DNA from: Parcubacteria group bacterium Greene0714_7
Lineage (GTDB): Bacteria; Patescibacteriota; Minisyncoccia; Phycocordibacterales; Phycocordibacteraceae
Assembly: GCA_007378985.1 (NCBI GenBank)
Contig: VMHB01000001.1
Location: 64,252-128,251, forward strand
Length of the DNA: 64,000 nt
Direction of reading: 5' to 3'
Shown here: positions 1 to 64,000 of the stretch, piece by piece
Layout of the letters: every line of letters starts with the position of its first letter
Numbering within the stretch: position 1 is the first letter of the stretch
Notes under the pieces: model-generated
The model's input: the letters and a program-made list of their open reading frames with translations, nothing else
Databases searched by the model: none
Told to the model about the DNA's origin: nothing
Position numbers and translations under genes: made by a program

Positions 1-187
1 CAAGATTGTTTTGGTGTTCACGTTTTGCGAGGTTTGGATACACTCCACCGTATGGAGCATGAAGGGTTGCTTGCGAGTAAAGGGCGTTTCCGAGGATGGT
101 GAACGACGCGCCCTCAAATGAGCCTTCGCACTCAAGAATAGCCACGCCTGTCTCGTCACAACTTGTTTCTATAGAGAGAATTTTCAT
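1..187 (-). CDS. tsaD: tRNA N6-adenosine threonylcarbamoyltransferase TsaD (Kae1/Gcp family), N-terminal fragment running off the window edge
   Basis: Reverse-strand translation from ATG at 187-185 gives [19 protein letters not shown]..., the characteristic TsaD N-terminus. No stop inside the window. Confidence 0.8.
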
Positions 188-302
188 ATGCACCTACAAT
201 GCCTAGTTTTACCTGCCCCGTAGTGAGCGCCCTGCGCTCTGCTACTGGGGTCGCAACTGGTCTCAATGGCTAAGATTTTCATGTTCGGTGTATTATAGCG
301 TA

Positions 303-857
303 ATGCCAAGAAACGACCTCCTTGTATGGATGGACCTCGAAATGACGTCTTTAGTGGACGTTACCAAAGACTCAATTATAGAAATTGCGGTGGTTATTAC
401 TGACACTAACCTCGCTGTTGTCGCTGAAGGTCCCGATATCATCATCCACGCTGATGCCACGGTTTTTGAAAATATTCCGTCGGATGTATTAGAAATTCAC
501 AAAAAAAGTGGAATTATTGAATCTTCCATTTCGAGTGTGATTACCACCGAACAGGCTGAAAGGGAGGTACTTGCATTTGTTGAGGCACACGCCGCCCCAC
601 AATCGAGCCCGCTTTGTGGAAATTCAATTCATATGGACAGAATGTTTTTACGTCTCCATATGCCTACTCTTGATTCCTATCTCCATTACCGCTGTATAGA
701 TGTCTCAACCTTAAAAGGGCTTGCGGAGCGTTGGAAGCCTGAAGTCTATGAAAACTGGAGGTCAGTGCGGAGTGAGAAAAAGCACCGCGCTAAAGATGAT
801 ATCCTTCAATCCATAGAAGAATTGAAATTTTACCGCACGCATTTTCTGAAAATATAA
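303..857 (+). CDS. orn: Oligoribonuclease (DEDDh 3'-5' exonuclease)
   Basis: LVWMDLEMTSL...IIEIAVVITD exonuclease motif I; length and overall similarity to Orn. The ORF opens at 288, but MPRNDLL at 303 matches the Orn N-terminus better. Confidence 0.8.
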   Translation: MPRNDLLVWMDLEMTSLVDVTKDSIIEIAVVITDTNLAVVAEGPDIIIHADATVFENIPSDVLEIHKKSGIIESSISSVITTEQAEREVLAFVEAHAAPQSSPLCGNSIHMDRMFLRLHMPTLDSYLHYRCIDVSTLKGLAERWKPEVYENWRSVRSEKKHRAKDDILQSIEELKFYRTHFLKI

Positions 858-867
858 AAATAAAAAG

Positions 868-899
868 CGTTACTCCTCCGATTAATCGGAGGAGTAACG
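868..899. terminator. Perfect 15-bp hairpin (gttactcctccgatt/aatcggaggagtaac) downstream of orn
   Basis: Inverted repeat read directly. An A-tract precedes it and no T-tract follows on the + strand, so terminator function for orn is uncertain. Confidence 0.4.
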
Positions 900-915
900 C
901 GAAGCATACAAACAT

Positions 916-2694
916 ATGAAATCCCTCTGGCGTGAAGACTTTCCTAAAGACACAAATCCTCTCCACTTTTTCCTCTTTTGCTCACGGCCACATGTGGTTC
1001 CTGCGGTAATTGCTATTGTAGCGGTCATCATTGCTGGGTCAATCGGAGCTTCGACTGCATATCTTTTCAAGCTGATAGTCAATGCCGCTGTTTCGCTTTC
1101 ATCAGGAGGGTCGTACAGCGCTCTTGTGTGGGCATCGGTTGCCTATATGCTTTTTCTTCTTACGGGAAAAATATTTTGGCGCATTTCAGGATTCGCAGGC
1201 ATGCGCTGGTGTAACGGCGGTCGCGCAACCGCCCGTCAAACGCTCACCTCATATGTGACGCTTCACAGCCGTACCTATTTTTCGAATCGCTTCGCGGGCT
1301 CAATTGTCAACAAGATAAGTCATGCTGCATCGGGCATACATGAGTTTGCCGATCAATTCCTGTGGTCGTTTTTGGAACTGTTTGTTTCGGTTATTGCAAG
1401 TTTCTTTCTAGCGTTCTTTGTTTCCAAGGAAATTGCTTTTATATTTCTTGGTTGGGTTGTTGCCGTGGCTGTACTTAATGCCTACTTAGTTCAAAAACGC
1501 ATACCTCTCTCTAAGTATGTACAGAAGCTGGAGTCGCAATTGACCGGCATGACTGTAGATCTCTTGTCGAATATTAATGCAATGCAGGAATACGCACGGC
1601 GCTCTTTTGAGATGCGTCGCATTGAAGAGATGACTGAAAAACGGCGTCGCGCAGGCATTCGCAACTGGACTCACGGTGAAAAAGTACGCATCCTCAACAA
1701 TGTTCTGCAGTTCGTTTTCGGTAGCTGTATGCTTTTCGTTTCCGTCAATCTTATGCGCACGGGCGCCATATCCTTGGGCGACATTGTACTTGTCATTACC
1801 ATCATCTTCCGTGTTGAAGGACAGCTTCAGACCTTGGAGAGCAACATCAATAAGGTTTCGAACACGTGGGGTGAGGTAGAAGAAAGTCTTAATGAAATAA
1901 TTGAACCTCATGAAATTCCTGACAAGCTGGGGGCAGGAGAACTCGGTGTGCCGAATGGTGGCATTCATTTTGACAACATTAGCTTTGAATATGGCAACAT
2001 TTTGATATTTGAGAAGCTTAATCTCTTTATTAAGCCAGGGGAGCGGGTGGGGATAGTGGGGCGCTCGGGGGCAGGCAAGTCTACTCTTATGCGAGCACTC
2101 CTTCATCATCACGACCTTAAGGATGGTGCAATTATCATTGATGGGAAAGATATCACTTCCGTAACACAAGAGAGCCTTCGGCGCGCCATTTCCGTTGTTC
2201 CACAGGAACCTTCACTCTTTCATCGCACTATTAGTGAGAACATTGCCTACGGTAAGCCTGATGCATCACAAGCGGAAATAGAGGAGGCAGCGCGTCTTGC
2301 ACAAGCTCATGATTTTATTAAGCGACTCGAAGAAGGATATGAATCTCTTGTTGGAGAGCGAGGCGTAAAGCTTTCAGGCGGTGAGCGTCAGAGGATTGCG
2401 ATAGCCCGTGCAATCCTCAAGAATGCGCCTATTCTTCTTATGGATGAGGCTACGGCTTCTTTGGACAGTGAAAGTGAAGTGGCTATTCAGGATGCTTTAA
2501 AGGAGCTCATGAAAGGCAAGACGGTTATTGCGATTGCACACCGACTTTCAACTTTGCGTGAGATGGATCGAATTGTCGTTATGGATAGGGGTCAAATAAT
2601 TGAAGAGGGTAGCCATGAGGAATTAGTGAAAGCAGGTGGCACCTATTCAGAGCTCTGGAATCATCAGGCTGGCGGATTTTTGCAGGAGGGGTAG
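916..2694 (+). CDS. ABC transporter, fused permease/ATP-binding subunit (exporter type, MsbA-like)
   Basis: N-terminal TM helices; Walker A GRSGAGKST; ABC signature LSGGERQRIAIARA; Walker B ILLMDEATASLD. Confidence 0.85.
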   Translation: MKSLWREDFPKDTNPLHFFLFCSRPHVVPAVIAIVAVIIAGSIGASTAYLFKLIVNAAVSLSSGGSYSALVWASVAYMLFLLTGKIFWRISGFAGMRWCNGGRATARQTLTSYVTLHSRTYFSNRFAGSIVNKISHAASGIHEFADQFLWSFLELFVSVIASFFLAFFVSKEIAFIFLGWVVAVAVLNAYLVQKRIPLSKYVQKLESQLTGMTVDLLSNINAMQEYARRSFEMRRIEEMTEKRRRAGIRNWTHGEKVRILNNVLQFVFGSCMLFVSVNLMRTGAISLGDIVLVITIIFRVEGQLQTLESNINKVSNTWGEVEESLNEIIEPHEIPDKLGAGELGVPNGGIHFDNISFEYGNILIFEKLNLFIKPGERVGIVGRSGAGKSTLMRALLHHHDLKDGAIIIDGKDITSVTQESLRRAISVVPQEPSLFHRTISENIAYGKPDASQAEIEEAARLAQAHDFIKRLEEGYESLVGERGVKLSGGERQRIAIARAILKNAPILLMDEATASLDSESEVAIQDALKELMKGKTVIAIAHRLSTLREMDRIVVMDRGQIIEEGSHEELVKAGGTYSELWNHQAGGFLQEG

Positions 2695-2705
2695 GAGAGA
2701 GGAAG

Positions 2706-2998
2706 AGGGATTCGGTAACAGATAGTTTTACTTTGTAAGATTTCTTCAATTCTTTCGAGGGTTCGGTCACAAGTAAATTTCCTGACGGAAATTTCTCGCG
2801 ACCCTAGCTCGGCATTTTTGCCTTGTGAGGCGTAAACAAAAATATGCCTGCGCTTTTCGAATCCCTCACGTGAGCCAAATTGTTAGGGATTCGGTCACGG
2901 ATAATTTTAAAAAATAAAATTTCCGCGACCCCGACTCGCCGACAAGCGATCGCTTCGCTCGCCTTGTGTACCGCCTCCGTCTTTCGAATCCCTCACCG
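2706..2998. repeat. Tandem array of about 120-bp repeat units (starts near 2706, 2757, 2885), each beginning gagggattcggtcac and ending ctttcgaatccctcac, next to tRNA-Val
   Basis: Unit ends are inverted copies of each other and copy the T-loop of the adjacent tRNA-Val (gagggattcgaa). Inside each unit: a hairpin (aaatttcctgacggaaattt) and a conserved core ttctcgcgacccNagctcggcatttttgccttgtgaggc. Related copies lie at 9397-9480, 10140-10240 (inverted), 31870-31940 and 50690-50800. Confidence 0.6.
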
Positions 2999-3050
2999 CA
3001 TTACAAACAATAAGTGCCGAACGCGAAAGCGTTCGGCATCTTTTGTTTTG

Positions 3051-3123
3051 TGCGCGGTGAGGGATTCGAACCCCCGACATCGTCAACGTCAATGACGCGC
3101 TCTACCAACTGAGCTAACCGCGC
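3051..3123 (-). tRNA. tRNA-Val (anticodon GAC)
   Basis: Reverse complement folds as a cloverleaf: acceptor GCGCGGT, D-arm GCTCAGTTGGTAGAGC, anticodon stem CGTCA/TGACG with loop TTGACGT, T-arm GGGGGTTCGAATCCCTC. No encoded CCA. Confidence 0.85.
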
Positions 3124-3493
3124 AAAGTGAGGAAGAGAATGTCCACGCTCTGCGTGACGCTTCTTCTTTCCTAACGCCTGCGCAGGGAGCTTAAGCTCTC
3201 CGCACAAGTCAAGAGAGAGTAGCTCGTTTTAAGGCTTTTTTCAAGACCGCCCTCCTTCACAATGGCATATTTGACAGGTATTACGTTCAGAGTACAATCA
3301 AAAATTATAAGTCAATTTTAAACTAATATTCATGTTTGGCGATAAATCTTTCATTGCAATCCCAACACAAACGGCAAATTGTCATGGGTGCGGTTGGCGT
3401 ATTTCTGCAAGCAAAGGTACTTGTGCTAATAAGAAATGTCCTTTGAAATCCTAAAGGATTTTCAAAGTGTTGTAGAATAAAAGAGTCTCAGTA

Positions 3494-4090
3494 ATGAGAC
3501 TCTTTTATATGAACCCTAAAGATATATTAAATGCTGGCGGTATTCTTTTGTATCCTACAGACACCCTCTATGGACTTGGGGTTGATGCCTTGAACGTTGA
3601 AGCACTCAAAAAACTCCGCACACTCAAAGGCAGAGAAGAGGGCAAGCCAATTTCTATTGTTGTTTCCGACATGAAGATGGCTGAAGAATATGCTGAAGTG
3701 ACACCTCTTGCATTAAAACTCACTGAAGCTTTTCTCCCAGGGAAGCTTACGCTTATTCTGAAGGCTAAATCTAATCTTCCTACAGAGCTTACAGCAGGTA
3801 CAGGCACTGTTGGTATTCGTATTCCGAACCATGTTCTTTGTTTAAATATTGTGCGTGAACTCGGACGTCCTTATACGACAACGAGCGCTAATGTAAGCGA
3901 TATGGATTCTAAAAACACTGTATCCGAGATACTTGCTCAATTTGGTGCCCAGGCGGGAATGATTGATCGCATCATTGATGTGGGTGAACTTTTAGAGTCA
4001 CTTCCTTCAACTGTTGTGGATGCACGAGGGCTTTCGCCTCATGTGATTCGGGAAGGAGCGATATCGGAGATCGACATACACGCACTATAA
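3494..4090 (+). CDS. tsaC: L-threonylcarbamoyladenylate synthase, YrdC/TsaC (Sua5/YciO/YrdC) family
   Basis: YPTDTLYGLG motif and YrdC-like length; tsaD lies nearby. Confidence 0.75.
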   Translation: MRLFYMNPKDILNAGGILLYPTDTLYGLGVDALNVEALKKLRTLKGREEGKPISIVVSDMKMAEEYAEVTPLALKLTEAFLPGKLTLILKAKSNLPTELTAGTGTVGIRIPNHVLCLNIVRELGRPYTTTSANVSDMDSKNTVSEILAQFGAQAGMIDRIIDVGELLESLPSTVVDARGLSPHVIREGAISEIDIHAL

Positions 4091-4138
4091 AAATCTAACG
4101 TATAGGAAGGCCTATATTTCTGTGATAGGGTTGGCGCC

Positions 4139-4333
4139 GTGACCGACATAATCAAGGAAACACTTCAGGGGTCAATTGATCGAGCAAATAAAGCTCATGG
4201 TGATTTTAATGATCCCGAGGGTCGAGATAAACCTACTATTCGGCGATTCAATCGACTTCGCGATTTAATAAACTTTTTTGGATATAGTCTGGAAGATTTT
4301 CCAGACTTAAATATGAAACCTCCTTGGAAATAA
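4139..4333 (+). CDS. Hypothetical small protein (64 aa)
   Basis: ORF only; no recognisable motif. Confidence 0.2.
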   Translation: MTDIIKETLQGSIDRANKAHGDFNDPEGRDKPTIRRFNRLRDLINFFGYSLEDFPDLNMKPPWK

Positions 4334-4345
4334 AAAGTGCTTTTG

Positions 4346-5188
4346 TTACTTCGGAAACACGTCTGTAAGTTCATCGGAGTGGTAAAAGAGTGCGCCGAGC
4401 TCCCCAAACAAATATGCTTTTCCGCCTGTGGTAATTTCGCTACCTGCTGTTATTGGGGAAGGGTTTGGCTTTGAGGCTTGAAAACCAATATTAAACAGCG
4501 TTACTACTGTGCCAGGATTTTGTGTAATGTCGTATCCGCCCTGTCTCCACTGTGCTTCCACCTCCTTTATGAAGAGGGCTGTATAGAGGTATGAGAAGTA
4601 GTGGTCTTTTGGGTCGGTGAGCCGTCTGTAGAGTTCGGCGTCATGTTCTACGCCCTCAGGGTAGGCAACAAGCGCTCGCATATTTGGCCCTGGGAAAAAT
4701 GGCGAGGTGACATTTTGAGTATTGAGTTCAATGGCATTTGCCGTTTCTTGTTTGATGCCCGAAACACCTAAGGAAAACTGTGAAAGTGAGCCTAGTATTT
4801 TTAATGGCTCAAAGTAGCTTTTAAATACTTCTCGCTCCGAAGTAAAGAAGCGGATTTGCTCGGGAATGACCACAGAAGCAATCATGCGTTTTGAAACGCC
4901 CGTTTCTGTCGAAACTCTCGTGATTATTTTCTCGTCTTTGCGGAGTCCTTCTCTGACGGTATCCCATTCAGGAGTTTGGTTCCACACACACTCTTCTTCT
5001 GCAGTGTTGAGGCAGGGGACACTATTTGGATTTCTCTCAAAAAACTGATTTCTCTCTTTAATAGTTCCGCGTACATTCAAGAGTCCAAATTGCATACCAA
5101 TGAAGACAAGTGTAAAAGCTACTCCGATGAGGGCGAAGATTCCCACAATGGAGAAAAGCATTGCCTTAAATATTTTTTTATTGTGCAT
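4346..5188 (-). CDS. Hypothetical protein with a single N-terminal TM anchor
   Basis: N-terminal hydrophobic helix (FKAMLFSIVGIFALIGVAFTLVFIGM), about 250-aa extracytoplasmic body, no recognised motifs. Confidence 0.45.
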   Translation of the reverse strand: MHNKKIFKAMLFSIVGIFALIGVAFTLVFIGMQFGLLNVRGTIKERNQFFERNPNSVPCLNTAEEECVWNQTPEWDTVREGLRKDEKIITRVSTETGVSKRMIASVVIPEQIRFFTSEREVFKSYFEPLKILGSLSQFSLGVSGIKQETANAIELNTQNVTSPFFPGPNMRALVAYPEGVEHDAELYRRLTDPKDHYFSYLYTALFIKEVEAQWRQGGYDITQNPGTVVTLFNIGFQASKPNPSPITAGSEITTGGKAYLFGELGALFYHSDELTDVFPK

Positions 5189-5296
5189 TGGTGAGAGTAG
5201 TCTACATCATCCTTTATAAAAAGCCTCCCTATTGGAGACTGGGTACAACTAGGAATCTTACACTTCACTCAGAAGTAGTTGTGGGTACCTTGCGGG

Positions 5297-5314
5297 ATAC
5301 CCCCTAGGGGGTAT
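5297..5314. promoter_or_regulatory. CsoR-type operator palindrome ATACCCCCTAGGGGGTAT, 12 nt upstream of the csoR start codon
   Basis: Perfect 7-4-7 inverted repeat with G/C-tract half-sites typical of CsoR boxes; it sits in front of csoR-copA. Confidence 0.6.
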
Positions 5315-5326
5315 ATACTATTACTC

Positions 5327-5602
5327 ATGAAATACATGGAAGATAAAAATAAAGGCACCATTATTCGTCGTCTCAAACTTATCGAAGGTCAGGTTCGAGG
5401 TCTACAAAAGATGATCGAGAATGACACGTATTGTATTGATGTAATCACGCAAACGTCTGCGGTTAAACAGGGACTTTCTAATGTTGAGGATTTACTGCTC
5501 GAAAACCATCTTGGTGGGTGCATCTTGAATCAGGTAAAGTCTGGACAGACTGAAAAGGCAAAGCAGGAAATATTAAAAGTGTATAAACTAAAGAGAAAAT
5601 AA
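5327..5602 (+). CDS. csoR: Copper-sensing transcriptional repressor, CsoR/RcnR family
   Basis: R..GQ..G...M...D.YC.DV..Q..AV signature (YCIDVITQTSAV); about 90 aa; directly upstream of copA. Confidence 0.75.
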   Translation: MKYMEDKNKGTIIRRLKLIEGQVRGLQKMIENDTYCIDVITQTSAVKQGLSNVEDLLLENHLGGCILNQVKSGQTEKAKQEILKVYKLKRK

Positions 5603-5605
5603 TGT

Positions 5606-7900
5606 ATGCACACACAAACGTATAGAGTAAAAGGAATGCATTGTGCTTCGTGCTCCTCGACCATCGAGAAGACTTTTAAGAAAGTGGATGGGGTACATTC
5701 TGCGGAAGTTAATTACGGTACAGAAAAAGCAAAGATTTCTTTTGATCCCTCAAAAACCAATCCTCACGATCTTTCTAAACACATTGAGCCACTTGGATAT
5801 TCATTAGAAGTTCCAACGAGTGCAAATGAAATGGGTATGTCGGAGAGTGAACATGCAGCTCATTTAGGTTTGAATCAGTCTAAAAAAGAGAAATTAGCGG
5901 AGGTGGCTGATATGCGAACAAAAGTGCTTTCCGCCATTCCTATCGCCGTCTTCGCCGCTTTCGTCATGGGTTGGGATATTCTTGCCGAGTACAGTATCAC
6001 TCCGGCGATGAGCTATACACTCAAAGAATTTTTCCATCACTTACTCCCAATACTTGCGACCTATATTTTGTTTGTGGTTGGTACGCCATACTTACTTGGT
6101 TTTTATAGATTCTTACGCTATGGAAAGGCGAACATGGATACCCTGATTGGTATTGGTACCACCGCCGCCTTTCTATACAGCTTTGCAGTTACGGCTTTCG
6201 AGGAAACACTCAGGCCTTTTATCAATGTTGACTATCAATACTACGATGTGACCATTGTAGTTATTACCTTTATTGCACTTGGTAAATATTTGGAAGCTCG
6301 ATCGAAAATAAAGACGGGGGATGCTATCGAGAAGCTTCTCAATCTTCAAGCTAAAACCGCTTTGGTCATTCGAGATGGAAAGGAAATAGAGATCTCGGTC
6401 AACGACGTTACACATGGAGATCTAATTATCGTTAAACCTGGTGCGAAAATTCCGGTTGATGGCACTATCACAGAAGGTTCATCCTTTATTGATGAGTCGA
6501 TGGTCACGGGAGAGCCGATGCCAGTAGGGAAGAAGATCGGAGACAGCGTTGTCTCCGGAACCATAAACACAAGCGGATCATTCACGTTTAAAGCAACAAA
6601 GGTTGGGTCAGAAACATTGCTCGCCCAGATCATAACAATGGTCGAGGATGCCCAAGGGAGCAAAGCCCCTATTCAGGCACTTGCAGACAAAATTTCGTCA
6701 ATCTTTGTGCCCATTGTTCTTGTGATTGCGTTTCTTACGCTTGGTGCATGGCTCATTGTAGGGTCACAGTATTTGGGTTTCTCTCAGGCACTTTCATTTG
6801 GCCTTGTGTCGTTTGTTGGAATTCTCGTCATTGCGTGTCCGTGTGCTCTAGGACTTGCAACTCCCACAGCAATTATTGTCGGAGTCGGTAAAGGTGCAAA
6901 AGAGGGCATTCTTATCAAAGACGCCTCTACTCTTGAAAAACTTCACAAGGTGGACACGGTTATTGTGGACAAAACTGGCACTATTACTGTCGGCAAACCA
7001 ACTCTGGTTGATATTCAAAATCTCTCAAGCGTAACGGATGATGAACTGGTATCGATTCTTGCTTCGCTTGAGAAAAAATCAGAGCATCCGATTGCACGTG
7101 CGATTGTGAACTACGCTGAGGAGAAAAATATTCCTGTATCCACTATTTCAAATTTTGAAGGAATACAGGGTAAGGGTCTCAGGGGAGTAGTGAACGGCAC
7201 CGAATACTTTGTAGGTAATGCAAAACTTGTGGGCGATCTTAAGGTTTCATTTGAAGCTAGTACGCTGAACAAGTTTACTTCAGAAGGGAAGACACCCGTT
7301 ATTCTCACGACAAAAGAAAAAGTCTTAGGTTTTGTTATGGTGGCAGATGAAATAAAACCCGAATCAAAACAAGCTGTTGCCAATCTTCACAAACTGGGAG
7401 TTAAGGTGGTTATGCTTACGGGAGACGATGAAAAAGCTGCGAGATACATGGCATCGATGGTTGGCATCGATGATGTGGTTGCTCACGTGTTGCCACAAGA
7501 CAAATTGGCGAAAATAAAAGAATTGCAATCGCAAGGTCGAGTGGTTGCTATGGCGGGTGATGGCGTGAATGATGCACCAGCACTTGCCCAAGCAGATGTG
7601 GGCATCGCCATGGGCACGGGTACTGATGTAGCAATAGAGTCAGCGGGCATTACGCTTCTTGGCGGTGATATTTCAAAACTGGTGAAAGCCATTAGGCTTT
7701 CCAAGATCACCATGCGGGGGATCAAACAGAATCTCTTTTGGGCCTTCATCTACAACATTATCGGTATTCCTCTTGCTGCGGGAGTCTTATACCCAGTCTT
7801 CGGATGGCTCTTAAATCCAGTGTTTGCAGGATTTGCTATGGCGATGTCGTCGGTGTCGGTAGTGTCGAATTCATTACGAATCAAAGGTAAAAAATTATAA
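5606..7900 (+). CDS. copA: Copper-translocating P1B-type ATPase
   Basis: N-terminal HMA domain (GMHCASC), CPC transmembrane metal site, DKTGT phosphorylation motif, GDGVNDAP hinge. Confidence 0.9.
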
Positions 7901-7909
7901 ATAATTTTT

Positions 7910-8923
7910 ATGAACACACATACCTACACATTCCACGTCTCTGGCACGCATTGTCCGTCATGTAAAATCTTCATTGAGGACACCTTGAATGAGCATAGTG
8001 GTATTGGACAAACGTACGTTGATTTGAAGAGTAAAACTGTCTCCCTTGAGACTACTCTTGATGAAAGTCAGCATACGCTGGCCAAGATACTAACCGAGAA
8101 AATAAAACAGAATGGGTACTCACTTTCTGTTGAGAAGGAAGCTAAAGAGAAAAAAGACACTGGCGTCATTTGGCAGGCACTTCCGATTGGACTCGCATTT
8201 CTTGCACTTTTCTTTATTGTGCAAAAATCAGGAATCCTCAATTTTGGTTTGGGCGGAACGGTGACCCCTGTCACTAGTTTCATAATTGGGCTCGTTGCGT
8301 CGGTGTCGAGTTGTCTTGCGGTTGTTGGGGGGCTTGTTCTTTCTCTCTCAGCAACAGTGTCTCAGGACACAGTAAGTGACGTAAAACCAATGATGCTTTT
8401 CCATGGCGGAAGACTAATCAGCTTCGCAATACTTGGCGGTGTCCTGGGTGCAATAGGCAGTGCAATTGGTATCAGCTTTACGGTGACTGCAATTCTTGGA
8501 ATTATTGCATCAACAGTGATGATTCTGCTCGGACTTAATCTTGTGGGGATTTTTGAGAAGAATATAATTGCACTCCCTTCTGGGGTTTTTAGCTTGTTCC
8601 GCAAGATAGAGCATAAGACGGTGGCCCCATTTTTGATTGGTGTCGGTACTTTTTTCCTACCGTGCGGATTTACTCAGGCAATGCAGGTAGCAGCGCTTTC
8701 CAGTGGTTCGTTTCTTTCGGGATTTATGATCATGACTGCATTTGCTCTTGGCACATTGCCAATGCTTGCACTTCTGTCGTTCGGTTCCGCCTCATTTGCG
8801 GGGTCAAAACACGCTCCACTTTTCTTTAAGTCTGCGGGTGTGTTGGTTATAGGTCTTGGGGTTTTCGCACTGCTCGCAGGGCTTGCTGGGCTCGGTATTA
8901 TCAATCCGTTATTTAACATATAA
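7910..8923 (+). CDS. HMA-domain protein fused to a polytopic membrane domain (DsbD/CcdA/TauE-like permease fold)
   Basis: N-terminal GTHCPSC heavy-metal-associated motif followed by about 8 glycine-rich TM helices; third gene of the cop operon. Confidence 0.5.
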   Translation: MNTHTYTFHVSGTHCPSCKIFIEDTLNEHSGIGQTYVDLKSKTVSLETTLDESQHTLAKILTEKIKQNGYSLSVEKEAKEKKDTGVIWQALPIGLAFLALFFIVQKSGILNFGLGGTVTPVTSFIIGLVASVSSCLAVVGGLVLSLSATVSQDTVSDVKPMMLFHGGRLISFAILGGVLGAIGSAIGISFTVTAILGIIASTVMILLGLNLVGIFEKNIIALPSGVFSLFRKIEHKTVAPFLIGVGTFFLPCGFTQAMQVAALSSGSFLSGFMIMTAFALGTLPMLALLSFGSASFAGSKHAPLFFKSAGVLVIGLGVFALLAGLAGLGIINPLFNI

Positions 8924-8940
8924 TCTTTATTAAGTACTGT

Positions 8941-9339
8941 ATGCAAAAGAACATACTCATATCCATTGCCATCAGCATTGCTCTCATTGGGGGAACTCTC
9001 TACTTCGTTTCTACGAGGCCAGCGTCTTCAAACGGTGAAGTTGTAGGGTCGCAGAATATCGAAATTAGAGATGGCATACAGTACGTGACTATCACTGCAA
9101 AGGGTGGCTATTCTCCGTATGTTACAGAAATCAAAGGAGGGTTGCCTACCAAGTTGATTGTGAAGACAAATGGAACATATGATTGCTCGGCATCGCTTGT
9201 AGTTCGCTCTGTCGGTTTCCAAAGCATATTACAACCAACAGGTGAAGAAGTTATAGATTTAGGTACTCCAAAATCTGGCGATACAGTGCAAGGCGTGTGC
9301 GGGATGGGAATGTATAGTTTTCAGCTAAAAGTTAGCTAA
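8941..9339 (+). CDS. Membrane-anchored small extracytoplasmic protein, possibly cupredoxin-like, cop-operon associated
   Basis: N-terminal TM anchor; C-terminal Cys/Met cluster (VQGVCGMGMY); position after copA. The fold assignment is speculative. Confidence 0.35.
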   Translation: MQKNILISIAISIALIGGTLYFVSTRPASSNGEVVGSQNIEIRDGIQYVTITAKGGYSPYVTEIKGGLPTKLIVKTNGTYDCSASLVVRSVGFQSILQPTGEEVIDLGTPKSGDTVQGVCGMGMYSFQLKVS

Positions 9340-9483
9340 CGATAAAACGGCAACAATAGTGGTGGTGAGAATCGTTTTGTGACTTAAGTGGGAATCGGTC
9401 ACAGATGTTTCAGATATTTTTCTGACAGAAATGGGAAAGGGAAATGGGGACAGTCACGATTTTCTCGATAAAAATATTCAGTG

Positions 9484-9568
9484 CGGAGGCGGTGAGATTC
9501 GAACTCACGATACCTTGCGGTATGCCGGTTTTCGAAACCGGTGGAATGAACCACTATCCGACGCCTCC
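9484..9568 (-). tRNA. tRNA-Ser (anticodon CGA)
   Basis: Reverse complement: anticodon stem-loop CCGGT-TTCGAAA-ACCGG, long variable arm, T-arm GTGAGTTCGAATCTCAC, acceptor GGAGGCG/CGCCTCC. Confidence 0.75.
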
Positions 9569-9625
9569 CGAAGATAGGTATCCTATCAGTTTAATCGTTT
9601 CGTTTCCACCGTAAAATTTATTTCA

Positions 9626-9910
9626 TTATTCTAATGTTCTGCAGAATTTGAGAACGTTTTTCCCCCGCTCGGTGAGTGCATGTCGCACCGAGGCACCTTC
9701 GTGGCGCTTCATGAGGAGCCCAGCGATAGAAAGTTTCCGCAGATGTTCTGAAAGCGTGCGGTAATCCGCAGAGAGGTGTTCGGCAAGTTCCATGACTGAA
9801 AGTTCAGAGTGTTTTTCCAGAGTATCCATTATTTGAATGCGCCAGTGACTTCCAGCTCCTTTCAGTATTCGTTCAAGATCTTGATATCGCTTCTTATCCA
9901 TTGGGTACAT
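9626..9910 (-). CDS. ArsR/SmtB-family metalloregulatory transcriptional repressor
   Basis: Winged-HTH MELAEHLSADYRTLSEHLRKLSIAGLL; 94 aa. Confidence 0.7.
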   Translation of the reverse strand: MYPMDKKRYQDLERILKGAGSHWRIQIMDTLEKHSELSVMELAEHLSADYRTLSEHLRKLSIAGLLMKRHEGASVRHALTERGKNVLKFCRTLE

Positions 9911-9948
9911 AATACCATAGTTCTGCAGAACTATGGTATTATGTACCC
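9903..9948. promoter_or_regulatory. 46-bp perfect palindrome gggtacataataccatagttctgcagaactatggtattatgtaccc spanning the arsR start codon
   Basis: The left half reverse-complements exactly to the right half; the arsR ATG (9910-9908) and the first codon lie inside the left arm. A partial copy gttctgcagaa recurs at 9636-9647. Confidence 0.6.
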
Positions 9949-9981
9949 ACAGAAAGAAAAATCGGCTATACTAGCGCGTAC

Positions 9982-10053
9982 GGCCCCATCGTCTAACGGT
10001 TAGGACACAAGCTTTTCAAGCTTGGAACCCGGGTTCGATTCCCGGTGGGGTCA
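9982..10053 (+). tRNA. tRNA-Glu (anticodon TTC)
   Basis: Acceptor GGCCCCA; anticodon stem-loop CAAGC-TTTTCAA-GCTTG; T-arm CGGGTTCGATTCCCG. Confidence 0.8.
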
Positions 10054-10088
10054 TGATTACAAAAAAGCCTGCAACGCAGGCACTTTTT

Positions 10089-10440
10089 GTTCATGACCCC
10101 AAGCACGAGAATAATTTCTCGTGCGTCCGGGAATCGAATGGCACAGGCATATTTTTGTTTGTGCCTCACAAGGCAAAAATGCCGAGCCGGGGTCGCGAGA
10201 AATTTCTGTCAGGAAATTTACTTGTGACCGGTTTCCCGGTGGGGTCACAAAGTCAAAAACATGCCGACTGCTCGGCATTTTTTACTTTGTGACAGCCGGA
10301 GCCATGTCGCTTGCGACGGGCGAGGCGGGGTCGAGCGCACTTAGTATTTTGTGAGCCTTCGGAGCAAAATACTTAGTGACGGGTGACCACAAAGAAAAAA
10401 CACGCTAGTGAGCCGTGATCGATTCCCGGTGGGGTTCGAA
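10089..10440. repeat. Composite non-coding region downstream of tRNA-Glu: inverted copies of the tRNA 3' end (10091-10102, 10125-10136), an inverted about 100-bp repeat unit (10140-10240), direct copies of the tRNA 3' end (10210-10228, 10412-10430) and a conserved hairpin element (10285-10395)
   Basis: The string cgattcccggtggggt of tRNA-Glu recurs twice downstream. 10190-10232 is the reverse complement of 2761-2800. 10293-10395 matches 32345-32450 almost base for base. Confidence 0.6.
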
Positions 10441-10475
10441 ATGGTGACCGACCCCATTTCCTTCATTGAGTCTTA

Positions 10476-10991
10476 CTAAATTATCTCATAGTGTGACGAG
10501 ACTTCATCGAGAAACTTTTTACCAGCTATCATTTGTTCTGCGAACATCATCCCCACGAGCAACATTACTACCAAATGACTCCCATCTTCCTCTTTGTCAA
10601 AAAAGTGAGTGCAAAATATTTGACCAAATTGAATAGCTAAATCTTTATTTTCTGGATTTAATATTTCAGAATATTCATCACATCTTTTTGAAAATAGTTC
10701 GCTAAATTGACTCCTCTCTTCGGCATCTTTGAAATGTTTATTTAAAATATCATATTGAAATTTGCCAAGTATATGTTTAGTTTTTAGTGTATCTCCAAAA
10801 GTCGCAATAACTGCTCGTATAATCGCAAACATAGGAACAACAATCAATTCTTTATTCTGTTCTTTGTTGATTGAAATTTGCTGATCTTTAAATATATCCG
10901 CCGTAACTAGTGAATCATAATCCGCATCGAAAAATCCCACTAGAGATTCGGCAATTTTATCGGTAGTTATCTCTTTAGAAAAAAATCTCAT
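10476..10991 (-). CDS. Hypothetical protein (171 aa) in an AT-rich island next to tRNA-Glu
   Basis: Long ORF with markedly lower GC than its surroundings and no recognised motif; flanked by the tRNA-end repeats. Confidence 0.45.
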   Translation of the reverse strand: MRFFSKEITTDKIAESLVGFFDADYDSLVTADIFKDQQISINKEQNKELIVVPMFAIIRAVIATFGDTLKTKHILGKFQYDILNKHFKDAEERSQFSELFSKRCDEYSEILNPENKDLAIQFGQIFCTHFFDKEEDGSHLVVMLLVGMMFAEQMIAGKKFLDEVSSHYEII

Positions 10992-11225
10992 ATATAAGAG
11001 TCAGCGAATAATATGGGTAAGAATCCATAGTCCATATCGAGTATATGCTAGCATCAAAAAACAAAACGATATATGTGCCCAAAATCATCTTCCTCTCTGT
11101 TGTTCCACCCCATTCTTCAATGCATTCCCCCACCAAAAAAAGTATAGAGTGACAGGGTGAAGGATGCCTCCATGAGTCTGCGAGGTGCGAGTCAGGGTTT
11201 TTGTTTGTAAAAGGTTCGAGTAAAT

Positions 11226-11864
11226 ATGATAGACTCACTACCCACAATGAATTCAACCGCTCTTACTAATGCCCTGAAGTATCTCCGAAAGGACGTACAT
11301 TTAGGAGATGTAGTGAAAAAGAATCCGAAGCCGGATTTTAAGCCTGCACGTGATGTATATGCTGCGCTGGTGCGTTCTATTGTGTATCAGCAACTCTCTG
11401 GAAAAGCTGCTGGAACAATTCTGAAACGATTTCTTGCGCTGTTTCCAGATACTGGATATCCCAAACCAGAAATTGTTTTAAAAATGAGTGTTGCAAAAAT
11501 GAGAGGTGCTGGACTTTCGGGGCAGAAGACTGCATATATAAAAGATCTTTCGGCGAAATTCTTAGACGGCACAATAGAGCCAAAAAAATTTAAAGTGATG
11601 ACTGACGAAGAGATACGTCAGCACTTAATTGCCGTTAAGGGTATAGGGAGGTGGAGCGCTGACATGTTTTTAATGTCTGGGTTAAATAGGCTCGATGTAT
11701 TGCCAACTGGGGACTTAGGTATTCGTAAAGGCTTTCAAAAGCTTTTTAAAATGAAAACATTGCCTGACGCAAAGAAAATGGAGCGTCTTGCTGAGCCGTG
11801 GCGCCCCTACCGCACCATTGCTTCTTGGTACTTATGGCGCCTAGCCGATGAGGATAAACGCTAG
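11226..11864 (+). CDS. HhH-GPD superfamily DNA glycosylase (AlkA-like 3-methyladenine DNA glycosylase II)
   Basis: Helix-hairpin-helix plus Gly/Pro-rich loop and catalytic Asp (VKGIGRWSADMFLMSGLNRLDVLPTGDLG). Confidence 0.7.
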   Translation: MIDSLPTMNSTALTNALKYLRKDVHLGDVVKKNPKPDFKPARDVYAALVRSIVYQQLSGKAAGTILKRFLALFPDTGYPKPEIVLKMSVAKMRGAGLSGQKTAYIKDLSAKFLDGTIEPKKFKVMTDEEIRQHLIAVKGIGRWSADMFLMSGLNRLDVLPTGDLGIRKGFQKLFKMKTLPDAKKMERLAEPWRPYRTIASWYLWRLADEDKR

Positions 11865-11911
11865 TTTAGTACTCCGACGCTTCATTAAAGTAAAAAGATA
11901 ATTTGAAATAC

Positions 11912-11955
11912 CCTGTATAGTATAATTTAACGACCGTTAGATTATACTATACAGG
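11912..11955. promoter_or_regulatory. Palindrome B, copy 1: cctgtatagtataat-ttaacgaccgttag-attatactatacagg
   Basis: 15-bp perfect inverted arms that each contain a TATAAT-like hexamer; related copies at 46059-46100 and 51107-51148. Confidence 0.5.
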
Positions 11956-12009
11956 ATGGAGAGTAATTCTAAAGATTTTAGGAGAGGAATGGTTTACCAA
12001 GGTCGGACC

Positions 12010-12045
12010 TTTGTATTTTAAGATACCCCTAATTCGCACGAATTA
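12010..12045. promoter_or_regulatory. Palindrome A, copy 1: aagatacccctaattcgcacgaattaggggtatctt
   Basis: 17-bp perfect arms; the outer half-sites ATACCCC/GGGGTAT match the CsoR-operator half-sites at 5297-5314. A second copy lies at 45981-46014. Confidence 0.5.
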
Positions 12046-12105
12046 GGGGTATCTTAATTAAAAATTATTTAGGTATCGTGATGTGGCATGAATCAGTGGT
12101 ATATG

Positions 12106-12167
12106 AAAAGGACATTGAAGTGATTTGATATACAAAATCACTTCAATGTCCTTTTTTCTTTTCCCTA
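12106..12167. terminator. Bidirectional intrinsic terminator between the convergent alkA-like gene and ahcY
   Basis: About 20-bp perfect stem (ggacattgaagtgattt...aaatcacttcaatgtcc) flanked by an A-tract and a T-tract. Confidence 0.7.
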
Positions 12168-12190
12168 AACCCTAACCACTAATCACTAGC

Positions 12191-13510
12191 TCAGGTTCCT
12201 TCTTCCCACGAACTCAAATAGTGTTTTTGTTCTTCGGTGAGGGTATCAACGTAGATGCCCATAGAAGCGAGTTTTAAGTTAGCGACACGGTTTTCTATTT
12301 CTGGATCAATTTCATACACGCCAGCTTTTAGTGTTGCTTTATTGGCAACAACCCACGATGAAGCAAGTGCTTGTGTTGCAAAGCTCATATCCATAACGGA
12401 TGCGGGATGACCTTCAGCGGCTGCGAGGTTTACTAAGCGTCCTTCGCCAATAACATAGAGTCTTTTACCGCCTACGAGGTATTCATCAACATTTTTGCGC
12501 ACATCTTTTGTCACTTTTTCAGCCATTGCTTCAAGTGCTTTCAGATTTATTTCCACATCAAAGTGACCTGAATTGCAGAGAATAGCTCCGTCTTTCATGG
12601 CAGGGAAGTGTGTTTTGTCGATGACATTGATGTCCCCTGTGAGTGTGCAGAAGATGTCGCCAATTTTAGCGGCCTCTTTCATGGGCATAACCTCAAACCC
12701 GTCCATAACGGCTTCAAGAGCCTTAATAGAATCCACTTCAGTAACTATAGTGCGTGCTCCCATACCACGAGCGCGCATGGCAAATCCTCGTCCGCACCAG
12801 CCGTATCCTCCAACCACAACTACTTTGCCGGCGATGAGGGCGTCAGTTGCACGAATGATACCGTCCAAGGTTGATTGGCCAGTACCGTAGCGATTGTCAA
12901 AAAGATTTTTTGTTTTTGCATCGTTCACGGCAACAACAGGTATTTTTAGTGCACCATCTTTTGCCATTGCACGAAGGCGGATGACTCCTGTGGTTGTCTC
13001 CTCCATGCTTCCCATAATTTGTGTTGCTTTCTCAGGGTGATCGCGGTGAATGGTAGTTATGAGGTCTGCCCCGTCGTCCATGGTGATAACAGGGTTGTGT
13101 GCAATAGCGGCTTCAATGTGTGAGAAGAATTTTTCTTTATCTTCAGCGCGAATGGCATACACGGGGATGCCGTAGTCGACAACTAAGCTCGCTGCGACAT
13201 CGTCTTGTGTTGAAAGGGGATTGGAGGCTACTAGGAGCACATTAGCGCCACCAGCTTTTAGTGTACGCATGAGGTTTGCGGTTTCAGCGGTGACATGGAG
13301 GCATGCTGAAAAATTCATATCTTTAAACGGGAGTTCTTTTTCAAATTGTGCACGCACATCACGAAGTACCGGCATGTCGCGTTCTGCCCATTCGATTCTT
13401 TTCTTTCCAAGAGGTGCGAGAGCTATGTCTTTAATATCGTATTCCATCCCGTTGTGAAGTTTGGCGTCATTTCCTGCAGGGTTTTTATTAGAGTTTGTTG
13501 AGATATCCAT
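12191..13510 (-). CDS. ahcY: Adenosylhomocysteinase (S-adenosyl-L-homocysteine hydrolase)
   Basis: 439 aa; NAD-binding GYGWCGRG; SAHH-typical N-terminal region. Confidence 0.9.
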
Positions 13511-13576
13511 ATGTTATTTTAAGTTGAAGGTGATTATATAAGGAAATGCATTGCAACGCCAAACTCTACAACAGGA

Positions 13577-14515
13577 TTATGAAGGTAGTGATTCTTTAAA
13601 ATTTTCTTTATAGCGCGCTCCCAAGCTTATTGGATTAAAGATGTGGGTTTGGGTTCCCCGAAGTTCAACTGTATAGCACGCAACGAGTCCTGCAAACTTG
13701 CCTATGGTTTCAAGTGGCCAGCCTTTCAAAAGTCCATGCATAAAGCCCGCACGGTATGCGTCTCCAGCGCCAGTTGGGTCAATACTGTTCTTAGGAGTTC
13801 CTGCTGGAACTTTAATAATCATATTGCCTTTTCGTATTTCCGAGCCCTCTCTACCAAAGGTTGTAACCAGTATTTCTGTGTGCGTTAACATGTCTTCCGC
13901 GCTCCAGCCTGTTTTCTTTGTGATGAGTGCTCGCTCATAATCGTTTACGATGCATACCTTTGCGCCTTCCATGCCTTTTTTTATGTCATCGTCAGAGATG
14001 TTGCTGATTTGCTGTCCGGGATCAAACATAAAAGGGATGTTGTGTGTGCGACAAAATTCAGGGATAGTACGCATATCTTCTGGGTTGCCGGGAGCAACAA
14101 TGACGAAAGAATCTTTGTCGATAGTGTGCTCGCTCAGGGTGTACGGTAATTGCATAGCGCCCGGATAAAACGCACTAATCTGATTGTATTTTTGGTCCGT
14201 CATGACAGTAGCGAACGCCGTGCGGAGGCTTCCATTAATGCGTATGCGTCCAGTTCCAACGTGGTGTGAGGTCATCCACTTCATATACGGCTCAAAGTCG
14301 TTTCCCGCGTTTGCCACTATGACAGCTTCATCACCGAGGAGGGAGAGTGTGTAAGCAATGTTGCCTGCAGTACCTCCGTAGGACTCTTCTAGGGAGTCCA
14401 CATAGAAGCTCACATTGATGTCGTGGATTTTTTCCGGCAGGATATGATCACCAAAAAGACCTTTGTAGTCCATGATACGGTCGTAGGCGAGTGATCCTGA
14501 GATGAAGATTTTCAT
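13577..14515 (-). CDS. PfkB-family carbohydrate/nucleoside kinase (adenosine-kinase-like)
   Basis: DPTGAGDA motif and GG dipeptide region of the ribokinase fold. Adjacency to ahcY suggests adenosine kinase. Confidence 0.65.
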   Translation of the reverse strand: MKIFISGSLAYDRIMDYKGLFGDHILPEKIHDINVSFYVDSLEESYGGTAGNIAYTLSLLGDEAVIVANAGNDFEPYMKWMTSHHVGTGRIRINGSLRTAFATVMTDQKYNQISAFYPGAMQLPYTLSEHTIDKDSFVIVAPGNPEDMRTIPEFCRTHNIPFMFDPGQQISNISDDDIKKGMEGAKVCIVNDYERALITKKTGWSAEDMLTHTEILVTTFGREGSEIRKGNMIIKVPAGTPKNSIDPTGAGDAYRAGFMHGLLKGWPLETIGKFAGLVACYTVELRGTQTHIFNPISLGARYKENFKESLPS

Positions 14516-14651
14516 ATAAAGAAAGGGGTTAGCTTCTAGGTGCTAGGTTCTAGCTTTCTGAAAATTGAAAAGCTAGCACCTAGTTCCTAGTACCTAAAAC
14601 CTATCCCAGAGTTTACCTCGTGAGCTGAAAAAATAAAAGAAATCGAAGAAC
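14516..14651. repeat. Heptamer-periodic imperfect hairpin element between trxB and the pfkB-kinase start
   Basis: Reverse complement reads ...ctaggaactaggtgctagcttttcaattttcagaaagctagaacctagcacctagaagctaacccc...ATG; homologous to 21236-21336. Confidence 0.55.
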
Positions 14652-15575
14652 CTACCTCGTTTTCAAATGAACATAGATGTCTTCTAGTGCTTTCACCGCA
14701 TCTCCTGCGGCGATGTTGTTTTGGTGGTACAGACTGCTAGTGCAATCACCAGCAGCCCAAATTCCAGTGCAGGATGTTTTTTGTGTTTTGTGGTCAATAA
14801 TAATGCGTCTGTATTGATCGAGCTCAACTAAACCGTCAACGAATTCAGTTGAAGGGACCATGCCGATTTCAACAAATATTCCTGAAACAGCGAGTGTAGA
14901 TTCCGCTCCAGTGACGAGGTTTTTATATCGAAGACCATTCACAAACTTTTCTCCAGTGATTTGGAGTGTTTCAGCGTTTAAGAATCCCTTCATGTTTGGG
15001 TGCGCTAATACTTTCTCAACGGTAACAGGGTCAGCGGCGTATTGTTCTCCTCGGTGTAAGAGTGTAACGCTTTTTGCGTATGCCAAAAGTTGGGCGGCTG
15101 TTTCAAACCCAGCATTACCTCCGCCGATGACTACAACATCACTACCGCTAAACAAAGGTCCGTCACAAGATGCACAGTAGGTAACTCCTTTATTGTCGAA
15201 CTCATGAGCACCTGGAGCATCTAATTTTCTTCTTGAGCCTCCTGCTGTTACGAGAACAGTCTTCGCATTGTAGGACTTACCAGTCTTTGTGGTGATGGTG
15301 AAATGTCCATCTTCTGAAGCAACTTTGAGTACACGCTCTCCCGTAACGATATCGACAACGGAGCCTGCGTATGCGCGCACATGTGCTTCAAGATTTTTTG
15401 CTAGATCTGCACCTGAGATTGCTGGCGTGCCAATCCAATTTTGTATTTCCTCTGAGACAACGCTTTGTCCGCCGAAAAGGTCAGTAATCAGTACTGTTTT
15501 TAAAAGTTTGCGTGCTGCGTATACACCTGCCGCTGAGCCTCCGGGCCCGCCTCCAATTATTGCAACATCGTACAT
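14652..15575 (-). CDS. trxB: Thioredoxin-disulfide reductase
   Basis: FAD motif GGGPGG, redox-active CASCDG, NADPH motif GGGNAG, 307 aa. Confidence 0.9.
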   Translation of the reverse strand: MYDVAIIGGGPGGSAAGVYAARKLLKTVLITDLFGGQSVVSEEIQNWIGTPAISGADLAKNLEAHVRAYAGSVVDIVTGERVLKVASEDGHFTITTKTGKSYNAKTVLVTAGGSRRKLDAPGAHEFDNKGVTYCASCDGPLFSGSDVVVIGGGNAGFETAAQLLAYAKSVTLLHRGEQYAADPVTVEKVLAHPNMKGFLNAETLQITGEKFVNGLRYKNLVTGAESTLAVSGIFVEIGMVPSTEFVDGLVELDQYRRIIIDHKTQKTSCTGIWAAGDCTSSLYHQNNIAAGDAVKALEDIYVHLKTR

Positions 15576-15683
15576 AAAATAGCTTTCAGGTGTCAGCTTA
15601 CAGCTTTCAGCTTAAAAAACAAAATCCACACCTCTCTTTAAAATAAAAAAACCAAGATGGATTTAAGATTCGGTTCAAAAAAC

Positions 15684-15753
15684 AACCCCCAACCCCTTTA
15701 GTTAACTAAAGGGGTTGGGGGGTAAAAAAGAAAGCCGGAAGTTCCCGGCTTTC
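15684..15753. terminator. Two consecutive strong hairpins downstream of ftsZ (aacccccaacccctttag...ctaaaggggttgggggg and gaaagccggaagttcccggctttc)
   Basis: Inverted repeats read directly; they sit between the ftsZ stop and the trxB upstream region. Confidence 0.6.
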
Positions 15754-15775
15754 TCAATACTCTTAACTCTATTCA

Positions 15776-16957
15776 TTAGTTCTTACGGTTTCTGCGCAAG
15801 AACGCAGGAACCGCTGCCCATTCATCATCTTCTTCAGCTGGTTTTGGTGCTGGCATATCGCGTCGTACTGGTGGGACGATCTCCTCGTCATCTACCCGAC
15901 TTGGCATTACCGTATTGTATATTTTCCCCGACTGTTCCTCTTCTTTTTTCTCTTTCTTTGCACCGATTTGGAAGAGGGGTTGCCCGTGCACACTTGATGC
16001 CTCTTCAGGGAACCCAGTTGCAATGACGGTTACACGAACTTCGCCCTTTTTAAGTCGTTCATCTTTTGATGTGCCGAAGATAACTTTTGCATTTTTGTCG
16101 ATTGATTCAGTAACAATTTGTGCTGCGGCCTGTACTTCAAGAAGTCCCAAGTCTTCACCTCCAGCAATTGAGAGCAAGACACCTTTTGCGCCATTGATAG
16201 AAATATCGAGGAGAGGGGAGTTGATTGCCAAACGAGCCGCTTCTTCTGCTCGCTTATCGCCTTGTGCAATACCGACGCCCATGAGTGCTGAGCCTGCATC
16301 TTCCATGATCGATTTGATGTCAGCGAAGTCGAGATTGATGTTACCTGGTGTGGTGATGAGATCCGAAACACCTTCAACTGCTTGTCGTAATACTTCATCA
16401 CAAAGTGCAAATGCGCTTCGTACTGTTGTGTTTTGGTCAACGACAGCAAGTAAGCGATCGTTAGGAATAACAATCAAAGCGTCTACTTCTTTGCGGAGCT
16501 CATCGAGACCTTGTTCTGCAAGGCGCATACGTTGCTGACCTTCAAATGAAAATGGTTTAGTAACAACTGCTACCGTGAGTGCGCCAGTTTCTTTTGCAAT
16601 TTTTGCAACAATAGGTGCAGCGCCTGTGCAAGTACCTCCACCCATACCTCCTGCAATAAAGACCATGTCAGATCCACGGAGTGTATCTTGAATTTCAGAT
16701 TGTGTTTCTTCAGCGGCACGCTTACCAACTGCAGGATTCATTCCAGCGCCGAGACCTCGTGTGAGATTTTTCCCAATGTGGATTTTTGCTTTTGCTGATG
16801 ATTGCTGGAGGTCTTGTGCATCAGTGTTGATGACGATGAAATCAACACCTTTTACTTTTGATGCAACCATGTGGTTGATGGCATTTTTACCAGAACCGCC
16901 GATACCGATGACGCGAATTCGTGCTGATGATTCCATTTCTGAATGTACCTGTACCAT
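15776..16957 (-). CDS. ftsZ: Cell division protein FtsZ
   Basis: GIGGSGKNAINHM and GGGTGTGAAP tubulin-signature motifs. Confidence 0.95.
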   Translation of the reverse strand: MVQVHSEMESSARIRVIGIGGSGKNAINHMVASKVKGVDFIVINTDAQDLQQSSAKAKIHIGKNLTRGLGAGMNPAVGKRAAEETQSEIQDTLRGSDMVFIAGGMGGGTCTGAAPIVAKIAKETGALTVAVVTKPFSFEGQQRMRLAEQGLDELRKEVDALIVIPNDRLLAVVDQNTTVRSAFALCDEVLRQAVEGVSDLITTPGNINLDFADIKSIMEDAGSALMGVGIAQGDKRAEEAARLAINSPLLDISINGAKGVLLSIAGGEDLGLLEVQAAAQIVTESIDKNAKVIFGTSKDERLKKGEVRVTVIATGFPEEASSVHGQPLFQIGAKKEKKEEEQSGKIYNTVMPSRVDDEEIVPPVRRDMPAPKPAEEDDEWAAVPAFLRRNRKN

Positions 16958-17144
16958 GGTGTTTTTTGAGTTTTATTAAGCTAGTCGCCTTATAATAGAG
17001 AAAAGCGACTACTGTTGCAACGTTTGACTTTTCTATCAAATTGATTCGCTATTTAAGTCGAAATTTTGAAAAATGAGCGACCTACGAGGTCGTTCATTGT
17101 TGATTTTTCTATGTTAGAAAACCACATGATATATTTTATTTTCC

Positions 17145-17384
17145 ATGTCATTTGAGACTCAACGATTTGTGGCGGAGATTGAAGTAGAGGATTGCCGTCA
17201 TTCTTGGAAGTATAAAGTCGGTCAAGGGAATCTTTATCAGTGTAAAGATTGCCGCGTGATCGGGTTGCTAAATCGGAATATGAACGAGATTGAGCCACTA
17301 CGTTGCACAGTGTGTTCTCGATGGTCGAGCCGAATGGGGCAGGCGGGTCCGGTATGTATCGAGCATAAGCGTTCGTCGCTTTGA
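17145..17384 (+). CDS. Hypothetical small zinc-ribbon protein (79 aa) in the ftsA-ftsZ intergenic gap
   Basis: Two CxxC pairs (CKDC...CTVC) 18 residues apart; it occupies an unusually long 436-bp gap. Low confidence that it is real. Confidence 0.3.
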   Translation: MSFETQRFVAEIEVEDCRHSWKYKVGQGNLYQCKDCRVIGLLNRNMNEIEPLRCTVCSRWSSRMGQAGPVCIEHKRSSL

Positions 17385-17392
17385 TTTCTCTC

Positions 17393-18565
17393 TCAAGGCA
17401 AGAATTGTCGCAAAAATCCCATGACGGAATTACTGACTTCTTTGATAGCAATGCCAGCAGTAGGACGAGCAAAATTGTCGCCAGTCAGCCCCCATATAGT
17501 GAGTCCATAGGCTACCGCCCATGACGAATCTTTTATTTTTGCATCACTCGCAATATTAAGTGAAGCAATTTTTGAGTGGAGCTTCAATGCTGATTCTGCA
17601 ATTTCTTTTATAGGGCCAATACCGGAACCACCTCCTGAAAGAACAATGCCTGCAGGGAGTAGTTGATCCTTACCAAGTTTTTTTAAATGACCATCGATGA
17701 GTTCAAAGATGTCAGTGAGTCGCGCAGTCAAAATGTCATCAAATTTTTTCTTTGAGTAGGTAGCGTTGGTTATTGCACCGAGTTTTAATTGCTCCGCTTC
17801 ATCAAGTGAGATTCTGAGCCCCAATGCAATATCTTTTGTGATGTCCATCGAGCCAATGCGAAATACTTTCAGTGATACCGGCATACCGTTATCAAATACA
17901 ACTATTGAAACTGTTTCAGCGCCTATGTTTGCAAGAACGCACCCGGCTTTTTTTTCAGCATTTGAAAGGGTAATGATGGATCCTGCGAGAGGTGACGCCA
18001 TAGTATCAGCCACGGCAATATCAGCTCGCTCAACGGACTCAATGAGGTCGTTTACATGTTGCTCTAAACAGGTCACGAACAGTGTTTCGACAGAAAGTTT
18101 TGTTCCTTTCATTCCATGTGGGCGACCTAACACTTCTGAACCATCTATTGAAAACACCAAGGGCACCGTGTGGAGAATTTTCCTGTTTACCAGTCTTCCT
18201 GATACATTTTCGCGGGATGCGTCAATTGCTTTTTCGATATCAAGATCAGTAACTTCAGCGTCAGCTCGAGAAATAATTGCATCTCCTTTGCCTCGTACCT
18301 CATCAAGTCCAATGCCACCGATAGAGAGAAAGGCGGTTTTTATTTTTACACCTGCAAATTCTGAAGCCTGCGTCGCGGCAATGCGAATTGATCGAGCTAC
18401 ATCGTCTGCGTTTACAATGTAGCCATGTCGAAGCCCTTTTGATTCTGCATATCCCGTGCCTATGATTTTTGGGAATAGAGAGGTGCGGTCTGCCGATTCG
18501 CGCGCAATGACAACGCGCACCTGATAGGTGCCAATATCGATGCCAACTGCGATACGGGGTGCCAT
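17393..18565 (-). CDS. ftsA: Cell division protein FtsA
   Basis: Actin-like ATPase fold (AVGIDIGTYQVRVVIA, DIGGG-like phosphate motifs); upstream of ftsZ. Start placed at MAPRIAVGIDIG because the longer ORF would translate a motif that is non-coding at two other loci. Confidence 0.85.
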   Translation of the reverse strand: MAPRIAVGIDIGTYQVRVVIARESADRTSLFPKIIGTGYAESKGLRHGYIVNADDVARSIRIAATQASEFAGVKIKTAFLSIGGIGLDEVRGKGDAIISRADAEVTDLDIEKAIDASRENVSGRLVNRKILHTVPLVFSIDGSEVLGRPHGMKGTKLSVETLFVTCLEQHVNDLIESVERADIAVADTMASPLAGSIITLSNAEKKAGCVLANIGAETVSIVVFDNGMPVSLKVFRIGSMDITKDIALGLRISLDEAEQLKLGAITNATYSKKKFDDILTARLTDIFELIDGHLKKLGKDQLLPAGIVLSGGGSGIGPIKEIAESALKLHSKIASLNIASDAKIKDSSWAVAYGLTIWGLTGDNFARPTAGIAIKEVSNSVMGFLRQFLP

Positions 18566-18576
18566 TGTAATAGGGG

Positions 18577-18610
18577 ATAGGCGACGCTTCGTCGGATCCG
18601 AAGGGATCAT
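18577..18610. promoter_or_regulatory. Conserved two-hairpin motif, copy 1 (ataggcgacgcttcgtcggatccgaagggatcat) in the ftsA leader
   Basis: Near-identical copies at 50161-50195 and 59728-59759. Hairpins are cgacg-ctt-cgtcg and gatcc-gaag-ggatc. Confidence 0.55.
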
Positions 18611-18658
18611 GTGGTTTTTACCACAAAACGTTGTCGTCAAACTTATCCTATCACGCAC

Positions 18659-19075
18659 TCAGCTATACGGGGTGGGGATTTTCAGTGTTTTGCAGAACTT
18701 TTTTTCGAGAGCTTCCATTTTTTTACCGTGGTCGTGTCCTTGTAAGTGGAGCATTCCGTGAACGAAAAGAAAGGGGAGATAGGTGGCGGTCTCCATTTTA
18801 AATTGTGGTGCCTTTTTTTTCACCGCACTCATACAGATATATATTTCTCCAGTTTTTTTGGATAGAGGGAAGGAAAGAATGTCAGTTGGAACATCTTTCC
18901 CTCGGTAGTGCTGATTCAGTTCCTGCATTTTTCCCGGTGGGACGAAAACAAGTGAGAGTGCATATTCTTTACCAAGTACTTTTTCTTTCATCATTGAAAA
19001 AGGCACTCGCGGAAGTGAGTGCCTTGCTGTATTTGCGACGACGAACTTCATTTCTTGTCCTTTCCTAAAATTCAA
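18659..19075 (-). CDS. ybeY: Endoribonuclease YbeY (rRNA maturation factor)
   Basis: HGMLHLQGHDH zinc-binding motif; about 138 aa. Confidence 0.85.
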   Translation of the reverse strand: MNFRKGQEMKFVVANTARHSLPRVPFSMMKEKVLGKEYALSLVFVPPGKMQELNQHYRGKDVPTDILSFPLSKKTGEIYICMSAVKKKAPQFKMETATYLPFLFVHGMLHLQGHDHGKKMEALEKKFCKTLKIPTPYS

Positions 19076-19105
19076 TAACTGAAATTCTGTAGTCTAGATA
19101 TTGTT

Positions 19106-19357
19106 TTATTTCGCACGCTTTTGAACACGGGCATTTGGATCAACGAGACCGAGTCTCTCCAAAGTAGCTGATTTTTCATGCTTAGCGATACGACGGAGTG
19201 CTCCGGCACGGCGCTTACTCTGTGAGAGTTCACGTTGGCGGTATCGATTATTTTTGACGCGACGGATAATTCCAGCTCCGAGTACTCTCTTTGAGAAACG
19301 GCGCACTAAACCCATCGTGTTTTCGGTCCCGGTCTTTGTTACTGAAACATTAATCAT
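19106..19357 (-). CDS. rpsU: 30S ribosomal protein S21
   Basis: LVRRFSKRVLGAGIIRRVKNNRYRQRELSQSKRRAGALRRIAKHEK resembles bS21; the rpsU-ybeY neighbourhood is conserved. Confidence 0.6.
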   Translation of the reverse strand: MINVSVTKTGTENTMGLVRRFSKRVLGAGIIRRVKNNRYRQRELSQSKRRAGALRRIAKHEKSATLERLGLVDPNARVQKRAK

Positions 19358-19440
19358 TGTGGAGCATATTTAAGCACAGACTGCTCCCAGAAGCAACTCG
19401 AAATCGTTCGGTGTTTAGATGGTGTGTTTCCCTCTAACAC

Positions 19441-20550
19441 CTAAGCTCTATGTCCTCGGCTTACGTACTGCGCAAGCTTGTCGAGAGGTAGTGTCATTTG
19501 TGCTTGTGTAACGACTGAGCGCACGATGGCTGTTTGATCCAAGGCTTCGCGTTGTCCAATGATGGCAATATATTTACTACCCGAGTCTGTTCCTTTCTGT
19601 ACTTGATCACGCAGGCTATCCAACATCAATGCCTGACCTACTGCAACTTGAGCACGCCAGAGTGCCTCAAGTAATGCGAAAGAGCGAAGTTTTGCAGCAT
19701 CCCCAACATGCACAATAAAGCACGCTGGTTCATCGTCGAGTGAATCAATGTCAACTCTTCCCTGCATTTCCAAGCTTATAGCAACGGCTGGCTCTGCTTG
19801 GGTACCTCGTGCGCGTTTTGCGCATTCGTCGTATCTACCACCACTTGCAACACGCACCCGTTCGCCTTTCTTATTTGTTCCTTCAATTGCGAATAAAAGT
19901 TCTGATTCAATACCAGGTTCTGCAATCAGTCGAGACTGTATAGAATAGGCAATACCTACTGATTCAAAGAGGGAAAGAGTCGAGAGCATTGTCTTGCGTG
20001 AATTTTCCGAAAGGTAATCGATTGAGCGTGGCATTTGTTCGACGCCCGGATCATTCCTCATAATCATGGTGCGGTAGGCTGAGTCTGGATCATGTGGGGT
20101 AATTTGCTTCAAATCTTCTGGAATTGCTTCGGGGTGTTTTTTGAAAAAGTTTCCTAACTCACGAGTGAACCTTTTGCGTGACTCTGCATCACCTACTGAT
20201 GACACAAGCACAGAAAGGTCAGTGAATCCCGCGACATCTACAATAGAAAGCGCTGTTTTTATTACTATGGCTGGTGCAATTGCGTGGCGCGTTGAAAAGA
20301 TACCAAATGAAAGCAATGTGCCTGTACCTTTGCGTGATACTCCCCAAGATTGTGTTGGTCCTTTGCCACTTTGAGCGAGGTTAACGAGCGCAACTGATGC
20401 TGTTGTTTTTTGATTTGTAGTTGCACTTGTGGCAACGAGCGCCCGGCGTGGAATTGTTGCAGGCTGCGTTGTGAATCCGTATGCGTAGGCAATGCGTGCA
20501 ATTGATTGCTCGAGAGATTCATTCTGTTTTCCTTTTTCAATTGATCGCAT
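19441..20550 (-). CDS. Histidine--tRNA ligase-like class II aaRS protein (divergent HisRS/HisZ family)
   Basis: GGRYD motif 3, HisRS-like C-terminal anticodon-binding region (KYIAIIGQREALDQTAIVRSV), but motif 2 is poorly conserved and the N-terminus is short. Confidence 0.55.
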   Translation of the reverse strand: MRSIEKGKQNESLEQSIARIAYAYGFTTQPATIPRRALVATSATTNQKTTASVALVNLAQSGKGPTQSWGVSRKGTGTLLSFGIFSTRHAIAPAIVIKTALSIVDVAGFTDLSVLVSSVGDAESRKRFTRELGNFFKKHPEAIPEDLKQITPHDPDSAYRTMIMRNDPGVEQMPRSIDYLSENSRKTMLSTLSLFESVGIAYSIQSRLIAEPGIESELLFAIEGTNKKGERVRVASGGRYDECAKRARGTQAEPAVAISLEMQGRVDIDSLDDEPACFIVHVGDAAKLRSFALLEALWRAQVAVGQALMLDSLRDQVQKGTDSGSKYIAIIGQREALDQTAIVRSVVTQAQMTLPLDKLAQYVSRGHRA

Positions 20551-20589
20551 GTTTGTGAGGGATTAGTGGTTTGGATTAATAAGAAAACA

Positions 20590-21183
20590 TCATTGTTGCA
20601 ACAGAACTGCACCAGGGAATAGATGTATTCGATCCAGTGGGAAGAGTCTCACTACGGGACGACCAATTATGTCAGCACGCGGTAGGTTGCCCCACGACCT
20701 TGAGTCAGAACTTTCGTTGCGGTTGTCACCCATGACGAAATATTCGTCGCTTCCGAGTGTGTATGTTGCGTGTTCATCACGCATTCGAGATAGATCGATG
20801 AAAGATTGATCAATAGTGAACGGCTCTGTGTTGGCTCCATGAATGATTATTTTTTTATTTGTAGTTTCAATTTTTTCATTTGGTAAACCTATGATGCGCT
20901 TGATGAAAAATGTTTTTGGGTCTTTAGGGTATCGCATAATGATGACATCGCCACGCTTTGGGTCTTCAAAGTGGTAGGTAAGTTGATCAACAATAAGATA
21001 TTCATTGTTTTCAAATGTGGGCACCATAGATGCACCACGTACAACAAAAGGTTGTGCGATAAACCAGCGAACAGGTATAACAATGAGGAGTGCGATGAGC
21101 GCGAATTTGATTGTGTCGGTGACAATCTCACGGCGCGTTTCATTCATAGAAAGAATTGTACGCTTCGCCACTATTGCGCGCAA
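20590..21183 (-). CDS. lepB: Signal peptidase I
   Basis: N-terminal TM; catalytic Ser box VRGASMVPTF; Lys box; GDNRNESSDSR box E. Confidence 0.85.
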   Translation of the reverse strand: MRAIVAKRTILSMNETRREIVTDTIKFALIALLIVIPVRWFIAQPFVVRGASMVPTFENNEYLIVDQLTYHFEDPKRGDVIIMRYPKDPKTFFIKRIIGLPNEKIETTNKKIIIHGANTEPFTIDQSFIDLSRMRDEHATYTLGSDEYFVMGDNRNESSDSRSWGNLPRADIIGRPVVRLFPLDRIHLFPGAVLLQQ

Positions 21184-21235
21184 GGTTGTTTTCGTTGTGC
21201 AATGCTATTTATGCAAAAATATTTTTTTCGTATAC

Positions 21236-21336
21236 ACTTGTTGAAGGTTCTAGGTGCTAGGGACTAGGTGTTAGCTTTTAATTTTCAGAAAGCTAGAAGC
21301 TAGAAGCTAGAAGCTAGAAGCTAGCACCTAATCTCA
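21236..21336. repeat. Heptamer-periodic hairpin element ending in (GCTAGAA)x4 immediately before the pth start codon
   Basis: ggttctaggtgctagggactaggtgttagc-ttttaattttcagaa-agctagaagctagaagctagaagctagaagctagcacctaatctca|ATG. The left arm reverse-complements to the right-arm repeats. Confidence 0.6.
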
Positions 21337-21924
21337 ATGTACATCATCGTTGGACTTGGTAACCCTGGAGAAAAATACGAGCATACACGCCACAATGCGG
21401 GACGTATGGCACTTGATTGGTTTAAAAAGAAGTATGATTTTTCTGATTGGGAGTTTAATAAAAAATTAAACGCACACACTGCAGAAGGGAAGGTGGGAAA
21501 AGCGAAGGCACTCTTGGTTATTCCGGATACTTTCATGAATAATTCCGGTAAAGCTGTCTTGGGGTTGGTGAAATCAAAAAAAGCCGCATCAGAATTATTG
21601 GTTGTATACGATGATCTCGATATCCCGTTCGGTACCTTTAAGATTTCATACGGAAGAAGTTCTGGTGGACACAACGGTCTTGAGTCAATTATCCGTGCAG
21701 TGAAAACGAAAGATTTTCCACGCCTGCGTTTTGGTGTTTCGCCAGCAACACCATCTGGAAAATTAAAGAAGCCAATGGGAGAAAAAAAAGTTCTCGATTT
21801 TCTTTTAGGGGATTTTTCGAAAAAAGAAAAAGAAGTGATGCCAAAGATTTTGAAGAAGGTAGGGGAGGCGATTGAGATTTCGGTTACGGAAGGTTATCAA
21901 ATAGCGATGAATAAATCTAACTAA
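21337..21924 (+). CDS. pth: Peptidyl-tRNA hydrolase
   Basis: MYIIVGLGNPGEKYEHTRHNAGRMALD N-terminal signature. Confidence 0.9.
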   Translation: MYIIVGLGNPGEKYEHTRHNAGRMALDWFKKKYDFSDWEFNKKLNAHTAEGKVGKAKALLVIPDTFMNNSGKAVLGLVKSKKAASELLVVYDDLDIPFGTFKISYGRSSGGHNGLESIIRAVKTKDFPRLRFGVSPATPSGKLKKPMGEKKVLDFLLGDFSKKEKEVMPKILKKVGEAIEISVTEGYQIAMNKSN

Positions 21925-21930
21925 CCTGCA

Positions 21931-22158
21931 ATGCCTAGACCAGGGTACGAACGTCATCATACAGGGAGAGCATTGGATGAAATTCAGCAAAGTTATTTAG
22001 TTGAGCAGAGAGTAATGAGGGATTTTGCTCTTCTTCTAGATCTCTATAAGCGTGGTGAGTATCCTGGTGAAAGTTTATCTGACATTGAGAAAGAGGTCGC
22101 CACTCGTATGGCAGAAGCAGAAGCATTTCGGATATCTCGAAGAACACAGTTACACTAA
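21931..22158 (+). CDS. Hypothetical small protein (75 aa)
   Basis: ORF immediately after pth and before a strong terminator; no motif. Confidence 0.35.
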   Translation: MPRPGYERHHTGRALDEIQQSYLVEQRVMRDFALLLDLYKRGEYPGESLSDIEKEVATRMAEAEAFRISRRTQLH

Positions 22159-22186
22159 AAAACACCCCGGGCGGGGTGTTTTTTAG
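22157..22186. terminator. Bidirectional intrinsic terminator (aaaaaacaccccgggcggggtgtttttt)
   Basis: 7-bp GC stem flanked by an A-tract and a T-tract, between the + small ORF and the convergent rpsA. Confidence 0.75.
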
Positions 22187-22196
22187 TGTAAGGAAT

Positions 22197-23294
22197 TTAT
22201 TTCTTAGTTTTCACGAATGAAAGCGTCATACGATGCTCTTTTGGTTCAAAGAGCGTAATGGTGAATGGATATGTTTTCCCAAGACCCAACGTTTCGCGAA
22301 GTTCAGCTTCTGAAGCAAATTCTGAAACATGCACTAATCCAGCCACACCTTCTTCAATTGAAGCGAGTGCACCGTACTTGTTGTACTTAATGACTGCGGC
22401 ATTCACCTCGCCGTCTTTCTTGTACTTCGCGGCTGCGATAACCCAAGGATCTTCCTGAAGTTGTTTCAAAGAGAGGGAAATCTTACCGTCTTTGATGTCG
22501 ATGATTTTTACTTTGATTGGCTCGTTTACCTTTGCAAACGCACGAGGATCCTCAACGAGACCCCAGTCGATTTCAGAAATGTGCACCAAGCCTTCGAGTC
22601 CGTCCTCAACTTTCACGAAGATACCGAAGTCGACGATCCCTGTGACCATTCCTTCTACAACATCTCCAACTGCATAGCGGTCAACAAGCGTTCCTCGAGC
22701 CTCTTTAGAACCTCCGCGTTCTGAGAAGATAAGTTTTCCTTCACGAGGATCTGCGGTGATGATAGAAACCGACATGTTGGTGCCAATCAATTTCTTCAAT
22801 TCATCCAAGATGAGCTGTTTTTCGCCGTTTGCGACTCGTGGGTAGTGCTCAGGCTTCAACTGCGAAGCAGGAAGGAAGCCTTGAATGCTCTGCCACGCAA
22901 TAATAAGTCCGCCTTTGTTTGCATCTTTAACAGGAAGTTCGAAGACAGTACCTGCGGCGATTGCTTTTTCAGCATCCGACCAGATCATTGCCTGACGTGC
23001 CTCCTTGAGGGAAAGTTCTATGTAGCCTTCTTTGTTATGACTTCCGACTATCTTTGCAGATACGGTGTCGCCAAGTGCAACTTTGCGAAGTACATCACGA
23101 GCAGAAAGATATTCGCGTCCGTAAATGATACCCGTTCCGAAAGGTGGAAGATCTATGTAAATTTTTCCTGAACCAATGAAAATAACCGGTCCTTCGACTG
23201 TATCTCCTTCTGCTGGTGGAATGACACTTTCAAGGAGAAGTTTCTCCATTTGCTCATTCACCACAGGTACTACTATTTCTTTTTTCTTAGACAT
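22197..23294 (-). CDS. rpsA: 30S ribosomal protein S1 (short form, about 4 S1 domains)
   Basis: Repeated S1/OB-fold motifs (GDVVEGMVTGIVDFGIFVKV..., GDTVSAKIVG...). Confidence 0.8.
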   Translation of the reverse strand: MSKKKEIVVPVVNEQMEKLLLESVIPPAEGDTVEGPVIFIGSGKIYIDLPPFGTGIIYGREYLSARDVLRKVALGDTVSAKIVGSHNKEGYIELSLKEARQAMIWSDAEKAIAAGTVFELPVKDANKGGLIIAWQSIQGFLPASQLKPEHYPRVANGEKQLILDELKKLIGTNMSVSIITADPREGKLIFSERGGSKEARGTLVDRYAVGDVVEGMVTGIVDFGIFVKVEDGLEGLVHISEIDWGLVEDPRAFAKVNEPIKVKIIDIKDGKISLSLKQLQEDPWVIAAAKYKKDGEVNAAVIKYNKYGALASIEEGVAGLVHVSEFASEAELRETLGLGKTYPFTITLFEPKEHRMTLSFVKTKK

Positions 23295-23350
23295 TTAATC
23301 AGTAATCGATTGGGCGCTTCTAGGTTCCAGCTTCTAGGGGCTAGGTTCTA
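23295..23350. repeat. Heptamer-repeat leader (reverse-complement cctagaa cctagcc cctagaa gctggaa cctagaa) directly upstream of the rpsA ATG
   Basis: Read directly; same family as 21236-21336 and 14516-14651. Confidence 0.55.
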
Positions 23351-23491
23351 GGAAGGATTAACACCAACCAAAGTGATATAAAAAAGCCCTAGGGCTTTGT
23401 CGGGAATTTATACCATATATATCATCCGAGAACAAACTGATTGACACTGCTTTCTTAAAGTTCTAGGTTGTGTGAACTAATATATAATTTT

Positions 23492-23749
23492 ATGGCAAAA
23501 CCAGAGAAACTGACGAAACCAGAAAAACGCTTCTCTGTCACAGGAGACAGAAATGAAGACGCCAGGATAGCTGGTCTAATTATGGATGATATGGGTATTC
23601 CGCGCTTACTTGATCCAGTGCGTCCTCATGTGAGAATGAGTCCGGATCGAAAGGCAGGTTTTGATTTGCTTATGGCATTGCTATTGCCGACAGTGGAAGA
23701 GCTGGAAGAAGAAAGCAAAGCAAGAAGAGTGGGGCGTGAGACAGAGTAG
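23492..23749 (+). CDS. Hypothetical protein (about 85 aa)
   Basis: ORF only; no motif. Confidence 0.25.
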   Translation: MAKPEKLTKPEKRFSVTGDRNEDARIAGLIMDDMGIPRLLDPVRPHVRMSPDRKAGFDLLMALLLPTVEELEEESKARRVGRETE

Positions 23750-24052
23750 TAACTTTTCACCTAGCTTTTAAAGTGAAGGTATTTCTACTTTAAGTCGTGT
23801 ACCTGTTTTTTGGTATACGATGTACGTAATGGCTGAAGGCAATGAAGGATTTGGAGGTACGGATTCATCTGAGAATCCACTGGTTACGTCACGGAATGAT
23901 ATTTTTTTTCAATCAGTTTTTAATCTCGCGATGGCTTCAAGGTTTGGTCCATTGTGGTGGATGCTAGTGTCTCGTCCTCCTGCGTCACAGGGCCAAGGTG
24001 GAGTGAAGTAAGCGCTGGAATCTGAAAGCTGTCGCGTGATACAATCACTCGC

Positions 24053-24676
24053 ATGATCATTCAACGAGCAGGCGGATATTGTTTTAAGATTTCTTCAGGC
24101 GATACCACTATCGCTTTAAATCCTCCATCGTCGAAGAGTAAGCACAAAGTTTCTAAGTTTGGTTCAGATGTCGTTGTTATTTCTGTACCGCATACTGATT
24201 GGAACGGGGCAGAGCAGGCAACGCACAACGGTAAAGAGCCTTTTGTTGTGTCAGGTCCAGGGGCATACGAAGTTGGGGACATCATTATTACTGGCTACGG
24301 AACTCCTGGGGCTTACGGTGATGTGATGTCTGATGTTGGCAACACTGTCTATATAATTGAAATGGACGGCATTCGAGTATTGGCACTTGGCGCTCTCTCT
24401 GCTCCCAAACTACCTCCAGAGGTAAGAAGCGAGCTTGATAACATTGGCATTGTTCTTATACCGGTGGGTGAGGATACTCTCGATGGGAAAGTTGCACATG
24501 ACTTAGTAAACACAATTGAAACCAAAGTAATAATTCCCTACTCTATCGGCAAGGATGATGCCCTGAAAGTTTTCTTGAAAGCAGAAGGTGTTGCTGATAC
24601 AAAACCAATTGACAAACTTACCGTGCGTGCAAAAGAGCTTGCCGCTATGGATGGGGCAGTAGTGCTTCTGTCCTAA
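24053..24676 (+). CDS. Metallo-beta-lactamase-fold hydrolase-like protein (UPF0173-like)
   Basis: Length and beta-strand pattern resemble small MBL-fold hydrolases. The canonical HxHxDH motif is not evident, so this is tentative. Confidence 0.4.
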   Translation: MIIQRAGGYCFKISSGDTTIALNPPSSKSKHKVSKFGSDVVVISVPHTDWNGAEQATHNGKEPFVVSGPGAYEVGDIIITGYGTPGAYGDVMSDVGNTVYIIEMDGIRVLALGALSAPKLPPEVRSELDNIGIVLIPVGEDTLDGKVAHDLVNTIETKVIIPYSIGKDDALKVFLKAEGVADTKPIDKLTVRAKELAAMDGAVVLLS

Positions 24677-24704
24677 GTTTTTGGTCCACCTAAGTACTCC
24701 GAGT

Positions 24705-24920
24705 ATGTTCAAAGCTTTTGAAAAACTACGACGAGCTCCACACCATACTCGTGAAAAGTTTACGGCATTAATTAGCGTGGTTATTGTCGGGCTCATTACT
24801 CTCGTCTGGTTTGTACTATTTCTGTTTTCTGTTTTATCTACTGATTTTTATAAGGCACCTACATCCAGTACAACCTCTGAGGTTTCTCAGGTTAATCTTC
24901 AGGTGCCATTTTCTGAATAG
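24705..24920 (+). CDS. Hypothetical small membrane protein
   Basis: Single TM helix (ALISVVIVGLITLVWFVLFLFSVL). Confidence 0.3.
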   Translation: MFKAFEKLRRAPHHTREKFTALISVVIVGLITLVWFVLFLFSVLSTDFYKAPTSSTTSEVSQVNLQVPFSE

Positions 24921-24980
24921 TTTTTTCAATAATGTATAAGTGGTTTTTACCGCACCGCAGTGCTATAATTTAAGAAGAAT

Positions 24981-27449
24981 ATGGCTCGAAAGAAAGTGCA
25001 AACAGCACCTGAAGATAGTACTCCGGAGGCCGACATGGGCCTTCGTGTCATTTCGCATTCAATTGTTACTGAAATGCGCGAGTCGTACCTCGACTACGCA
25101 ATGTCCGTTATTACTGCGCGCGCTTTGCCTGATGTGCGCGACGGTTTGAAGCCAGTACATCGTCGCATTCTCTACACCATGCATCGCATGGGTCTCTCTG
25201 CTACCTCAAAACCTCGAAAATCGGCTGCGGTAGTTGGAGATGTCTTGGGTAAATACCATCCACACGGCGACACCGCTGTGTATGAAGCAATGGTTAAGAT
25301 GGCGCAAAATTTCACCATGCGATATCCCTTGATTATTGGTCAAGGAAACTTCGGCTCAATCGATGGCGACTCAGCTGCTGCTATGCGTTACACCGAAGCA
25401 AAGATGTCAAAGCTCTCTGCTGATCTTCTGTCTGACCTTGATAAAGACACTGTTGAATGGCGTCCAAACTACGACGGTACGCAAAAGGAGCCCAATGTTC
25501 TTCCTGCTGGAGTTCCAAATATTCTTTTGAATGGAACTCTTGGTATTGCTGTTGGTATGGCAACTAATGTCCCTCCACATAACTTAGGTGAAGTAGTAGA
25601 TGCCACAGTGCATCTTATTGATAATCCGGATGCAACTGTCGATGAGCTTTTACAATTTGTTCAAGGACCTGATTTTCCAATTGGAGGTATCGCATTTAAT
25701 TCAAAAGATATTGCACATGCATATGCAACAGGGCGCGGGCCTGTGGTGGTCCGAGGTAATGCAGAAATCACTGAGGATAAAAAGGGTAATAACATCATCC
25801 TTATTACCTCTATTCCGTACCGTGTAAACAAAGCTGACCTAATCATAAATATTGCAGATTTAGTGCGTGACAAAAAACTTGAAGGTGTACGAGACCTCCG
25901 TGACGAATCAACGACTGATATTCGTGTTGTGGTGGAATTGAAAAATAATGCCCAACCACAGCAGGTATTGAACTACCTGTATAAGCACACACAGCTTGAA
26001 GATGCGTTCCATTACAACATGGTGCTTTTGGTAGATGGTGTGCCTGAAACACTCTCGCTTTCCGCAATTCTTTCATATTTCATCGAACACAGAAAAGTTG
26101 TTGTAAAGAGGCGCACTGAGTTTGATTTGAAACGTGCACAAGAGAGAGAGCATATTTTGCTTGGACTTAAAAAAGCACTCGATCACATAGATGAAATCAT
26201 CAAATTAATTAAGGCGGCGAAGGATGTGCAGGGCGCTCACACTGATCTCCAAAAGAAATTCAAATTCTCTGAGCGCCAAGCTACAGCAATTCTTGAAATG
26301 CGTCTACAGAAACTTGCAGGCTTGGAGCGCAAAAAAATCGAAGATGAGTTGAAAGAAATACAAGCATTCATTAAGGAGTTAGAGGAAATACTTTCTTCAA
26401 CGAAGAAAATAATGAAGGTGGTGAAGACTGAGCTCTTGGCGCTTCGCGAGAAATACGCTGATGAGAGACGTACCAAAATTGTAAAGGGTGGCATTAAGAA
26501 TATGTCAGATGAAGACCTTATTCCTGACGAAGCTGCGATGCTCACACTTACTTCTACTGGGTATGTGAAGCGCACCAGCCCAAGCGAATATAAGAAGCAA
26601 AATCGTGGTGGTGTGGGAGTTGTTGATTTAAATACAAAGGAAGAAGATTTCGTGACACGATTCTTGGAAGGCTCCACACATGACTCGGTCTTGTTTTTCT
26701 CTGATCGTGGAAAGGTGTATCGAACACGCATGTATGAAGTACCTGAAGGAAGGCGAGCCACAAAAGGTAAATCAATTATGAATGTACTTCCGCTTTCTGC
26801 GGAGGAGCGCATTACTTCAATAGTTGCATTGACTAAAAAATCAGCAACATCTTCCTTCATGCTCATTACCGAGAAAGGTGTTGCAAAGAAAGTGAAAGCA
26901 GATCAGTTTGAAGATGTACGCCGTTCAGGCATCATCGCGATGTCACTACAAGCAGGAGATAGTTTGATTGCTGTTCTTCCTGTTGAGAAAGGTGAGAGTG
27001 TTATTTTAGTAACCGCAGGAGGTCAGGCAATTCGCTTTAAGGAATCAGACATTCGTGAGATGGGACGCACCGCTGGCGGAGTGCGCGGTATGAAGTTTGG
27101 AAGTAAGGACAAGATAATTGCAGCAGACGTTATTAAGAATGAAAAAGAGAGTGAGGTTTTGGTTCTTGCTGATATGGGATACGGTAAGCGAACACCTGCA
27201 AAGGAATACAAAATACAAAAGCGTGGTGGCTCTGGTATTAAAACGGGCAAGGTAACTCCAAAAACAGGTTCAATTATTGCAGCGCGCGTCGTTACTCCAG
27301 AAATGTCAGAAATAATCGTTGCATCAAAAAATGGACAAGTGATTCGAACTGAACTCTCACAAGTGCCAACACTTTCGCGCGCCACACAAGGTGTTCGTAT
27401 TATGAAGCTTCGTGAAGGTGATAAAATTGCAGCGTTCACCGCTTTTTAG
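24981..27449 (+). CDS. gyrA: DNA gyrase subunit A
   Basis: [13 protein letters not shown], active-site Tyr region [14 protein letters not shown]-like region, C-terminal beta-pinwheel repeats; 822 aa. Confidence 0.95.
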
Positions 27450-27520
27450 TTGCCAGCTGCCAGGTTTCAGGTGCCAGCTTTCAGCCTCAAACTTCGAGCT
27501 GTCAGGTTCCAGCTTAAATT
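27450..27520. repeat. Heptamer-periodic repeat (gccagct gccaggt ttcaggt gccagct ttcagcc...) downstream of gyrA
   Basis: Period-7 pattern read directly; a related stretch at 27590-27630 precedes the methyltransferase start. Confidence 0.5.
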
Positions 27521-27679
27521 TTTTCTGTATGATATATCATACAGAATTTGTGGATGACTCAAGGGGAAAAGAGGGATTTCCCCTCATCCCTAAAAGCTAA
27601 CAGCCAAAAGCTAGAAGCTAGGCTGTACCTTGTTCTTGCTCCGTGGAAAATTCAACCACCGACACACTTGCGGGGTACA

Positions 27680-28207
27680 ATGCAAAGAATGTTCCTGAAC
27701 CCTACAGATATTCTTTCCCATCTCCCGATAACCGCGCATGCAAAAGTGGGAGATTTTGGCGTAGGTGCTGGGCACTATTCATTTGCTTTGGCTGAAAAAC
27801 TTGGCAGAGAAGGTACTATTTACGCTTTTGATGCGTTTGGTCCAGCACTCGATGCTATTCGTCGGAAAGGGGAACACTATCCAGCTGAGTTTCATACATT
27901 GCAGTCGGATTTGAATGAGCCTATACCCATCGGAGATAACCTTCTCCATATTGCTGTGGTGGCAAATATACTTCACCAAATTCGTGAGCGTGAGCGTTTT
28001 GTGATGGAGGTTGCGCGCGTGGTACGCCCTGGGGGTACTGCACTTGTTGTTGATTGGATCTCCTCATTTAAAAATATGGGACCTTCATCTGAGGCCGTGC
28101 TAGCCCCAGGGGAGGCGGTCCGTCTTTTCAGGCAAGCAGGTTTTGAAACTGGGGACATGCTTCCTGCGGGAACGCATCATTTCGCATTTCTTGCGACGTT
28201 AAAGTAA
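27680..28207 (+). CDS. Class I SAM-dependent methyltransferase
   Basis: Motif I VGDFGVGAGHYSF and a post-I acidic residue. Start placed at MQRMFLNP because the longer ORF from 27548 would translate the leader repeat. Confidence 0.65.
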   Translation: MQRMFLNPTDILSHLPITAHAKVGDFGVGAGHYSFALAEKLGREGTIYAFDAFGPALDAIRRKGEHYPAEFHTLQSDLNEPIPIGDNLLHIAVVANILHQIRERERFVMEVARVVRPGGTALVVDWISSFKNMGPSSEAVLAPGEAVRLFRQAGFETGDMLPAGTHHFAFLATLK

Positions 28208-28383
28208 TTCTCTGGAAATCTATGCAGATTAGAAGCATGAGAGGCGGTATACTGGTAGCATGAATCCCGTTAGAGGTGTGAACGTTATGAAAAACATACC
28301 GTACAATAGAATTATGGTTTCGGTCTTATCTTTACTCGCTCTATATAATATACGGATGCCCTCGGCATCCTACCTCTAACGGG

Positions 28384-29673
28384 ATGAAGCTTTTTAATGT
28401 AATCGTCGTTGGTATCTTTCTTGCGCTCGCCATTAGTGCAGTTATCATTTTTTCAACGTTCACCGCACTAAATAAAAATAGTGTTGGCAAAGTGTCTGTG
28501 TGGGGTTCGCTTCCTCTCTCTACTTTTGAAGCAGTAATGGGGGGGTTGCAGGAAGGAAACAGCACCTATGATGGTGTTACGTACACATTTGTTCCTGCTT
28601 CTGAGCTCATTCCAAATCTTGTTGAAGCCATTGCTGCCGGCAGGGGTCCTGACTTGGTTATTTTTCCTGCTGAATATTTACTCTCTCAAGGCGACAAGCT
28701 TGTCTCTATTCCTTATAGCAATGTGAGTCGGCGTGAATTTCAGAACACCTTCATTCAGGCAGGCGAGGTGTTTTTGGCCAATGATGGCATAAAAGGAATT
28801 CCATTCACCGTTGATCCTTTGGTGATGTATTGGAATCGTACATTGTTTGCAAATGCAGGCCTTGCACAGCCACCAAAGTTTTGGGATGAACTTTCTGACA
28901 TAGCTCCGCGTCTTACAAAAACACAAGAAAACGGAACATTGACTCAAAATTCTGTTGCACTTGGTGCGTGGGATAACATCTTTCACGCAAAGGCTATTTT
29001 TCTTACACTCGCCCATCAACTTGGAAACCCTGTCGTTGGAAGAAATAGTGAAGGGGTATATGTATCTATGATTTCAGAAGGAGCTGTGGAGAGCGGTGCC
29101 CTCACGCCTGTAAATTCAGCTGTTCGTTTTTATACTGATTTTTCTGATCCAGTAAAACCTGTGTATTCATGGAATCGCTCAGCACCTGAATCGCGAAATG
29201 CATTTCTTGCAGGAGGGGTTGCCATGTATTTTGGTTCCGTGAGTGAACTCTTGGGGATGCGTCAGGCAAATCCAAATCTAAACTTTGATGTGGCACCAGT
29301 CCCGTCAGTTCGAGGTGGTGGAGCAGGGGTTTCGGCAGAGGTGACAGCGCTCTCGATTCCTCGAGGAAGTCGCAACATTGGGGGATCACTTGCCGTTGCA
29401 CTCGCACTTACCTCTGCAAAGTCACAGCAAGCGCTCTTATCGCTTATTTCACTTCCTTCAGTTCGAAGAGACGCGGTATCAAATAATCCAAATGATCCAT
29501 ATGGTGCAATGTTTCAAAATGCCGCAGTACTTTCGTTTTCGTTTCTTGATCCAGACCCATCAGCAACGGACGCAATCTTTAAAAGGATGATGGAAAGCGT
29601 ATCCTCTGGCAAGCTTCGGGTAACAGAGGCATCACAAGGTGCACATAGCGAATTGCAGGCACTTTTGAGGTAA
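28384..29673 (+). CDS. Extracellular solute-binding-protein-like protein (SBP family 1 / MalE-like fold) with N-terminal TM anchor
   Basis: N-terminal TM; DLVIFPAEYL and PKFWDEL-type motifs typical of cluster-B sugar-binding proteins; no adjacent ABC permease or ATPase. Confidence 0.55.
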   Translation: MKLFNVIVVGIFLALAISAVIIFSTFTALNKNSVGKVSVWGSLPLSTFEAVMGGLQEGNSTYDGVTYTFVPASELIPNLVEAIAAGRGPDLVIFPAEYLLSQGDKLVSIPYSNVSRREFQNTFIQAGEVFLANDGIKGIPFTVDPLVMYWNRTLFANAGLAQPPKFWDELSDIAPRLTKTQENGTLTQNSVALGAWDNIFHAKAIFLTLAHQLGNPVVGRNSEGVYVSMISEGAVESGALTPVNSAVRFYTDFSDPVKPVYSWNRSAPESRNAFLAGGVAMYFGSVSELLGMRQANPNLNFDVAPVPSVRGGGAGVSAEVTALSIPRGSRNIGGSLAVALALTSAKSQQALLSLISLPSVRRDAVSNNPNDPYGAMFQNAAVLSFSFLDPDPSATDAIFKRMMESVSSGKLRVTEASQGAHSELQALLR

Positions 29674-29744
29674 GAATTAGGGTATATAGTGTTTAGGCGA
29701 TGCCTCATTGGATCCGTAGGGATCATAAGAAAACAAAAAACAAT

Positions 29745-30110
29745 ATGAAAAAAATATTTGCACGAGCTCTCCCGTTTTCTCTGTCGTTAGCATTGCCTTT
29801 TGTTGTACTTGCATCTGGTTGCGATAGTGCAAGCGCTGGAGGTCTTTGTAATCCTCTTGGATATAATTCTCTGTGGGAATTTTTACAGCGAATGCTCCAG
29901 TTGATTACTCAAATTGGTTTTCCTGTGATTGTGCTTTTCATTGTATTCATAGGGTTTAAATTCATCACTGCCGAAGGCAAACCTGAAGAGATTGCAAAAG
30001 TTAGAAGTCTCTTTTTCTGGGCGATCGTTGGCTCTTTAGTGGTGCTTGGAGCTCAAGCGCTTGCACTTGCAATACAGGCAACTGTTAACGATATTCAGGC
30101 TGGCTTGTAA
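29745..30110 (+). CDS. T4SS-pilin-like (TrbC/VirB2-type) small membrane protein, paralog 1
   Basis: Signal peptide, Cys-containing stretch, then two hydrophobic helices separated by a short charged loop (TAEGKPEEIAKVRS). Confidence 0.5.
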   Translation: MKKIFARALPFSLSLALPFVVLASGCDSASAGGLCNPLGYNSLWEFLQRMLQLITQIGFPVIVLFIVFIGFKFITAEGKPEEIAKVRSLFFWAIVGSLVVLGAQALALAIQATVNDIQAGL

Positions 30111-30118
30111 AAATATTT

Positions 30119-30553
30119 ATGACACTGACATCGATTATTAACACCATGACGGATGTTGTGACGTTAGCGGTTCCGTGGGTTCTCGTATTTTTGATTTTTT
30201 ATTGGAATGCTTACAAAATTATTTTTGACGCCGATAACGCAGAAAAAAGAAAACAGGCACTCCCTCGTCTTATATGGAGTATTGTTGCGCTCGCTATAAT
30301 CTTTTCTTTAGGAGGAATCGTCAATATAATTAGCAACACACTTCTTGGCTCAAGTAGTTCAACATTTGCACCTTCTAGTTCTTCGTCTCAGTCGCCTGAA
30401 CTTTTAGGTGGATCAAGGGCTGGAACATTAGGTACGCCAGCACCAGGTACTTCTCCAACCACTCCACGCTCACCAATTAACCCAAATATAGACCCAAGAG
30501 GAGAAATACGAACCCTACCTTCTTCTGGAGCTAATCCAGTGCGGGATATTTAA
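30119..30553 (+). CDS. T4SS-pilin-like small membrane protein, paralog 2, with a Ser/Pro/Thr-rich C-terminal tail
   Basis: Two TM helices around a DADNAEKRKQ loop, same spacing as the neighbouring paralogs; low-complexity S/P/T tail. Confidence 0.45.
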   Translation: MTLTSIINTMTDVVTLAVPWVLVFLIFYWNAYKIIFDADNAEKRKQALPRLIWSIVALAIIFSLGGIVNIISNTLLGSSSSTFAPSSSSSQSPELLGGSRAGTLGTPAPGTSPTTPRSPINPNIDPRGEIRTLPSSGANPVRDI

Positions 30554-30571
30554 AAAATTATATATTTTCAT

Positions 30572-30925
30572 ATGAAAAAAATAATCGGAATGACTTTTAT
30601 TGGCGCAACGGCACTCGTACCAGTTTCAACATTTGCAGCTGCAAGTACCATTCAGGATGTGCTCCGTAACCTTAACCTTCCACTTCAGCTCGCAACAACG
30701 CTTGTAGTAATGCTCGCACTTCTCCTCTTCTTTTGGGGTTTAGCTATGTATGTTTTTGGCTCATCTAATGATGAAAAGCGGAAAAAGGGTATACCTATGA
30801 TGATTTGGGGCGTTGTTGCTCTATTCGTGATGCTCTCTATCTTCGGTATCATTAATATGCTTCAGGCTACCTTTGGGGTTGGTTCTGGAACCCTCCAAAT
30901 CCCAACCATTAGTAGAGGGCAATAG
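30572..30925 (+). CDS. T4SS-pilin-like small membrane protein, paralog 3
   Basis: Signal peptide (…FAAAS); TM1-FGSSNDEKRKKGI-TM2 core nearly identical to paralog 4. Confidence 0.55.
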   Translation: MKKIIGMTFIGATALVPVSTFAAASTIQDVLRNLNLPLQLATTLVVMLALLLFFWGLAMYVFGSSNDEKRKKGIPMMIWGVVALFVMLSIFGIINMLQATFGVGSGTLQIPTISRGQ

Positions 30926-31046
30926 GCTATTGTGGTTCTCCACATCCCGTTTATACATTTTCCTTTGAAACAGGGGGAATGATACAATTAAGGCTGACTT
31001 ATTATTCAGGAGATTTATCTCGTTATATTTAATTGTTCGTAATTAT

Positions 31047-31421
31047 ATGAAAGGATTTTTAAGAACTGGTATTGCCACTGTCGTCGCTCTTGCTCCATTT
31101 GCTGCATTTGCTGCAGGCGGTGTTGATAACGCACTTACAAAAATTGGTGCTTTGATTACACAAGCAACACCAATTGTCGTTGCTCTTGCTCTTCTTGCCT
31201 TCTTCTGGGGTTTGGTTACCTACATCTTCGGTTCTTCAAATGATGAAAAACGAAAGAAAGGTATCCACATAATGGTATGGGGCATTATCGCTCTCTTCGT
31301 CATGCTCTCTGTCTTCGGTATCATCAATGCTCTTCAGAGCACATTAGGTGTTGAAAATACAACGACAATTCAGATTCCACAGGTGACTCCAGGTACTAAT
31401 GGAGGAGGAACTGCTCGTTAG
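31047..31421 (+). CDS. T4SS-pilin-like small membrane protein, paralog 4
   Basis: Signal peptide (…FAAFAAGG); the same FGSSNDEKRKKGIHIMVWG core. Confidence 0.55.
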   Translation: MKGFLRTGIATVVALAPFAAFAAGGVDNALTKIGALITQATPIVVALALLAFFWGLVTYIFGSSNDEKRKKGIHIMVWGIIALFVMLSVFGIINALQSTLGVENTTTIQIPQVTPGTNGGGTAR

Positions 31422-31497
31422 GATTTTCCAAGTCTTGAATAACCACAAGAATTAAGAAGTTGTTTGGTTCATTTAAGTCTTTTGTATTGATTAGTTA

Positions 31498-31700
31498 TGG
31501 ATGTACTGTCTAAATTCATTGGTAAGATTGTTGAGTTGATACTCAACGGTATTCATTGCACATGCAGATAATCCTGAGGAAAGAAAAAAAGGAGAACGAA
31601 AGATGCTTTGGGGGATCATTGGATTCTTCATCATGGTATCTGTTATAGGCATCCTGACTGCGGTTACGGGAACCTTCGGGGTTAGTTTACCGAGGTAATT
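31498..31700 (+). pseudogene. Decayed fragments of a fifth pilin-like paralog
   Basis: A short N-terminal ORF (MDVLSKFIGKIVELILNGIHCTCR*) followed, out of frame, by EERKKGERKMLWGIIGFFIMVSVIGIL..., matching the loop and TM2 of the paralogs. Confidence 0.5.
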
Positions 31701-31724
31701 AATACAAAAAAAGAGATTAATAAA

Positions 31725-31755
31725 ACACTCCGCGAATAGCGGAGTGTTTTATATT
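31725..31755. terminator. Intrinsic terminator (aaaacactccgcgaatagcggagtgtttta)
   Basis: 9-bp stem with flanking A-tract and T-tract. Confidence 0.6.
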
Positions 31756-31789
31756 TGAAGTGTGTAGAGAGATGTAGGGTGACTTGGTC

Positions 31790-31986
31790 ACGAGTCACTA
31801 ACTATTTTGCTTCGCTCGCTCGCAAAATACTAAGTGCTCTCGAAGCCTCTCGGCACGATTTGCTAATCGCCCAGCTCGGCAATTTTGCCTTATGCTTCGC
31901 ATAAACAAAATTATGCCTCCGCCTTTCAAGTCCTCACGCACGTAAAGCAGTTTGCGTGCTTTCCGCCTACACTCGTAAACTCATTG
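31790..31986. repeat. Non-coding repeat modules downstream of tRNA-Leu(TAG): an inverted partial copy of the conserved hairpin element (31790-31870) and a repeat-unit core whose end copies the local T-arm (agctcggcaattttgcc...ccgcctttcaagtcctcacgc)
   Basis: 31874-31940 aligns with 2807-2877, except that the terminal T-loop mimic is ttcaagtcctc (Leu-TAG T-arm) instead of ttcgaatccctc (Val T-arm). Confidence 0.55.
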
Positions 31987-32068
31987 TGGGCGGAAGAGGA
32001 CTTGAACCTCCACCCCTTGCGGGACCAGCTCCTAAGGCTGGCGCGTCTGCCAATTTCGCCATCCGCCC
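31987..32068 (-). tRNA. tRNA-Leu (anticodon TAG)
   Basis: Reverse complement: acceptor GGGCGGA/TCCGCCC, anticodon stem-loop CCAGC-CTTAGGA-GCTGG, long variable arm, T-arm GGAGGTTCAAGTCCTCT. Confidence 0.75.
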
Positions 32069-32153
32069 AATGCTTGAAGAGTAGCATTAGACGCCTGCTA
32101 TTCAAAGATTCATGCTTTTAAAATGTACTTATTTCTGTTAGAGTTTCTCAATC

Positions 32154-32227
32154 TGCCCGAAAGCTATGCTTACGGGTGGAAATAAAAAAGAGAAGAAACA
32201 TTCGCCCGTAAGCATAGCTTTCGGGCG
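32154..32227. repeat. Perfect 21-22-bp inverted repeat (gcccgaaagctatgcttacggg ... cccgtaagcatagctttcgggc) with a 28-nt A-rich loop
   Basis: Read directly; no flanking T-tract, and it lies inside a gene-free region. A second 11-bp hairpin follows at 32239-32264. Confidence 0.5.
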
Positions 32228-32274
32228 CTTCGCTCCAAGATAGTGAAAACAAATTTTCACTATCCTTCTCGCTC

Positions 32275-32327
32275 GCGCCCGTAGCTCAGTTGGTAGAGCG
32301 ACTCCCTCTTAAGGAGACGGTCGCAGG
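32275..32327 (+). pseudogene. tRNA-Lys-like 5' fragment (acceptor, D-arm, anticodon arm CTT, 5' T-stem) with no matching 3' half
   Basis: GCGCCCG-TA-GCTCAGTTGGTAGAGC-G-ACTCC-CTCTTAA-GGAGA-CGGTC-GCAGG, followed at once by the conserved hairpin element. No TTCGAAT-CCTGC-CGGGCGC found downstream. Confidence 0.5.
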
Positions 32328-32334
32328 ATTTTCT

Positions 32335-32580
32335 TGTTTTGTGCGTGCCGGAGCCATGTCGCTTTGCGACGGCGAGGCGGGGTCGAGAGCACTTAGTATT
32401 TTCTGAGTCTTACGAGAATAATACTTAGTGAATCGTGACCACAAAAAATAAAAAAGCACTACGCAAGTAGTGTTTTTTGCTTGTGTGCGTGCCGGAACGA
32501 TGTCCTGAGTCTCGAAGGACCGTGAGGCGGGGCCAGCGACCGAGACGAGCGACGGCGAGTCGAGAGTCGTGGCCACAAAT
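32335..32580. ncRNA. Two tandem copies (one complete, one variant) of a conserved about 100-nt hairpin element (gccggagccatgtcgcttgcgacgg-cgaggcggggtcgag-gcacttagtatttt...aaaatacttagtga-gtgaccacaaa)
   Basis: 32345-32450 matches 10293-10395 with substitutions confined to the loop of the long cacttagtatttt/aaaatacttagtg stem. 32480-32570 shares the ends and has a different central hairpin. Calling it an RNA is inference. Confidence 0.4.
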
Positions 32581-32682
32581 TCTCCTTATTTGAGGAACTG
32601 CGAGCCGAGCGATTAGAGAATCGTGCCGAAGCCCTACCGAGCCCAGAGGGATCAATTATGGATGCTAGTATTTTAGTTACCT

Positions 32683-33216
32683 ATGGTCCTTCTTCATAAT
32701 TTCTGGTTCATTCAATTCCTTGGTGCGATAGCTCTCGTTTTTGTAGTGCTCGCATGGAATGCAAAAACTCGTAGAAATATACTCTTTTTACAATCTATCA
32801 ATTTAATTTTCTTTATTTTTCACTACGCACTTCTTTCTGCATATGCAGGTGCTGCAATGTGTTTAGTGGTTCTAGGGCGAAATAGTGTTTTTATTCAAGC
32901 AAATCAGAAAAAATGGGCAAAACATCCTGTCTGGTTTTACCTCTTCTCATTGATGTCAGTGGCAGTGCTTGTCGTTTTTTGGAAAGGATTGATTACTATT
33001 TTGCCTGTTGTAGGAGTTATTATCGGCACCTACGCTATCTCAAGAGATCATCCTAAAGATATTAGATTCTACATGCTCATTGCATGTGTCATTTGGATTC
33101 CGTACACCATTGTTGTTCAGTCATATTCAGGACTCTTGAGTCAGATAGTTGGCGCTGTAGCTATTCTTATGGGGATGTATCGACACGACCGAAAGAAAGA
33201 ACCCATCCCGTTATGA
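32683..33216 (+). CDS. YgjV-like inner membrane protein (5-6 TM helices)
   Basis: Hydrophobicity pattern and length. The family assignment is tentative. Confidence 0.4.
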   Translation: MVLLHNFWFIQFLGAIALVFVVLAWNAKTRRNILFLQSINLIFFIFHYALLSAYAGAAMCLVVLGRNSVFIQANQKKWAKHPVWFYLFSLMSVAVLVVFWKGLITILPVVGVIIGTYAISRDHPKDIRFYMLIACVIWIPYTIVVQSYSGLLSQIVGAVAILMGMYRHDRKKEPIPL

Positions 33217-33254
33217 GTATAAGACTTTAAAAAATTACGGCGCTGTTGTAGAGT

Positions 33255-33809
33255 TTAAAACTCATACACATACAGTGTGTGTTTGTGTCTGCCCGCAACA
33301 ACTACAGTTTCAATTGGTTCTTTTGTTTTGAAAGGGAAGTCACAGGAAATAACTCGGGTTCCTTTTTTTAATTCTGCTTCGAACTTTGGCAAAAGTTTTT
33401 CCACGACTTCAGGAAATAAATACATGTATATATGTGTTGCGTTGCTCAGTGGTACGCGTGAGAAGTTTTTGAAAAGAGTTTTTACATTTTTCAATGGTTT
33501 TCTCCAGAAACGAATTTGGGTGAGTGTGTAGGGAAGTGGGGCTTTTTCGACGCCTGTTGCAAACGCATCTGGATAGGCTGAACCAATGGTAGCAATAACA
33601 CGCCCGTCACCAGAGCCGAGATCGTAAAATTGATCGCCTGCCTTCATTGCCAGTAATCGCTTTACTTCATCAATTACATGCTGAGGTATTGGCACATAGG
33701 GTACTTTAGTTGTGACGATGCCGTAGCTCATCAACAGTAAAAAAAAGAAGCACACTAGCCAGATAAGTATTAGTAATACATAAAGGGCTAGAACAAGGAA
33801 AAGAGTCAT
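33255..33809 (-). CDS. Membrane-anchored class I SAM-dependent methyltransferase
   Basis: N-terminal TM helix, then motif I FYDLGSGDGRVI. The longer ORF (to 34070) would translate the tRNA trailer repeats, so the start was placed at MTLFLVLALYVL. Confidence 0.55.
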   Translation of the reverse strand: MTLFLVLALYVLLILIWLVCFFFLLLMSYGIVTTKVPYVPIPQHVIDEVKRLLAMKAGDQFYDLGSGDGRVIATIGSAYPDAFATGVEKAPLPYTLTQIRFWRKPLKNVKTLFKNFSRVPLSNATHIYMYLFPEVVEKLLPKFEAELKKGTRVISCDFPFKTKEPIETVVVAGRHKHTLYVYEF

Positions 33810-33939
33810 ATGTGCGAAGTAGTATATCGTATCTTTTTTGCCTGCACTGAGTGAGTAAATCGAGTCGAGGTGTGCTGGGGGAGGGACTCCACTCCGGTCG
33901 CTCGTTGACTCTCGCGCCTCCGTGCCGGCCCTCGCGGTT

Positions 33940-34076
33940 TTTGCCTTGTCTCTTGCAGACTCAAGACAAACAAAAACATCGCTCCGGACTTCGAGTCCCA
34001 CACGCAAGCGTCGCAGGGCGCTTGCTCCTGGGCACCATAAAATAAAGTCGCACGGATGCGCGACTAACATTTTTTA
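33940..34076. repeat. tRNA-Leu(TAA) trailer: an inverted copy of the T-arm (ggacttcgagtcccacac) and a 16-bp inverted repeat that pairs with the tRNA 3' end (cctgggcaccataaaa / ttttatggtgcccagg) enclosing a small hairpin
   Basis: Read directly. Confidence 0.55.
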
Positions 34077-34162
34077 TGGTGCCCAGGGTGGGACTCGAAC
34101 CCACATTCCTTACGGAACTCGATCTTAAGTCGAGCGTGTCTACCAATTTCACCACCCGGGCG
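34077..34162 (-). tRNA. tRNA-Leu (anticodon TAA), CCA encoded
   Basis: Reverse complement: acceptor GCCCGGG/CCTGGGC, anticodon stem-loop CTCGA-CTTAAGA-TCGAG, long variable arm, T-arm GGGTTCGAGTCCCAC, then ACCA. Confidence 0.8.
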
Positions 34163-34288
34163 GGTGTTACTTGATTATGATACAGGATTAAGGAATTAAG
34201 GGGAATTGCCCTCTCACGGTTTTTTGAAACAAAAAACATCGTTCCGGCTTTCGATTCCCGACGTAAAGCATGCAGATGCTTTACTCCA

Positions 34289-34364
34289 TGGAGGCCACGG
34301 CGGGAATCGAACCCGCGCAATATCGGTTTTGCAAACCGCTGCGTTTCCACTTCGCCACGTGGCC
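34289..34364 (-). tRNA. tRNA-Cys (anticodon GCA), CCA encoded
   Basis: Reverse complement: acceptor GGCCACG/CGTGGCC, anticodon loop with GCA, T-arm GCGGGTTCGATTCCCGC, then TCCA. Confidence 0.75.
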
Positions 34365-34379
34365 TGTCTGAGTACAATA

Positions 34380-34706
34380 CTATGTCACTCCGTTTCCCTC
34401 AACGCTCTCACCCATGTCAGGGTCGGGAAGGAAAGTTACTCGAGGCACGGTGTGGAGTCGTGCCTGTGTTTTTAAGAAAACGAGAAATTCTTGGCGTTGA
34501 CGTGATAAGAAATCTGCCACTGCATGCGTTTGTTCTTTCGGTAATACGCTCACAAAGATTTGTGCAGTTTTTCCACCATCAGTAATATGTACTTTTGTGA
34601 CGGTAATAAGTGAACGACGATTTGATTCACGGTTAATGAACTGTGCGGCCGCGGCACTTAGTGCTGATATGAAGCGTTCGTCTCTATGAATTTGATCTCG
34701 TGGCAT
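34380..34706 (-). CDS. rbfA: Ribosome-binding factor A
   Basis: About 108-aa KH-like protein (…ITVTKVHITDGGKTAQIFVSV…) immediately downstream of infB. Confidence 0.75.
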   Translation of the reverse strand: MPRDQIHRDERFISALSAAAAQFINRESNRRSLITVTKVHITDGGKTAQIFVSVLPKEQTHAVADFLSRQRQEFLVFLKTQARLHTVPRVTFLPDPDMGESVEGNGVT

Positions 34707-34712
34707 GGAGGA

Positions 34713-36239
34713 TTATGTTTTCTTGAACAGTGCACTCACGGTGTCACCTGCAACAATGTCTGCCTTGGATTCAATTTGTGCCCCGAATTCCATTCCTTCG
34801 GTGATTTCACCAACATCAGCACGCTGTGTTTGGAGGTTTACCACTTTTCCCGTTCCTACTTCAATGCCACGACGGTGTATCAGCACCTGATCTTTGAGGT
34901 GGATGATTCCTGTGAGCACTTTTCCTCCTACGACATGTTTTGCGCCAGAGCTTGAAAAATGTTTAATGATTTGAGCGGTACCAGAAATTGCACCTTCTTC
35001 CATTTCTGGTTTGAATTTTTTTATTTCTTCTTTAAGCCAATCACCAAGTTCGTAAATGATGGCACGCGTTTCAATGGTGATGCGCTGTCTTTCGGCAAGG
35101 TCTTTTGCCGAAGCGTCTGCCTTTACATTGAAACCAAGAACAATAGCAGGGGAGAAACCAATGAATGGTCTGATGTCGTTATCAGAAATTGGACCAACAG
35201 TGCCAGAGACAATGTGCAATTCAATTCCTTCTTCTGAAATTTTTGCGAGTTCGTGTTCAAGCGCCTCAAGTGAGCCGGCGGTATCTGCTTTTAGCGCTAG
35301 TCGCACGAGTGTGCGCTTGCCACCACCCTCTATTGCGCTACCGCGTGGTTTCGCTTGAGTGGGCTGTCGTACTTCATCAGTGAGTTTCTCAGCTTCTTTT
35401 TTAGTTTTGACTATTGAAAGAATACTTCCAACTTTTGGTTCAGAGTCAAAACCGGTTATGCGTGCAGGTTTACCACAAGAAATTTCTGTAACCTTTGCTC
35501 CTGTAAAATCTTCTAGTGTACGAAGTGGTGCCATGGCGCTTCCTATTACAGCAAAACCACCAATAGTTATTGTTCCTGAGCGGACAATTACAGTCGCACT
35601 TATTCCCGCTTTTGGATCACGAGCAGATTCTATAACGATTCCTTCTACTTCTTTTGTTGCATCGCAGGTGATGGAGTGTAGGTCAGCGGTGAGTCCAATG
35701 AGGTCAAGTAACTCTGATACGCCAGCACCTGTTTTCCCAGAGACTCCCACAAAGGATATATCGCCACCCAAGCCTTCAAGGTAAATGCCGTTTTTCATCA
35801 CGCTTTCTTTTGCGCGGTCTAAAGAGGCAGTGTCTTTGTCAATTTTTGTGAAGGCGACAATAAAAGGAATACCTGCTTCAAGTATTGCTTTATGTGCTTC
35901 CAAAGTCTGTGGCTTTACACCGTCATCAGCCGCAACAATAAGAATTGCGATGTCAGCAGCAGCGCCAGCTCGGGCTCGCATTTTTTGAAAAGCTTCATGT
36001 CCTGGGGTGTCGATGAAGGTGATATGTCTTTCTCCTTCAGCTCCTGTATGAGTGACCTCATATGCTGATACACGCTGAGTGATACCGCCTGTTTCCTTTG
36101 CGGCGACTGCAGATTTTCGTATGTAGTCTAGAAGTGTTGTCTTGCCATGGTCAATATGCCCGACAATTGCGACAACTGGTTGGTGACATTCTTTAGGATT
36201 GGCTGATCGTGGACTTGTCATAGTGCAAGAGAAACACAA
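34713..36239 (-). CDS. infB: Translation initiation factor IF-2 (short form lacking the N-terminal domain)
   Basis: G-domain VVAIVGHIDHGKTTLLD, DTPGHEAF, NKID; 508 aa. Confidence 0.9.
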   Translation of the reverse strand: MCFSCTMTSPRSANPKECHQPVVAIVGHIDHGKTTLLDYIRKSAVAAKETGGITQRVSAYEVTHTGAEGERHITFIDTPGHEAFQKMRARAGAAADIAILIVAADDGVKPQTLEAHKAILEAGIPFIVAFTKIDKDTASLDRAKESVMKNGIYLEGLGGDISFVGVSGKTGAGVSELLDLIGLTADLHSITCDATKEVEGIVIESARDPKAGISATVIVRSGTITIGGFAVIGSAMAPLRTLEDFTGAKVTEISCGKPARITGFDSEPKVGSILSIVKTKKEAEKLTDEVRQPTQAKPRGSAIEGGGKRTLVRLALKADTAGSLEALEHELAKISEEGIELHIVSGTVGPISDNDIRPFIGFSPAIVLGFNVKADASAKDLAERQRITIETRAIIYELGDWLKEEIKKFKPEMEEGAISGTAQIIKHFSSSGAKHVVGGKVLTGIIHLKDQVLIHRRGIEVGTGKVVNLQTQRADVGEITEGMEFGAQIESKADIVAGDTVSALFKKT

Positions 36240-36275
36240 AAACGCTTCTTAAGCAAATAGCATGCGAGCTGTATC

Positions 36276-36785
36276 TTAGGCTTTTTCTGACGAGAGTGTC
36301 TTTTTTGCGTCAGAAATCGCACCACGTTCTTCTTCAGATAATTCGCGCTCTGACAGAAATTTTTTCACTGCCTTTGCATACACACGCACGCCATCTCTTG
36401 CATGAATACCAGAAAGTACCGCACCGTCTCCTTTTTCATCAAGTAATGCAACGATGAAACTTTGCTGTCCACCTTCTCCGCCAAATGGATCGAAGCGCCT
36501 CATCGCGATCCCGCGAATGCAGGTTTCTAGTCGTGCATCAACATTGTTAAACGCCACGGTCGATTTTGTGGCATGTTCTTCTAATGTACTTGCGCGTTCT
36601 TGTAGTTTTCGAATAGTACCTTCAAGTGTTTTTCCATCTCCACCCCGCACGAGCCGTCGTAATCTTCGGAAGAGAAATAGGTCTTGAATGAGGGCCCACG
36701 CCACGAGAATAGTAAGTCCAGAAAGCACGGGGTTCCCTTGCACGGACTCAAGAACATTTTGAAGTACGATGTGAGCAGTTTCCAT
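36276..36785 (-). CDS. Hypothetical membrane-anchored protein (DUF4446-like)
   Basis: N-terminal TM, a coiled-coil stretch, and C-terminal RFDPFGGEGGQQSF...VRVYAKAVKKF block. Family assignment from memory, low certainty. Confidence 0.35.
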   Translation of the reverse strand: METAHIVLQNVLESVQGNPVLSGLTILVAWALIQDLFLFRRLRRLVRGGDGKTLEGTIRKLQERASTLEEHATKSTVAFNNVDARLETCIRGIAMRRFDPFGGEGGQQSFIVALLDEKGDGAVLSGIHARDGVRVYAKAVKKFLSERELSEEERGAISDAKKTLSSEKA

Positions 36786-36842
36786 GAGTATTAGAAGAGT
36801 ATAGCGTATGTTTTGTGTTGCAATCGCTGTATTATAGGAAGT

Positions 36843-38060
36843 ATGTCTTCCATAAATAATCGCATTTATCTTGATAACGCGTCTGCTACGCCAGTGCATC
36901 CTAAAGTGGCCAGAGCCGTCTACGGTGCTTTAGAAGATGTTCCGGGAAATCCAAGTGCACCTCATGCCGAGGGGCGAAAAGCCTATGAGGCTATTGAGCG
37001 CGCACGATCTGATATTGCTCAAACACTCGGAGTTAAGTCAGAGGAGCTCATTTTCACATCAGGTGGCACTGAATCAAACAACCTCGCTATTTTTGGTGTC
37101 ATTGATGCGTTACATAAAAAAGGTATCGCGTATGCTGACATGCACATTGTCACGACATCAGTTGAGCACAGTTCTATTTTAAAAACTCTCGAGATTTTGG
37201 AAAGCAGAGGTGTAGAAGTTTCGTATGTTGTTCCTGACTTCGATGGGATTGTTCGTGCGGAGTTAATTGCGAGTGCGATACAGCCTAAAACAGCACTTGT
37301 GACTCTGGCGCATGTGAATAGCGAGACGGGCGTCATTCAACCATTAGCCGATATCAGTACTGAAATAACAAGATGGAAGGGGAGGGAGGTCAGTACCTTT
37401 AGACAATTAGTTCCTGAAGTATCGTTTCCAATTTTTCATGTTGATGCTGCTCAATCGCCTTTATATAGTGAAGCGAGCCCACATGCATTTCGAGCGGATA
37501 TGGTTTCGTATGATGCGCAAAAACTGTGCGGACCGAAAGGCGTTGGTGTTTTGTATCGCGATTTTTCTGTCCCAATGGTTCCTATGTGGGGCGGAGGAAC
37601 CCAAGAGCGAGGTATTCGACCAGGGACTGAGAATGTTGCTGGAATAGTTGGTGCTGGCGTAGCGTTTGTCCTTGCTAAAGAAGAGAGGGCGACAAGGGAA
37701 GTGCGTGTACGAGAATTGCGTGATTATTTAATTGAGTTAGTGCGGGATGTTGCACCTGACGCTGAACTTATTGGACACCCAAAACGACGCATTGCTTCAA
37801 ATGCACTCTTTGCGATTTCTGGTATTGACGGTGACTACCTCTCGGTATTAATGGATGAAGCCAATGTTGCAGTATCACCACGGAGTGCCTGCGTAGGTAC
37901 AGGGGGAAATATATCGCATGTGGTGATGGCACTTACTGGCGACGAAAAGAAAGCAAAAGGCACTATTCGTTTTTCACTTGGAGTTGATACAACTAGACTT
38001 GATATTGAACGAGCCGTCACGGCCTTCAAAGGTGCCCTGAAAGTAGCGAGGGCTATGTAA
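36843..38060 (+). CDS. iscS: Cysteine desulfurase (class V aminotransferase, IscS/NifS family)
   Basis: PLP-Lys region SYDAQKLCGPKGVGVLY and active-site Cys loop (PRSACVGTGG). Confidence 0.85.
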   Translation: MSSINNRIYLDNASATPVHPKVARAVYGALEDVPGNPSAPHAEGRKAYEAIERARSDIAQTLGVKSEELIFTSGGTESNNLAIFGVIDALHKKGIAYADMHIVTTSVEHSSILKTLEILESRGVEVSYVVPDFDGIVRAELIASAIQPKTALVTLAHVNSETGVIQPLADISTEITRWKGREVSTFRQLVPEVSFPIFHVDAAQSPLYSEASPHAFRADMVSYDAQKLCGPKGVGVLYRDFSVPMVPMWGGGTQERGIRPGTENVAGIVGAGVAFVLAKEERATREVRVRELRDYLIELVRDVAPDAELIGHPKRRIASNALFAISGIDGDYLSVLMDEANVAVSPRSACVGTGGNISHVVMALTGDEKKAKGTIRFSLGVDTTRLDIERAVTAFKGALKVARAM

Positions 38061-38064
38061 GTGA

Positions 38065-38127
38065 TGCACATTATTCTCTTGCTGTTTACCCCTAAACCCT
38101 ATACCCTAAACACTAACCCCTTCCCAT
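38065..38127. repeat. Heptamer-repeat leader ccctaaa ccctata ccctaaa cactaac ccc abutting the ATG at 38128
   Basis: Read directly; same family as the leaders of serS, relA and the hisS-like gene. Confidence 0.5.
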
Positions 38128-38967
38128 ATGGATATTGAAGATCTCTCAAAATTTCAAATAGTTCTCCTCGTCATTTTGGTGTCATTCGTTACATCAATTG
38201 CTACTGGCATTGTTACTGTGTCGCTTCTTGCTGCGGCGCCTACAGGAGTAACGCAGACAATTAATCAGGTTGTTGAACGAACTATTCAGACTATTGTTCC
38301 TACTAATATTTCGACACCTGCAACTACTAAAGAGACTACTGTTGTTGTGAAGGAGGATGACCTCATCACCGCTTCAATTTCCGCATCACTAGGGAAAACT
38401 GGCCGTGTCTTTGCTGGGGTTTCCACTACGACGTCAATCGTTGGTCTTGCTGCGCAGATTGGCCCTGCACTTTTTGTTACTGACTCAAGTATTGTCGACA
38501 AAGATCATCTTGTTGTTGTCGGTGGTACATCAGCGGTATACACAGTGTCACAGCAGTTTCCTGAAGTAGGTATCGCATTTCTTGTTCCAAAAGATTCCGA
38601 CACAAAACTCGGTGCGCCGTTTAGGATTGGTGATGTTGGTGCTTTGAAGCTCGGTGCAACTACGGTGGCATTGGTAAGTGTTACGCAAGAACGTGTAGTC
38701 ATTGGTGCTGTGTCGTCACGTACAGTATCTACCGATGTTGTTCCAGTAAAAGGGGCATCGGCGATTTCAGTTCGAAATATTGATACAAATATAAATGCGA
38801 CCCTAGTTCCAGGAACACCACTGGTGAATATTTTTGGTGACCTCGTGGGTATTTCAACAAGCGTTTCCCAAGCGTCTGGTGGAAGTGGGACCTTCATTGC
38901 TACAAGCGATATTTTGACGGTCTTTTCGTCATCACACGCGAGCTCTACCCCAGCGAAGGCGAAATAA
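38128..38967 (+). CDS. Membrane-anchored trypsin-like (HtrA-family) domain protein with the catalytic Ser motif replaced; probable pseudo-protease, no PDZ domain
   Basis: IDTNINATLVPGTPLVNIFGDLVGISTSV...ASGGSGTFIATSDI aligns with the HtrA TDAAINPGNSGGPLVN...GINTAI...GIGFAIP block, but GNSGG has become TLVPG. Confidence 0.45.
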   Translation: MDIEDLSKFQIVLLVILVSFVTSIATGIVTVSLLAAAPTGVTQTINQVVERTIQTIVPTNISTPATTKETTVVVKEDDLITASISASLGKTGRVFAGVSTTTSIVGLAAQIGPALFVTDSSIVDKDHLVVVGGTSAVYTVSQQFPEVGIAFLVPKDSDTKLGAPFRIGDVGALKLGATTVALVSVTQERVVIGAVSSRTVSTDVVPVKGASAISVRNIDTNINATLVPGTPLVNIFGDLVGISTSVSQASGGSGTFIATSDILTVFSSSHASSTPAKAK

Positions 38968-39079
38968 CATTAGAAGCCTTTAGGTTTCAGCTGTCAGCCT
39001 TCCGAGAGGAGTTTGTATTTGTTCTGTCTATAAGCTAAAACCTGAAACCTAAAACCTGCCTTTCTGGTATAATAGACGT
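38968..39079. promoter_or_regulatory. Heptamer-repeat region plus an extended -10 (tggtataat, 39066-39074) ending 5 nt before the clpB ATG; a leaderless clpB transcript is possible
   Basis: gctaaaa cctgaaa cctaaaa cctgcc...tggtataatagacgtATG read directly. Confidence 0.4.
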
Positions 39080-41776
39080 ATGCCACCACCATTTGGAAAT
39101 TTCACAACAAAAGCAAAAGAAGCTGTGCGCAAAGCGCATGAGATTGCTATTGAGCGTGGTCAAAACCACGTGAGTTCACTGCATCTTGTTGGCGCCCTTG
39201 TTATGCAGGAGGAGTCAATTGTGCTCGCTATTTTGGAGCGACTGGATGTTGATACTGTTCTTTTTACAGATTCCGTTATTGAACTTTTGGAAGTTCCTCC
39301 AACAGGCTCTGTGCTCTCGCCCTCGTACCAGCTCTATTTGACACCAGACTTGGCGCAGGCGCTTGAGGCTGCGGTAAAAATTGCAACAACATTTAACGAG
39401 TCGTTTGTTTCAGTTGAACATCTATTCCTCGGTATTCTTGAAAATCCAGGGCCCGCTGCTGAGATTTTTAATCGCTTCCGTATTGACCGTACTGCTGTCG
39501 TGTCTGTTATGCAAGAATTTCGTGCAGGACGCACCAATGAACCCGAAGCACCAAAGAAGATGCGTGCCTTGGGTAAGTACACCAGAAATCTCACGAAGCT
39601 CGCGAGCGACAACAAGCTCGATCCAGTTATTGGTCGTGATATTGAAATTAATCGGGTTATTCAAATTTTGTCGCGTCGCACAAAAAATAATCCAATTCTT
39701 ATTGGTGAAGCGGGCGTTGGGAAAACTGCAATCGCAGAAGGGCTGGCAAGTCGCATGGCAGTGAATGATGTACCTGAGTCTTTGAAAGGTAAGGAGCTCT
39801 TGATGCTTGATCTTGGCATGCTGATAGCTGGTACGAAGTATCGTGGCGAATTTGAAGAGCGATTAAAGACAATCATGAAGGAAGTGGAAAAGTCTGACGG
39901 TAAAGTCATTCTATTCGTTGATGAGATTCATACTCTCGTTGGTGCAGGTGCCGCTGAAGGCGCAATGGATGCATCCAACATGTTAAAACCCGCTCTTGCC
40001 CGTGGGGATTTCCGCGTTATTGGCGCAACAACATTAAAAGAGTATCAACAGCACATTGAACGAGACCCAGCGCTCACGCGCCGTTTCCAACCAGTGTTTG
40101 TGCAAGAGCCTTCAATAGAGGATGCGGTGGCAATACTTCGAGGTCTACGAGAGAAATATGAGTTGTATCATGGTGTGCGTATCACGGACGCAGCTATTGT
40201 TGCTGCGGTAGGGCTTTCGAGTCGTTACATCACTGACCGATTTCTTCCAGACAAAGCTGTCGACTTAATTGATGAGGCCGCATCTGCCCTGAAGATTTCT
40301 CTTGAAAATAAACCACCAGCACTCGAAGAAACTGACCGGAAAATTCGCCGACTCGAAATTGAATTTGAGGCACTCAGAAAAGACGAAGATGCACATGTAG
40401 GGAAGAGTACGAAGGTGCGTTTGCGTGCAATTGAAAAAGAAATTGCTGAACTTCGTGAGAAAACAGCTGATTTGGAAGTGAAATGGAAGAATGAAAAAGA
40501 GGTGCTCCTTGCTATTGGAGCTACCAAGAAAGAGCTTGATCAACTTCGTGCAGAAGCAGAGTCTGCTGAGGCTCGCGCAGATTTGGCACGCGTAGCTGAA
40601 ATTCGGTACGGTAAATTGCCAACTCTAGAGAAAAATTTGGAGCGAGAACTCGACAAACTAAAACGTTTTCAGCGCTCTAGGAGAGTACTCCGTGAAGAGG
40701 TAACTGATGTTGATATTGCTGAAGTGGTAAGTCGATGGACCGGTGTGCCGGTGTCGCGCATGCTCGAGGCTGAAGCAAAGAAGCTTGCTCGAATGGAGGA
40801 AGATCTCAAAGCTTCTGTGGTGGGACAAGATGATGCTGTGCGTCTCGTGTCGGATGCAGTAAAACGCTCACGTGTAGGTATTGCTGATCCCAACCGCCCA
40901 ATTGGTTCGTTCCTTTTCTTAGGACCTACAGGAGTAGGAAAAACAGAGCTATCCAAGGCATTAGCGAAGTTTATGTTCGACGATGAGTCCGCAATCATTC
41001 GTGTCGACATGAGCGAATTCATGGAAAAGCATTCCGTGTCTAAAATCATTGGTTCACCACCAGGGTATGTTGGACATGAAGAGGGGGGCTCGCTCACTGA
41101 AAAAGTTCGCCATCGTCCGTACGCTTTGATTCTTTTCGACGAGATTGAAAAAGCACATCCTGAAGTATTCAATATCCTCTTGCAGGTTCTCGACAACGGA
41201 CATCTTACGGACGCTAAGGGCAGGAAGGTTAACTTCAAAAACAGCATCATCATTTTGACCTCAAACATCGGAGCTGAGTTCATCGATAAGATGTCGAGCT
41301 TTGGATTTAGTTCAGCGAATGGTAGTGATGTAGCTGAATATGCCATTGCCAAAGAGAAAGTCATGGGTCGTCTGAAAGATTACTTCAGGCCGGAATTCTT
41401 GAACCGTCTTGATGAGATTATTGTCTTTAACATTCTTTCAGTAGAGGCAATAAAGAACATCGTTGATATGCAGGTGAAGATCGTGGAAGAGAGACTCGCC
41501 ACGAAAGACATTAAGCTTGCGATACATCCTGAGGTATATGCGTACCTTGCTAAAGAAGGCTATAGCCCTCAGTATGGTGCTAGGCCGTTGAAACGCTTGA
41601 TTCAATCTAAGATTCTCACGCCAGTAGCATCGTTTATGGTGTCCCGTGGTGTGATGCAAGGGGGTACTGTGAGCGTCAGTATGAAAGGTAGTGAGTTTGT
41701 TTTTGATGTTGTGAAGAGTGCCCGTGCTACTAAGTCACACCGTGCGAAAGTTGGAGCGGCGAGTTCAAAAAACTAA
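39080..41776 (+). CDS. clpB: ATP-dependent chaperone ClpB
   Basis: Two AAA+ modules (GEAGVGKTA; GPTGVGKTE), a middle coiled-coil domain, 898 aa. Confidence 0.9.
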
Positions 41777-41821
41777 AGAAAAGTGTTACTGTAGCAACTA
41801 GCCATTACTGGCTAGTTAGTT

Positions 41822-41907
41822 GCGTCGGTACTCAAGTGGTCAACGAGGGGAGACTGTAAATCTCCTGACTTCGGTCTTCGTTGGTTCGAATCCAACCCGG
41901 CGCACCA
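41822..41907 (+). tRNA. tRNA-Tyr (anticodon GTA), CCA encoded
   Basis: Acceptor GCGTCGG/CCGGCGC, anticodon stem-loop GGAGA-CTGTAAA-TCTCC, long variable arm, T-arm TTGGTTCGAATCCAAC. Preceded by a clpB terminator hairpin at 41793-41822. Confidence 0.8.
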
Positions 41908-42125
41908 TGGGTTGGATTCGAACCGCGGGCCGCAACGACTGGGAAGGAGTGAAGGTCTCGAGCTCAGCAGAGCGAGAGGCGAATCCAACCCGAGGATCGC
42001 TAAAATTTCCGTCAGGAGATTTATCTGTGTCCGCACAATCGAAGAGCGACCATAGGTTTCGAGCGTAAGACACTTTGTCTCCCTTTGAGGGTCAAACGCG
42101 AGAGGCGAATCCAATCCGCCAACAC
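41908..42125. repeat. tRNA-Tyr trailer with three partial copies of its T-arm (ggttggattcgaacc; gaggcgaatccaacccgagg; gaggcgaatccaatccgcc)
   Basis: Read directly. Confidence 0.5.
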
Positions 42126-42164
42126 ATCTTCAGTGCTACAATATCGAAAGATTATTTTTTGTAA

Positions 42165-42695
42165 ATGTATATGAAACAACTAGACAAAAAAGCAGTGTGG
42201 TTATTCTTTTTGAGCTCTGTATCTAGCACCTTAATTTTTAGTTTGATTTTTGTCGGATGGACACTCTTTGCCGTTTTTGAAGACTCTTTCATAGGCGGTA
42301 ATGTGCTTTCCACTATGCTTGGATGGCTCATTTTAGTCGTAGCGGTTTTCACTGTACTCTCATTTATTTGGGCAAAGCTCTCATATCACTACTATCGCTA
42401 CGAGTTAACTGATTTAGGATTTCGTAAGGAGTCTGGAGTAATTTGGAAAAAATACGTCACTATACCCTATGCACGAATCCAAAATGTCGATATTAACCGC
42501 GGCATTCTGGCGCGCTTACTTGGCCTTTCAGATTTGCATATTCAAACGGCAGGGGCGAGTGCTTCGATAAGCCGATATGGGATGGCAGGCATCAGTGCAG
42601 AAGGGAGGTTACCTGGAGTATCAAAAGCAGATGCAGAGGTTTTGAGAGATGAGCTTGTTAAGCGAGCAAGTGGGTCTTTAGGGCAGGGGGTATAA
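42165..42695 (+). CDS. Bacterial PH-domain (bPH_2 / YdbS-like) membrane protein
   Basis: Two N-terminal TM helices followed by YELTDLGFRKESGVIWKKYVTIPYARIQNVDINRGILARLLGLSDLHIQTAG. Confidence 0.55.
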   Translation: MYMKQLDKKAVWLFFLSSVSSTLIFSLIFVGWTLFAVFEDSFIGGNVLSTMLGWLILVVAVFTVLSFIWAKLSYHYYRYELTDLGFRKESGVIWKKYVTIPYARIQNVDINRGILARLLGLSDLHIQTAGASASISRYGMAGISAEGRLPGVSKADAEVLRDELVKRASGSLGQGV

Positions 42696-42847
42696 GAAAA
42701 CTCTCGGATTTTGACCCATCTTAGAACCTAAGGTATACCCCGTGAGATAAGTGTTTTTAGATTCACTGCGTTGTGCATGTGTGAGCTATTGTTTTTGAAG
42801 AGTTTTCTGGTTTGCAGGGCTCTATCTCATGGGGTATAGTACTCTTC

Positions 42848-43006
42848 ATGTCACAAGATAACCTCATCAAGATGAAATCCTCGGCTTCTGGCCATGTTAT
42901 TTGGACTACCAAAAACAAAAAGAAGCTTGCGAATACAAAAATGGCGCTCAAAAAGTACGACCCGGTGGTCAGGAAGCGCGTGACCTTCAAAGAAGCTAAA
43001 AAGTAA
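42848..43006 (+). CDS. rpmG: 50S ribosomal protein L33
   Basis: [22 protein letters not shown] matches the bL33 C-terminus; the rpmG-tRNA-Trp arrangement is conserved. A terminator hairpin at 43033-43060 and a 15-bp hairpin at 43071-43108 follow. Confidence 0.7.
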
Positions 43007-43154
43007 GCACTGCTTATTTTTGATGTTTGAAAGGGAAATACTTTTTCCCTTTTTTCATTTATACTGGTGACTCGAGGGCCTACGCACCAGAGACTGGTGC
43101 GTAGGCCCGTCACTCGAAGGAAAAGCACTAATACGTGTTTTTTCCTTCTCATTA

Positions 43155-43225
43155 GGGCCTATAGTTCAATGGTAGAATTACGGTCTCCAAAACCGTCGAT
43201 CAAGGTTCGAATCCTTGTGGGCCCG
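43155..43225 (+). tRNA. tRNA-Trp (anticodon CCA)
   Basis: Acceptor GGGCCTA/TGGGCCC, anticodon stem-loop ACGGT-CTCCAAA-ACCGT, T-arm CAAGGTTCGAATCCTTG. Confidence 0.8.
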
Positions 43226-43466
43226 CAGTTTTGAAACGCAGTGAAAAACTGCGGTACCAAGAAAAGCACTTATGTGCTTTTCGACAAGGATTCGAAGACC
43301 CTGAATATATCGCACGGAGCCTGTCTTCAGGCGAGTACGATATGAAGGGTGTACAGCTCCTGTAAAGAGACTTTTCAGAAACTGCATTCGGACGAAACGA
43401 AAACTATGTTTTCGTTTCGCTTCTCTCTGGTTTCTGTAAGGAGAGAATCCTTGTGGGCCCGCAAAA
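43226..43466. repeat. tRNA-Trp trailer: two hairpins, an inverted T-arm copy (caaggattcgaagaccc, about 43286-43302) and a 19-nt direct repeat of the tRNA 3' end (aatccttgtgggcccgca, 43447-43464)
   Basis: Read directly. The direct repeat at about 220 bp resembles a tRNA-targeting att remnant, but there is no cargo gene between the copies. Confidence 0.55.
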
Positions 43467-43618
43467 ATAACGAGCGAAGCGTGCTGCATGCTCAACCTGC
43501 GATCGTCAGTTTGCCACAGTAGCTGGTGCTCAGATAGCTCTAAAGTAGTCCAACTAAAGTTGAATGGCATAATGCAGTAATTTCCCGTATTCATTTTCGA
43601 GGAGTATATTTATACAGT

Positions 43619-44197
43619 ATGAGTTTTGAATCTCCTCAGAGTGATTCTTATGGAGCTCAAAATAGTGGAGAATATCACCATAAAAGTGCACGTATAAAAC
43701 TGCGTGGATTATCTCCGTCAATTTTTTCTCCAGCCCTTGCTGCTGCTTTTGAAATATTTAGCAACCCGAAAGATCAAGTTGCAGTTGAAGAGGATTACCG
43801 AATAAGTTTAGAGCCCGAAAGATTTGTCGAACAAATGCGCCACAGTGGTATAAAAACCCAAAAGTATTGGGTTGCCACTAAATCAAAAAAATCACCCACT
43901 GTAGCAGGTATTACTGGCCTTGAAACAAAAGTTGAAGATGAGGCTGGTTCAGCTTGGCTCGGTTGGTTTGGTGTTGTGCCAGAATATCGCGGGAAAGGAT
44001 ACGGTCGCGCGCTTCTTAAGAAAACAATTTCTAAGGCGCGTAACGTTGGCTTTGGTAGACTACGGTTGTGGACTACAACTGCGCCCGAAGAGGTTGCCGC
44101 TCAAGATATGTATGAAGAGTTTGGGTTTAGACTAACCGGCGATAAAGAAATGCCCGAGTCTAACGAATCCATTCTTTTTCGGGAGAAAATACTTTAA
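43619..44197 (+). CDS. GNAT-family N-acetyltransferase
   Basis: Motif A VVPEYRGKGYGRALL. Confidence 0.7.
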   Translation: MSFESPQSDSYGAQNSGEYHHKSARIKLRGLSPSIFSPALAAAFEIFSNPKDQVAVEEDYRISLEPERFVEQMRHSGIKTQKYWVATKSKKSPTVAGITGLETKVEDEAGSAWLGWFGVVPEYRGKGYGRALLKKTISKARNVGFGRLRLWTTTAPEEVAAQDMYEEFGFRLTGDKEMPESNESILFREKIL

Positions 44198-44259
44198 TTT
44201 TAATAATAGGGCGGTGCTTTTTTACGCAACGAAAAATTACTGTCCAGATAAAATCACCT

Positions 44260-44769
44260 ATGTATGAACCTTTAACATCCATGATACAAAAAGATATTTA
44301 CCAAGTTTTTTTGATGGGTTGCCCCGCCACGATGCCATTGTCTTTCGCAGTACACCCGTGGTTTGTTATAAATAAAAAAGGCATAGTGTCACGATTCGGA
44401 ATCGGTCGTTACAATACTGAAGAAAGTGGAAAATTTTTTGGAGAACATTCTTGTGAAGAGTGTTCTGGTCGTTTACATAAAAATGCCAAACCTCCTTTTG
44501 AGGGCTTAGAAATATTTCCCTCTATGCACCAGCATCATTGGAAAGGGGCAATTATAGGCATGGTAGAGGGCGGTGTAGGTTCAGTTGCGGAGCGTATGGT
44601 TGAGTACATTGAACAGTCTATTTCTTCGTACCCACATCGAGATCGTTATTCGCTTTTTGGTCCCAACAGTAACACCTATGTGCAGTGGGTTTTGAATAGT
44701 TTTCCAGAATCAAATATTGAACTCCCTTGGAACGCTTTTGGTAAGGGAAAAATACAAAAACCGATCTAA
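44260..44769 (+). CDS. Hypothetical protein with a Cys/His-rich region (HSCEECSGRLH...MHQHHWKG)
   Basis: ORF; possible metal-binding motif; no firm family. Confidence 0.35.
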   Translation: MYEPLTSMIQKDIYQVFLMGCPATMPLSFAVHPWFVINKKGIVSRFGIGRYNTEESGKFFGEHSCEECSGRLHKNAKPPFEGLEIFPSMHQHHWKGAIIGMVEGGVGSVAERMVEYIEQSISSYPHRDRYSLFGPNSNTYVQWVLNSFPESNIELPWNAFGKGKIQKPI

Positions 44770-44786
44770 CTACCCTTGCACGGCAT

Positions 44787-45878
44787 CTAACTAATATTTC
44801 TTTTTTTGAGTAGAGTTTTGACCGCTTTGTGTAACAGCCAGCTTAATCCCAACAGAAGTGGTATGTATAGTGCCGTGGCTAGCCATGCAGGCAGATTCTG
44901 GTAGAGAATATCGTAGCGTGACATGAGTGGCCAATGAATAAGATAGAGTTCATAGGAATAAATCCCCAAGAGATACAGAAGGCCAACACGAAAAGGCTTA
45001 AGAATAAAAAGAATGAGAAGCAATGCAGTTAAAAGGAGGCTTATGTACTGCTGTGTTGGCGTGCCAACGCCAGAAAAATAAGCAAAGTAAGAAAATATTC
45101 CCGCAAGAAAAATCATAATTGGAATTAAAATCCACGTGCTCATTTTTTTGATGTGTCCTTCTACATATTCTCGCTCTTTTGGATATCTCTGATAGAGCCC
45201 AGCAACAGCTACGCCTAACGGAAACGCGATAGTGTGAAGTACATAGAGATGTTCAACATTTTTCAGTATTGAAAGATGTGCATACATAACGCCTTGCACC
45301 GCGCCATATATCAAGAGTGCTGACAATAGCGGTCTTTGTTTAAAGAATAGAATGGGGAATATTAGGTAGAAAAATAGTATGAAAGTGAGATACCAAAGAG
45401 GAGAGTTGATGTCGGTAAAGAGGTTTGCATGAGGGAAGAAGCCAACAAATGATTGCAGAATATAACTCCACGAGTAGGAATTATTCAGTAGTAGGAAGTC
45501 AGCGACAAAAAACACTGAGAGGACTATCCAGAATGGAACATACAGTTTCGGTAGGTGACGAAGATAAAATGCTTTCGGTAGAAGCTTATTTTTTAGAGCA
45601 GATACTGCAAGTCCGAAGCCAGAGAGAAAAAGAAAAAGGTCTACTCCTACGCCTGCGAAAATTGATAAAGGGAAAAGGAATCGATGATCGCTCACCAAAA
45701 AATATCCAATGTGCGCCAAGATGATTGCAAGCATTGCAAACCCCTTGAGCTCTTGCGAAAGCATTGGAGGCAGAAGTTCAGCACTCTCTTTTTTCTTCGA
45801 TGAAAACAATAGTCCTACAAAAAGTACTATCGCGAAGATGTACGTTGAAGAAACCGAATTTAAAATATCTATAGGCAT
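44787..45878 (-). CDS. Acyltransferase family 3 integral membrane protein (OafA/OpgC-like)
   Basis: About 10 TM helices; conserved His in helix 1 (LAIILAHIGYF) typical of AT3 acyltransferases. Confidence 0.65.
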   Translation of the reverse strand: MPIDILNSVSSTYIFAIVLFVGLLFSSKKKESAELLPPMLSQELKGFAMLAIILAHIGYFLVSDHRFLFPLSIFAGVGVDLFLFLSGFGLAVSALKNKLLPKAFYLRHLPKLYVPFWIVLSVFFVADFLLLNNSYSWSYILQSFVGFFPHANLFTDINSPLWYLTFILFFYLIFPILFFKQRPLLSALLIYGAVQGVMYAHLSILKNVEHLYVLHTIAFPLGVAVAGLYQRYPKEREYVEGHIKKMSTWILIPIMIFLAGIFSYFAYFSGVGTPTQQYISLLLTALLLILFILKPFRVGLLYLLGIYSYELYLIHWPLMSRYDILYQNLPAWLATALYIPLLLGLSWLLHKAVKTLLKKRNIS

Positions 45879-45980
45879 CGATTACAATCCTAACATTTCC
45901 ATACACTGACAGTCTTGGCTTTGTAATTCGTAAAGAGCGCACAATTACCCCGCGTTCCTACTTTCTCCTATTCTATTTTC

Positions 45981-46014
45981 ATATACCCCTTATTCGTGCG
46001 AATAAGGGGTATAT
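45981..46014. promoter_or_regulatory. Palindrome A, copy 2 (atataccccttattcgtgcgaataaggggtatat)
   Basis: Same outer half-sites as copy 1. It sits in the divergent intergenic region between the acyltransferase gene and the 46171 ORF. Confidence 0.5.
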
Positions 46015-46058
46015 GAAAATACAGAGGTCGGATCTTTGTATTTTTACTTCACTTCCAT

Positions 46059-46100
46059 CGATATAGTATAATCTAACGATCGTTAAATTAAACTATATCG
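46059..46100. promoter_or_regulatory. Palindrome B, copy 2 (diverged: cgatatagtataatctaacgatcgttaaattaaactatatcg)
   Basis: Preceded by the small palindrome aaaatacagaggtcggatctttgtatttt (46021-46045). Confidence 0.45.
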
Positions 46101-46170
46101 TGATTTTAAGTCTGAAAGATGAAAAGAGGTTCTGTAGTATTTTTTGAAATGGGTGAGTTACACTGATTCT

Positions 46171-46440
46171 ATGACAGAAGATCGCATACAAAAATTAGAA
46201 AAGGAAGTACAGCTCATCCAAGCGCGAAACTTGAAGGTAGAAGCCGAAAAAGCTTGGGAAGTAAGCTGGTTTCGTATTCTCACTATTACTATCATTACCT
46301 ATGTTGTTGCGTGTTTCATTCTTGCGATCTTAGGGATCAGCAACTTCATATTCAACGCATTAGTACCAGCTGTTGGATACTTCCTCTCTACACAATCACT
46401 TCCGTTAGTAAAAAAGTGGTGGGTTCAGAATCATAAATAA
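46171..46440 (+). CDS. Hypothetical small membrane protein (coiled-coil N-terminus, two TM helices)
   Basis: ORF with clear TM helices. Confidence 0.35.
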   Translation: MTEDRIQKLEKEVQLIQARNLKVEAEKAWEVSWFRILTITIITYVVACFILAILGISNFIFNALVPAVGYFLSTQSLPLVKKWWVQNHK

Positions 46441-46492
46441 AAACCCGCCCGTTGAATGTGGGCAGGTTTTTATCACTTCATAGTATGTGTAA

Positions 46493-46891
46493 TTAAGGAT
46501 TTCCTCCGCGACTTCGACGATCTGCTTCTGCTTGTCTGCGTCTCTCGTTCGCATTATTAAGAGCGGATAACTCTTGGTAGGCTTGTGGACTGCACGATGA
46601 AACATCTTCTTCTAAGTATTCTGGATATTCACCTCTTTGTATTTGTCTTCTTGTAATGGCTATGATTTCTTGACATTCAGATGACATTGCTTCACTTGCT
46701 CTCCTCCTTGCTTGGGCTTCATTAAATCTCCTAATATTTTCTGAGAGGGGACGATTAGGGTCATTGTAGTAGGGGTCTTGGCTCTGCGCTCCTGCCCCAA
46801 AAGGACTCAGTAATGCACCAAGAAACGCTACTCCAGCAAGAAGAGGATTCGTCTTTGAATGTTCACCTCTTTCCATATCTATCTTCACCAT
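46493..46891 (-). CDS. Hypothetical secreted protein (signal peptide; charged, Arg/Glu-rich C-terminus)
   Basis: Signal-peptide-like LLAGVAFLGALLSPFGAGAQS. Start ambiguous (46891 or 46876). Confidence 0.35.
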   Translation of the reverse strand: MVKIDMERGEHSKTNPLLAGVAFLGALLSPFGAGAQSQDPYYNDPNRPLSENIRRFNEAQARRRASEAMSSECQEIIAITRRQIQRGEYPEYLEEDVSSCSPQAYQELSALNNANERRRQAEADRRSRGGNP

Positions 46892-47055
46892 ACTCCTCTC
46901 CCCGTGGAGGTCAAGATATGTTCCCTGTGGTTGTGGAATGGTCTCATATACAGGCCGAGAAGAGCTTTCAAAGGTATACCCCATGAGATACAGTTTTTTA
47001 TTATACCCATTGCCTAATGCAGGTAAGTTATCTCACGAGGTATACTCATTGTGTA

Positions 47056-47934
47056 ATGAGAAAGATACTGATACTCCTTCTCCCGATAGTATTTTTCATG
47101 CCACTCGTGGCATTTGCTGCAGTTCAGCAAGACCCTTCAGCACTCTTAAGTGGGAGTGGTGGGGGATTAGTTCCTCAGTGTGAGGGAGCAGAGTGTAGGG
47201 CGTGTGATCTTTCCGAACTTGCAAACAATGTCATTAACTTCGCTGTTGCCTTCTCTGTCATTGTTGCCACTCTCATGTTTGCTTATGCAGGTATTCTGTA
47301 TGTAACCGCAGCAAGTAAGCCAGACCAAGTAAAGAAAGCACACGGCGTGTTTGTGAATGTATTTGTCGGCTTATGTATTGTGCTTACCGCATGGCTTCTG
47401 GTTAATATTACTTTTTCGGTGTTGACGGGGAAAGGTATTAGTGTTTGGACAAAAATATCTTGCGTGGGGAATCCTGAGTCCGCGGCTTTCCCAGATGCAC
47501 CTGGTGCACAAGCCTCTCGTCCTCAAGTGACAGGTAGTGGGACTCCAGTTACCCCAACAAATAGTAATGATAATCTTGCGGGAGTTCATCCCGACCTTGT
47601 CCGACTCGTCAATGCAGCTCATGCTTGTTCCGCTATTCAGTTTCAGGTGACGAGCGGTTTTCGTCAGAGGTCTAGCACTGCTACAGATTCACGACATATT
47701 CAGGGTATGGCTGTCGACGCTCATCCTATTATTAGAAGCATAGTGAGCTATACAGGAGGTTCATGTGTACCTCCTAATGCAAACTACCGAGCAATAAATG
47801 ACGCATTTGCCTGTGGCAGTCGGCAGACCGGTATTCCTTATCAGTGGGGGGGTAGTAGTCCAACCTTCATGCAAAACAGGTGTTACGATTCGATGCATTT
47901 TCAGTTACCCCGCTCGGTCTACCCTAATGGTTAA
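47056..47934 (+). CDS. Fusion protein: N-terminal T4SS-pilin-like domain plus C-terminal M15 (VanY/D-Ala-D-Ala carboxypeptidase-like) zinc peptidase domain
   Basis: Signal peptide, Cys-rich LVPQCEGAECRACD, TM1-SKPDQVKKAHG-TM2 pilin architecture, then a Pro/Thr linker and an SxHxxGxAxD-type motif (DSRHIQGMAVDAHP). Confidence 0.5.
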   Translation: MRKILILLLPIVFFMPLVAFAAVQQDPSALLSGSGGGLVPQCEGAECRACDLSELANNVINFAVAFSVIVATLMFAYAGILYVTAASKPDQVKKAHGVFVNVFVGLCIVLTAWLLVNITFSVLTGKGISVWTKISCVGNPESAAFPDAPGAQASRPQVTGSGTPVTPTNSNDNLAGVHPDLVRLVNAAHACSAIQFQVTSGFRQRSSTATDSRHIQGMAVDAHPIIRSIVSYTGGSCVPPNANYRAINDAFACGSRQTGIPYQWGGSSPTFMQNRCYDSMHFQLPRSVYPNG

Positions 47935-48550
47935 CGAATATCTAGCTCGTATGAAATTATCTCCAACTCTCATAGTTGCCTTCGGGGCCTTATTGCTCAT
48001 TATCGGATTGAGCATATTGTATTTCTTTTCTTTTGGATCAAACGCCACCGAGACAGCTACCACTAATGAAGATTTCTTCTCAGCTACATTTCCATTCTTT
48101 GGAACGAAAGATGATCGAAGTCCCGTTTCTACTACTTCACAGGGAGTACCGGTGCAGAGTTCAAAAACTTTAGAGGTGCGTACAGTTACTGGGGACATTT
48201 TGTTTGTAGAAGATTTTACTAAAGACCCTGATGTTATTGCCGAGCCAGATAATCGAGTTTTTTATGTTCTGTATCCCAATGCCACAAGTACCAATCCATC
48301 GGAATTTGATTATGAGATTAACTACTTTCCCTCAGATCACTCTTTCTCATTGGTCTTAGCAGGAGAGCCTCTTGCTGAGGTAAGAAGAAAAGCAGCTGAT
48401 GACTTAGCTAAAAGAGTCGGTCTATCTCAAAAAGAATTATGCTCAATCGTTGCCACAGTTCAAACTCCTCGTTGGGTGAATCAATATTATGCCGATAAGA
48501 ACCTTGGTCTTCCGGGTTGCCCTGGTTCAGTGAAATTCCAAGGTGACTAG
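47927..48550 (+). CDS. Hypothetical membrane-anchored protein (overlaps the preceding stop by 8 nt)
   Basis: Start ATGGTTAA overlaps the upstream stop; N-terminal TM (LIVAFGALLLIIGLSILYFF). Confidence 0.45.
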   Translation: MVNEYLARMKLSPTLIVAFGALLLIIGLSILYFFSFGSNATETATTNEDFFSATFPFFGTKDDRSPVSTTSQGVPVQSSKTLEVRTVTGDILFVEDFTKDPDVIAEPDNRVFYVLYPNATSTNPSEFDYEINYFPSDHSFSLVLAGEPLAEVRRKAADDLAKRVGLSQKELCSIVATVQTPRWVNQYYADKNLGLPGCPGSVKFQGD

Positions 48551-48556
48551 GTTGCC

Positions 48557-49447
48557 TCAGTAGCCAATAAATTTAATTAAGTGGTCTAGTATTTCTTGTT
48601 TTTGCGCAGGATTAAACCACACAATATTTTTGTTTCGCTTAAACCACGTCATTTGGCGTTTGGCGTAGTGTCGAATTTCTAGTTCCAATTGAGCTATCAT
48701 TTCTTCGTATGAAATATGCCCTTGGAGATGTCGTGCCATATAGCGGTATTCAAGTCCTAAGCTCTCCATGCGCTCCCATGAGAGTCCGTGTGCGTGGAGC
48801 CGAATTGTTTCTTCCAGCATTCCTGCTTGTAATCGCTCAAAGAGTCTATTGTGTATTTTTCTTCCGAGTTCTTCTGAGGGGAGTGTGAGACCTATGTATG
48901 CAATGTCATACAATTTTTCGGAATGTGAAGGAGGAGTGGCACCAAGCACTCGTGCTATTTCTATGGCTCGTATTAAACGCACAGGATTTTTTGTGTCTAT
49001 AGTTTTAATTCTTTCAGGATCTAAATTCTGAAGTTCTGCGTTTAATTCTTCCAAGCTGAACCCTGAAAGTTTTGTTCTCAAATCTTGATCAGCCGGTACA
49101 TTAGGAAGTGAAATAGTTCCTAAGAGCGCATCAATATAAAAGCCTGTGCCTCCGACGACGACAGGAACTTTTTTCCGAGTGAGTATGTCGCTCAATGCTT
49201 GTCTTCCTAGGTGTAGGTAATCGGATACAGAGAATACCTCCTCTGGGTTTGCGATATCAATGAGATGATGGGGAACCCCATCCATCTCAGGCGGTGTAAC
49301 TTTGCCACTCCCAATATCAAGTCCTCTATACACTTGCCGTGAGTCCGCAGACACCACCTCACCGTCGAGTGCTTTAGCGATTTCAATAGAAATGCTTGTT
49401 TTACCCACCGCAGTAGGTCCAAGGATGACTATAATTTTCTCTTTCAT
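48557..49447 (-). CDS. miaA: tRNA dimethylallyltransferase
   Basis: P-loop ILGPTAVGKTSISIEIA and DSRQVYRGLDIGSGK. Confidence 0.9.
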   Translation of the reverse strand: MKEKIIVILGPTAVGKTSISIEIAKALDGEVVSADSRQVYRGLDIGSGKVTPPEMDGVPHHLIDIANPEEVFSVSDYLHLGRQALSDILTRKKVPVVVGGTGFYIDALLGTISLPNVPADQDLRTKLSGFSLEELNAELQNLDPERIKTIDTKNPVRLIRAIEIARVLGATPPSHSEKLYDIAYIGLTLPSEELGRKIHNRLFERLQAGMLEETIRLHAHGLSWERMESLGLEYRYMARHLQGHISYEEMIAQLELEIRHYAKRQMTWFKRNKNIVWFNPAQKQEILDHLIKFIGY

Positions 49448-49501
49448 TATGGCTGGTATGCTATCATGATAATCGTTAGAATTAGCTTCATTAGAACTGC
49501 A

Positions 49502-50146
49502 ATGGCAAAAGAAAAAAAAGACAATAACGAAGATACGACGAAAGGATTTATGAGTATGGTGCGTGTTGGACGTGCAATTCCTGATTTAGAATGCGAGGTA
49601 TTTCACAACGAAAAAATAAAGAAAATTCGACTTTCTGACTATAAGGGTAAGTGGCTCGTTCTTTTTTTCTATCCAGCAGATTTCACCTTTGTGTGCCCTA
49701 CAGAACTTGAAGAACTTGCAGATTCCCATAAAATTTTTACAGATTTAGATACCGAAATTGTCAGTGTAAGTGCTGACACAGTGTTTGTGCATAAAGCATG
49801 GCACGATACATCGCCAGCAATAGCCAAAATTGAATTCCCTATGGCATCAGATACTGCAGGTAGACTCGCTCGAGCCTTCGGGACCTATATTGAAAATGAT
49901 GGCCTTGAGCATATGGACGATGAAGGATTATCGCTTCGCGGTACATTCATAATTGATCCAGATGGAATTCTTTCTACGATGGAAATCAACGATAATTCGA
50001 TTGGTCGTTCTGCACAAGAACTTATTCGCAAGCTTCAAGCTGCTCAATTTGTTCGATCGCACGGAGGTCAAGTATGTCCCGCTGCATGGAAACCGGGTGA
50101 TGATACATTGAAAGGAGGAGATTTGGATTTGGTCGGAAAGATCTAA
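49502..50146 (+). CDS. Peroxiredoxin (typical 2-Cys, AhpC/TSA family)
   Basis: Peroxidatic Cys motif FTFVCPTEL; resolving Cys near the C-terminus (VCPAAW). The true start may be at 49550 (MSMVRVG). Confidence 0.85.
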   Translation: MAKEKKDNNEDTTKGFMSMVRVGRAIPDLECEVFHNEKIKKIRLSDYKGKWLVLFFYPADFTFVCPTELEELADSHKIFTDLDTEIVSVSADTVFVHKAWHDTSPAIAKIEFPMASDTAGRLARAFGTYIENDGLEHMDDEGLSLRGTFIIDPDGILSTMEINDNSIGRSAQELIRKLQAAQFVRSHGGQVCPAAWKPGDDTLKGGDLDLVGKI

Positions 50147-50160
50147 TGAGTGTTTTGGTG

Positions 50161-50195
50161 GATAGGCGACGCTTCGTCGGATCCGAAGGGATCAT
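50161..50195. promoter_or_regulatory. Conserved two-hairpin motif, copy 2, 14 nt upstream of the 5-FCL start
   Basis: gataggcgacgcttcgtcggatccgaagggatcat, identical to copy 1 at 18577-18610. Confidence 0.55.
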
Positions 50196-50208
50196 TTAGG
50201 GAACATCC

Positions 50209-50658
50209 ATGAATCCGGAAGAAGAACTTTTAGAAAAGCTTCGGGGAGCGAATGCTTTGATTGGGTATTCGCCGATGGGGGATGAACCTGATGTTCATGG
50301 TTTTCTAATAGAGAATCAAATATTTAAACCGGGTCGTTCTATTATTGCGGATAAAAATATCTCTCCGCATGATTTTGCTTTATCGCTCCTCCGAGCACAT
50401 GCTAATGAGAAAGTATGTGTTCTTGTTCCAGGGAGGGAATTTGATACATTCGGTACTCGACACGGGCGTGGTGGTGGCTGGTACGATAGATTTCTAAAGG
50501 AGTTGCCACAAGACTGGATACGTATTGGTGTTTTGAGCCCAGCTCAACTTTCTGAAGAGAAACTAAATCGTGAACCGTGGGACGAACCTGTTGATTATCT
50601 TTTGATTATAGAAAAGGACGATTGCAATATTATTACAACCAATTCAAGAAAAAACTAA
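50209..50658 (+). CDS. 5-formyltetrahydrofolate cyclo-ligase family protein
   Basis: PGREFDTFGTRHGRGGGWYDRFL matches the 5-FCL ATP/substrate motif. Confidence 0.7.
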   Translation: MNPEEELLEKLRGANALIGYSPMGDEPDVHGFLIENQIFKPGRSIIADKNISPHDFALSLLRAHANEKVCVLVPGREFDTFGTRHGRGGGWYDRFLKELPQDWIRIGVLSPAQLSEEKLNREPWDEPVDYLLIIEKDDCNIITTNSRKN

Positions 50659-50674
50659 CTAAACCTCCCTTGCT

Positions 50675-50863
50675 TTGCAAGTGCCGGAGGAGGGACTCGG
50701 TCAGGCGTTCTCTGTTTGTCGTCACAAACAGAGCCGCACGACCCTAGCTCACCTGTTTTTTCTGCTGAAAAAACATGGTTCCGCTTTTCGAGTCCCAACG
50801 TAATGTACGCAGGTGCATTACTCCTCGCGCAAAAGAAAATCGCACACATGTGCGATTACTTTG
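50675..50863. repeat. tRNA-Leu(CAA) trailer: a direct copy of the tRNA 3' end (gtgccggaggagggactcg, 50680-50698) starting a repeat unit, and an inverted T-arm copy (gcttttcgagtcccaacg, 50783-50800)
   Basis: Read directly. The unit core ccgcacgaccctagctc matches the cgcgacccNagctc core of the 2706-2998 units. Confidence 0.55.
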
Positions 50864-50944
50864 TGCCGGAGGAGGGACTCGAACCCTCATCCCTTGCGAG
50901 ACACGATTTTGAGTCGTGCGTGTATACCATTCCACCACTCCGGC
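50864..50944 (-). tRNA. tRNA-Leu (anticodon CAA)
   Basis: Reverse complement: acceptor GCCGGAG/CTCCGGC, anticodon stem-loop CACGA-CTCAAAA-TCGTG, long variable arm, T-arm GAGGGTTCGAGTCCCTC. Confidence 0.75.
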
Positions 50945-51106
50945 TTTATGCAACGAGCGATTCGTGCGTTGCTTTGTGTAGAGTACCCGAAAGGGGCAGT
51001 GAGGTCTAGTTGCCTTGCTGTATTCAATACTAGGCTAGATGAATGACCAGTATCAGAGATTCATGTTCGATACTTTAAAAAACTAAAACCTACCGCGCCA
51101 TTCCAT

Positions 51107-51148
51107 CTGTATAGTATAAATTAACGATCGTTAAATTATACTATACAG
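51107..51148. promoter_or_regulatory. Palindrome B, copy 3 (ctgtatagtataaattaacgatcgttaaattatactatacag), about 118 nt upstream of parB
   Basis: 42-bp near-perfect palindrome read directly. Confidence 0.5.
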
Positions 51149-51265
51149 GTAAAGAGTAGTAGAAAGTAGGTTGGACAGTTGAATTTTTTTGAATTTTCTC
51201 AATTTTTGAGAAACAGGAGGATTTTTTATCTCACGCTTCTTTTGTGTTCGTGTTACAATTTTCCC

Positions 51266-52228
51266 ATGTCACAGTTTCAAGGAGATGCAATTTTTTGGGT
51301 CGAGGTTGAAAAAATACGACCAAACCAATATCAACCACGTACCGAGTTCGATGAAGCAAAATTGAAAGATTTGGCAGGCTCTATTCGTCAGTACGGCGTC
51401 TTACAGCCACTTATGGTCACACGATACGAAGAGTCACGTGAAGATGGCGGACTTTCAACCTACTATGAACTCATCGCGGGGGAACGCCGGCTCCGTGCAT
51501 CAAAGCTTGCCGGCCTCTCTCAAGTGCCTGTCATTATTCGCTCCACTGAGGAACAAAGTCGAGTACGCTTAGAGCTCGCTATCATTGAAAACTTACAACG
51601 AGAAGATCTGAATGCCATTGACCGTGCACGTGCCTTTGATCGTTTGCAGAAGGAATTTAGTTTAAATAACTCAGAAATTGCTGTGAAGGTGGGGAAGAGT
51701 CGTGAGTATGTTTCAAACTCAATTCGCCTTCTTGCACTACCTGCTGAAATGCAACAGGCAGTTATTGGTGGTGCTATTTACGAAGGTCATGCGAGGGCTC
51801 TGCTCATGCTCTCCGACAGACCTGAAGAACAAAAGACTGTTTTTCGTGACATTATGATTCGCAAACTATCAGTGCGTGATGTTGAAAAAATTACGCGTGA
51901 GATTGCTGTGGAGAAAGCGCGAAAGCGCGACATTACTCCTCAAATAGAGGCACTTGAGCGAGCATTTGCAGAGTCACTCGGAACAAAAGTTGAAATAAAA
52001 GCACAAGAAAAAGGAGGAAAGCTTATTATTGATTTTTTCTCAACAGAAGATTTGGAAGGAATGCTCGCACATATAGAGCGCCGTGTTATCTCGCCTCAAG
52101 CAGAGAGCCCTATCTCAGAGGCTCAAGAACAAAGAAACGATATGGTAGATGTGCCTTCAACGCTCGCTTCTGTACCTCCGCCTCCTTCAAATGACGATGA
52201 CTTTTCATTGAAACACTTCTCTATCTAG
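51266..52228 (+). CDS. parB: ParB/Spo0J-family partition protein (no adjacent parA)
   Basis: ParB N-terminal box ELIAGERRLRASKLAGL and an HTH; long C-terminal extension. Two terminator-like hairpins at 52254-52297 and 52337-52362 follow. Confidence 0.8.
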   Translation: MSQFQGDAIFWVEVEKIRPNQYQPRTEFDEAKLKDLAGSIRQYGVLQPLMVTRYEESREDGGLSTYYELIAGERRLRASKLAGLSQVPVIIRSTEEQSRVRLELAIIENLQREDLNAIDRARAFDRLQKEFSLNNSEIAVKVGKSREYVSNSIRLLALPAEMQQAVIGGAIYEGHARALLMLSDRPEEQKTVFRDIMIRKLSVRDVEKITREIAVEKARKRDITPQIEALERAFAESLGTKVEIKAQEKGGKLIIDFFSTEDLEGMLAHIERRVISPQAESPISEAQEQRNDMVDVPSTLASVPPPPSNDDDFSLKHFSI

Positions 52229-52406
52229 TTTCTGCCTGCATAACAGAATAAATAAAATACCCCCCCAAGTGAAATCTTGAGGGGTATTTTATTTTTTAGG
52301 TGGGGGTGGTGATTTTATATATCAAATCACTTAAATCATGGAGAGCGGTAGCTCTCCATGTATATAAAAGCTCAACTTGAAATCCTTTGGAGTGGTCGGC
52401 GTAGAG

Positions 52407-53939
52407 CTATGATTTATTTTCTTTCTTCTTTAATGTTGCGCGGATGTAGCGACGAGCCGATGCAGTTTTTGTGTAATCCAGCCACTTTTTATTTGGCGTT
52501 CCTATTTTTTTTGTTTGTATTTCAACAATATCCCCTTTGTGCAGTTCTGTATCAAGACCAACCATTTTTCCGTTCACCTTAGCTCCAGACATAAGGTCAA
52601 CAAGGTTCGTGTGTACTGCGTACGCAAAGTCTATTGGGGTTGCACCAATAGGTAAGTCGATAACATCACCCTTTGGGGTGAATACAAACATTCTTCGTGC
52701 AAAAAAATCTTCACGGAGCGCATCTTTAAATGCTTCCTCTCCTTCAAATTCCTCTGCTGCGGTATTTAAATCAGTAAGCCAGCGCGGTGTTGGTGCGCTT
52801 GTCTGCGTGAGGGATTTTTCTGCGCGCGTCATTTTCATGAGCGATGGAACAAACCGTCCTACCCATCCTATTTTTGAGTCTTTTCCAGGCTCGCTACCCT
52901 GACTTTTATTCTTATATATGAAATGCGCCATTACACCGAATTTACTTTCTTGTTGCATCTCTTCAGATCGTATCTGGATTTCAATAATCAACTTATGGGG
53001 AGTGATGATTGTGGTGTGAAGTGTACGGTAGCCGTTTGGCTTTGGGCTTGCGATGTAATCTTTAATACGTCCAGGAATTGGTCTCCAAATATTATGAATA
53101 ACCCCAAATGATCGATAACAATCCTCAAGCGTGGGTACAATAATACGAATCGCAAATATGTCGTACACTTTATCAGGGTCATTTCCTTTACGAATGAGCT
53201 TCGTGGCAAAGCTATGAACATTTTTTACGCGTGATTCTGTTCTAAAGTTGCGTATACCTGCTTCAGCGAGTGCTTTGCGTAGGTCATTGAGAGCTCTGTC
53301 GAGGGCTTCTTTTTCTGTTTCCCCTCGCTCCTCCAAGAACTGGTGGATTTTTTTGTATCGTTCAGGTTCTAATGTTTTAAACGCTAAGTCTTCAAGCTGA
53401 GATTTTATTAAACCAATGCCGAGTCTTTCTGCAATAGGGACGTACACCTCCTTCGTTTCAAGTGCGATACGCATGCGTTTTTCAATAGGTTCAACGAAAG
53501 TGATCGTCTCCATGTTATGGAGCCTATCGGCAAGCTTGATGATGATGACACGAATGTCATTGGCGGTTGCAACGAGTAGACGCCGCAGGCTTTCCACGTG
53601 CCTCTCTACTCCACGATATTTTAATTTTGAAAGTTTAGTGACTCCTTCAACTAAAAATCGCACAGTTGCACCAAATTTTTCTTCTATTTCTTCGATGGTA
53701 ACGGGTGTGTCCTCAACTGTGTCATGAAGAATTCCTGCAATAATTGTTTCGCGATCCATGCCAAGCTTGGCGAGCGTTACTGCAATTGCAGTTGGGTGGA
53801 TGATATATGGCTCACCTGATTTTCTTTTTTCTTCACCATGAGCTACCTTTGCAAATTCATAGGCTATCTGAATTGCTTTCTGATCTTCCGAGGAAGGGGA
53901 CTGCATTGCACGGATGATGTCGTCAGTGGCATGAGGCAT
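52407..53939 (-). CDS. Bifunctional (p)ppGpp synthetase/hydrolase (RelA/SpoT homolog: HD, synthetase and TGS domains)
   Basis: HD motif HDTVEDT, RelA/SpoT synthetase region, C-terminal TGS; 510 aa, no ACT domain. Confidence 0.85.
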   Translation of the reverse strand: MPHATDDIIRAMQSPSSEDQKAIQIAYEFAKVAHGEEKRKSGEPYIIHPTAIAVTLAKLGMDRETIIAGILHDTVEDTPVTIEEIEEKFGATVRFLVEGVTKLSKLKYRGVERHVESLRRLLVATANDIRVIIIKLADRLHNMETITFVEPIEKRMRIALETKEVYVPIAERLGIGLIKSQLEDLAFKTLEPERYKKIHQFLEERGETEKEALDRALNDLRKALAEAGIRNFRTESRVKNVHSFATKLIRKGNDPDKVYDIFAIRIIVPTLEDCYRSFGVIHNIWRPIPGRIKDYIASPKPNGYRTLHTTIITPHKLIIEIQIRSEEMQQESKFGVMAHFIYKNKSQGSEPGKDSKIGWVGRFVPSLMKMTRAEKSLTQTSAPTPRWLTDLNTAAEEFEGEEAFKDALREDFFARRMFVFTPKGDVIDLPIGATPIDFAYAVHTNLVDLMSGAKVNGKMVGLDTELHKGDIVEIQTKKIGTPNKKWLDYTKTASARRYIRATLKKKENKS

Positions 53940-53990
53940 TCAGATTAGTGTATAGGGTTTAGTGATTAGTGTATAGGGTTTCAATACAAA
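53940..53990. repeat. Heptamer-repeat leader (reverse-complement ccctata cactaat cactaaa ccctata cactaat ctga|ATG) abutting the relA start
   Basis: Read directly. Confidence 0.5.
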
Positions 53991-54242
53991 ACTCATGTGA
54001 GACATTTTCTATGTCGTTGACAGTAAGTATAAATTTTGATATAAATTTTTTAAATGACTACACGTGAAGGTTTACCTTCGAGAAGAGTTCGTCGAATGAG
54101 CCCTGCGAGAAAGGAGCGCAGAATCGCTAATTTGGATTTGGGTGCTTGGGATATCGCGACTAAAATTTTGATTAATTATCCTTCACCACAAGCGCCTTTG
54201 CTTCGTGCTGTTGCACGCACTGGATATGCTGAAGCCGCTCGC

Positions 54243-56633
54243 TTAAGACGCCTTTAACAATTCAAGAGCTTCAGGAACAGTGAGTTTCTCGGGATCCATA
54301 GATTCGGGAATTCGTACATGCTTGAAACCTTTTTTCAAAAAGAATCCGCTCTTTGATTTGTAGAGATATATTTTTTTCTTAGTGCGTGGATGTGTTCCCA
54401 CTTCGCGTGCGATGGCAATGCCAGGGCGTCCTTTCTTTGGTTCTTTGAGTATTTCGAGGGCTCGCTCGTAGGTAATTCCATACGGTTCGTCTGCTCCTTT
54501 GAGTGAACGAAAATCTCCATTGTGTACGATGAATGGGCCAAATTTTCCAATAGCTGCTGTAATAGGCATGCTCGATTCAGGGTGAATGCCGAGTTCTCGT
54601 GGAAGTGAAAGAAGCTTAATGGCCTGCTCCATCGTAATTGATTCAGGAATTATGTCAGGAGGAATACTGGCTTTTCTTGTGTCTGGTTTTTTTGCTTTCT
54701 TTTTCTTTTTTCCATCCACAGCCTCTGGTACGGGTTCCATTTTTGGACCCATTTCTAGATAGGGGCCAAAGCGCCCAACGCGTACATGAATTGGATGTCC
54801 GGTTTCTGGGTGATCGCCAATAGACTCACTTTCTTTAATAACTTCTCCTTTTTCAGTACGAGAACCTTTGCAATCAGGAAACCTGGCACAGCTCATGAAA
54901 ACGCCAGTGCGCGACAATTTCATAACCATTGCATGTCCGCAGAGCGGGCAAGGGAATTCTTCGGGAACATCACCGAGAGTAGTGAGTTTTGGAATGTCTT
55001 CTTTTGATGCGACATCTTTTGAAAATGGTCCGTAAAAATCCTTCAAGGTTTTTGTGTACTCGCGCTCACCTGAAGCAATTTGGTCGAGCTCGTCTTCCAT
55101 CTCTGCCGTAAATGAGTCGCTGATGTATTTTTCAAAGTTTTCTTCCAAGAATGTTGAGACTACTTCGCCAGTAGTTGTTGGATGGAGTGCCCGTCCAATT
55201 TTTTCAACGTATCCTCGATCAACAACGGTCTTTATGATTGAGGCGTATGTTGATGGTCGGCCGATACCTCGTTTTTCAAGTTCCTTAACAAGGCCAGCTT
55301 CTGTGTAGCGAGCAGGGGGTTGGGTATATTTTTCTTGCGATTCTATTTTCTCTAGTTTCAATTTTTCTCCTTTCTTTGCTTCAGGAAGAATTGTTTCTTC
55401 TCCTTTAGCGTCAGCATCAGCGGCAAGCCATCCATCAAATTGCACAGTGGAACCAGTAACACCAAATTCAGGTACGCCTTCTGTTATGGCGGTAATTTTT
55501 GCACGGGTCATTATTGCATCTGCCATTTGTGAAGCGACAGTCCGAGCGTATATAAGTGCGTAGAGGCGCTCCTCTTCTTCAGTCGCACCTGCTTTTTTTA
55601 CGGAAATATCTGTAGGGCGTACTGCTTCATGAGCCTCTTGAGCATTTTTGCTCCTGGTCTTGTAGCTACGAGTTTCAAGATAGTTTGCTCCGTATTCTTT
55701 TTTCACATGAGTGGCGATTGCGCTCACTGCAACTTCAGCAAGATTTGTGCTGTCGGTGCGCATGTAGGTTATATGGCCAGCTTCGTAAAGTCTTTGTGCG
55801 GTGCGCATGGTGCGTGAAGGGGAATAGCCAAGGCGCGAACTTGCTGACTGTTGGAGTGTTGATGTAGTAAATGGTGCCTTGGGAGAGCGCTTCACTGGAG
55901 AAGAAGTAACGTCGGCAACTACCCACGCACCTTTGTTGCCGTTCTTTACTATTTCTTCAGCCTCCTCAACTGTTGCTGGTTCAGTTGAGCAAGTGGCAGT
56001 AAATGTGTCGCCTCGGGGAGTTTTCAAATCGGCAGTGATAACAAAATACTGCACAGGGTTGAATGCACGAATTTCTCGTTCTTTTTCTACGAGAATGCGA
56101 AGTGCAGGTGATTGCACTCTTCCTGCCGAAAGACCATAGCGAACTTTTTTCCAAATCAGTCCTGAAAGATCGTATCCCACAAGTCGGTCAAGAACACGCC
56201 TGGCTTCTTGTGCTTTTCGGAGATCTTGGTCAATTTTTCGAGGATGCGCAATTGCCTCTGTTACTGCGTCTTTGGTAATTTCATGAAAGACCACACGCTT
56301 CGCGCCTTTGAGATGTGCTGCCTCATTTAAGTGCCAAGCAATGGCTTCTCCTTCGCGGTCGGGGTCGGTTGCAAGAAGCACTTCGTCAGCCTTTTCTGCA
56401 GCCTCTACAATCTTTTTAATGACATCTCCTTTCCCTGGGACTGTGACGTAGCGAGGTATAAATCCACCCTCAATATCGATAGCGTCTTTGCTAGATTTTG
56501 GTAAATCACGAACATGCCCAACGGAAGCAAGTACCTTATAACCTGCGCCGAGGTATTTTTCTATCGTCTTTGCCTTTGCGGGCGACTCAACGATAACGAG
56601 CGTGCTCTTTGCACTTGCACTTTTTGTTGCCAT
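54243..56633 (-). CDS. topA: DNA topoisomerase I
   Basis: TOPRIM N-terminus, active-site Tyr region, C-terminal zinc ribbons (CPLCGHAMVMKLSRTGVFMSCARFPDC); 796 aa. Confidence 0.9.
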   Translation of the reverse strand: MATKSASAKSTLVIVESPAKAKTIEKYLGAGYKVLASVGHVRDLPKSSKDAIDIEGGFIPRYVTVPGKGDVIKKIVEAAEKADEVLLATDPDREGEAIAWHLNEAAHLKGAKRVVFHEITKDAVTEAIAHPRKIDQDLRKAQEARRVLDRLVGYDLSGLIWKKVRYGLSAGRVQSPALRILVEKEREIRAFNPVQYFVITADLKTPRGDTFTATCSTEPATVEEAEEIVKNGNKGAWVVADVTSSPVKRSPKAPFTTSTLQQSASSRLGYSPSRTMRTAQRLYEAGHITYMRTDSTNLAEVAVSAIATHVKKEYGANYLETRSYKTRSKNAQEAHEAVRPTDISVKKAGATEEEERLYALIYARTVASQMADAIMTRAKITAITEGVPEFGVTGSTVQFDGWLAADADAKGEETILPEAKKGEKLKLEKIESQEKYTQPPARYTEAGLVKELEKRGIGRPSTYASIIKTVVDRGYVEKIGRALHPTTTGEVVSTFLEENFEKYISDSFTAEMEDELDQIASGEREYTKTLKDFYGPFSKDVASKEDIPKLTTLGDVPEEFPCPLCGHAMVMKLSRTGVFMSCARFPDCKGSRTEKGEVIKESESIGDHPETGHPIHVRVGRFGPYLEMGPKMEPVPEAVDGKKKKKAKKPDTRKASIPPDIIPESITMEQAIKLLSLPRELGIHPESSMPITAAIGKFGPFIVHNGDFRSLKGADEPYGITYERALEILKEPKKGRPGIAIAREVGTHPRTKKKIYLYKSKSGFFLKKGFKHVRIPESMDPEKLTVPEALELLKAS

Positions 56634-56679
56634 TACGAGACACTAGTACGGCATGAATTGAATCGTGTCAACTACACGC

Positions 56680-57531
56680 TCAAATATTTTTTCTAATTTC
56701 TCCCATGAATTCTATAATAATTCCACGAATTTCCATTTGTGTAAGAAGAACATTTGCACTTCCTGTTGTTATTCCTAATGCACGAATTAATTCATCTCGA
56801 GGCATGGGAACAGAAAGAATTTCAATCACGGACTCTTCCTCGGGAGTGAGTTCACTATTCTTTTTAATCTCTTCTTTTTTCATATCAAAGACATCAAGAA
56901 TGTCGTCTGCGTTTCGCACGGGTCTTGCCCCGAGTCCCATGAAGAGGTGCCCGCCTGCGCCTCCTTCGGAAAAAATAGAATGAGGAACGATGAGGAGTTC
57001 GCGGTTATATTCAGTAGCTAGCCTCGCGGTTATGAGCGTTCCTGATTTTAAGCCGGCTTCTATTATAAGAGTGGCATGGCTCATGCCTGCCATGATGCGA
57101 TTGCGTTTAGGGAACGTGTAGGGTGTCGCCCTCTCTTCGGGCTCCATTTCAGAGAGAAGCGCTCCACCCGCATTGATGATATCTCTTGAAAGCGTAAGAT
57201 GTGCTCGCGGATAGAGCGCCTCTTCAGAGAGTCCAGAACCAGGAACGGCAATAGTGTGTAGTCCTACGGTGAGTGCCGCTTTGTGGGCGACGCCATCAAT
57301 GCCAAGGGCAAGTCCTGAAACTATAGAAATAGGGTATCCAGCAAGGCCTTGGATTAAATACTCACAAGCGTCTTGCCCATACCTACTCATACGCCTTGAT
57401 CCTACAACTGCAAGAAGTTTTGTTTCGGGTGGTGGCAATACTCCTCGTAAATAGAGTGTTTCAGGCGGATCATTGATTTCAGAAAGAAGTGCTGGGAAGT
57501 TTTGTGGTTTGAGTTTTTTGATTTCAACCAT
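56680..57531 (-). CDS. dprA: DNA-processing protein DprA (Smf)
   Basis: Rossmann-like core LLAVVGSRRMSRYG...SGLALGIDGVAHKAAL. Confidence 0.85.
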   Translation of the reverse strand: MVEIKKLKPQNFPALLSEINDPPETLYLRGVLPPPETKLLAVVGSRRMSRYGQDACEYLIQGLAGYPISIVSGLALGIDGVAHKAALTVGLHTIAVPGSGLSEEALYPRAHLTLSRDIINAGGALLSEMEPEERATPYTFPKRNRIMAGMSHATLIIEAGLKSGTLITARLATEYNRELLIVPHSIFSEGGAGGHLFMGLGARPVRNADDILDVFDMKKEEIKKNSELTPEEESVIEILSVPMPRDELIRALGITTGSANVLLTQMEIRGIIIEFMGEIRKNI

Positions 57532-57559
57532 CGTGTTACTATTTTAACTCAGAGGTGTG

Positions 57560-57617
57560 TGTTTTGGATTTGTTCTCCTCTCTAAACGCTATCCCCTAAA
57601 CCCTAACCCTTATTCCC
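57560..57617. repeat. Heptamer-repeat leader ctctaaa cgctatc ccctaaa ccctaac ccttatt ccc|ATG abutting serS
   Basis: Read directly. Confidence 0.5.
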
Positions 57618-58901
57618 ATGTTGGACATCAAATTCATTCAAGATAATCCCGATATAGTTCGTTCAGCGATTGTGAATAAAAAAGGGAAGCCTGTTGATAT
57701 TGACGAGGTGTTGAAGTTGCACGAAGAGCGTAAGAGCGTGAAGCAAAGAATCGAAGAGGTGAATCGCAAAAGAAATGAAGCAGCTTCTACACGAGATATT
57801 GAGACAGGCAAACTCCTTAAAGAAGAGCTCCAAGCACTTGAAGCCCGCCATGGAGCATTAGAGAAAGACTTGGTCGCACTTCTTTTGAAGATCCCCAACA
57901 TTCCTTCACCCGATACACCTATTGGTGCAAGTGAGGATGAAAATGTGGTGCTCCGTGAAGTTGGTGAAAAGCGAAGCTTCGGTCCTTTTTCTCCACGACA
58001 ACACTTTGAAATAGGGAGTGATTTAGGCATCATAAATTCTGAAAAGGCAGGGGTGGTTTCTGGTGCTCGTTTTGCTTACCTCATGGGGGATCTTGCGCTC
58101 ATGCAATTCGGACTTCTTAATCTTGCAATGAAGGTTCTTACCGATGAAGATATTTTGAAAGGGGTCATTGAGCGTGCTGGTTTAAAGGTCTCTTCAAAGC
58201 CTTTCATTCCTGTTATTCCTCCTTATATGGTGCGCTCAGCCGTGATGAACAGAATGGCGCGCCTCGACCCTATAGATGAGCGGTACTACTTTGAGAAAGA
58301 CGATGAGGTCTTGATTGGTAGCGCAGAGCATACTCTGGGGCCTATCCATATGGACGAGGTTATTCCTGAAGAAATGTTGCCTATTCGTTATGTGGGGTAT
58401 TCGCCGTCATTCCGCAGAGAGGCCGGTTCTTATGGCAAAGATACTCGTGGGCTCATTCGCATGCATCACTTCGATAAAGTGGAAATGGAAACATTCACGA
58501 AGCCAGAAGAAGGGTACCAAGAGCAGGATTTTATGGTGGCACTTCAGGAACATTTTTTACAACTTCTCGGTTTGCCATATCAGGTAATTTCAATTTGCAC
58601 CGCAGATATGGGCTTTCCCGATCAAAGGCAGTTTGATATGAACACGTGGATGCCAGGGCAGGGCGCATACCGCGAAACCCATACCTCAGACTACATGGGC
58701 GGTTTTCAAGCTCGTCGCTTAAATACTAGAACAAAGCGCGCTGACGGTGCTATGGAATTTGTACATATGAATGATGCAACACTCGTAGCAATGGGGCGCA
58801 CTCTCGCCGCTATTCTTGAAAACTATCAGGAATCAAATGGCACAGTTCGTGTTCCAAAAGTTCTTCAGCAATACGTGGGGAAGGATATACTGAAGACTTA
58901 A
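57618..58901 (+). CDS. serS: Serine--tRNA ligase
   Basis: N-terminal coiled-coil arm and class II motifs; 427 aa. Confidence 0.9.
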   Translation: MLDIKFIQDNPDIVRSAIVNKKGKPVDIDEVLKLHEERKSVKQRIEEVNRKRNEAASTRDIETGKLLKEELQALEARHGALEKDLVALLLKIPNIPSPDTPIGASEDENVVLREVGEKRSFGPFSPRQHFEIGSDLGIINSEKAGVVSGARFAYLMGDLALMQFGLLNLAMKVLTDEDILKGVIERAGLKVSSKPFIPVIPPYMVRSAVMNRMARLDPIDERYYFEKDDEVLIGSAEHTLGPIHMDEVIPEEMLPIRYVGYSPSFRREAGSYGKDTRGLIRMHHFDKVEMETFTKPEEGYQEQDFMVALQEHFLQLLGLPYQVISICTADMGFPDQRQFDMNTWMPGQGAYRETHTSDYMGGFQARRLNTRTKRADGAMEFVHMNDATLVAMGRTLAAILENYQESNGTVRVPKVLQQYVGKDILKT

Positions 58902-58908
58902 GGTCTCT

Positions 58909-59715
58909 ATGTCAAACCCGCAACAGCCAAAACTGAGTCTTCGAGAGAGGCGTCGCCGATTAGTCTGGGTGAAGGTTGCTGCTGGCAGTGCGGTTGTGGC
59001 TCTGTCGTTTATTGCAGTATGGTTTCTTGCGCGTATTCCCACAACCACAATCGCTTCAATTGAAGTGAAGGGAACCTCAATAGTTTCAGCTGATGAAGTC
59101 AAAAAACTTGTTGAAGAAAAATTGGATGGTTCATATGCCTATTGGATTCCACATAGAAACTCTTTGCTGTTTCCAAAAAGAAATATAGAGAATGCTCTAG
59201 CTCTTGCGTTCCCTCCACTTGCAAAAGTTTCCATTTCTCGAAATGGTTGGAGTGCGCTTACCGTCACTACAGAAGAGAGGGTAGCTACCGCCCTGTGGTG
59301 CGATGGCGTCACTGAATCTGAGACCTGTTACAGCATTGATAAGAATGGTTTTATTTTTGCCACCGCAACAGACGCCACACCTATGGTTCGTTTTTACGGC
59401 GCACTCTCGGGCGTGCCCATTGGTAGCACTTATTTGAATGGAGGATTTGCCTCTCTCAATACCTTAGTTGCTGGTATTGCTTCATCTATACATCGCACCC
59501 CGAAAACTGTTACTGTTGATGGTGCTTCGAATGATGTTGAGCTTGCGTTCCAAGACGGTGAGGTATTGAAGTTTGTTCGCACAGTAAACCAGCAAGCAAC
59601 TCTTGAAAACATTGCCTCGGTTTTTGCATCTCAGAGTTTTAAAAAGAACAAGGATTTTGAATATGCCGATTTCCGTTTCGGTGACAAGGTGTACATAAAG
59701 TTTAAAGGGGAATAG
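58909..59715 (+). CDS. ftsQ: Cell division protein FtsQ/DivIB (POTRA domain)
   Basis: Basic N-terminus, single TM, POTRA region IEVKGTSIVSADEVKKLVEEKL. Confidence 0.65.
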   Translation: MSNPQQPKLSLRERRRRLVWVKVAAGSAVVALSFIAVWFLARIPTTTIASIEVKGTSIVSADEVKKLVEEKLDGSYAYWIPHRNSLLFPKRNIENALALAFPPLAKVSISRNGWSALTVTTEERVATALWCDGVTESETCYSIDKNGFIFATATDATPMVRFYGALSGVPIGSTYLNGGFASLNTLVAGIASSIHRTPKTVTVDGASNDVELAFQDGEVLKFVRTVNQQATLENIASVFASQSFKKNKDFEYADFRFGDKVYIKFKGE

Positions 59716-59727
59716 GGGTTAGGGTTT

Positions 59728-59759
59728 AGGCGATGCTTCATCGGATCCGAAGGGATCAT
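59728..59759. promoter_or_regulatory. Conserved two-hairpin motif, copy 3 (taggcgatgcttcatcggatccgaagggatcat), about 45 nt upstream of dus
   Basis: Same as copies 1 and 2 except that the first hairpin is gatg-ctt-catc instead of gacg-ctt-cgtc (a compensatory C/G to T/A change). Confidence 0.55.
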
Positions 59760-59804
59760 AGGAACAAGTCGCATGTAAGTTGAGTTTCGTGGTAGGCTCG
59801 CCCT

Positions 59805-60782
59805 ATGAATAGGGGATTTTGGGACAGATTATCGAAGCCGTTTTTAGTACTTGCGCCAATGGCGGATGTTACTGATGGAGCATTCCGTCGAGTAATTGCA
59901 AAGTATGGCAAACCAGACGTGATGTGGACGGAATTCGTTTCGGCAGACGGCTTGGTGCGTGCGCCCGAAGAAGGAAAGAAAAAATTGCTTGCGGATTTAA
60001 TGTATTCTGAAGAAGAGCGTCCAATAGTTGCACAGTTTTTTACAGGAAATCCTGACCACATGGAAAAAACCGCAGAGCTTGCCAGAGAGCTTGGTTTTGA
60101 TGGTATCGACATCAACATGGGGTGTCCTGACAAATCAATTGAAAAGCAAAAAGCGGGTGCCGCGATGATGAGAGATCCAATGCGCGCAAAGGCCGTTATC
60201 GAGGCAGCGATTAGAGGTGGTGGAGGACTGCCTGTTTCAGTAAAGACAAGAATCGGTTACAACAAAAACGAACTTGATGAGTGGTTGCCATACATACTTG
60301 AGACTGATGCTTCCGCAATTACTATTCATGCACGCACACGGAAAGAAATGTCGAGTGTACCTGCCAGATGGGAAGAAGTTGCTCATGCGGTGAGTATTTG
60401 TAATCGGGAGAATCCTGACGCCCTTATCTTAGGTAATGGAGACATTATTGATGTCGAAGATGCTCGGAAAAAAATAGACGAATCTGGGGCTGACGGCGCT
60501 ATGCTGGGCCGTGCCATTTTCGGCAACCCATGGCTCTTCGCCAATGTTGGGTTTACGAAACCCAACATTGGTGTTCAAGAGCAACTGAGGGTGATGGTGG
60601 AGCATACGAAACTCTATGAGGAGCTTTTGCCACACAAAAGTTTTGCGATTATGAAGAAGCATTACAAAGCGTACGTGTCGGGTTTTGATGGTGCCGCAGA
60701 GCTTCGAGGGGAACTTATGAGGGCAGAAAATGCTACAGAAGTAGCGGATGCTGTGGACAGGTTCTTTACTTCAGTCGGTTAG
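59805..60782 (+). CDS. tRNA-dihydrouridine synthase
   Basis: LAPMADVTDGAFRRV FMN-binding N-terminus and a TIM-barrel pattern. Confidence 0.85.
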   Translation: MNRGFWDRLSKPFLVLAPMADVTDGAFRRVIAKYGKPDVMWTEFVSADGLVRAPEEGKKKLLADLMYSEEERPIVAQFFTGNPDHMEKTAELARELGFDGIDINMGCPDKSIEKQKAGAAMMRDPMRAKAVIEAAIRGGGGLPVSVKTRIGYNKNELDEWLPYILETDASAITIHARTRKEMSSVPARWEEVAHAVSICNRENPDALILGNGDIIDVEDARKKIDESGADGAMLGRAIFGNPWLFANVGFTKPNIGVQEQLRVMVEHTKLYEELLPHKSFAIMKKHYKAYVSGFDGAAELRGELMRAENATEVADAVDRFFTSVG

Positions 60783-60897
60783 CCATGTAGACTACTTTTA
60801 ATTTGAGTATGCAGAACCGCTTCAAGCTTCATTCTCTCAAAAAAAGGGAAATAATTTCCTCAAAAATCCTCCATTCATTGGAGGATTTTTTCTATAT

Positions 60898-61953
60898 ATG
60901 AAACTTATCCTCGCAGACAAAACAGTTATAGAAGGGAAGAGTTTTGGTGCAGATGTTTCTGCAACCGGTGAAGTTGTTTTCAATACAGGAATGGTTGGCT
61001 ATGTTGAAACACTCACTGACCCTTCATATCAAGGACAAATTTTAGTTTTGACCTATCCACTCGTAGGCAATTATGGTGTTCCCGATCCCGAATTTTTTGA
61101 ATCAACTGGCATCCACATTTCAGGACTTGTCGTGAGTGAATACAGTGAGACATACTCAAGTGCATCTGCAAAGCAGTCGCTTGCTTCATGGCTTAAAAAA
61201 TCTGGCATTCCTGCAATCTCGGGTGTTGATACACGAGCACTCACGAAGAAGCTTCGTGAAAAAGGTGTCATGCTTGGTGGACTTGCTGTAAAAGGAAACA
61301 CTATTGCTCTCGAGGATCCAAACAAGCGAAATCTTGTTGCGGAAGTAAGTATTAAAGAAAAGCGTGAATATGGAGAGGGTCCAATAAAAATTATCGCAGT
61401 TGATTGTGGAATGAAGGAAAATATTGTCCGTTCGCTGGTGCGCCCAGGCGTCAGTGTGCTTCGTGTTCCTTGGGATTATGACTTTACGAAAGAGGAGTAT
61501 GACGGACTCTTTCTTTCAAATGGTCCGGGGGATCCAACAATGTGTGATGCCACAATTCAAAATATAAAAAATGCATTCAAAAAAGATATTCCCATTCTTG
61601 GCATATGTCTTGGTACTCAACTCATGGCTCTTGCCGCAGGTGCATCAACCTACAAACTAAAATACGGACACCGCTCTCAAAACCAACCATGTACTGATGT
61701 GAGTGTCGGTACTCGTTGCTACATCACCTCGCAAAACCATGGGTTTGCGATCAACCGAAAAACATTACCCAAAGAATGGAAAGTGTGGTTTGAAAATGCG
61801 AACGACGGCTCTGTTGAAGGTATTAAACATGGCTCTAAGCCTTGGTCTGCAGTGCAGTTTCACCCCGAAGCATCCCCTGGACCTACCGACACCGCATGGG
61901 TTTTTGATGAGTTTTTAGCCTCTGTTGCTCTCTATAAAAAGAATCATGCCTAA
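60898..61953 (+). CDS. carA: Carbamoyl-phosphate synthase small (glutaminase) subunit
   Basis: Class I GATase catalytic Cys (GICLGTQL) and the His/Glu region; 351 aa. Confidence 0.85.
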
Positions 61954-64000
61954 AAACCCAAAAAAAGTTTTAATACTTGGCTCTGGAGGCCTGCGCATTG
62001 GGCAAGCAGGTGAGTTTGATTATTCAGGTTCCCAAGCAATCAAGGCACTTAAGGAAGAAGGGATTCGAACTGTTTTAATGAACCCAAACATTGCAACAGT
62101 GCAAACAGATAAAGGTCTTGCCGACTCAGTATATTTTTTGCCACTAACAGAGCACTTTGCAAAAGAAGTAATAGAAAAAGAACGCCCTGATGCAATACTT
62201 CTTGGTTTTGGTGGACAGACTGCACTCAACTTAGGTCTTCTGCTTGAAGCAAATGGAATTCTTAAGAAATATGGCGTTGAAGTTTTGGGTACACCGGTGT
62301 CAGTTATTCGCGATACGGAAGACAGAGAACTCTTCATTAAACGACTCTCAGAAATTGGTGTGGTGACGGCTCGAAGTTTTGCTGCAGAAAATATTAAAGA
62401 TGCTGTGAAAGGTGCCGCAAAGTTGAAATACCCAGTGATGATTCGCATGGGTTTCGCCTTGGGCGGTGAAGGGTCTGGATTAGTGCGAACAGAGTCGGAA
62501 CTCAAGATTCGACTCGCTGAAGCATTTCATCGAAGCCCTCAAGTTTTGATTGAAGAGTATCTCGCAGGATGGAAAGAGGTTGAGTACGAAGTGGTGCGCG
62601 ATGCCTACGACAACTGCATTGTTGTATGCAACATGGAGAACTTCGACCCGATGGGCGTTCACACAGGCGAGTCTATTGTGGTGGCGCCATCCCAGACATT
62701 AACTAATGAGGAATATCATCGCTTGCGTGAGGTGGCGATTAAAACTATTCGACACCTTGGTGTGGTGGGTGAGTGTAATATTCAATACGCACTCCACCCA
62801 GTTACTGGTGAGTACCGTGTGATTGAAGTGAACGCACGCCTCTCTCGCTCGTCTGCACTCGCTTCAAAAGCAACAGGCTATCCTCTAGCGTTTATTGCCG
62901 CAAAGCTTTCTCTCGGGCATTCTCTCCTCACACTTAAAAATGCTGTGACGCAAAAAACTAGTGCGTGTTTTGAGCCTGCGCTCGATTACTTAGTGCTCAA
63001 GATGCCACGATGGGATTTGAATAAGTTTGATGGTGCCGTCAGCTCTATCGGAACGGAAATGAAGTCAGTCGGAGAAGTCATGGCAATTGGTCGTTCTTTT
63101 GAAGAAGTGCTTCAAAAAGCAATTCGTATGCTCATGATTGGAGCGGATGGCCTTACTCTAAATAAAGGTGAAGTATTTCAAATTAAGGACTATCTAGCCG
63201 AAATTAAAAATCCAACAACACGGCGTGTCTTTGCGGTGGCAGAGGCATTACGAAGAGGTGTTTCGGTTGAAGAGATTCACAAACTCTCAGGAATCACTCA
63301 TTGGTTTTTAGACAAGATGAAAAACATTATTGATCTTGAAAAACGTTTAAAGAAAGAAACACTCACCGCTGAATTTTTGCGTCAAGTAAAGCAGGCAGGA
63401 TTTTCAGATAAACAAGTAGCGGTTATTACAGGAAAAACTGAAATGGTGGTGCGCGCACTTCGTGAAAAAAAGAATGTCACTCCAGTGGTGAAGCAAATAG
63501 ATACACTGGCAGGCGAGTTTCCTGCAAAAACAAATTACCTGTATGTGACCTACCACGGTACTGAACACGATGTCACTCCGGGCAAAAAAGGAATTGCAGT
63601 TCTTGGGAGTGGGCCGTACTCAATTGGTTCATCGGTTGAGTTTGATTGGTCGAGTGTACAAGTGCTAAAAACACTCAAAGCTGAAGGCAGGGAGACCGTG
63701 ATGATTAACTACAATCCCGAAACAGTGTCGACTGATTACGACATGTCGGACCGATTGTACTTTGAAGAGCTTTCTTTAGAGCGTGTACTCGACATTGTGC
63801 AGTTTGAAAAAATTAAAGGGGTGGTGATTTCAACGGGTGGGCAAGTATCAAACAATCTTGCGCTTCCGCTTCATAAAAGCGGTGTAAAAATTTTAGGAAC
63901 TACTCCTGAAAATATTGACCGTGCAGAAGACCGTCATACTTTCTCAAAGCTGTTAGATAAGCTCAATATTGATCAACCGGGATGGGCAGAACTCACGACA
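61946..64000 (+). CDS. carB: Carbamoyl-phosphate synthase large subunit (5' portion, runs off the window end)
   Basis: Start overlaps the carA stop (ATGCCTAA); translation [31 protein letters not shown]... is the CarB N-terminus; ATP-grasp motifs follow. Confidence 0.85.

Follow-up and report, generated by a model that had tools for sequence, protein, structure and literature searches.

Cassettes with a predicted three-way-junction fold follow tRNA genes in a Patescibacteria bacterium and carry copies of the neighbouring tRNA 3' end

We analyzed a 64,000-nt stretch of the genome of Parcubacteria group bacterium Greene0714_7 (contig VMHB01000001.1, positions 64,252 to 128,251; hereafter, the window), which is about 98% identical to a Candidatus Paceibacterota genome assembled from a metagenome (a MAG). 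ARAGORN identified nine tRNA genes in this region, at the places given in a preliminary description of the sequence. Almost every one of them is followed by a small cassette which, read in tRNA sense, consists of a hairpin or spacer, X', a core, and X. X' is the reverse complement of tRNA positions 54-74, and is often split between its acceptor part and its T-stem part by a small conserved hairpin, hp0. The core is about 100 nt and has two hairpin arms, hp1 and hp2, while X is a direct copy of positions 56-74. The repeating block is X, hairpin, X' and core. The features are listed below (T1, terminator-like hairpin; CM, covariance model score).

3050..3123, minus strand: tRNA-Val(GAC) (Rfam tRNA, 68.9 bits), whose positions 54-74 (TTCGAATCCCTCACCGCGCAC) are the source of the copies downstream.
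3000..3049, no strand: T1, a bidirectional terminator-like hairpin (stem 3014-3039), the centre of a 42-nt-arm palindrome that joins the tRNA 3' half to X'.
2983..2999, minus strand: X' of unit Val-1, a 17/17 reverse complement of tRNA-Val positions 54-70.
2871..2994, minus strand: unit Val-1, a three-way-junction core (2894-2982) with its own hp2 variant, closed by X' and the X copy at 2885-2893 (CM 60.5 bits).
2743..2867, minus strand: unit Val-2 (A type), with X' 2856-2869 (14/14), core 2766-2855 and a decayed X 2757-2765 (CM 120.7 bits; 91-94% identical to the Glu unit).
2705..2756, minus strand: a rudimentary third unit (2715-2756) ending in another X copy, cgaatccctc (2705-2714), 11 nt after the stop codon of the convergent ABC-transporter gene.
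9359..9404, minus strand: tRNA-Ser(CGA) trailer, with a decayed hp2 end (gtgac) followed by an X of a different tRNA (cgattcccac), then a decayed copy of Ser's own X (cgattctcaccaccac).
10054..10251, plus strand: tRNA-Glu cassette 1, with T1 10054-10093, X' acceptor part 10094-10101, hp0 10102-10126, X' T-part 10127-10138, A-type core 10139-10228 and X 10229-10247 (CM 123.2 bits).
10248..10435, plus strand: tRNA-Glu cassette 2, with a terminator-like hairpin 10248-10291, B-type core 10294-10388 and third X copy 10420-10435 (CM 31-35.7 bits; 84% identical to 32330-32452).
31774..31970, minus strand: tRNA-Leu(TAG) cassette, with X' acceptor part 31961-31970, hp0 31936-31960, X' T-part 31925-31935, core 31787-31924 (B-type hp2) and decayed X 31774-31786 (CM 53.5 bits).
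32275..32327, plus strand: tRNA-Lys(CTT) truncated exactly at the T-loop (Rfam tRNA, 33.9 bits); the gene is intact in L007, the 98%-identical relative.
32334..32642, plus strand: two B-type units (32334-32462 and 32478-32596; CM 39.8 and 29.1 bits) separated by a terminator-like hairpin, then a decayed X of tRNA-Lys (32627-32642).
33868..34076, minus strand: tRNA-Leu(TAA) cassette, with T1 34038-34076, X' acceptor part including tgg (complement of the encoded CCA) 34027-34037, hp0 34002-34026, X' T-part 33990-34001, core 33890-33989 and decayed X 33872-33889 (CM 47.5 bits).
34186..34288, minus strand: truncated tRNA-Cys cassette, with tgga, hp0 34261-34284, X' T-part 34250-34260 and half a core 34209-34249 (CM 24 bits); L007 has one extra complete A-type unit here.
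41908..42120, plus strand: tRNA-Tyr trailer, with X' 41908-41922 directly after CCA, a diverged unit 41934-42056 (CM 20.2 bits) and X-like copies 41980-41992 and 42106-42120.
43261..43462, plus strand: tRNA-Trp cassette with an unrelated core (43297-43445) but the same plan, with hairpin 43261-43282, X' T-part 43283-43296 (12/12) and X 43446-43462 (17/18); it is predicted to fold as a closing helix plus two arms.
50677..50862, minus strand: tRNA-Leu(CAA) cassette, with T1 50831-50862, decayed X' acceptor part 50823-50830, hp0 50798-50822, X' T-part 50787-50797, core 50700-50786 and a perfect X 50681-50699 (18/18) (CM 52.1 bits).

The preliminary description had reported partial copies of the tRNA's own 3' end, direct or inverted, after eight of the nine tRNAs, with copies of an about 120-bp unit between them. 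This observation is real, and wider than was reported. The direct copy after tRNA-Trp, aatccttgtgggcccgc, lies 218 nt after the tRNA (17/18 match), that of Leu-CAA lies 164 nt after the tRNA (18/18), and Glu has two direct copies (10229-10247 and 10420-10435). The inverted 12-nt T-part matches at 12/12 for Val, Glu, Leu-TAA, Tyr and Trp, at 11/12 for Leu-TAG and Cys, and at 10/12 for Leu-CAA. In contrast, the same queries against the trailers of other tRNAs, or against the tRNA's own upstream flank, average 10.7/18 (direct) and 8.4/12 or 8.1/12 (inverted). The unit of roughly 120 nt is also real: the inner 87-102 nt of the Val and Glu units are 91-94% identical, while their ends differ and match Val or Glu respectively, and the Leu-TAG unit ends in that tRNA's T-arm sequence. 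Three corrections were required. First, Cys also carries a unit, although truncated (34186-34261). Second, Ser is the weakest case, since it has only a decayed hp2/X remnant whose X belongs to a different tRNA, plus a decayed copy of its own X. Third, a tenth locus exists, the truncated tRNA-Lys(CTT) followed by two units.

Genome-wide enrichment at tRNA genes, and ends that track the adjacent tRNA, had been named in advance as the points on which a link to tRNAs would stand or fall. Within the window, we ran a covariance model (R1) with filters off, which found 11 units of at least 20 bits in the 64 kb. All of them lie just 3' of tRNA genes, or of the one truncated tRNA, and in tRNA orientation, whereas hits elsewhere score 19 bits or less. 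Next, we searched for an exact 29-nt piece of the core, which occurs in 40 further loci from Patescibacteria assemblies and environmental metagenome contigs. The exact 29-mer gave only 19 genome hits, but these are spread over Paceibacterota, Moranbacteria, Saccharibacteria and Nomurabacteria MAGs; the element spans several Patescibacteria lineages. It lies beside tRNAs of 13 amino-acid types (Met, Arg, Gln, Leu, Cys, Gly, Val, Ser, Phe, Glu, Tyr, His and Lys), with the arms again matching the neighbour. Of the units that have a tRNA nearby, 36 of 36 share its orientation, and the first unit starts 19-80 nt after the tRNA end. Of 49 tRNAs, 30 carry a detectable unit, 19 have at least 15/18 identity in the direct copy (13 are perfect), and 22 have at least 11/12 in the inverted T-part. 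The modal start of the inverted copy is exactly T54, and the copies end at N73+C74, which is the edge of the tRNA.

We then examined the structure of the units. RNAalifold gives a three-way junction with two hairpin arms, whose closing helix pairs X' with X. On 37 units, 94.6% of cells are paired, against 33-50% when the partners are slid, 36 of 40 pairs show changes on both sides, and one G·U pair is invariant in 34 of 34 units. However, the alignment used for these counts was fitted to the model, and a mutational process that creates inverted duplications would produce paired stems at birth, so part of this covariation may not reflect selection. Pairing works only on the tRNA-sense strand: G·U outnumbers A·C 112 to 14, and the antisense strand scores about 16 bits against about 130 bits for the sense strand. 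The fold has conserved bulges and GAAA or UUCG apical loops. In addition, the minimum-free-energy fold of tRNA plus unit pairs the tRNA's 3' half with X', and two competing folds are predicted.

A comparison between strains, which had been put forward as a further test, showed that the units turn over quickly between close relatives. Between the 98%-identical genomes there is one extra unit at Cys, the hp2 module is swapped at Leu-TAG, and the terminator, X' and core are swapped at Leu-TAA, together with CCA in the tRNA and tgg in X', while tRNA-Lys is truncated in the window. Among the other loci (numbered with the prefix L), L040 has an exact 166-nt tandem repeat of X, T1, X' and core, and L005 has one more unit than L012 at the same site. 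The units of L008 (tRNA-Gly) and L011 (tRNA-Val) are identical over the run from TCGAA to CGA, about 100 nt, but their arms differ and match Gly and Val; the identity ends inside the T-loop. Chimeras were also found. In L023, a pseudo-tRNA-Ser is fused at its T-loop to a cassette carrying foreign arms, an arrangement that appears in three contigs from different samples, and a foreign X sits at the window's Ser locus. Orthologous units in genomes whose coding flank is only 69% identical keep the fold, and their hp0 and hp1 stems differ on both sides while the AACUGCUU loop is conserved. Alignment of L028 with the window's Ser and Glu loci was too distant to be informative.

We next asked whether the cassettes belong to a described family, and found none that matches. 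A search of Rfam 15 (including self-cleaving ribozymes, tmRNA, Y RNA and retron ncRNA) with the window and 37 loci returned only tRNAs and, in related loci, group I introns at the gathering score, and nothing credible appeared over the Glu units at E up to 10. Literature searches on tRNA and CPR repeats, MITEs and T-loops, RNA motifs in Parcubacteria and tRNA-like downstream elements yielded nothing that describes this element. The TIGR-Tas system, which these searches brought up, is unrelated: TIGR arrays yield 36-nt RNAs with box C/D motifs, whereas here there is no regular CRISPR- or TIGR-type repeat-spacer array and the units are tied to tRNAs. Hammerhead, k-turn and box C/D motifs, looked for by eye, were not found. 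Scans of viral contigs with the A-type and B-type hp2 motifs gave 0 hits. As the preliminary description had stated, no recombinase or cargo gene lies in or directly beside the units, where the neighbouring genes are housekeeping genes.

Several known systems nevertheless share some of these features. Bacterial intergenic structured repeats (REP/BIME, Correia/MITE-like elements, RUP, ERIC) are likewise small, gene-less, hairpin-rich, mosaic repeats that occur in many copies per genome, show concerted evolution and are often transcribed as parts of neighbouring transcripts. However, those families have constant ends (terminal inverted repeats, or the GTAG motif) and scattered insertion sites, whereas here the arms differ at every locus and copy the neighbouring gene, and location and orientation are tied to tRNA 3' ends. 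Terminal inverted repeats common to all copies, as in a MITE (miniature inverted-repeat transposable element), are absent, since only the T-loop bases TCGA are shared. CGA is repeated at both core ends, but it is part of the conserved T-loop, and no transposase gene was seen among the flanking genes checked in the window (whole genomes were not searched), which leaves undecided whether there is a short target-site duplication and a related autonomous IS element. REP/BIME elements with a RAYT transposase (the REP-associated enzyme) are 20-40-nt imperfect palindromes with a conserved 5' GTAG, dispersed between genes, whereas the units are 100-250 nt, have no GTAG motif and occur only after tRNAs; no RAYT or other transposase partner is known. 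Quasipalindrome template-switch mutagenesis and fold-back inverted duplication could explain exact reverse-complement copies centred on a hairpin, palindromes that run on into trailer bases (CCA/tgg), and correction of arms towards the selected copy. It is a general mutational process and not an element, and it does not explain the conserved covarying core or its spread across lineages.

The preliminary description had offered two readings, a small non-autonomous element that recombines with tRNA 3' ends and a structured trailer that can pair with the tRNA 3' end. This interpretation is partly supported: the evidence favors parts of both readings, and the data do not choose between them. Our preferred explanation, which we hold tentatively, is a family of structured, recombining cassettes that live in the 3' trailers of tRNA genes of Patescibacteria (CPR); whether they are selfish or serve tRNA maturation is open. 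The analysis itself establishes the plan of the cassette, the pairing of X' and X, so that the whole is a perfect-duplex minihelix of the cognate tRNA with the core sitting where the T-loop would be, the restriction of the fold to the tRNA-sense strand, and the position of cassettes between tRNA genes with no terminator-like hairpin before them in several lineages (L005, L012 and L014). The remainder of the model is inference. We hypothesize that the cassette is co-transcribed with the tRNA, at least by read-through, and that it is a semi-selfish repeat and not a classical transposon. Arrays would grow and shrink by slippage or unequal exchange between the X repeats. Cores and modules would be exchanged between loci and between genomes by gene conversion or template switching, anchored by the universally conserved T-loop bases (T54-A58) at both core ends. 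The tRNA-specific arms would be templated locally, X' by fold-back copying across the hairpin that follows the tRNA, and X by re-entry at the T-loop or by tandem duplication, and would afterwards be kept like the tRNA by local conversion. Finally, selection would keep the fold because a free X' is antisense to the tRNA's 3' half, and pairing with X and a compact core neutralises it.

The association with tRNAs, the locally matched arms, the fold, the exchange at the T-loop, the turnover, the chimeras, the continuity of the palindrome through the hairpin and the antisense potential all support this model. In contrast, no expression data exist, and in the window a terminator-like hairpin lies between the tRNA and the unit, so transcription would need read-through. 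The fold-back and template-switch steps are inferred from the end products, as no intermediate or clean empty site was found. The retention of the fold at 69% coding identity fits a host function as well as, or better than, a selfish repeat, and near-saturation of tRNAs in a streamlined genome also argues for function.

The next possibility, which is doubtful but not far behind, is that the cassette is a host cis-acting RNA, a cognate tRNA minihelix mimic that forms a functional part of tRNA transcription units, with the repeat-like dynamics being secondary. It would define or protect tRNA 3' ends, for example as an entry site for RNase P or RNase Z, as with plant mitochondrial t-elements or mascRNA of MALAT1, or it would act as a folding or quality-control switch in which X' captures the tRNA 3' half and X releases it. 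The strand-specific covarying fold, its retention between orthologs, the occupation of nearly every tRNA in the window, the cassettes without preceding terminator-like hairpins, the end of the copies at the tRNA edge, the two competing predicted folds, and the use of the same plan by an unrelated core at Trp are consistent with this. As in t-elements, an acceptor-like stem is stacked on a T-like stem, because X'/X pairing reproduces the acceptor and T-stem 3' strands of the cognate tRNA, and this may be how the cassette works; cleavage by either enzyme was not assayed. Those mimics, however, keep a T-loop and an unpaired discriminator and do not copy a neighbouring tRNA, whereas here the T-loop is interrupted by the core of about 100 nt, and the discriminator and C74 are paired, unlike in real RNase P or RNase Z substrates. 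Processing signals have no known need for identity to the upstream tRNA. Moreover, 19 of the 49 tRNAs lack a detectable unit, many copies are truncated or decayed, copy number and module type differ between 98%-identical genomes, units destroy tRNA copies, and terminator-like hairpins precede the units in the window.

We consider it unlikely that the folded single strand (X'/X helix plus core) is a structure-specific recombination site that mimics the duplex tRNA gene segment, on which an unidentified recombinase encoded elsewhere would act to move T-loop-to-T-loop cassettes. The inverted-repeat plan recalls folded att sites such as integron attC and the forked-hairpin attP of CTX phage, in which two inverted copies of a target-like sequence separated by about 100 nt fold into a duplex mimic of the target. 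Likewise, structure is conserved more than sequence, the fold is strand-specific, cassette borders lie at the T-loop on both sides, and tRNA copies are interrupted exactly at the T-loop. However, no recombinase is known, none is encoded beside the units, whole genomes were not profiled for one, and strand-specific recombination was not examined. Cassette borders are not fixed, since chimeras of different kinds occur, the units are not cassette boundaries of genes, no circular junction or empty site was seen, and the arms would have to be re-programmed for each tRNA, which no known recombinase system does.

Scars of classical integrase-mediated integration, with attL/attR repeats left after deletion of the integrated elements, are very unlikely and already largely refuted. 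The direct repeats, a short distance downstream of an intact tRNA gene, do run from the T-loop to the tRNA end, the identity block typical of integrases that cross over in the T-loop (Williams 2002 and Reiter 1989, as cited in PMC9897764). However, the material between them is 100-250 nt of conserved covarying fold with no gene, one core serves tRNAs of 13 amino-acid types, an inverted copy accompanies the direct one, no integrase gene is nearby, and identity between copies ends inside the T-loop pentanucleotide on both sides and not at an att core. Chance similarity or an assembly artefact is refuted, even though conserved T-loops make short matches between tRNAs and hairpins expected (controls of 8-9/12), by perfect 18-nt local matches in 13 tRNAs, CM E-values down to 1e-48, the same architecture in more than 40 independent assemblies from different projects, and the recurrence of the chimeric arrangement in three contigs from different samples.

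A more far-reaching reading, compatible with the data but in our view less likely than not, is that Patescibacteria possess an undescribed RNA system in which most tRNA genes are followed by a cognate shadow RNA, a minihelix of the same tRNA carrying a conserved three-way-junction core. It would either take part in tRNA maturation, quality control or charging through strand exchange between the tRNA 3' half, X' and X, or be a new kind of mobile element whose ends are programmed from the target by templated copying at the T-loop. CPR bacteria have tiny, streamlined genomes, and by our extrapolation more than 1% of the genome would go to these cassettes if the density in the window holds genome-wide. 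The cassettes link three things not normally linked: a conserved RNA-type fold, repeat-like dynamics, and arms copied from the neighbouring essential gene. If functional, they point to an unknown step in tRNA biogenesis in a very large part of the bacterial domain. If selfish, they are a new way for an element to acquire target-matched ends without a known enzyme, and would also be a source of tRNA gene decay, as seen for tRNA-Lys here and the pseudo-tRNA-Ser in L023. They also explain tRNA-fragment calls and contig breaks near tRNAs in CPR MAGs, and covariance model R1 provides a sensitive marker for CPR DNA.

Finally, we tested and rejected several other origins for the copies. A cDNA copy of a mature tRNA, in the manner of a primer-binding site, was ruled out because the complement of CCA is present only where the gene itself encodes CCA, and because the copies run past A58 to T54. 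X' is not a copy of the tRNA's 5' strands, since its loop part is the reverse complement of the T-loop and it pairs perfectly where the tRNA has G·U. The order of parts does not fit an inverted tRNA pseudogene. A T-loop intron in the interrupted tRNA-Lys and tRNA-Ser copies was rejected because the downstream X copies no longer pair with the 5' halves. Strand choice tied to replication direction was also rejected, as units follow tRNA orientation on both strands although GC skew is positive along the whole window.

We first identified the tRNA genes of the window with ARAGORN, which finds nine. One of them, tRNA-Tyr (41822-41907), is called by ARAGORN but does not reach the Rfam tRNA gathering score in the whole-window scan. 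We then read each trailer in tRNA orientation and observed that the same plan recurs. After the tRNA comes a terminator-like hairpin, T1, which is bidirectional at Val and Glu. This is followed by X', the reverse complement of the tRNA's own 3' part, which begins with the complement of C74/N73 and ends exactly with the complement of T54 (modal boundary). In many copies, a hairpin of roughly 25 nt, hp0, is inserted in X' between the acceptor part and the T-stem part. It has the form agc-stem-loop-stem-gcgt, and its loop is often AACUGCUU or CUGC. X' is followed by a core of about 90-140 nt, and the core by X, a direct copy of the tRNA from C56 to N73+C74. In the window, and also in related loci L002-L018, most tRNA genes encode the discriminator plus one C (C74) followed by an A-rich trailer, not CCA, and the downstream direct copies end at this same N73+C74 edge. 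In the interval on which the preliminary description focused, the layout is as follows:

3050-3123, minus strand, tRNA-Val
3000-3049, T1
2983-2999, X' (17/17)
then unit Val-1
2856-2869, a second X' (14/14)
then unit Val-2
then a rudimentary third unit, ending at 2705

X' is a true inverted copy and not the tRNA's own 5' strands, as its loop part is the reverse complement of the T-loop (for example AATCGAA for TTCGATT) and it also pairs perfectly where the tRNA has G·U. In addition, the complement of CCA is present only where the gene encodes CCA (Leu-TAA). Thus, the template was the gene or the precursor, not the mature tRNA.

To test whether these copies exceed chance, we took 49 tRNAs (those of the window plus 19 related loci) and searched, for each, the 18-nt segment 56-73 and the reverse complement of the 12-nt T-part in its own 450-nt trailer. 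As controls, we searched the trailers of other tRNAs and the tRNA's own upstream flank.

Table. Matches of tRNA 3' segments in their own trailers and in control sequences.
Query; own trailer; controls (mean)
Direct 18-nt copy; at least 15/18 in 19 tRNAs, perfect in 13; 10.7/18
Inverted 12-nt T-part; at least 11/12 in 22 tRNAs; 8.4/12 (other trailers), 8.1/12 (own upstream)

In the window, the direct copy scores 18/18 for Leu-CAA, 17/18 for Trp and 16/18 for Glu, while the inverted T-part is 12/12 for Val, Glu, Leu-TAA, Tyr and Trp. We also built a covariance model of the unit (R1) and ran it with filters off. It gave 11 hits of at least 20 bits in the 64 kb, all of them in tRNA trailers, while everything else scored 19 bits or less.

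Next, we analyzed where else the cassette occurs. The window's GyrA protein is encoded on a 292-kb ENA metagenome contig, and window positions 31193-39003 are 91-99% identical (mostly 98-99%) to a contig of Candidatus Paceibacterota isolate Gw_Eff_bin_311, hereafter L007. We scanned 185,579 species genomes for an exact 29-nt piece of the A-type core (hp2), which gave 19 loci. The genome collection was scanned only with this exact 29-mer, and the survey is therefore biased towards one core variant. All 19 loci are in MAGs, most labelled Paceibacterota, Parcubacteria, Moranbacteria, Saccharibacteria, Nomurabacteria or 'Patescibacteria group'. Two, L003 and L012, are labelled 'uncultured Bdellovibrionales'. 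However, they carry the CPR-type cassettes, and their tRNA-plus-unit and flanking regions are 69-90% identical to Moranbacteria loci, so we suspect that they are mislabelled. L012 also has a group I intron in a tRNA cluster. Group I catalytic introns (RF00028, 57-64 bits) lie inside tRNA gene clusters of related CPR MAGs, next to the cassettes (L005, another of these loci, 6813-7058 and 7570-7777; L012, 4161-4404), and probably sit in tRNA genes that ARAGORN does not call. The metagenome collection gave 21 more loci, and the viral collection gave none.

Adjacency to tRNA genes, and agreement of the ends with the neighbouring tRNA, had been proposed in the preliminary description as the properties on which a tRNA-targeting interpretation would stand or fall, and both were examined in these loci. 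In 17 of the 19 genome loci, the motif lies about 100-350 nt downstream of a tRNA on the same strand (usually about 100-170 nt, further in two-unit arrays). Of the two exceptions, one follows a tRNA fragment and one has no tRNA. The tRNAs are of many kinds: across all units that the model finds, they are Met, Arg, Gln, Leu, Cys, Gly, Val, Ser, Phe, Glu, Tyr, His and Lys, and the arms match the local tRNA in each case. Over all the sequence examined, 36 of 36 units with a tRNA nearby are co-oriented with it, and the first unit starts 19-80 nt after the tRNA end. Thirty of the 49 tRNAs carry a model-detectable unit. Others, such as the window's Trp, carry the same arms around an unrelated core that is again predicted to fold as a closing helix with two arms.

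To examine the structure, we applied RNAalifold to 20 A-type units, which gave a three-way junction. In this fold, P1 is the closing helix formed by X' and X; P2 is a 3-bp helix whose pairs vary between GC, AU, UA and CG; P3 (hp1) has an invariant U·G pair; and P4 (hp2, GGUCGCGAGAAAUUUCC-GUCA-GGAAAUUUaCUUGUGACC) has two conserved G·U pairs and stacks directly on P1. The T-loop bases supply the junction, with GAA on the 5' side and C56 as the closing pair of P4. On 37 units of several core types, 94.6% of cells are standard pairs, against 33-50% when the partners are slid, and 36 of 40 pairs show changes on both sides. Two caveats apply here: the 37-unit alignment was fitted to the model, and a process that creates inverted duplications makes paired stems at birth. 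One G·U pair is invariant in 34 of 34 units, and apical loops include GAAA and UUCG.

G·U pairs outnumber A·C pairs 112 to 14, or 90 to 5 in the core, and the reverse strand scores about 16 bits where the sense strand scores about 130. Thus, the fold exists only on the tRNA-sense strand. This is what a co-transcribed RNA would look like, although there are no expression data and a single-stranded DNA form of the same strand is not excluded. Units follow tRNA orientation on both DNA strands although GC skew is positive all along the window, which ties the polarity to the tRNA and not to replication.

We then compared close relatives, a comparison that had been suggested beforehand to look for presence/absence polymorphism. 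Between the window and L007, whose flanks are about 98% identical, four differences were observed. L007 has one extra complete A-type unit at tRNA-Cys, bounded by a 13-nt repeat of X'. At Leu-TAG, the hp2 module differs while hp1 is identical. At Leu-TAA, the terminator, the X' acceptor part and the core are all different; the window's tRNA encodes CCA and its X' has tgg, while L007 has neither. Finally, tRNA-Lys(CTT) is intact in L007, whereas in the window (32275-32327) it is a pseudogene, cut at the T-loop and followed by two B-type units. This genome may therefore rely on another tRNA-Lys to read AAG.

In other comparisons, L005 has one more unit than L012 at the same Leu-Val spacer. A further locus, L040, has three units after tRNA-Tyr, of which the first two form an exact 166-nt tandem repeat of [X + T1 + X' + core], while the third has an X' with TTCGAA where the present tRNA has TTCAAA. 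The units of L008 (at tRNA-Gly) and L011 (at tRNA-Val), which come from different genomes, are identical over the run from TCGAA to CGA, about 100 nt; beyond position 58 of the T-loop, the arms differ and match Gly and Val. The window's two A-type units share a variant of the hp1 apex that their relatives lack, indicating exchange within the genome. In L023, L035 and L037 (three contigs, two of them named as different samples), a pseudo-tRNA-Ser is fused at its T-loop to a cassette whose arms are complementary to each other but foreign; the X of tRNA-Ser follows, and then an intact tRNA-Ser. The window's Ser trailer holds a decayed unit with a foreign X. In contrast, other evidence points the opposite way. 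L003 and the locus L010 share the arrangement Arg(GCG)-unit-Arg(CCG), and their coding flank is only 69% identical, yet tRNA plus unit are 85% identical, and the hp0 and hp1 stems differ on both sides while the loop AACUGCUU is kept.

We also predicted the folding of the tRNA together with its first unit. The predicted minimum-free-energy fold pairs the tRNA's own 3' half with X', forming a long hairpin with T1 at its tip and hp0 as a branch, while the tRNA's 5' acceptor strand pairs with the downstream X. Consequently, and as a prediction only, two states can compete: one in which the cloverleaf forms and X' pairs with X, and another in which the tRNA 3' half is captured by X'.

Taken with less than even confidence, our preferred hypothesis is that this is a structured repeat cassette that lives in tRNA trailers and is transcribed with them at least by read-through. 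In this model, arrays expand and contract by slippage or unequal exchange between X repeats, as shown by L040 and by the unit presence/absence bounded by repeats, and cores and modules move between loci and genomes by conversion or template switching anchored on the universal T-loop bases, as shown by identity ending at T54-A58 and by the chimeras. The mechanism steps are inferred from end products. The tRNA-specific arms would be templated locally, with X' arising by fold-back across the hairpin that follows the tRNA, and X by re-entry at the T-loop or by duplication; this is inferred from palindromes that run on through trailer bases and through CCA/tgg. The fold would be kept because an unpaired X' would be antisense to an essential tRNA, which is likewise inferred.

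The main rival, which we consider somewhat less likely, is that the cassette is a host RNA module for tRNA 3'-end formation or folding control. It is favoured by conservation between distant orthologues, by the saturation of tRNAs, and by cassettes lying inside terminator-free tRNA clusters. A structure-specific recombination site for an unknown recombinase is possible but improbable; protein co-occurrence across whole genomes was not analyzed. Integrase scars and artefact are essentially excluded.

We next compared the cassette with known families. The direct repeats resemble att duplications at tRNA genes (PMC9897764, which cites Williams 2002 and Reiter 1989), but the inserts lack the defining integrase and cargo, and the one-element-one-tRNA rule does not hold. 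The units also lack the constant terminal repeats of MITEs and the GTAG palindromes of REP elements. No Rfam family matches, and the TIGR arrays of CPR are unrelated. In our literature searches, which covered open-access full texts only, we found no description of a repeat whose closing helix is copied from the neighbouring tRNA. tRNA-like processing elements share the acceptor/T-stem mimicry but keep a T-loop and an unpaired discriminator, which these units lack.

The window also contains repeats other than the cassettes. A 33-36-nt motif, TAGGCGAYGCYTCRTYGGATCCGWAGGGATCAT, occurs four times on the plus strand (18575-18610, 29687-29731, 50160-50195 and 59720-59764). Three copies lie just upstream of a plus-strand ORF start or between plus-strand genes, while the copy at 18575-18610 overlaps the listed start of a minus-strand ORF. 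The motif may be a leader or regulatory RNA motif, and no Rfam family matches it. A separate palindromic repeat family (ctgtatagtataatttaacgaNcgtta...tatactatacag), unrelated to tRNA ends, was found at 11912-11960, 46053-46100 and 51101-51150, and at two sites it is paired with a second palindrome (tacccctaattcgcacgaattaggggta), at 12018-12057 and 45974-46021. A perfect 48-nt palindrome (9902-9949) lies 33 nt upstream of tRNA-Glu, between the divergent tRNA-Ser and tRNA-Glu genes. An inverted pair of 'ctag'-rich repeats (14530-14602 and 21245-21316), 73 nt long and 89% identical, lies in two intergenic regions 6.7 kb apart. Finally, two adjacent ORFs next to the Leu-TAG locus (30572-30925 and 31047-31421) share a 74%-identical stretch, and the second (31047-31421) matches a type IV secretion pilin Pfam domain.

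Follow-up and report, generated by a model that had tools for sequence, protein, structure and literature searches.

The intergenic region at positions 11,912-12,045 of the DNA analysed here (the window, a 64,000-nucleotide stretch of contig VMHB01000001.1 from Parcubacteria group bacterium Greene0714_7, whose genome belongs to the Paceibacterota of the CPR) raises the question of what a cluster of long palindromes, some of them repeated elsewhere in the same stretch, is doing between two genes. Our best explanation, to which we give a probability of about 0.6, is that operators of two distinct winged-helix repressors stand side by side in the composite. Two small proteins of this ultra-small bacterium, one PaaX-like for palindrome B and one ArsR-like for palindrome A, would most likely bind the clustered long palindromes. 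The repeat families, their distribution, the covariation of their arms and the association of particular proteins with particular sites are established here; from these we infer the binding of B and A by proteins, repression and termination. Among the candidates of the initial annotation, sites for a global regulator are the best supported, but there appear to be two regulators and neither is the one named there, since A points to the ArsR/SmtB family and B to the PaaX family. The cognate PaaX-like gene and the A-type ArsR-like gene are both absent from the 64-kb window. Literature searches by motif strings found the B, A and C motifs in no relevant Patescibacteria paper, and the literature searched contained almost nothing on gene regulation in Patescibacteria.

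The palindromes and their arrangement

The palindromes of the window are real and occur far above chance, with small corrections to their coordinates (Table 1). The 36-nt core pattern of B was found, on both strands, at all three positions first reported (11912-11955, 46059-46100 and 51107-51148), with none expected in shuffled sequence. Palindrome A does have the two copies described, but the first had been misplaced at 12010-12045, an end coordinate that cuts the palindrome; the small third palindrome, C, is present in two copies as well. Both copies of A adjoin B and C, as had been noticed, and do so in the constant order B, purine-rich spacer, C, A, so that the two composites of the window are inverted copies of one oriented module, which measures about 106-156 nt between the first nucleotide of B and the last of the A core. 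C was found only within such modules, and may be an accessory hairpin inside a module anchored by B. The A-C module beside B is a lineage-variable indel, gained or lost among close relatives, and A was missing from the related genome JAGOSG at the three loci checked. The terminator hairpin that follows A at the first locus falls outside the repeat families.

Table 1. Palindromes, related sites and neighbouring features, numbered from the first nucleotide of the window
Feature	Position	Strand	Details
CsoR-type box (genuine)	5297-5314		ATACCCCCTAGGGGGTAT; abuts -10 TATACT (5314-5319), then 7 nt, then ATG of csoR
csoR	5327-5602		PF02583; upstream of copA (5606-7900)
Palindrome B, copy 1	11913-11954		CTG-TATAGTATAA-TT-TAACG-AC-CGTTA-GA-TTATACTATA-CAG
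Purine-rich spacer of module	11955-11995	+	GATGGAGAGTAA...; homologous, by eye, to the post-B spacer in other B-C-A modules
Palindrome C, copy 1	11996-12014		ACCAAGGTC-G-GACCTTTGT
Palindrome A, copy 1	12018-12057		19-nt perfect arms; 12-2-12 core ACCCCTAATTCG-CA-CGAATTAGGGGT at 12025-12050
Ordinary bidirectional terminator hairpin	12106-12155		21-bp perfect stem; T-run on + strand; between A and the 12191-13510 gene
Palindrome A, copy 2	45974-46021		23-nt perfect arms; core 45985-46010
Palindrome C, copy 2	46021-46039		ACAGAGGTC-G-GATCTTTGT
Palindrome B, copy 2	46059-46100		CGA...TCG subtype; 43 nt upstream of 98-aa membrane-protein ORF 46144-46440 (+)
Palindrome B, copy 3	51107-51148		between tRNA-Leu (50863-50944, -) and parB
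parB leaderless promoter	51251-51268	+	TGtTACAAT (hexamer 51254-51259), 6 nt, ATG 51266

Two details of B had to be revised. The core TTAACGATCGTTAA, described as perfectly palindromic, is so in copy 3 only, copies 1 and 2 reading TTAACGACCGTTAG and CTAACGATCGTTAA respectively; and although B does carry two exact TATAAT hexamers, these face each other and are convergent, not divergent, the outward-facing -10-like hexamers being TATACT. The first locus lies, as stated, between convergent genes, one for an HhH-GPD glycosylase (11226-11864, +) and the other an ORF (12191-13510, -) that, from its translation by eye, is taken to be a putative S-adenosylhomocysteine hydrolase. The argument drawn from this arrangement, that a promoter role is unlikely there, is fair, but convergent gene pairs, which call for no promoter between them, enclose only three or four of about 22 B site groups.

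Generic scans added little. At the three window loci a sigma-70 promoter scan gave no consistent -35 element and a terminator scan called none of the three B copies, while Rfam returned only tRNAs across the window at gathering score and, in a permissive scan of 11860-12200, only generic hairpin or miRNA noise. Small ORFs directly after B (21 aa in the window and 60 aa at a related locus, L045) were rejected as spurious, as their frames through C differ by eye.

Palindrome B and a short PaaX-family protein

Palindrome B is a repeat of a narrow Paceibacterota clade of four related MAGs, with at least 18-20 intergenic copies per genome. Loci of these MAGs together with the window gave 62 copies, all intergenic and falling into about 22 ortholog groups, and most copies occupy orthologous positions that are stable across four species; in JAGOSG they are found on at least five contigs, nine of them on a single 259-kb contig. 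The core is nearly invariant and the outer flanks diverge by about 30%. Most copies stand 20-130 nt past a stop codon, and divergent gene pairs enclose roughly a quarter of the site groups and 11 of the 62 copies. Housekeeping genes downstream of B, identified by eye from their N-termini, encode L9, RecR, GltX, YchF, PheS, pyruvate kinase and an exonuclease, and the ParB gene also lies downstream of B. In the window, copy 1 is 48 nt past the stop codon of the glycosylase gene and has orthologues in JAGOSG, SCTS and JBBAAE; the 98-aa gene behind copy 2 has B upstream in the other three genomes too (at 43, 43 and 93 nt, by mechanical ORF call); and copy 3 is orthologous in all four genomes and missing in more distant relatives. 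A position-specific profile of the 45-nt flanks of B, oriented by gene starts and ends, contained an A-run and a T-run and no conserved -35 or other motif, and inspection by eye of the small ORFs beside B found no regulator except a PaaX-like gene.

This PaaX-family gene, which encodes a winged helix and a Cas2-like domain, has B on both sides in JAGOSG, SCTS and JBBAAE. The bracketing extends to more distant homologs: a 74%-identical one (L180) has an exact B on both sides, a 68%-identical one (L181) is bracketed by a variant of B with the same outer arms and a different centre, and three more (L182 at 60%, L183 at 54%, and L153) have 36-44 bp palindromes of their own upstream and downstream. 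All eight PaaX-like loci, three in clade genomes and five out of five among more distant homologs, are bracketed in this way by B, a variant of B or a lineage-specific counterpart, a pattern that points to a cognate pair of protein and site. The gene matches Pfam PaaX_M (PF20803, E = 6e-20); a Foldseek search with the structure model returned E. coli PaaX 8A39 as the top PDB match (E = 1.3e-5, probability 1.0), followed by Cas2, and a PDB profile search also found 8A39. In the protein, of 189-193 aa, a predicted hydrophobic helix at the N-terminus is followed by a wHTH and a Cas2-like domain for dimerisation, while the C-terminal ligand domain of PaaX is missing; the helix, which is odd for a repressor, is modelled poorly (pLDDT < 50, residues 1-49).

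The operator of E. coli PaaX is TGATTC-N27-GAATCA, and PaaX represses by competing with RNA polymerase, its Cas2-like domain serving for dimerisation (PMC9493321). As in PaaX of the phenylacetate catabolon of E. coli and Pseudomonas, a wHTH is joined to a Cas2-like central domain, the site is a very wide inverted repeat (the conserved arms TATAGTATAA and TTATACTATA of B are separated by 16 bp and span 36-42 bp, against about 39 bp), and a site stands at the regulator's own gene, which suggests autoregulation. The differences are that the CPR protein is about 190 aa long, against 316 aa, with a hydrophobic N-terminal helix and no C-terminal CoA-ligand domain; that paa genes are absent in the CPR case; that B numbers about 20 sites per 0.5-1 Mb genome and stands before housekeeping genes; and that B is a perfect palindrome conserved over its whole length, with the CPR gene bracketed on both sides. 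Taken together, the 42-bp B is most likely the cognate DNA site of the short PaaX-family protein, and would have spread within the clade to intergenic sites before housekeeping genes and on either side of the gene for the regulator itself. Because the arms of B contain -10-like hexamers, a bound PaaX-like dimer would occlude RNA polymerase. Several points count against an operator: the roughly 30 invariant positions of B hold far more information than an operator needs, its near-identical copies call for a copying mechanism, and the covariation of its non-conserved positions within a genome is not accounted for by a symmetric dimer alone. Further points against are the site groups between convergent genes, the promoter that parB itself possesses, the lack of a conserved -35 element beside B, the odd N-terminal helix and the absence of both cognate genes from the window.

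Palindrome A, and the CsoR and ParB readings

Palindrome A was found at no fewer than 103 unique sites, at least, in metagenomic CPR contigs, with the 12-2-12 core ACCCCTwATTCG-NN-CGAATwAGGGGT. For A loci among the matches listed, 25 of the 27 strong ArsR-like genes (HTH_5, Pfam) adjoin A, and all five ArsR homologs chosen by protein alone have an A-like palindrome upstream and another right after the stop codon. A 12-2-12 arrangement is the operator layout of the ArsR/SmtB family (PMC8790569). From the neighbouring genes and the homologs picked by protein, A is most likely the ArsR/SmtB-type operator of an approximately 90-aa repressor widespread in Patescibacteria. Start codons cluster 8-14 nt past the A core among the matches listed; the spacing of sites and genes is consistent with A abutting a -10 box, and a leaderless geometry of -10 box, 5-8 nt and ATG is seen in the window. 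There, copy 2 of A lies 96 nt upstream of an acyltransferase gene (44787-45878, -). An ArsR-HMM search of the B loci matched only a distant window gene (9626-9910, E = 1e-9), which has a different palindrome.

Compared with SmtB, CzrA and AzuR, the 12-2-12 layout is exact, and the site likewise stands in or by the promoter of an approximately 90-aa HTH_5 gene as well as before other genes. In contrast to these systems, the 90-aa CPR proteins have, by eye, no obvious metal-binding motif; the targets of A are diverse (a 550-600 aa Cys-rich protein, DnaX, tgt/queA and purine genes); and the palindrome is perfect over 34-56 bp, with a second copy usually past the stop codon of the gene.

The ends of A had been likened to the CsoR operator at 5297-5314, and ATACCCC...GGGGTAT is indeed common to both; the same ends occur in a terminator-like hairpin at 52257-52287. 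The further proposal, that A is a CsoR operator split by an insert, does not survive inspection of the adjoining gene, which is of the ArsR family and never csoR (in the same 25 of 27 genes among the matches listed, and in the five of five homologs). Relatives have the outer ACCCC ends of A replaced (by TCTC, GGC or TATAC) and the inner wATTCG-NN-CGAATw core kept. Unlike the CsoR operator, A carries a 16-bp palindromic insert, and it is the insert, not the ends, that is conserved; the compact CsoR box that stands beside csoR here does not allow for such an insert. The likeness of A to the CsoR box is superficial, and the box at 5297-5314 belongs to a different family.

The two earlier proposals combined, a split CsoR operator for A and, for B, a parS-like centromere to which ParB binds, are scarcely credible. 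They draw on the ends common to A and the box at 5297-5314, on the B copy upstream of parB in four genomes, and on the absence of canonical parS from 1.29 Mb of related DNA, such that the parS of these organisms may look different. B bears no likeness to parS: the 16-bp consensus TGTTNCACGTGAAACA has no match in the window at up to three mismatches, and the centre of B, TTTAACGATCGTTAAA, fails to align with it. Copies of B are spread over the contigs of a single MAG as described above, B is absent within 10 kb on either side of parB in relatives whose ParB is 67-80% identical, and no palindrome near parB is shared among four syntenic loci. B tracks the PaaX-like gene, not ParB. Moreover, parB has a leaderless promoter of its own 105 nt downstream of B, so that parB can dispense with B as a promoter; of three relatives examined, L172 and L174 keep its TACAAT-N6-ATG, with the TG extension in L174 only.

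Symmetry, termination and the spread of B

Both families remain symmetrical outside the contact core. Across the arms of B, 151 double-changed cells were counted, compared with 85 ± 7 in shuffles, none of 500 of which reached 151. Local alignment of B orthologs gave 27 both-arm changes against 4 expected, 19 of them still pairing, where some pairs are merged groups and not strictly orthologous; a strict gap-free ortholog comparison left too few pairs to show compensation. Among the A matches listed, pairing at flank positions 4-6 was seen in 66-83 of 103 sites, where 34-40 would be expected. The flank consensus of B is A5-N3-[42]-N3-T4, with A-left/T-right runs on 44 copy-sides and the opposite polarity on 13. 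This symmetry past the contact core in both families, with the A-run and T-run of B, makes a dual role probable: once transcribed or occupied, sites of B and A would also terminate transcription in both directions, or serve as roadblocks, in very short intergenic regions. The symmetry may be kept by selection on the hairpin or by template-switch (quasipalindrome) mutation.

A purely structural account, in which B and perhaps A are bidirectional intrinsic terminators or RNA-stabilising hairpins whose identity reflects common descent with no dedicated binding protein, is distinctly improbable. It would accommodate the perfect 21-24 bp stem with its A-run/T-run polarity, the location of most B copies shortly past a stop codon, and a convergent intergenic region that B fills in JAGOSG and an ordinary hairpin fills in the window and SCTS; the normal terminators of this genome are likewise long, perfect, AT-rich hairpins. 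On the sense strand of B in tandem contexts there is also a modest excess of G.U over C.A (16 against 7, from copies that are not independent). However, the quarter of B groups between divergent genes has nothing to terminate (in the window, parB/tRNA-Leu and the 98-aa/acyltransferase pair), the T-run is only weakly linked to the way the incoming gene is oriented (12/29 versus 7/30), and the core sequence of B is invariant while positions that serve structure only drift. Nor does termination explain why PaaX-like and ArsR-like genes are bracketed by palindromes that change along with the protein. The flanks of A have, by eye, reversed polarity (T-rich left, A-rich right), and an RNA-hairpin test on A found no G.U excess (20 G.U and 28 C.A, among the matches listed). 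The orientation of the B loop (GGTC/GACC) has no bias with respect to gene direction. B does resemble bidirectional intrinsic terminators in forming a long hairpin with an A-run and a T-run and in holding conserved sequence within a terminator-like structure, and the inverted repeats of uptake sequences in Neisseria and Haemophilus double as terminators; it differs from both in its AT-rich stem, in its copies between divergent genes, and in being far too few for an uptake signal.

The repetition of B requires a further explanation, since about 20 near-identical copies cannot arise independently and a copying mechanism is required. The suggestion of a small palindromic mobile element holds for B insofar as it has spread by copying, is gained and lost between close genomes and repeats only 42 bp, but neither a transposase nor TIR/TSD nor any other mechanism came to light. 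A recently gained B, checked for a larger mobile unit, repeats the 42 bp alone. An interpretation of B as a MITE was rejected, as no direct repeats stand beside the 42-mer and, at the only polymorphic site, the difference extends over the entire intergenic region. B was absent from the viral contigs searched.

One class of systems would supply such a mechanism. B could be a selfish repeat of REP/REPIN type, mobilised or cleaved in trans by the PaaX/Cas2-like protein as an analogue of RAYT, with any regulatory or terminator effects secondary; we regard this as unlikely, while giving it some weight. The copies are near-identical, dispersed and clade-restricted, as expected of spread by copying; the repeated unit is 42 bp alone; closely related genomes differ by gain or loss of B, and some small segments have a copy at either end; and the arms of B covary as those of a hairpin substrate would. 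A gene set between inverted copies of its own palindrome, itself dispersed, is also the hallmark of REP/RAYT systems, and here the protein gene is bracketed by cognate palindromes in all eight loci, the two copies at L181, where the centre is asymmetric, being mutually inverted. The Cas2-like domain also keeps an invariant Asp (D117) where beta-1 ends, presumably at the position of the catalytic Asp of Cas2. Against this, the ArsR-like 90-aa gene, without any catalytic domain, has the same bracketing and extended covarying palindromes, so that the architecture needs no enzyme. In addition, most B sites are positionally stable across four species, copy number is low, and neither a target-site duplication nor an insertion scar was seen; the best match in both structure and sequence is a repressor, PaaX, whose Cas2-like domain dimerises (PMC9493321). 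B shares with REP/REPIN-RAYT its dispersed, intergenic and lineage-specific occurrence, hairpin covariation, a cognate gene between inverted copies and association with indels, but the flanked gene is PaaX-like or ArsR-like and not a Y1 HUH transposase, and B comprises tens of perfect AT-rich 42-mers, not hundreds of copies, with no GTAG motif and no BIME-type arrays. Quite unlikely is the more specific proposal of a REP/RAYT-like system not recognised before, made up of B and the PaaX/Cas2-like protein, in which this wHTH protein with a Cas2-type nuclease fold nicks or processes B in hairpin form and so copies B to new intergenic sites. If true, a portable, repressible bidirectional promoter/terminator would be spread across a minimal genome, and CPR regulons would arise from mobile perfect-palindrome operators instead of point-mutational site birth.

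Very improbable, finally, is a role of B in bounding exchangeable cassettes, as a recombination site of attC or dif type or as a mere 42-bp homology anchor. At the second locus identity to JAGOSG falls from 96% to 84% exactly at B, and at the first a 362-aa gene beside B is present or absent depending on the genome; B1-X-B2 arrangements in SCTS (by alignment) and in JBBAAE (by site positions alone) correspond to a single B in sister genomes; and the lineage-variable A-C module is always beside B. Yet B has no associated recombinase, most of its sites are single and stable, and ordinary homologous recombination itself predicts breakpoints at a conserved 42-mer within fast-evolving intergenic DNA. 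We take B not to match the dif architecture, having in common with dif/Xer sites, as we understand them, a GTTAAAT heptamer in the wrong spacing.

Juxtaposed operators of two small winged-helix repressors would leave two questions for these genomes: by which route near-identical 42-bp sites spread, and whether their symmetry is selected, as a hairpin terminator or roadblock, or made by template-switch mutation in repair-poor genomes. The sites would also expose an unusual design rule: an operator consists of a long, perfect palindrome placed against the -10 box of a leaderless promoter, the gene for the regulator has such sites on both sides, and the arms stay symmetric past the conserved core. 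If the assignments hold, they provide two testable regulator-operator pairs in Patescibacteria: a clade-specific PaaX-like regulon of about 20 sites, and an ArsR-like regulon that would be phylum-wide.

Palindromes of the window and their arrangement

Sequence comparison best supports reading the composite as juxtaposed putative operators of two winged-helix repressors, a PaaX-like protein for B and an ArsR-like protein for A. The 42-bp palindrome B, the 12-2-12 palindrome A and the small palindrome C are all genuine features of the window, as the initial annotation had it, although its coordinates for the first A copy lay 8-12 nt too far left. It had also described divergent TATAAT boxes in B; the exact TATAAT hexamers in fact point inward, and the outward -10-like hexamers read TATACT. 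Since the order is invariably B, a purine-rich spacer, C and A, both window composites represent a single oriented module, present in opposite orientations.

Positions of palindromes, repeats and associated features
Feature	Positions	Details
B	11913-11954, 46059-46100, 51107-51148	CTG-TATAGTATAA-NN-TAACG-NN-CGTTA-NN-TTATACTATA-CAG
A	12018-12057 (core 12025-12050), 45974-46021 (core 45985-46010)	12-2-12 cores
C	11996-12014, 46021-46039	
CsoR box	5297-5314	adjoins csoR (5327-5602, PF02583) and copA
Copper island	~5140-10230	
48-bp perfect palindrome	9902-9949	TGGGTACATAATACCATAGTTCTGCAGAACTATGGTATTATGTACCCA
Distant ArsR-like gene (HTH_5)	9626-9910, -	
45-nt repeat	18566-18610, 29682-29726, 50151-50195, 59715-59759	73-91% identical
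7-nt-period repeats	14521-14605, 21245-21338, 23315-23351, 27455-27512, 38975-39059, 12163-12188, 38090-38115, 57580-57619	
Inverted repeats at tRNA genes	2983-3070, 50821-50874, 34027-34087, 41883-41924	

Zero matches to the B pattern are expected in shuffled sequence. A half-pattern scan of one genome per species returned 51 loci, nearly all from three Paceibacterota/Patescibacteria metagenome-assembled genomes (JAGOSG01, SCTS01 and JBBAAE01), with the remainder from JAZJYZ01 and from two short contigs whose taxonomic assignment differs. Window and JAGOSG01 share 92-98% identity. The census gives 62 copies, every one intergenic, with 18-20 or more in each genome, and because they sort by flank similarity into ~22 groups, most sites lie at orthologous positions across species. 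Gene contexts, taken from a simple ORF caller, are tandem for 35 copies, divergent for 11 and convergent for 11. Gene starts facing B include that of ParB and those of housekeeping genes that, judged by eye from N-termini, are presumably L9, RecR, GltX, YchF, PheS, pyruvate kinase and an exonuclease. No Rfam family matched B, and none was found in the viral contigs searched.

The alignment consensus is AAAAA-NNN-[42-mer]-NNN-TTTT. Changes affecting both arms occupy 151 cells of the 62-copy alignment against 85 ± 7 after shuffling (0 of 500 shuffles as high), an excess that collapses in slid controls. Between orthologs, in groups some of which merge neighbouring sites, the 42-mer shows 27 both-arm changes where four are expected with independent arms, and 19 of these keep pairing; no comparable excess is seen in the outer 8 nt. 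Variation is very rare in the conserved blocks (10 + 5 nt per arm), whereas the outer flanks differ by ~30%. Both the sequence and the symmetry of B are thus constrained.

Palindrome B, parB and the PaaX-like protein

The proposal that B is a parS-like site is not supported. Canonical parS (TGTTNCACGTGAAACA, up to 2-3 mismatches) is absent from the window and from 1.29 Mb of related DNA, the B copies are spread over at least five contigs of one genome, and the parB region lacks B in three syntenic relatives (ParB 80, 74 and 67% identical). No such parS lies near the canonical chromosomal parB (ParB_N, HTH_ParB, ParB_C) of the window or of relatives L172-L174. B is likewise predicted to be dispensable as the parB promoter, since parB carries a leaderless promoter of its own (TGtTACAAT, 6 nt, then ATG at 51266), of which TACAAT-N6-ATG is kept in two of the three relatives (L172, L174). 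Many genes of the window have a leaderless promoter of this sort, in which a -10-like hexamer, often TGnTAnnnT, ends 5-8 nt ahead of the start codon (e.g. at 24053, 39080, 51266, 53939 on the minus strand and 5327), which implies widespread leaderless transcription.

A 193-aa gene sits between two B copies in JAGOSG, SCTS and JBBAAE, the first ~50 nt ahead of its start, the second 36-39 nt past its stop. Its product matches Pfam PaaX_M (E = 6e-20), the Cas2-like central domain of PaaX. A PDB sequence profile search and a Foldseek query with the AlphaFold model (pLDDT 67, reliable over residues 60-190) agree in giving E. coli PaaX (8A39) as the top hit, followed by Cas2. Among further homologs chosen by protein sequence alone, L180 (74%) has exact B on both sides; L181 (68%) has two variant copies, inverted relative to each other, in which the outer arms (TATAGTATAAAAT) are the part of B retained and the centre is different and asymmetric; and L182 (60%), L183 (54%) and L153 are each flanked by their own 36-44 bp palindromes, the upstream one in L153 abutting TGTATAAT, followed by 8 nt and ATG. 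Palindromes thus flank the gene on both sides in eight of eight loci and change as the protein diverges, a pattern that marks protein and site as a cognate pair. In E. coli the operator of PaaX, TGATTC-N27-GAATCA, is ~39 bp wide, an unusual width matched by the span of B, and repression works through competition of PaaX with RNA polymerase (PMC9493321).

B shows an A-run/T-run polarity (44 versus 13 in controls) and also occurs in convergent regions, both of which hint that it may additionally serve as a hairpin terminator or protein roadblock. Tests for a strand-specific signal at the RNA level gave weak results.

Palindrome A and its probable ArsR-like regulator

Scanning metagenomes with the 12-2-12 pattern returned at least 120 stretches, with at least 103 unique A sites among those listed, many on groundwater CPR contigs. 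A profile built from small proteins neighbouring A found 27 strong ArsR-like genes (Pfam HTH_5) in the A loci listed; A lies at most 150 nt upstream in 17 of them and just past the stop in eight. The family runs to over 1,300 clusters, which carry the annotation ArsR/SmtB in Patescibacteria. As an independent test, five homologs were selected by protein alone: all five have an A-like palindrome upstream of the start, at ~40-65 nt as counted from the sequences, and a second directly past the stop. Their inner core, wATTCG-NN-CGAATw, is constant and the outer part lineage-specific (ACCCC, TCTC, GGC or TATAC). The 12-2-12 layout is standard for ArsR/SmtB operators (PMC8790569).

The suggested kinship of A with the CsoR box is not supported, the likeness being confined to the variable outer ends of A. 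The CsoR box itself directly adjoins a leaderless promoter at its -10 box, and start codons 8-14 nt past many A sites fit the same layout. Of the 103 listed sites, 66-83 show pairing at flank positions 4-6 past the core, against 34-40 expected, and perfect palindromes of the A type reach 56 bp. In the window, neither the PaaX-like nor the A-type ArsR-like regulator gene is present.

The main rival holds that B and the PaaX-like protein form a REP/RAYT-like selfish system driven by the Cas2-like domain. We consider this unlikely, given the parallel with the ArsR/A pair, which has no enzyme.

Neither JAGOSG (L042) nor SCTS (L018), the closest relatives, has the copper island at this position, and it is therefore regarded as variable. 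It carries the CsoR box, csoR, the copA P-type ATPase, an HMA-DsbD_2 protein, a weak, sub-threshold cupredoxin-like match, tRNA-Ser, an ArsR-like gene and tRNA-Glu. The 48-bp palindrome overlaps the start of this distant ArsR-like gene and faces tRNA-Glu, its centre (TTCTGCAGAA) recurring in CPR contigs L094, L114 and L147; the two are probably a third candidate regulator-operator pair.

Turnover and other inverted repeats

C is confined to B-C-A modules: the two in the window and those of L044, L045 (= L143) and L054. At both window loci B occupies the corresponding position in JAGOSG, SCTS and JBBAAE too, and A-C is missing from all three at locus 2 (45974-46100) and, by sequence inspection and the lack of A matches in fetched loci, likewise at locus 1 (11913-12057). 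The SCTS/JBBAAE module locus is replaced by unrelated sequence in JAGOSG. This pattern indicates that A-C is a lineage-variable indel beside a stable B. B also varies: one convergent intergenic region has B in JAGOSG and unrelated sequence with an ordinary hairpin in the window and SCTS, and SCTS has B1-370 nt-B2 where sister genomes carry a single B. The repeated unit is 42 bp only, and near-identical copies restricted to a narrow clade must have spread by copying. Exactly at B copy 2, identity to JAGOSG drops from 96% to 84% (44787-46058 versus L046/L003/L006); the acyltransferase (Acyl_transf_3) allele, together with its upstream region and A-C, seems to have been imported by recombination, with a breakpoint at B.

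Other repeats are present. The 45-nt repeat (..TAGGCGAyGCyTCrTyGGATCCGwAGGGATCAT) has two small hairpins per copy, CGATG-CTT-CATCG and GATCC-GAAG-GGATC, and three of four copies lie exactly at same-strand gene junctions. Low-complexity repeats of 7-nt period (CTAGAAG/CTAGGTG, AGCTTTC/AGCTGTC, CCCTAAA) are intergenic, just past gene ends, and form imperfect inverted repeats where present on both strands. At tRNA-Val, tRNA-Leu(caa) and tRNA-Leu(taa) the tRNA 3' end is itself one inverted-repeat arm; at tRNA-Tyr one arm covers the 3' portion and the other straddles the tRNA end. A 28-nt T-arm-like fragment recurs downstream of five tRNAs on the minus strand (2838, 31907, 33972, 34232, 50769), at 66-185 nt from their 3' ends. 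These repeats may be terminators borrowing the tRNA end, or template-switch products. Further multi-copy families of long perfect palindromes, such as ATTCTAATGTTCT-NN-AGAACATTAGAAT, TGTTATGATGTACTAGTACATCATAACA and GGGATAGCGCTATCCC, occur on unrelated CPR contigs (L073, L094, L108, L134, L150, L159/L164, L135).

B and A would share one design: a conserved contact core with symmetry maintained past it, often abutting a -10 box, and a regulator gene with a copy on either side. Selection could account for the arm symmetry, as could quasipalindrome template-switch mutation, which is documented to perfect inverted repeats (PMC7202029); the excess of long perfect inverted repeats, ten with arms of at least 14 nt in 64 kb, fits either origin. 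Operator-like palindromes that are both long and perfect may characterise CPR bacteria in general.

Follow-up and report, generated by a model that had tools for sequence, protein, structure and literature searches.

In the window, by which we mean the whole stretch of 64,000 nucleotides analysed here, four pairs of adjacent genes are separated by copies of one short sequence that can fold into two hairpins. Pfam assigns these genes to FtsA (17393-18565) and YbeY (18659-19075), both on the minus strand, and, on the + strand, to a solute-binding protein (28384-29673) followed by a T4SS-type pilin, to a peroxiredoxin (49466-50146) followed by 5-FCL from 50209, and to a POTRA/FtsQ-like protein (58909-59715) followed by Dus from 59805. 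A mismatch-tolerant search of the window with TAGGCGAYGCTTCRTCGGATCCGAAGGGATCAT returned three copies without mismatch, all on the + strand, at 18578-18610, 50163-50195 and 59727-59759. This confirms the three-copy motif of a preliminary description of this DNA, whose coordinates were off by 1-2 nt, and the search adds a fourth, diverged copy with 3 mismatches at 29694-29726 (+) that was absent from it. No match was found in any of 100 dinucleotide-preserving shuffles of the window, and a covariance-model search of the window gave no copy beyond the four.

Copy 1 (18578-18610, +) is a canonical element between the minus-strand genes ybeY (stop 18659) and ftsA (ATG 18565), with hairpin 1 at 18582-18594 (CGACG-CTT-CGTCG) and hairpin 2 at 18595-18608 (GATCC-GAAG-GGATC); it is antisense to both genes, copies 2-4 being sense and placed between tandem genes, and its orthologues are present in the loci L015, L042 and L025. 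Copy 2, the diverged one (29694-29726, +), begins 20 nt past the stop of the solute-binding-protein gene (29673) and is followed 18 nt on by the likely pilin ATG (29745); its hairpin 1 (29698-29710, CGATG-CCT-CATTG) keeps the stem via a G.U pair, and its hairpin 2 (29711-29724) has the loop GTAG instead of GAAG. Copy 3 (50163-50195, +) is again canonical (hairpin 1 at 50167-50179, hairpin 2 at 50180-50193) and stands 16 nt past the peroxiredoxin stop (50146) with the 5-FCL ATG (50209) 13 nt on; its orthologue in L061 deviates at variable sites only. Copy 4 (59727-59759, +), with hairpin 1 at 59731-59743 and hairpin 2 at 59744-59757, lies 11 nt past the FtsQ/POTRA-like stop (59715), with the dus ATG (59805) following 45 nt on, and an orthologue of it was found in L030. 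Across the window copies the end of the preceding gene is about as near as the next start, or nearer. In stem 1, C18585/G18591 of copy 1 and C50170/G50176 of copy 3 are replaced by T59734/A59740 in copy 4, whose stem is kept as CGATG-CTT-CATCG at 59731-59743, and thus the compensatory change from C-G to T-A reported in the preliminary description holds for the 59727-59759 copy.

Two further statements of that description concerned start sites, and neither survives closer reading. The motif was said to lie 14-45 nt upstream of start codons; the ftsA start is the minus-strand ATG 18565..18563 (MAPRIAVGIDIGT), and the gap to it is only 12 nt from the 33-nt core (18578), or 11 nt from the base with which the motif had been taken to begin (18577). 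A longer ftsA ORF had also been considered, translated through the motif; it is not conserved, the close relatives L015 and L042 having in-frame stops between the motif and MAPRIAVGIDIGT that close this frame, and we regard it as an artefact. A listed ORF from 29700 similarly begins within the motif, the in-frame ATG 29745 (MKKIF...) being the likely start of the pilin, and motif-spanning ORFs in L008, L022 and L047 were rejected as artefacts too, L047 having a real pilin gene that starts downstream. For annotation, ORFs that begin within the motif, for instance the long ftsA ORF and the pilin ORF from 29700, should therefore be distrusted.

The element is not a peculiarity of this window. One pattern scan of species-representative genomes found 30 loci, on both strands, in six MAGs that are labelled Paceibacterota, Patescibacteria or Saccharibacteria; exact matches numbered 8 in the 748,944-bp contig of JAZJYZ01, 10 in JBBAAE01 and 10 in SCTS01, and a genome of about 0.75 Mb carries roughly 8-20 copies. 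A looser pattern with two pairs per stem left free, run on metagenome contigs, gave more copies from the same and related populations; the GC-rich metagenome matches L031 and L055 were set aside as chance matches outside the family. No matches were found in the viral contigs searched, and an origin from phage was rejected on this ground. A covariance model built from 37 copies yielded 79 matches in 518 kb, which reduce to 61 distinct rows; the roughly 60 distinct copies come from six or more Paceibacterota MAGs. The unit reads AGGCGAYGCYTCRTCGGNTCCGNAGGGANCA(T), that is, two abutting 5-bp stem-loops with the rest invariant, and its copies are solitary, except that a tandem or partial duplicate is met now and then. 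Among the ultra-small bacteria of the CPR/Patescibacteria, the family is restricted to one clade of Paceibacterota. At the gathering threshold Rfam 15 recognised only tRNAs in the whole window, and a permissive Rfam scan around copy 3 gave only a chance match to Histone3 (E=7.8). Our literature search found no account of this sequence, of REP/RAYT in CPR or of CPR heptamer repeats, nor did it turn up any report on dispersed repeats or on structured elements between genes in CPR/Patescibacteria.

The wider motif search and covariation analysis that the preliminary description had proposed bear out its hairpins, both of which covary across the 61 distinct copies. In this set standard pairs occupy 98.4% of cells against 92.3% after shuffling, pairs changed on both sides number 5 against 1.7, and cells changed on both sides number 43 against 12.3; the observed value was reached on any measure in 0 of 500 shuffles, and sliding the 3' partners by 1-3 columns lets pairing fall to 23-55%. 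Variation is essentially limited to four places, one pair per stem and one base per loop. The variable pair of stem 1 is UA in 29 copies, CG in 25, UG in 1 and unpaired in 5, and that of stem 2 shows three Watson-Crick states (AU 44, GC 7 and UA 7, besides GU 1, UG 1 and unpaired 1), while the middle base of loop 1 is C or T and the second base of loop 2 is A, C or T. As the states of the four variable sites are found in every combination, the covariation is not the mere inheritance of two subfamilies. The search patterns fixed many positions, and this accounts in part for the invariance seen beyond the free ones; despite this bias, the model search of the loci brought in only a handful of degenerate copies. 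Both hairpins are real and under selection. Since nearly all other positions are invariant, it is possible that the element is a conserved protein or nuclease recognition site. Exceptions to Watson-Crick pairing of the G.U and C.A types are about equally common, and given that a C.A on one strand is a G.U on the other, wobble pairs do not reveal the functional strand.

In 60-nt contexts hairpin 2 is predicted for all four window copies and the canonical stem-1 hairpin for copies 1 and 3, on both strands; the stem-1 hairpin is missing from the predicted 60-nt fold of the diverged copy and of copy 4, and fold z-scores in these contexts are moderate, at about -1 to -3.6. Taken as isolated 34-mers, copies 1 and 4 are predicted to form both hairpins as DNA and the diverged copy hairpin 2 only, and with DNA energy parameters the hairpins of one copy total about -8 kcal/mol. 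The two-hairpin fold is predicted for either strand, with RNA as well as with DNA.

Flanking ORFs were called with the motif masked and 62 distinct copies were classified. Between tandem genes, 27 of the 62 are sense and 17 antisense (one of the latter being actually a sense copy within rpsP); 8 lie between divergent and 3 between convergent genes, and for 7 a single flanking gene was called. Coding sequence is avoided by 60 of the 62 copies, the two in-ORF copies being found in the tail of rpsP (bS16) and at the extreme 3' end, in the last codons, of an RluA-like ORF. The gene on the 5' side of the element is usually the nearer one, whichever its direction, with a median gap of roughly 20-35 nt, and the distance from the element to the downstream start ranges from 0 to >500 nt. 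The neighbours are functionally unrelated: ftsA, ybeY, peroxiredoxin, 5-FCL, dus, pilin, efp and lepA, and further genes for a PrsW protease, DHODH, 6PGD and a LOG-family protein. Inverted copies bracket the LOG-family gene and ybeY, and in L015 and L025 opposite-strand copies stand about 900 nt apart in each. The element is on the locally G-rich strand in 42 of the 62 copies. A replichore pattern is followed by 6 of the 8 copies in the 749-kb contig; a strict replication-strand polarity was rejected, this being a bias confounded with gene orientation and not a rule.

These positions bear directly on a proposal that goes back to the preliminary description: that the motif is a cis-regulatory RNA, or the binding site of a regulator, located in the leaders of ftsA, 5-FCL, dus and further genes, where it would control the gene downstream. 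The window copies do stand 12-45 nt before start codons, their hairpins covary, and the copy at ftsA is retained in four genomes and that at efp in two, much as riboswitches, attenuators and ribosomal-protein leaders are short covarying structures close to starts. However, the ftsA leader holds the reverse complement of the element sequence found upstream of 5-FCL and dus, and the copies at ftsA and efp both read as the reverse complement of those at 5-FCL, dus and the pilin; the distance to the downstream start is anything from nil to several hundred nucleotides, with the gene on the 5' side usually close. Downstream genes share no function and thus form no coherent regulon, copies have been gained or lost between near-identical genomes, one copy is within a coding sequence, and there is no Rfam match. 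The orientation census already largely refutes control of the downstream gene from its leader, which we consider very unlikely. What stands of the earlier proposal is a structured element whose hairpins are under selection, and what falls, through orientation, turnover, the copy in coding sequence and the unrelated genes, is a regulator of the ftsA, 5-FCL and dus leaders. The preliminary description had added that copies inside coding regions or at random locations, or copies with hairpins broken without compensation, would speak against a structured RNA; the structure survives this comparison and a gene-specific leader role fails.

Sense copies exceed antisense ones by ~1.7:1 and typically lie 0-45 nt past a stop codon, and in four cases the leading TAG of the element doubles as the stop codon. 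This excess past stop codons could reflect a role at the RNA level. One may accordingly ask whether the element is a functional RNA module of 3' UTRs and intercistronic regions, bound by a conserved RNA-binding protein or an RNase and acting on the stability or processing of the upstream mRNA, or on the termination and reinitiation of translation, its dispersal being secondary. That the commonest class is sense and between tandem genes, just past stops, argues for such a module, as do the TAG stop codons, the several copies that lie 5' of a heptamer hairpin in a predicted multi-branch fold, a core much better conserved than its flanks at orthologous sites, and G.U exceptions that slightly outnumber C.A on the motif strand. 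Against it stand the 17 antisense copies and the 8 in divergent regions, the antisense or divergent placement of those orthologous copies that are conserved best (ybeY-ftsA and efp), the variation in presence and absence at 93-99% flank identity, invariant loops for which a generic exonuclease barrier would have no need, and C.A mismatches that are about as common as G.U; on balance we regard this explanation as rather unlikely. Placement downstream of stop codons, together with the T-rich run that follows hairpin 18595-18608 in copy 1, might also suggest part of an intrinsic transcription terminator. This seems to us scarcely credible, as the other copies are without a U-tract, the stems have only 5 bp, copies occur in divergent promoter regions as well, and classical terminators with a GC-rich hairpin and a T-run are present elsewhere in the window, for instance in the intergenic regions around 22170 and 46441.

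The element is associated with a second type of repeat. Many intergenic regions of the window are made of phased 7-nt units in which (T/C)AG alone is kept; arrays of at least three TAG units number 16, against 0.67 expected from shuffles, and all of them are intergenic. The arrays often form inverted pairs and thereby long imperfect hairpins with z-scores down to -4, such as the pair at 21245-21338, which is without an element and whose orthologous region in L042 has one. The heptamers TAGGGGT TAGGGTT TAGGCGA (59713-59733, +) run into copy 4 in register, TAGGGGA TAGGCGA (18571-18584, +) run into copy 1, in an array that is longer in L015, L025 and L042, and TAGTGTT TAGGCGA (29687-29700, +) run into copy 2. 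Within the 35 nt upstream of the element, and on the same strand as it, 46 of the 62 copies show at least two phased YAG units; CTR units take this position in only 4 of the 62. The flank profile, T-8 A-7 G-6 NNNN T-1 and then AGGCGA, indicates that the start of the element usually continues the register, T preceding AGGCGA, and the conserved flank at the element start is TAGNNNNT followed by AGG. The polarity of the element tracks the G/T-rich strand of the arrays, and the presence of a YAG arm on either strand of every intergenic hairpin explains why the element occurs both ways round relative to genes. At several loci both hairpins of the element and, with them, an inner heptamer hairpin are predicted to lie within an outer heptamer stem.

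The heptamer arrays turn over remarkably fast: the window and L015, with flanks 98.8-99.5% identical, yet have wholly different hairpins (TAGCTTC type vs CAGTNNA type), and a third type, TAGGGTT, is present in L042. Intergenic heptamer direct repeats are known as the STRR of cyanobacteria and as the TAACTGA repeats of Beggiatoaceae, Cyanobacteria and Bacteroidetes (PMC4679880), and the arrays described here resemble them as tandem 7-nt intergenic units with stop triplets, often beside starts without a canonical ribosome-binding site. They differ in that only YAG is kept, the other four bases varying by array, and in that they form inverted pairs and long hairpins and host the two-hairpin element.

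Orthologous intergenic regions were paired through their flanking genes, and the presence or absence of a 32-34-nt unit was found to differ between genomes with flanks 93-99% identical. L024 (filled) differs from L003 (empty) by a clean 34-nt block, ATAGGCG...GATCAT, within an otherwise collinear TAGNNNN array and without duplication, the flanks being 93% identical; between L016 and L050 the difference is about 32 nt; and in L013 and L045 (flanks 92% identical) the element faces opposite ways and occupies different points within one intergenic region. The window itself has an empty site at 19380-19433 (minus strand), where the gene 19441-20550 is followed by a short heptamer hairpin, and at the equivalent place L015 (97-99% identical) and the distant L025 carry the element with a long heptamer hairpin. 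At the equivalent of 21240-21336, L042 (about 91% identical) has a copy and the window is without.

The copy in rpsP of JAZJYZ01 (L026) is read in frame as part of the acidic C-terminal tail of bS16, with a 10-bp direct repeat, AAAAAGTGAA, on either side. All 7 of the 7 closest S16 homologues are without exactly the 14 residues of the insertion, and removal of the element and of one repeat leaves KKTPI-VKSEP-AAEV, which aligns with the usual KKTPI-KKEEP-APEV. To judge from this protein alignment, on which the empty site rests as the DNA of the tail in the closest relative, L064, is too diverged, the locus would fit an insertion of 32 nt with a 10-bp duplication. No general target-site duplication was detected among the copies: the longest word shared by the two flanks has a mean of 4.16 against 4.02 in shuffled pairings, a comparison that the heptamer flanks confound.

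Some copies persist at one and the same site across genomes even where the flanking genes share only 74-86% identity. Retained sites include those between ybeY and ftsA (four genomes), upstream of efp (two), and downstream of the peroxiredoxin gene and of the FtsQ-like gene; the ybeY-ftsA and efp copies, which are antisense or divergent, are the best conserved of the orthologous copies. Between orthologous copies 8% of the positions of the 31-nt core differ, almost solely at the variable sites, against about 50% of the 40-nt flanks in a comparison without gaps. Selection for a local function explains retention of this kind, seen at flanking-gene identities of only 74-77%, no less well than selfish spread does. 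Some close relatives, L017 and L056 for example, differ by a full compensated switch (A-T to G-C), which suggests replacement or conversion by another copy as a more natural course than two point mutations.

It has occurred to us that sense and antisense copies on different mRNAs might pair with one another, kissing hairpins giving way to a duplex of ~31 bp and linking the expression of unrelated genes; the ftsA and efp leaders, for example, would then act against the 3' UTRs of other genes. The loops are complementary, both orientations are in principle transcribed, the near-perfect identity among copies makes sense and antisense copies fully complementary, and the long-retained copies are precisely those that are antisense or divergent. 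On the other side, the notion is pure inference, the variable positions would mismatch between copies, and turnover among close relatives speaks against a fixed network. Such pairing is in our opinion highly improbable, and we think no better of the particular example of the ftsA and efp leaders.

Among known systems REP elements come closest, or else the hairpin ends of elements of the IS200/IS605 type. Like REPs, the copies are of about 20-40 nt, extragenic, dispersed in both orientations and often just past stops; they combine a conserved sequence with a covarying stem, show a polarity suggesting recognition of one strand, and have a short conserved head 5' of the first stem, TAGG here and GTAG in REPs. 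The likeness of the heads is incomplete, for a GTAG (GT[AG]G) head is not general in the family: T stands before AGG in 52 of the 62 copies, and G before that T in 8 of the 62. The element also differs from REPs in having two separate short hairpins where REPs have one long imperfect palindrome, in occurring as tens of copies per genome rather than hundreds, with no BIME/REPIN pairing seen, in the 10-bp duplication at one copy, of a sort that Y1 transposition does not make, and in its tie to heptamer arrays. With PATEs, which derive from IS200/IS605, it shares a hairpin at each end and the lack of terminal inverted repeats; as in PATEs, a target duplication seems usually to be absent, and insertion would be strand-specific beside a short conserved target, here after or within the heptamer YAG. 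It is, however, far shorter than any described PATE, its target is loosely defined, the rpsP duplication is inconsistent with such an origin, and neither tnpA nor tnpB came to light. MITEs such as Correia/NEMIS, RUP, BOX and ERIC are non-autonomous, intergenic, co-transcribed with their neighbours and polymorphic in presence between strains, a description that would suit the present element too, but it is 3-10 times shorter, has no terminal inverted repeats, its ends AGGCGA... and ...GGGANCA not being reverse complements, and seems to make no target-site duplication of fixed length. A TIGR or CRISPR array was considered and rejected: a TIGR unit is a 36-nt edge-spacer-loop-spacer set in arrays (PMC12045711), and the copies described here are solitary and dispersed, without variable spacers and without tas/cas neighbours.

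The reading that we favour, and to which we give an even chance of being right, is that these copies belong to an undescribed family of REP-like miniature (32-34 nt) dispersed insertion elements. A trans-acting enzyme would recognise the element as a folded single-stranded nucleic acid and then copy or move it, by analogy with the recognition of REP elements by RAYT and of IS200/IS605 ends by TnpA. Recognition of a folded single strand would account at once for the covarying stems, for the invariant sequence and for a polarity that follows the array strand independently of transcription. A candidate enzyme did not emerge from our searches: phmmer with the E. coli RayT against ORF segments of at least 60 aa from ~520 kb of Paceibacterota sequence, part of each genome, gave no hit at E<=10, and no RAYT/Y1 transposase gene lies between inverted copies. 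With no consistent target duplication and yet one of 10 bp, the family is a poor fit to a Y1/HUH mechanism. Whatever moves it, a copy that is transcribed would set two stable hairpins just past a stop or shortly ahead of a start codon. In E. coli, REPs influence mRNA decay or translation, and it is tempting to suppose that an incidental effect of the same kind may follow here. The few copies that have been retained for long, between ybeY and ftsA and upstream of efp, may be co-opted.

A wider interpretation takes the unit and the TAG-heptamer arrays together as an undescribed genome-structuring system that combines cassette turnover, a single-strand-specific enzyme and co-opted leaders perhaps pairing across mRNAs. 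Intergenic hairpin cassettes would, on this interpretation, turn over even where the flanking genes are 99% identical, the enzyme would move the unit into the G/T-rich arm of a cassette, and the copies in the ftsA and efp leaders would be co-opted control points at the RNA level, maybe pairing with complementary copies. As a whole we hold so comprehensive a system to be distinctly improbable.

The genomes of CPR/Patescibacteria are tiny and streamlined, and a dispersed family of miniature insertion elements of the REP-like kind would imply that an activity which mobilises or recognises single-stranded DNA or RNA is at work even in genomes so reduced. The insertion polymorphisms of the element offer a handle for strain-level population genetics, and the element marks the TAG-phased heptamer hairpin cassettes as a fast-evolving and so far unexplained feature of the gene boundaries of this clade.

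The two-hairpin element is also found inside a protein-coding gene: at the rpsP locus of JAZJYZ01 it lies in frame and contributes AGDASSDPKGSKSE to the acidic C-terminal tail of bS16 (L026 2569-3009, minus strand, JAZJYZ010000001.1). A 10-bp direct repeat, AAAAAGTGAA, stands on both sides of this insert, which is absent from seven out of the seven closest homologues. In the window, mechanically called ORFs start within or past the motif, at ATG 29700 for the pilin gene and at GTG 18658 or ATG 18610 for ftsA; the true starts are likely ATG 29745 (MKKIF...; region 29700-30110) and ATG 18565 (MAPRIAVGIDIGT; region 17393-18658), respectively. Composite forms of the element occur among loci from related genomes and metagenome contigs (L036, 6516-6590 region; L057; L051; L033; L042, 10912-10978; L019, 5523-5601; L054, 1821-1905, listed here irrespective of type). 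In type A, a complete copy is followed immediately by a second unit truncated at its 5' side, which consists of loop 1, the 3' half of stem 1 and a hairpin-2-like stem, an arrangement that would allow two alternative pairings of the 5' half of stem 1, while type B carries 12-18 nt of heptamers between two full copies.

The phased 7-nt units of the intergenic regions share only (T/C)AG as a constant part in the window, where 16 TAG arrays are counted against 0.67 expected. Intergenic arrays of TAG type lie at 12161-12188, 14530-14603, 19430-19450, 21246-21330, 23330-23355, 38088-38115, 53946-53980 and 57578-57605, and those of CAG/CTG type at 15581-15617, 27455-27512 and 38975-39059. Because the period is 7, all three frames receive a stop triplet, and CTAG or TTTAGGG/CCCTAAA units place stop triplets in three frames of both strands. 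Many of the arrays are arranged as inverted pairs, which fold into long hairpins, and a C/A-rich arm often adjoins start codons devoid of a Shine-Dalgarno sequence (38128, 57618, 21337 and ftsA). We found no account of such phased (T/C)AG heptamer arrays in the literature on CPR bacteria, and among known repeats the TAACTGA/STRR heptamers come closest to them.

The window harbors a second dispersed repeat unrelated to the element: three of its intergenic regions (11913-11955, 46059-46101 and 51107-51149) contain a nearly perfect palindrome of 43 nt (CTGTATAGTATAATTTAACGATCGTTAAATTATACTATACAGG), and two of these also have in common a 63-nt segment (11995-12057 and 45978-46040) with a further hairpin (ATACCCCTAATTCG...CGAATTAGGGGTAT). 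Long intergenic stretches adjoin tRNA genes (2695-3493, 10053-10475 and 31422-32576) and have repeats of 120-130 nt in common (2764-2884 with 10110-10230; 10278-10405 with 32330-32457), together with a partial tRNA match at 32275-32325. These could be intron-interrupted tRNA genes or tRNA-linked repeats; intron-bearing tRNA genes were recently reported in Patescibacteria (PMC13011429), and Rfam at the gathering threshold reports no intron.

To the right of copy 1, 60 nt (18611-18670) comprising a small hairpin (GTGGTTTTTACCAC) and the ybeY 3' end are 100% identical to the distant relative L025 (5282-5341) amid genes of only ~77% identity, a sign that this segment either recombined locally or is strongly constrained. 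With the close relative L015, flanking genes are 98.8-99.5% identical, and despite this the enclosed heptamer hairpin differs entirely in unit sequence and length (window 21212-21336 versus L015 1712-1815), L042, another close relative, having a third version (8106-8259). At a second site (window 19380-19433, L015 3594-3709), the window groups with L042 and L015 with L025, which does not follow overall genome similarity. Taken together, the divergent hairpins within near-identical flanks and the allele pattern of the second site suggest that intergenic regions are replaced in a cassette-like manner or undergo recombination.
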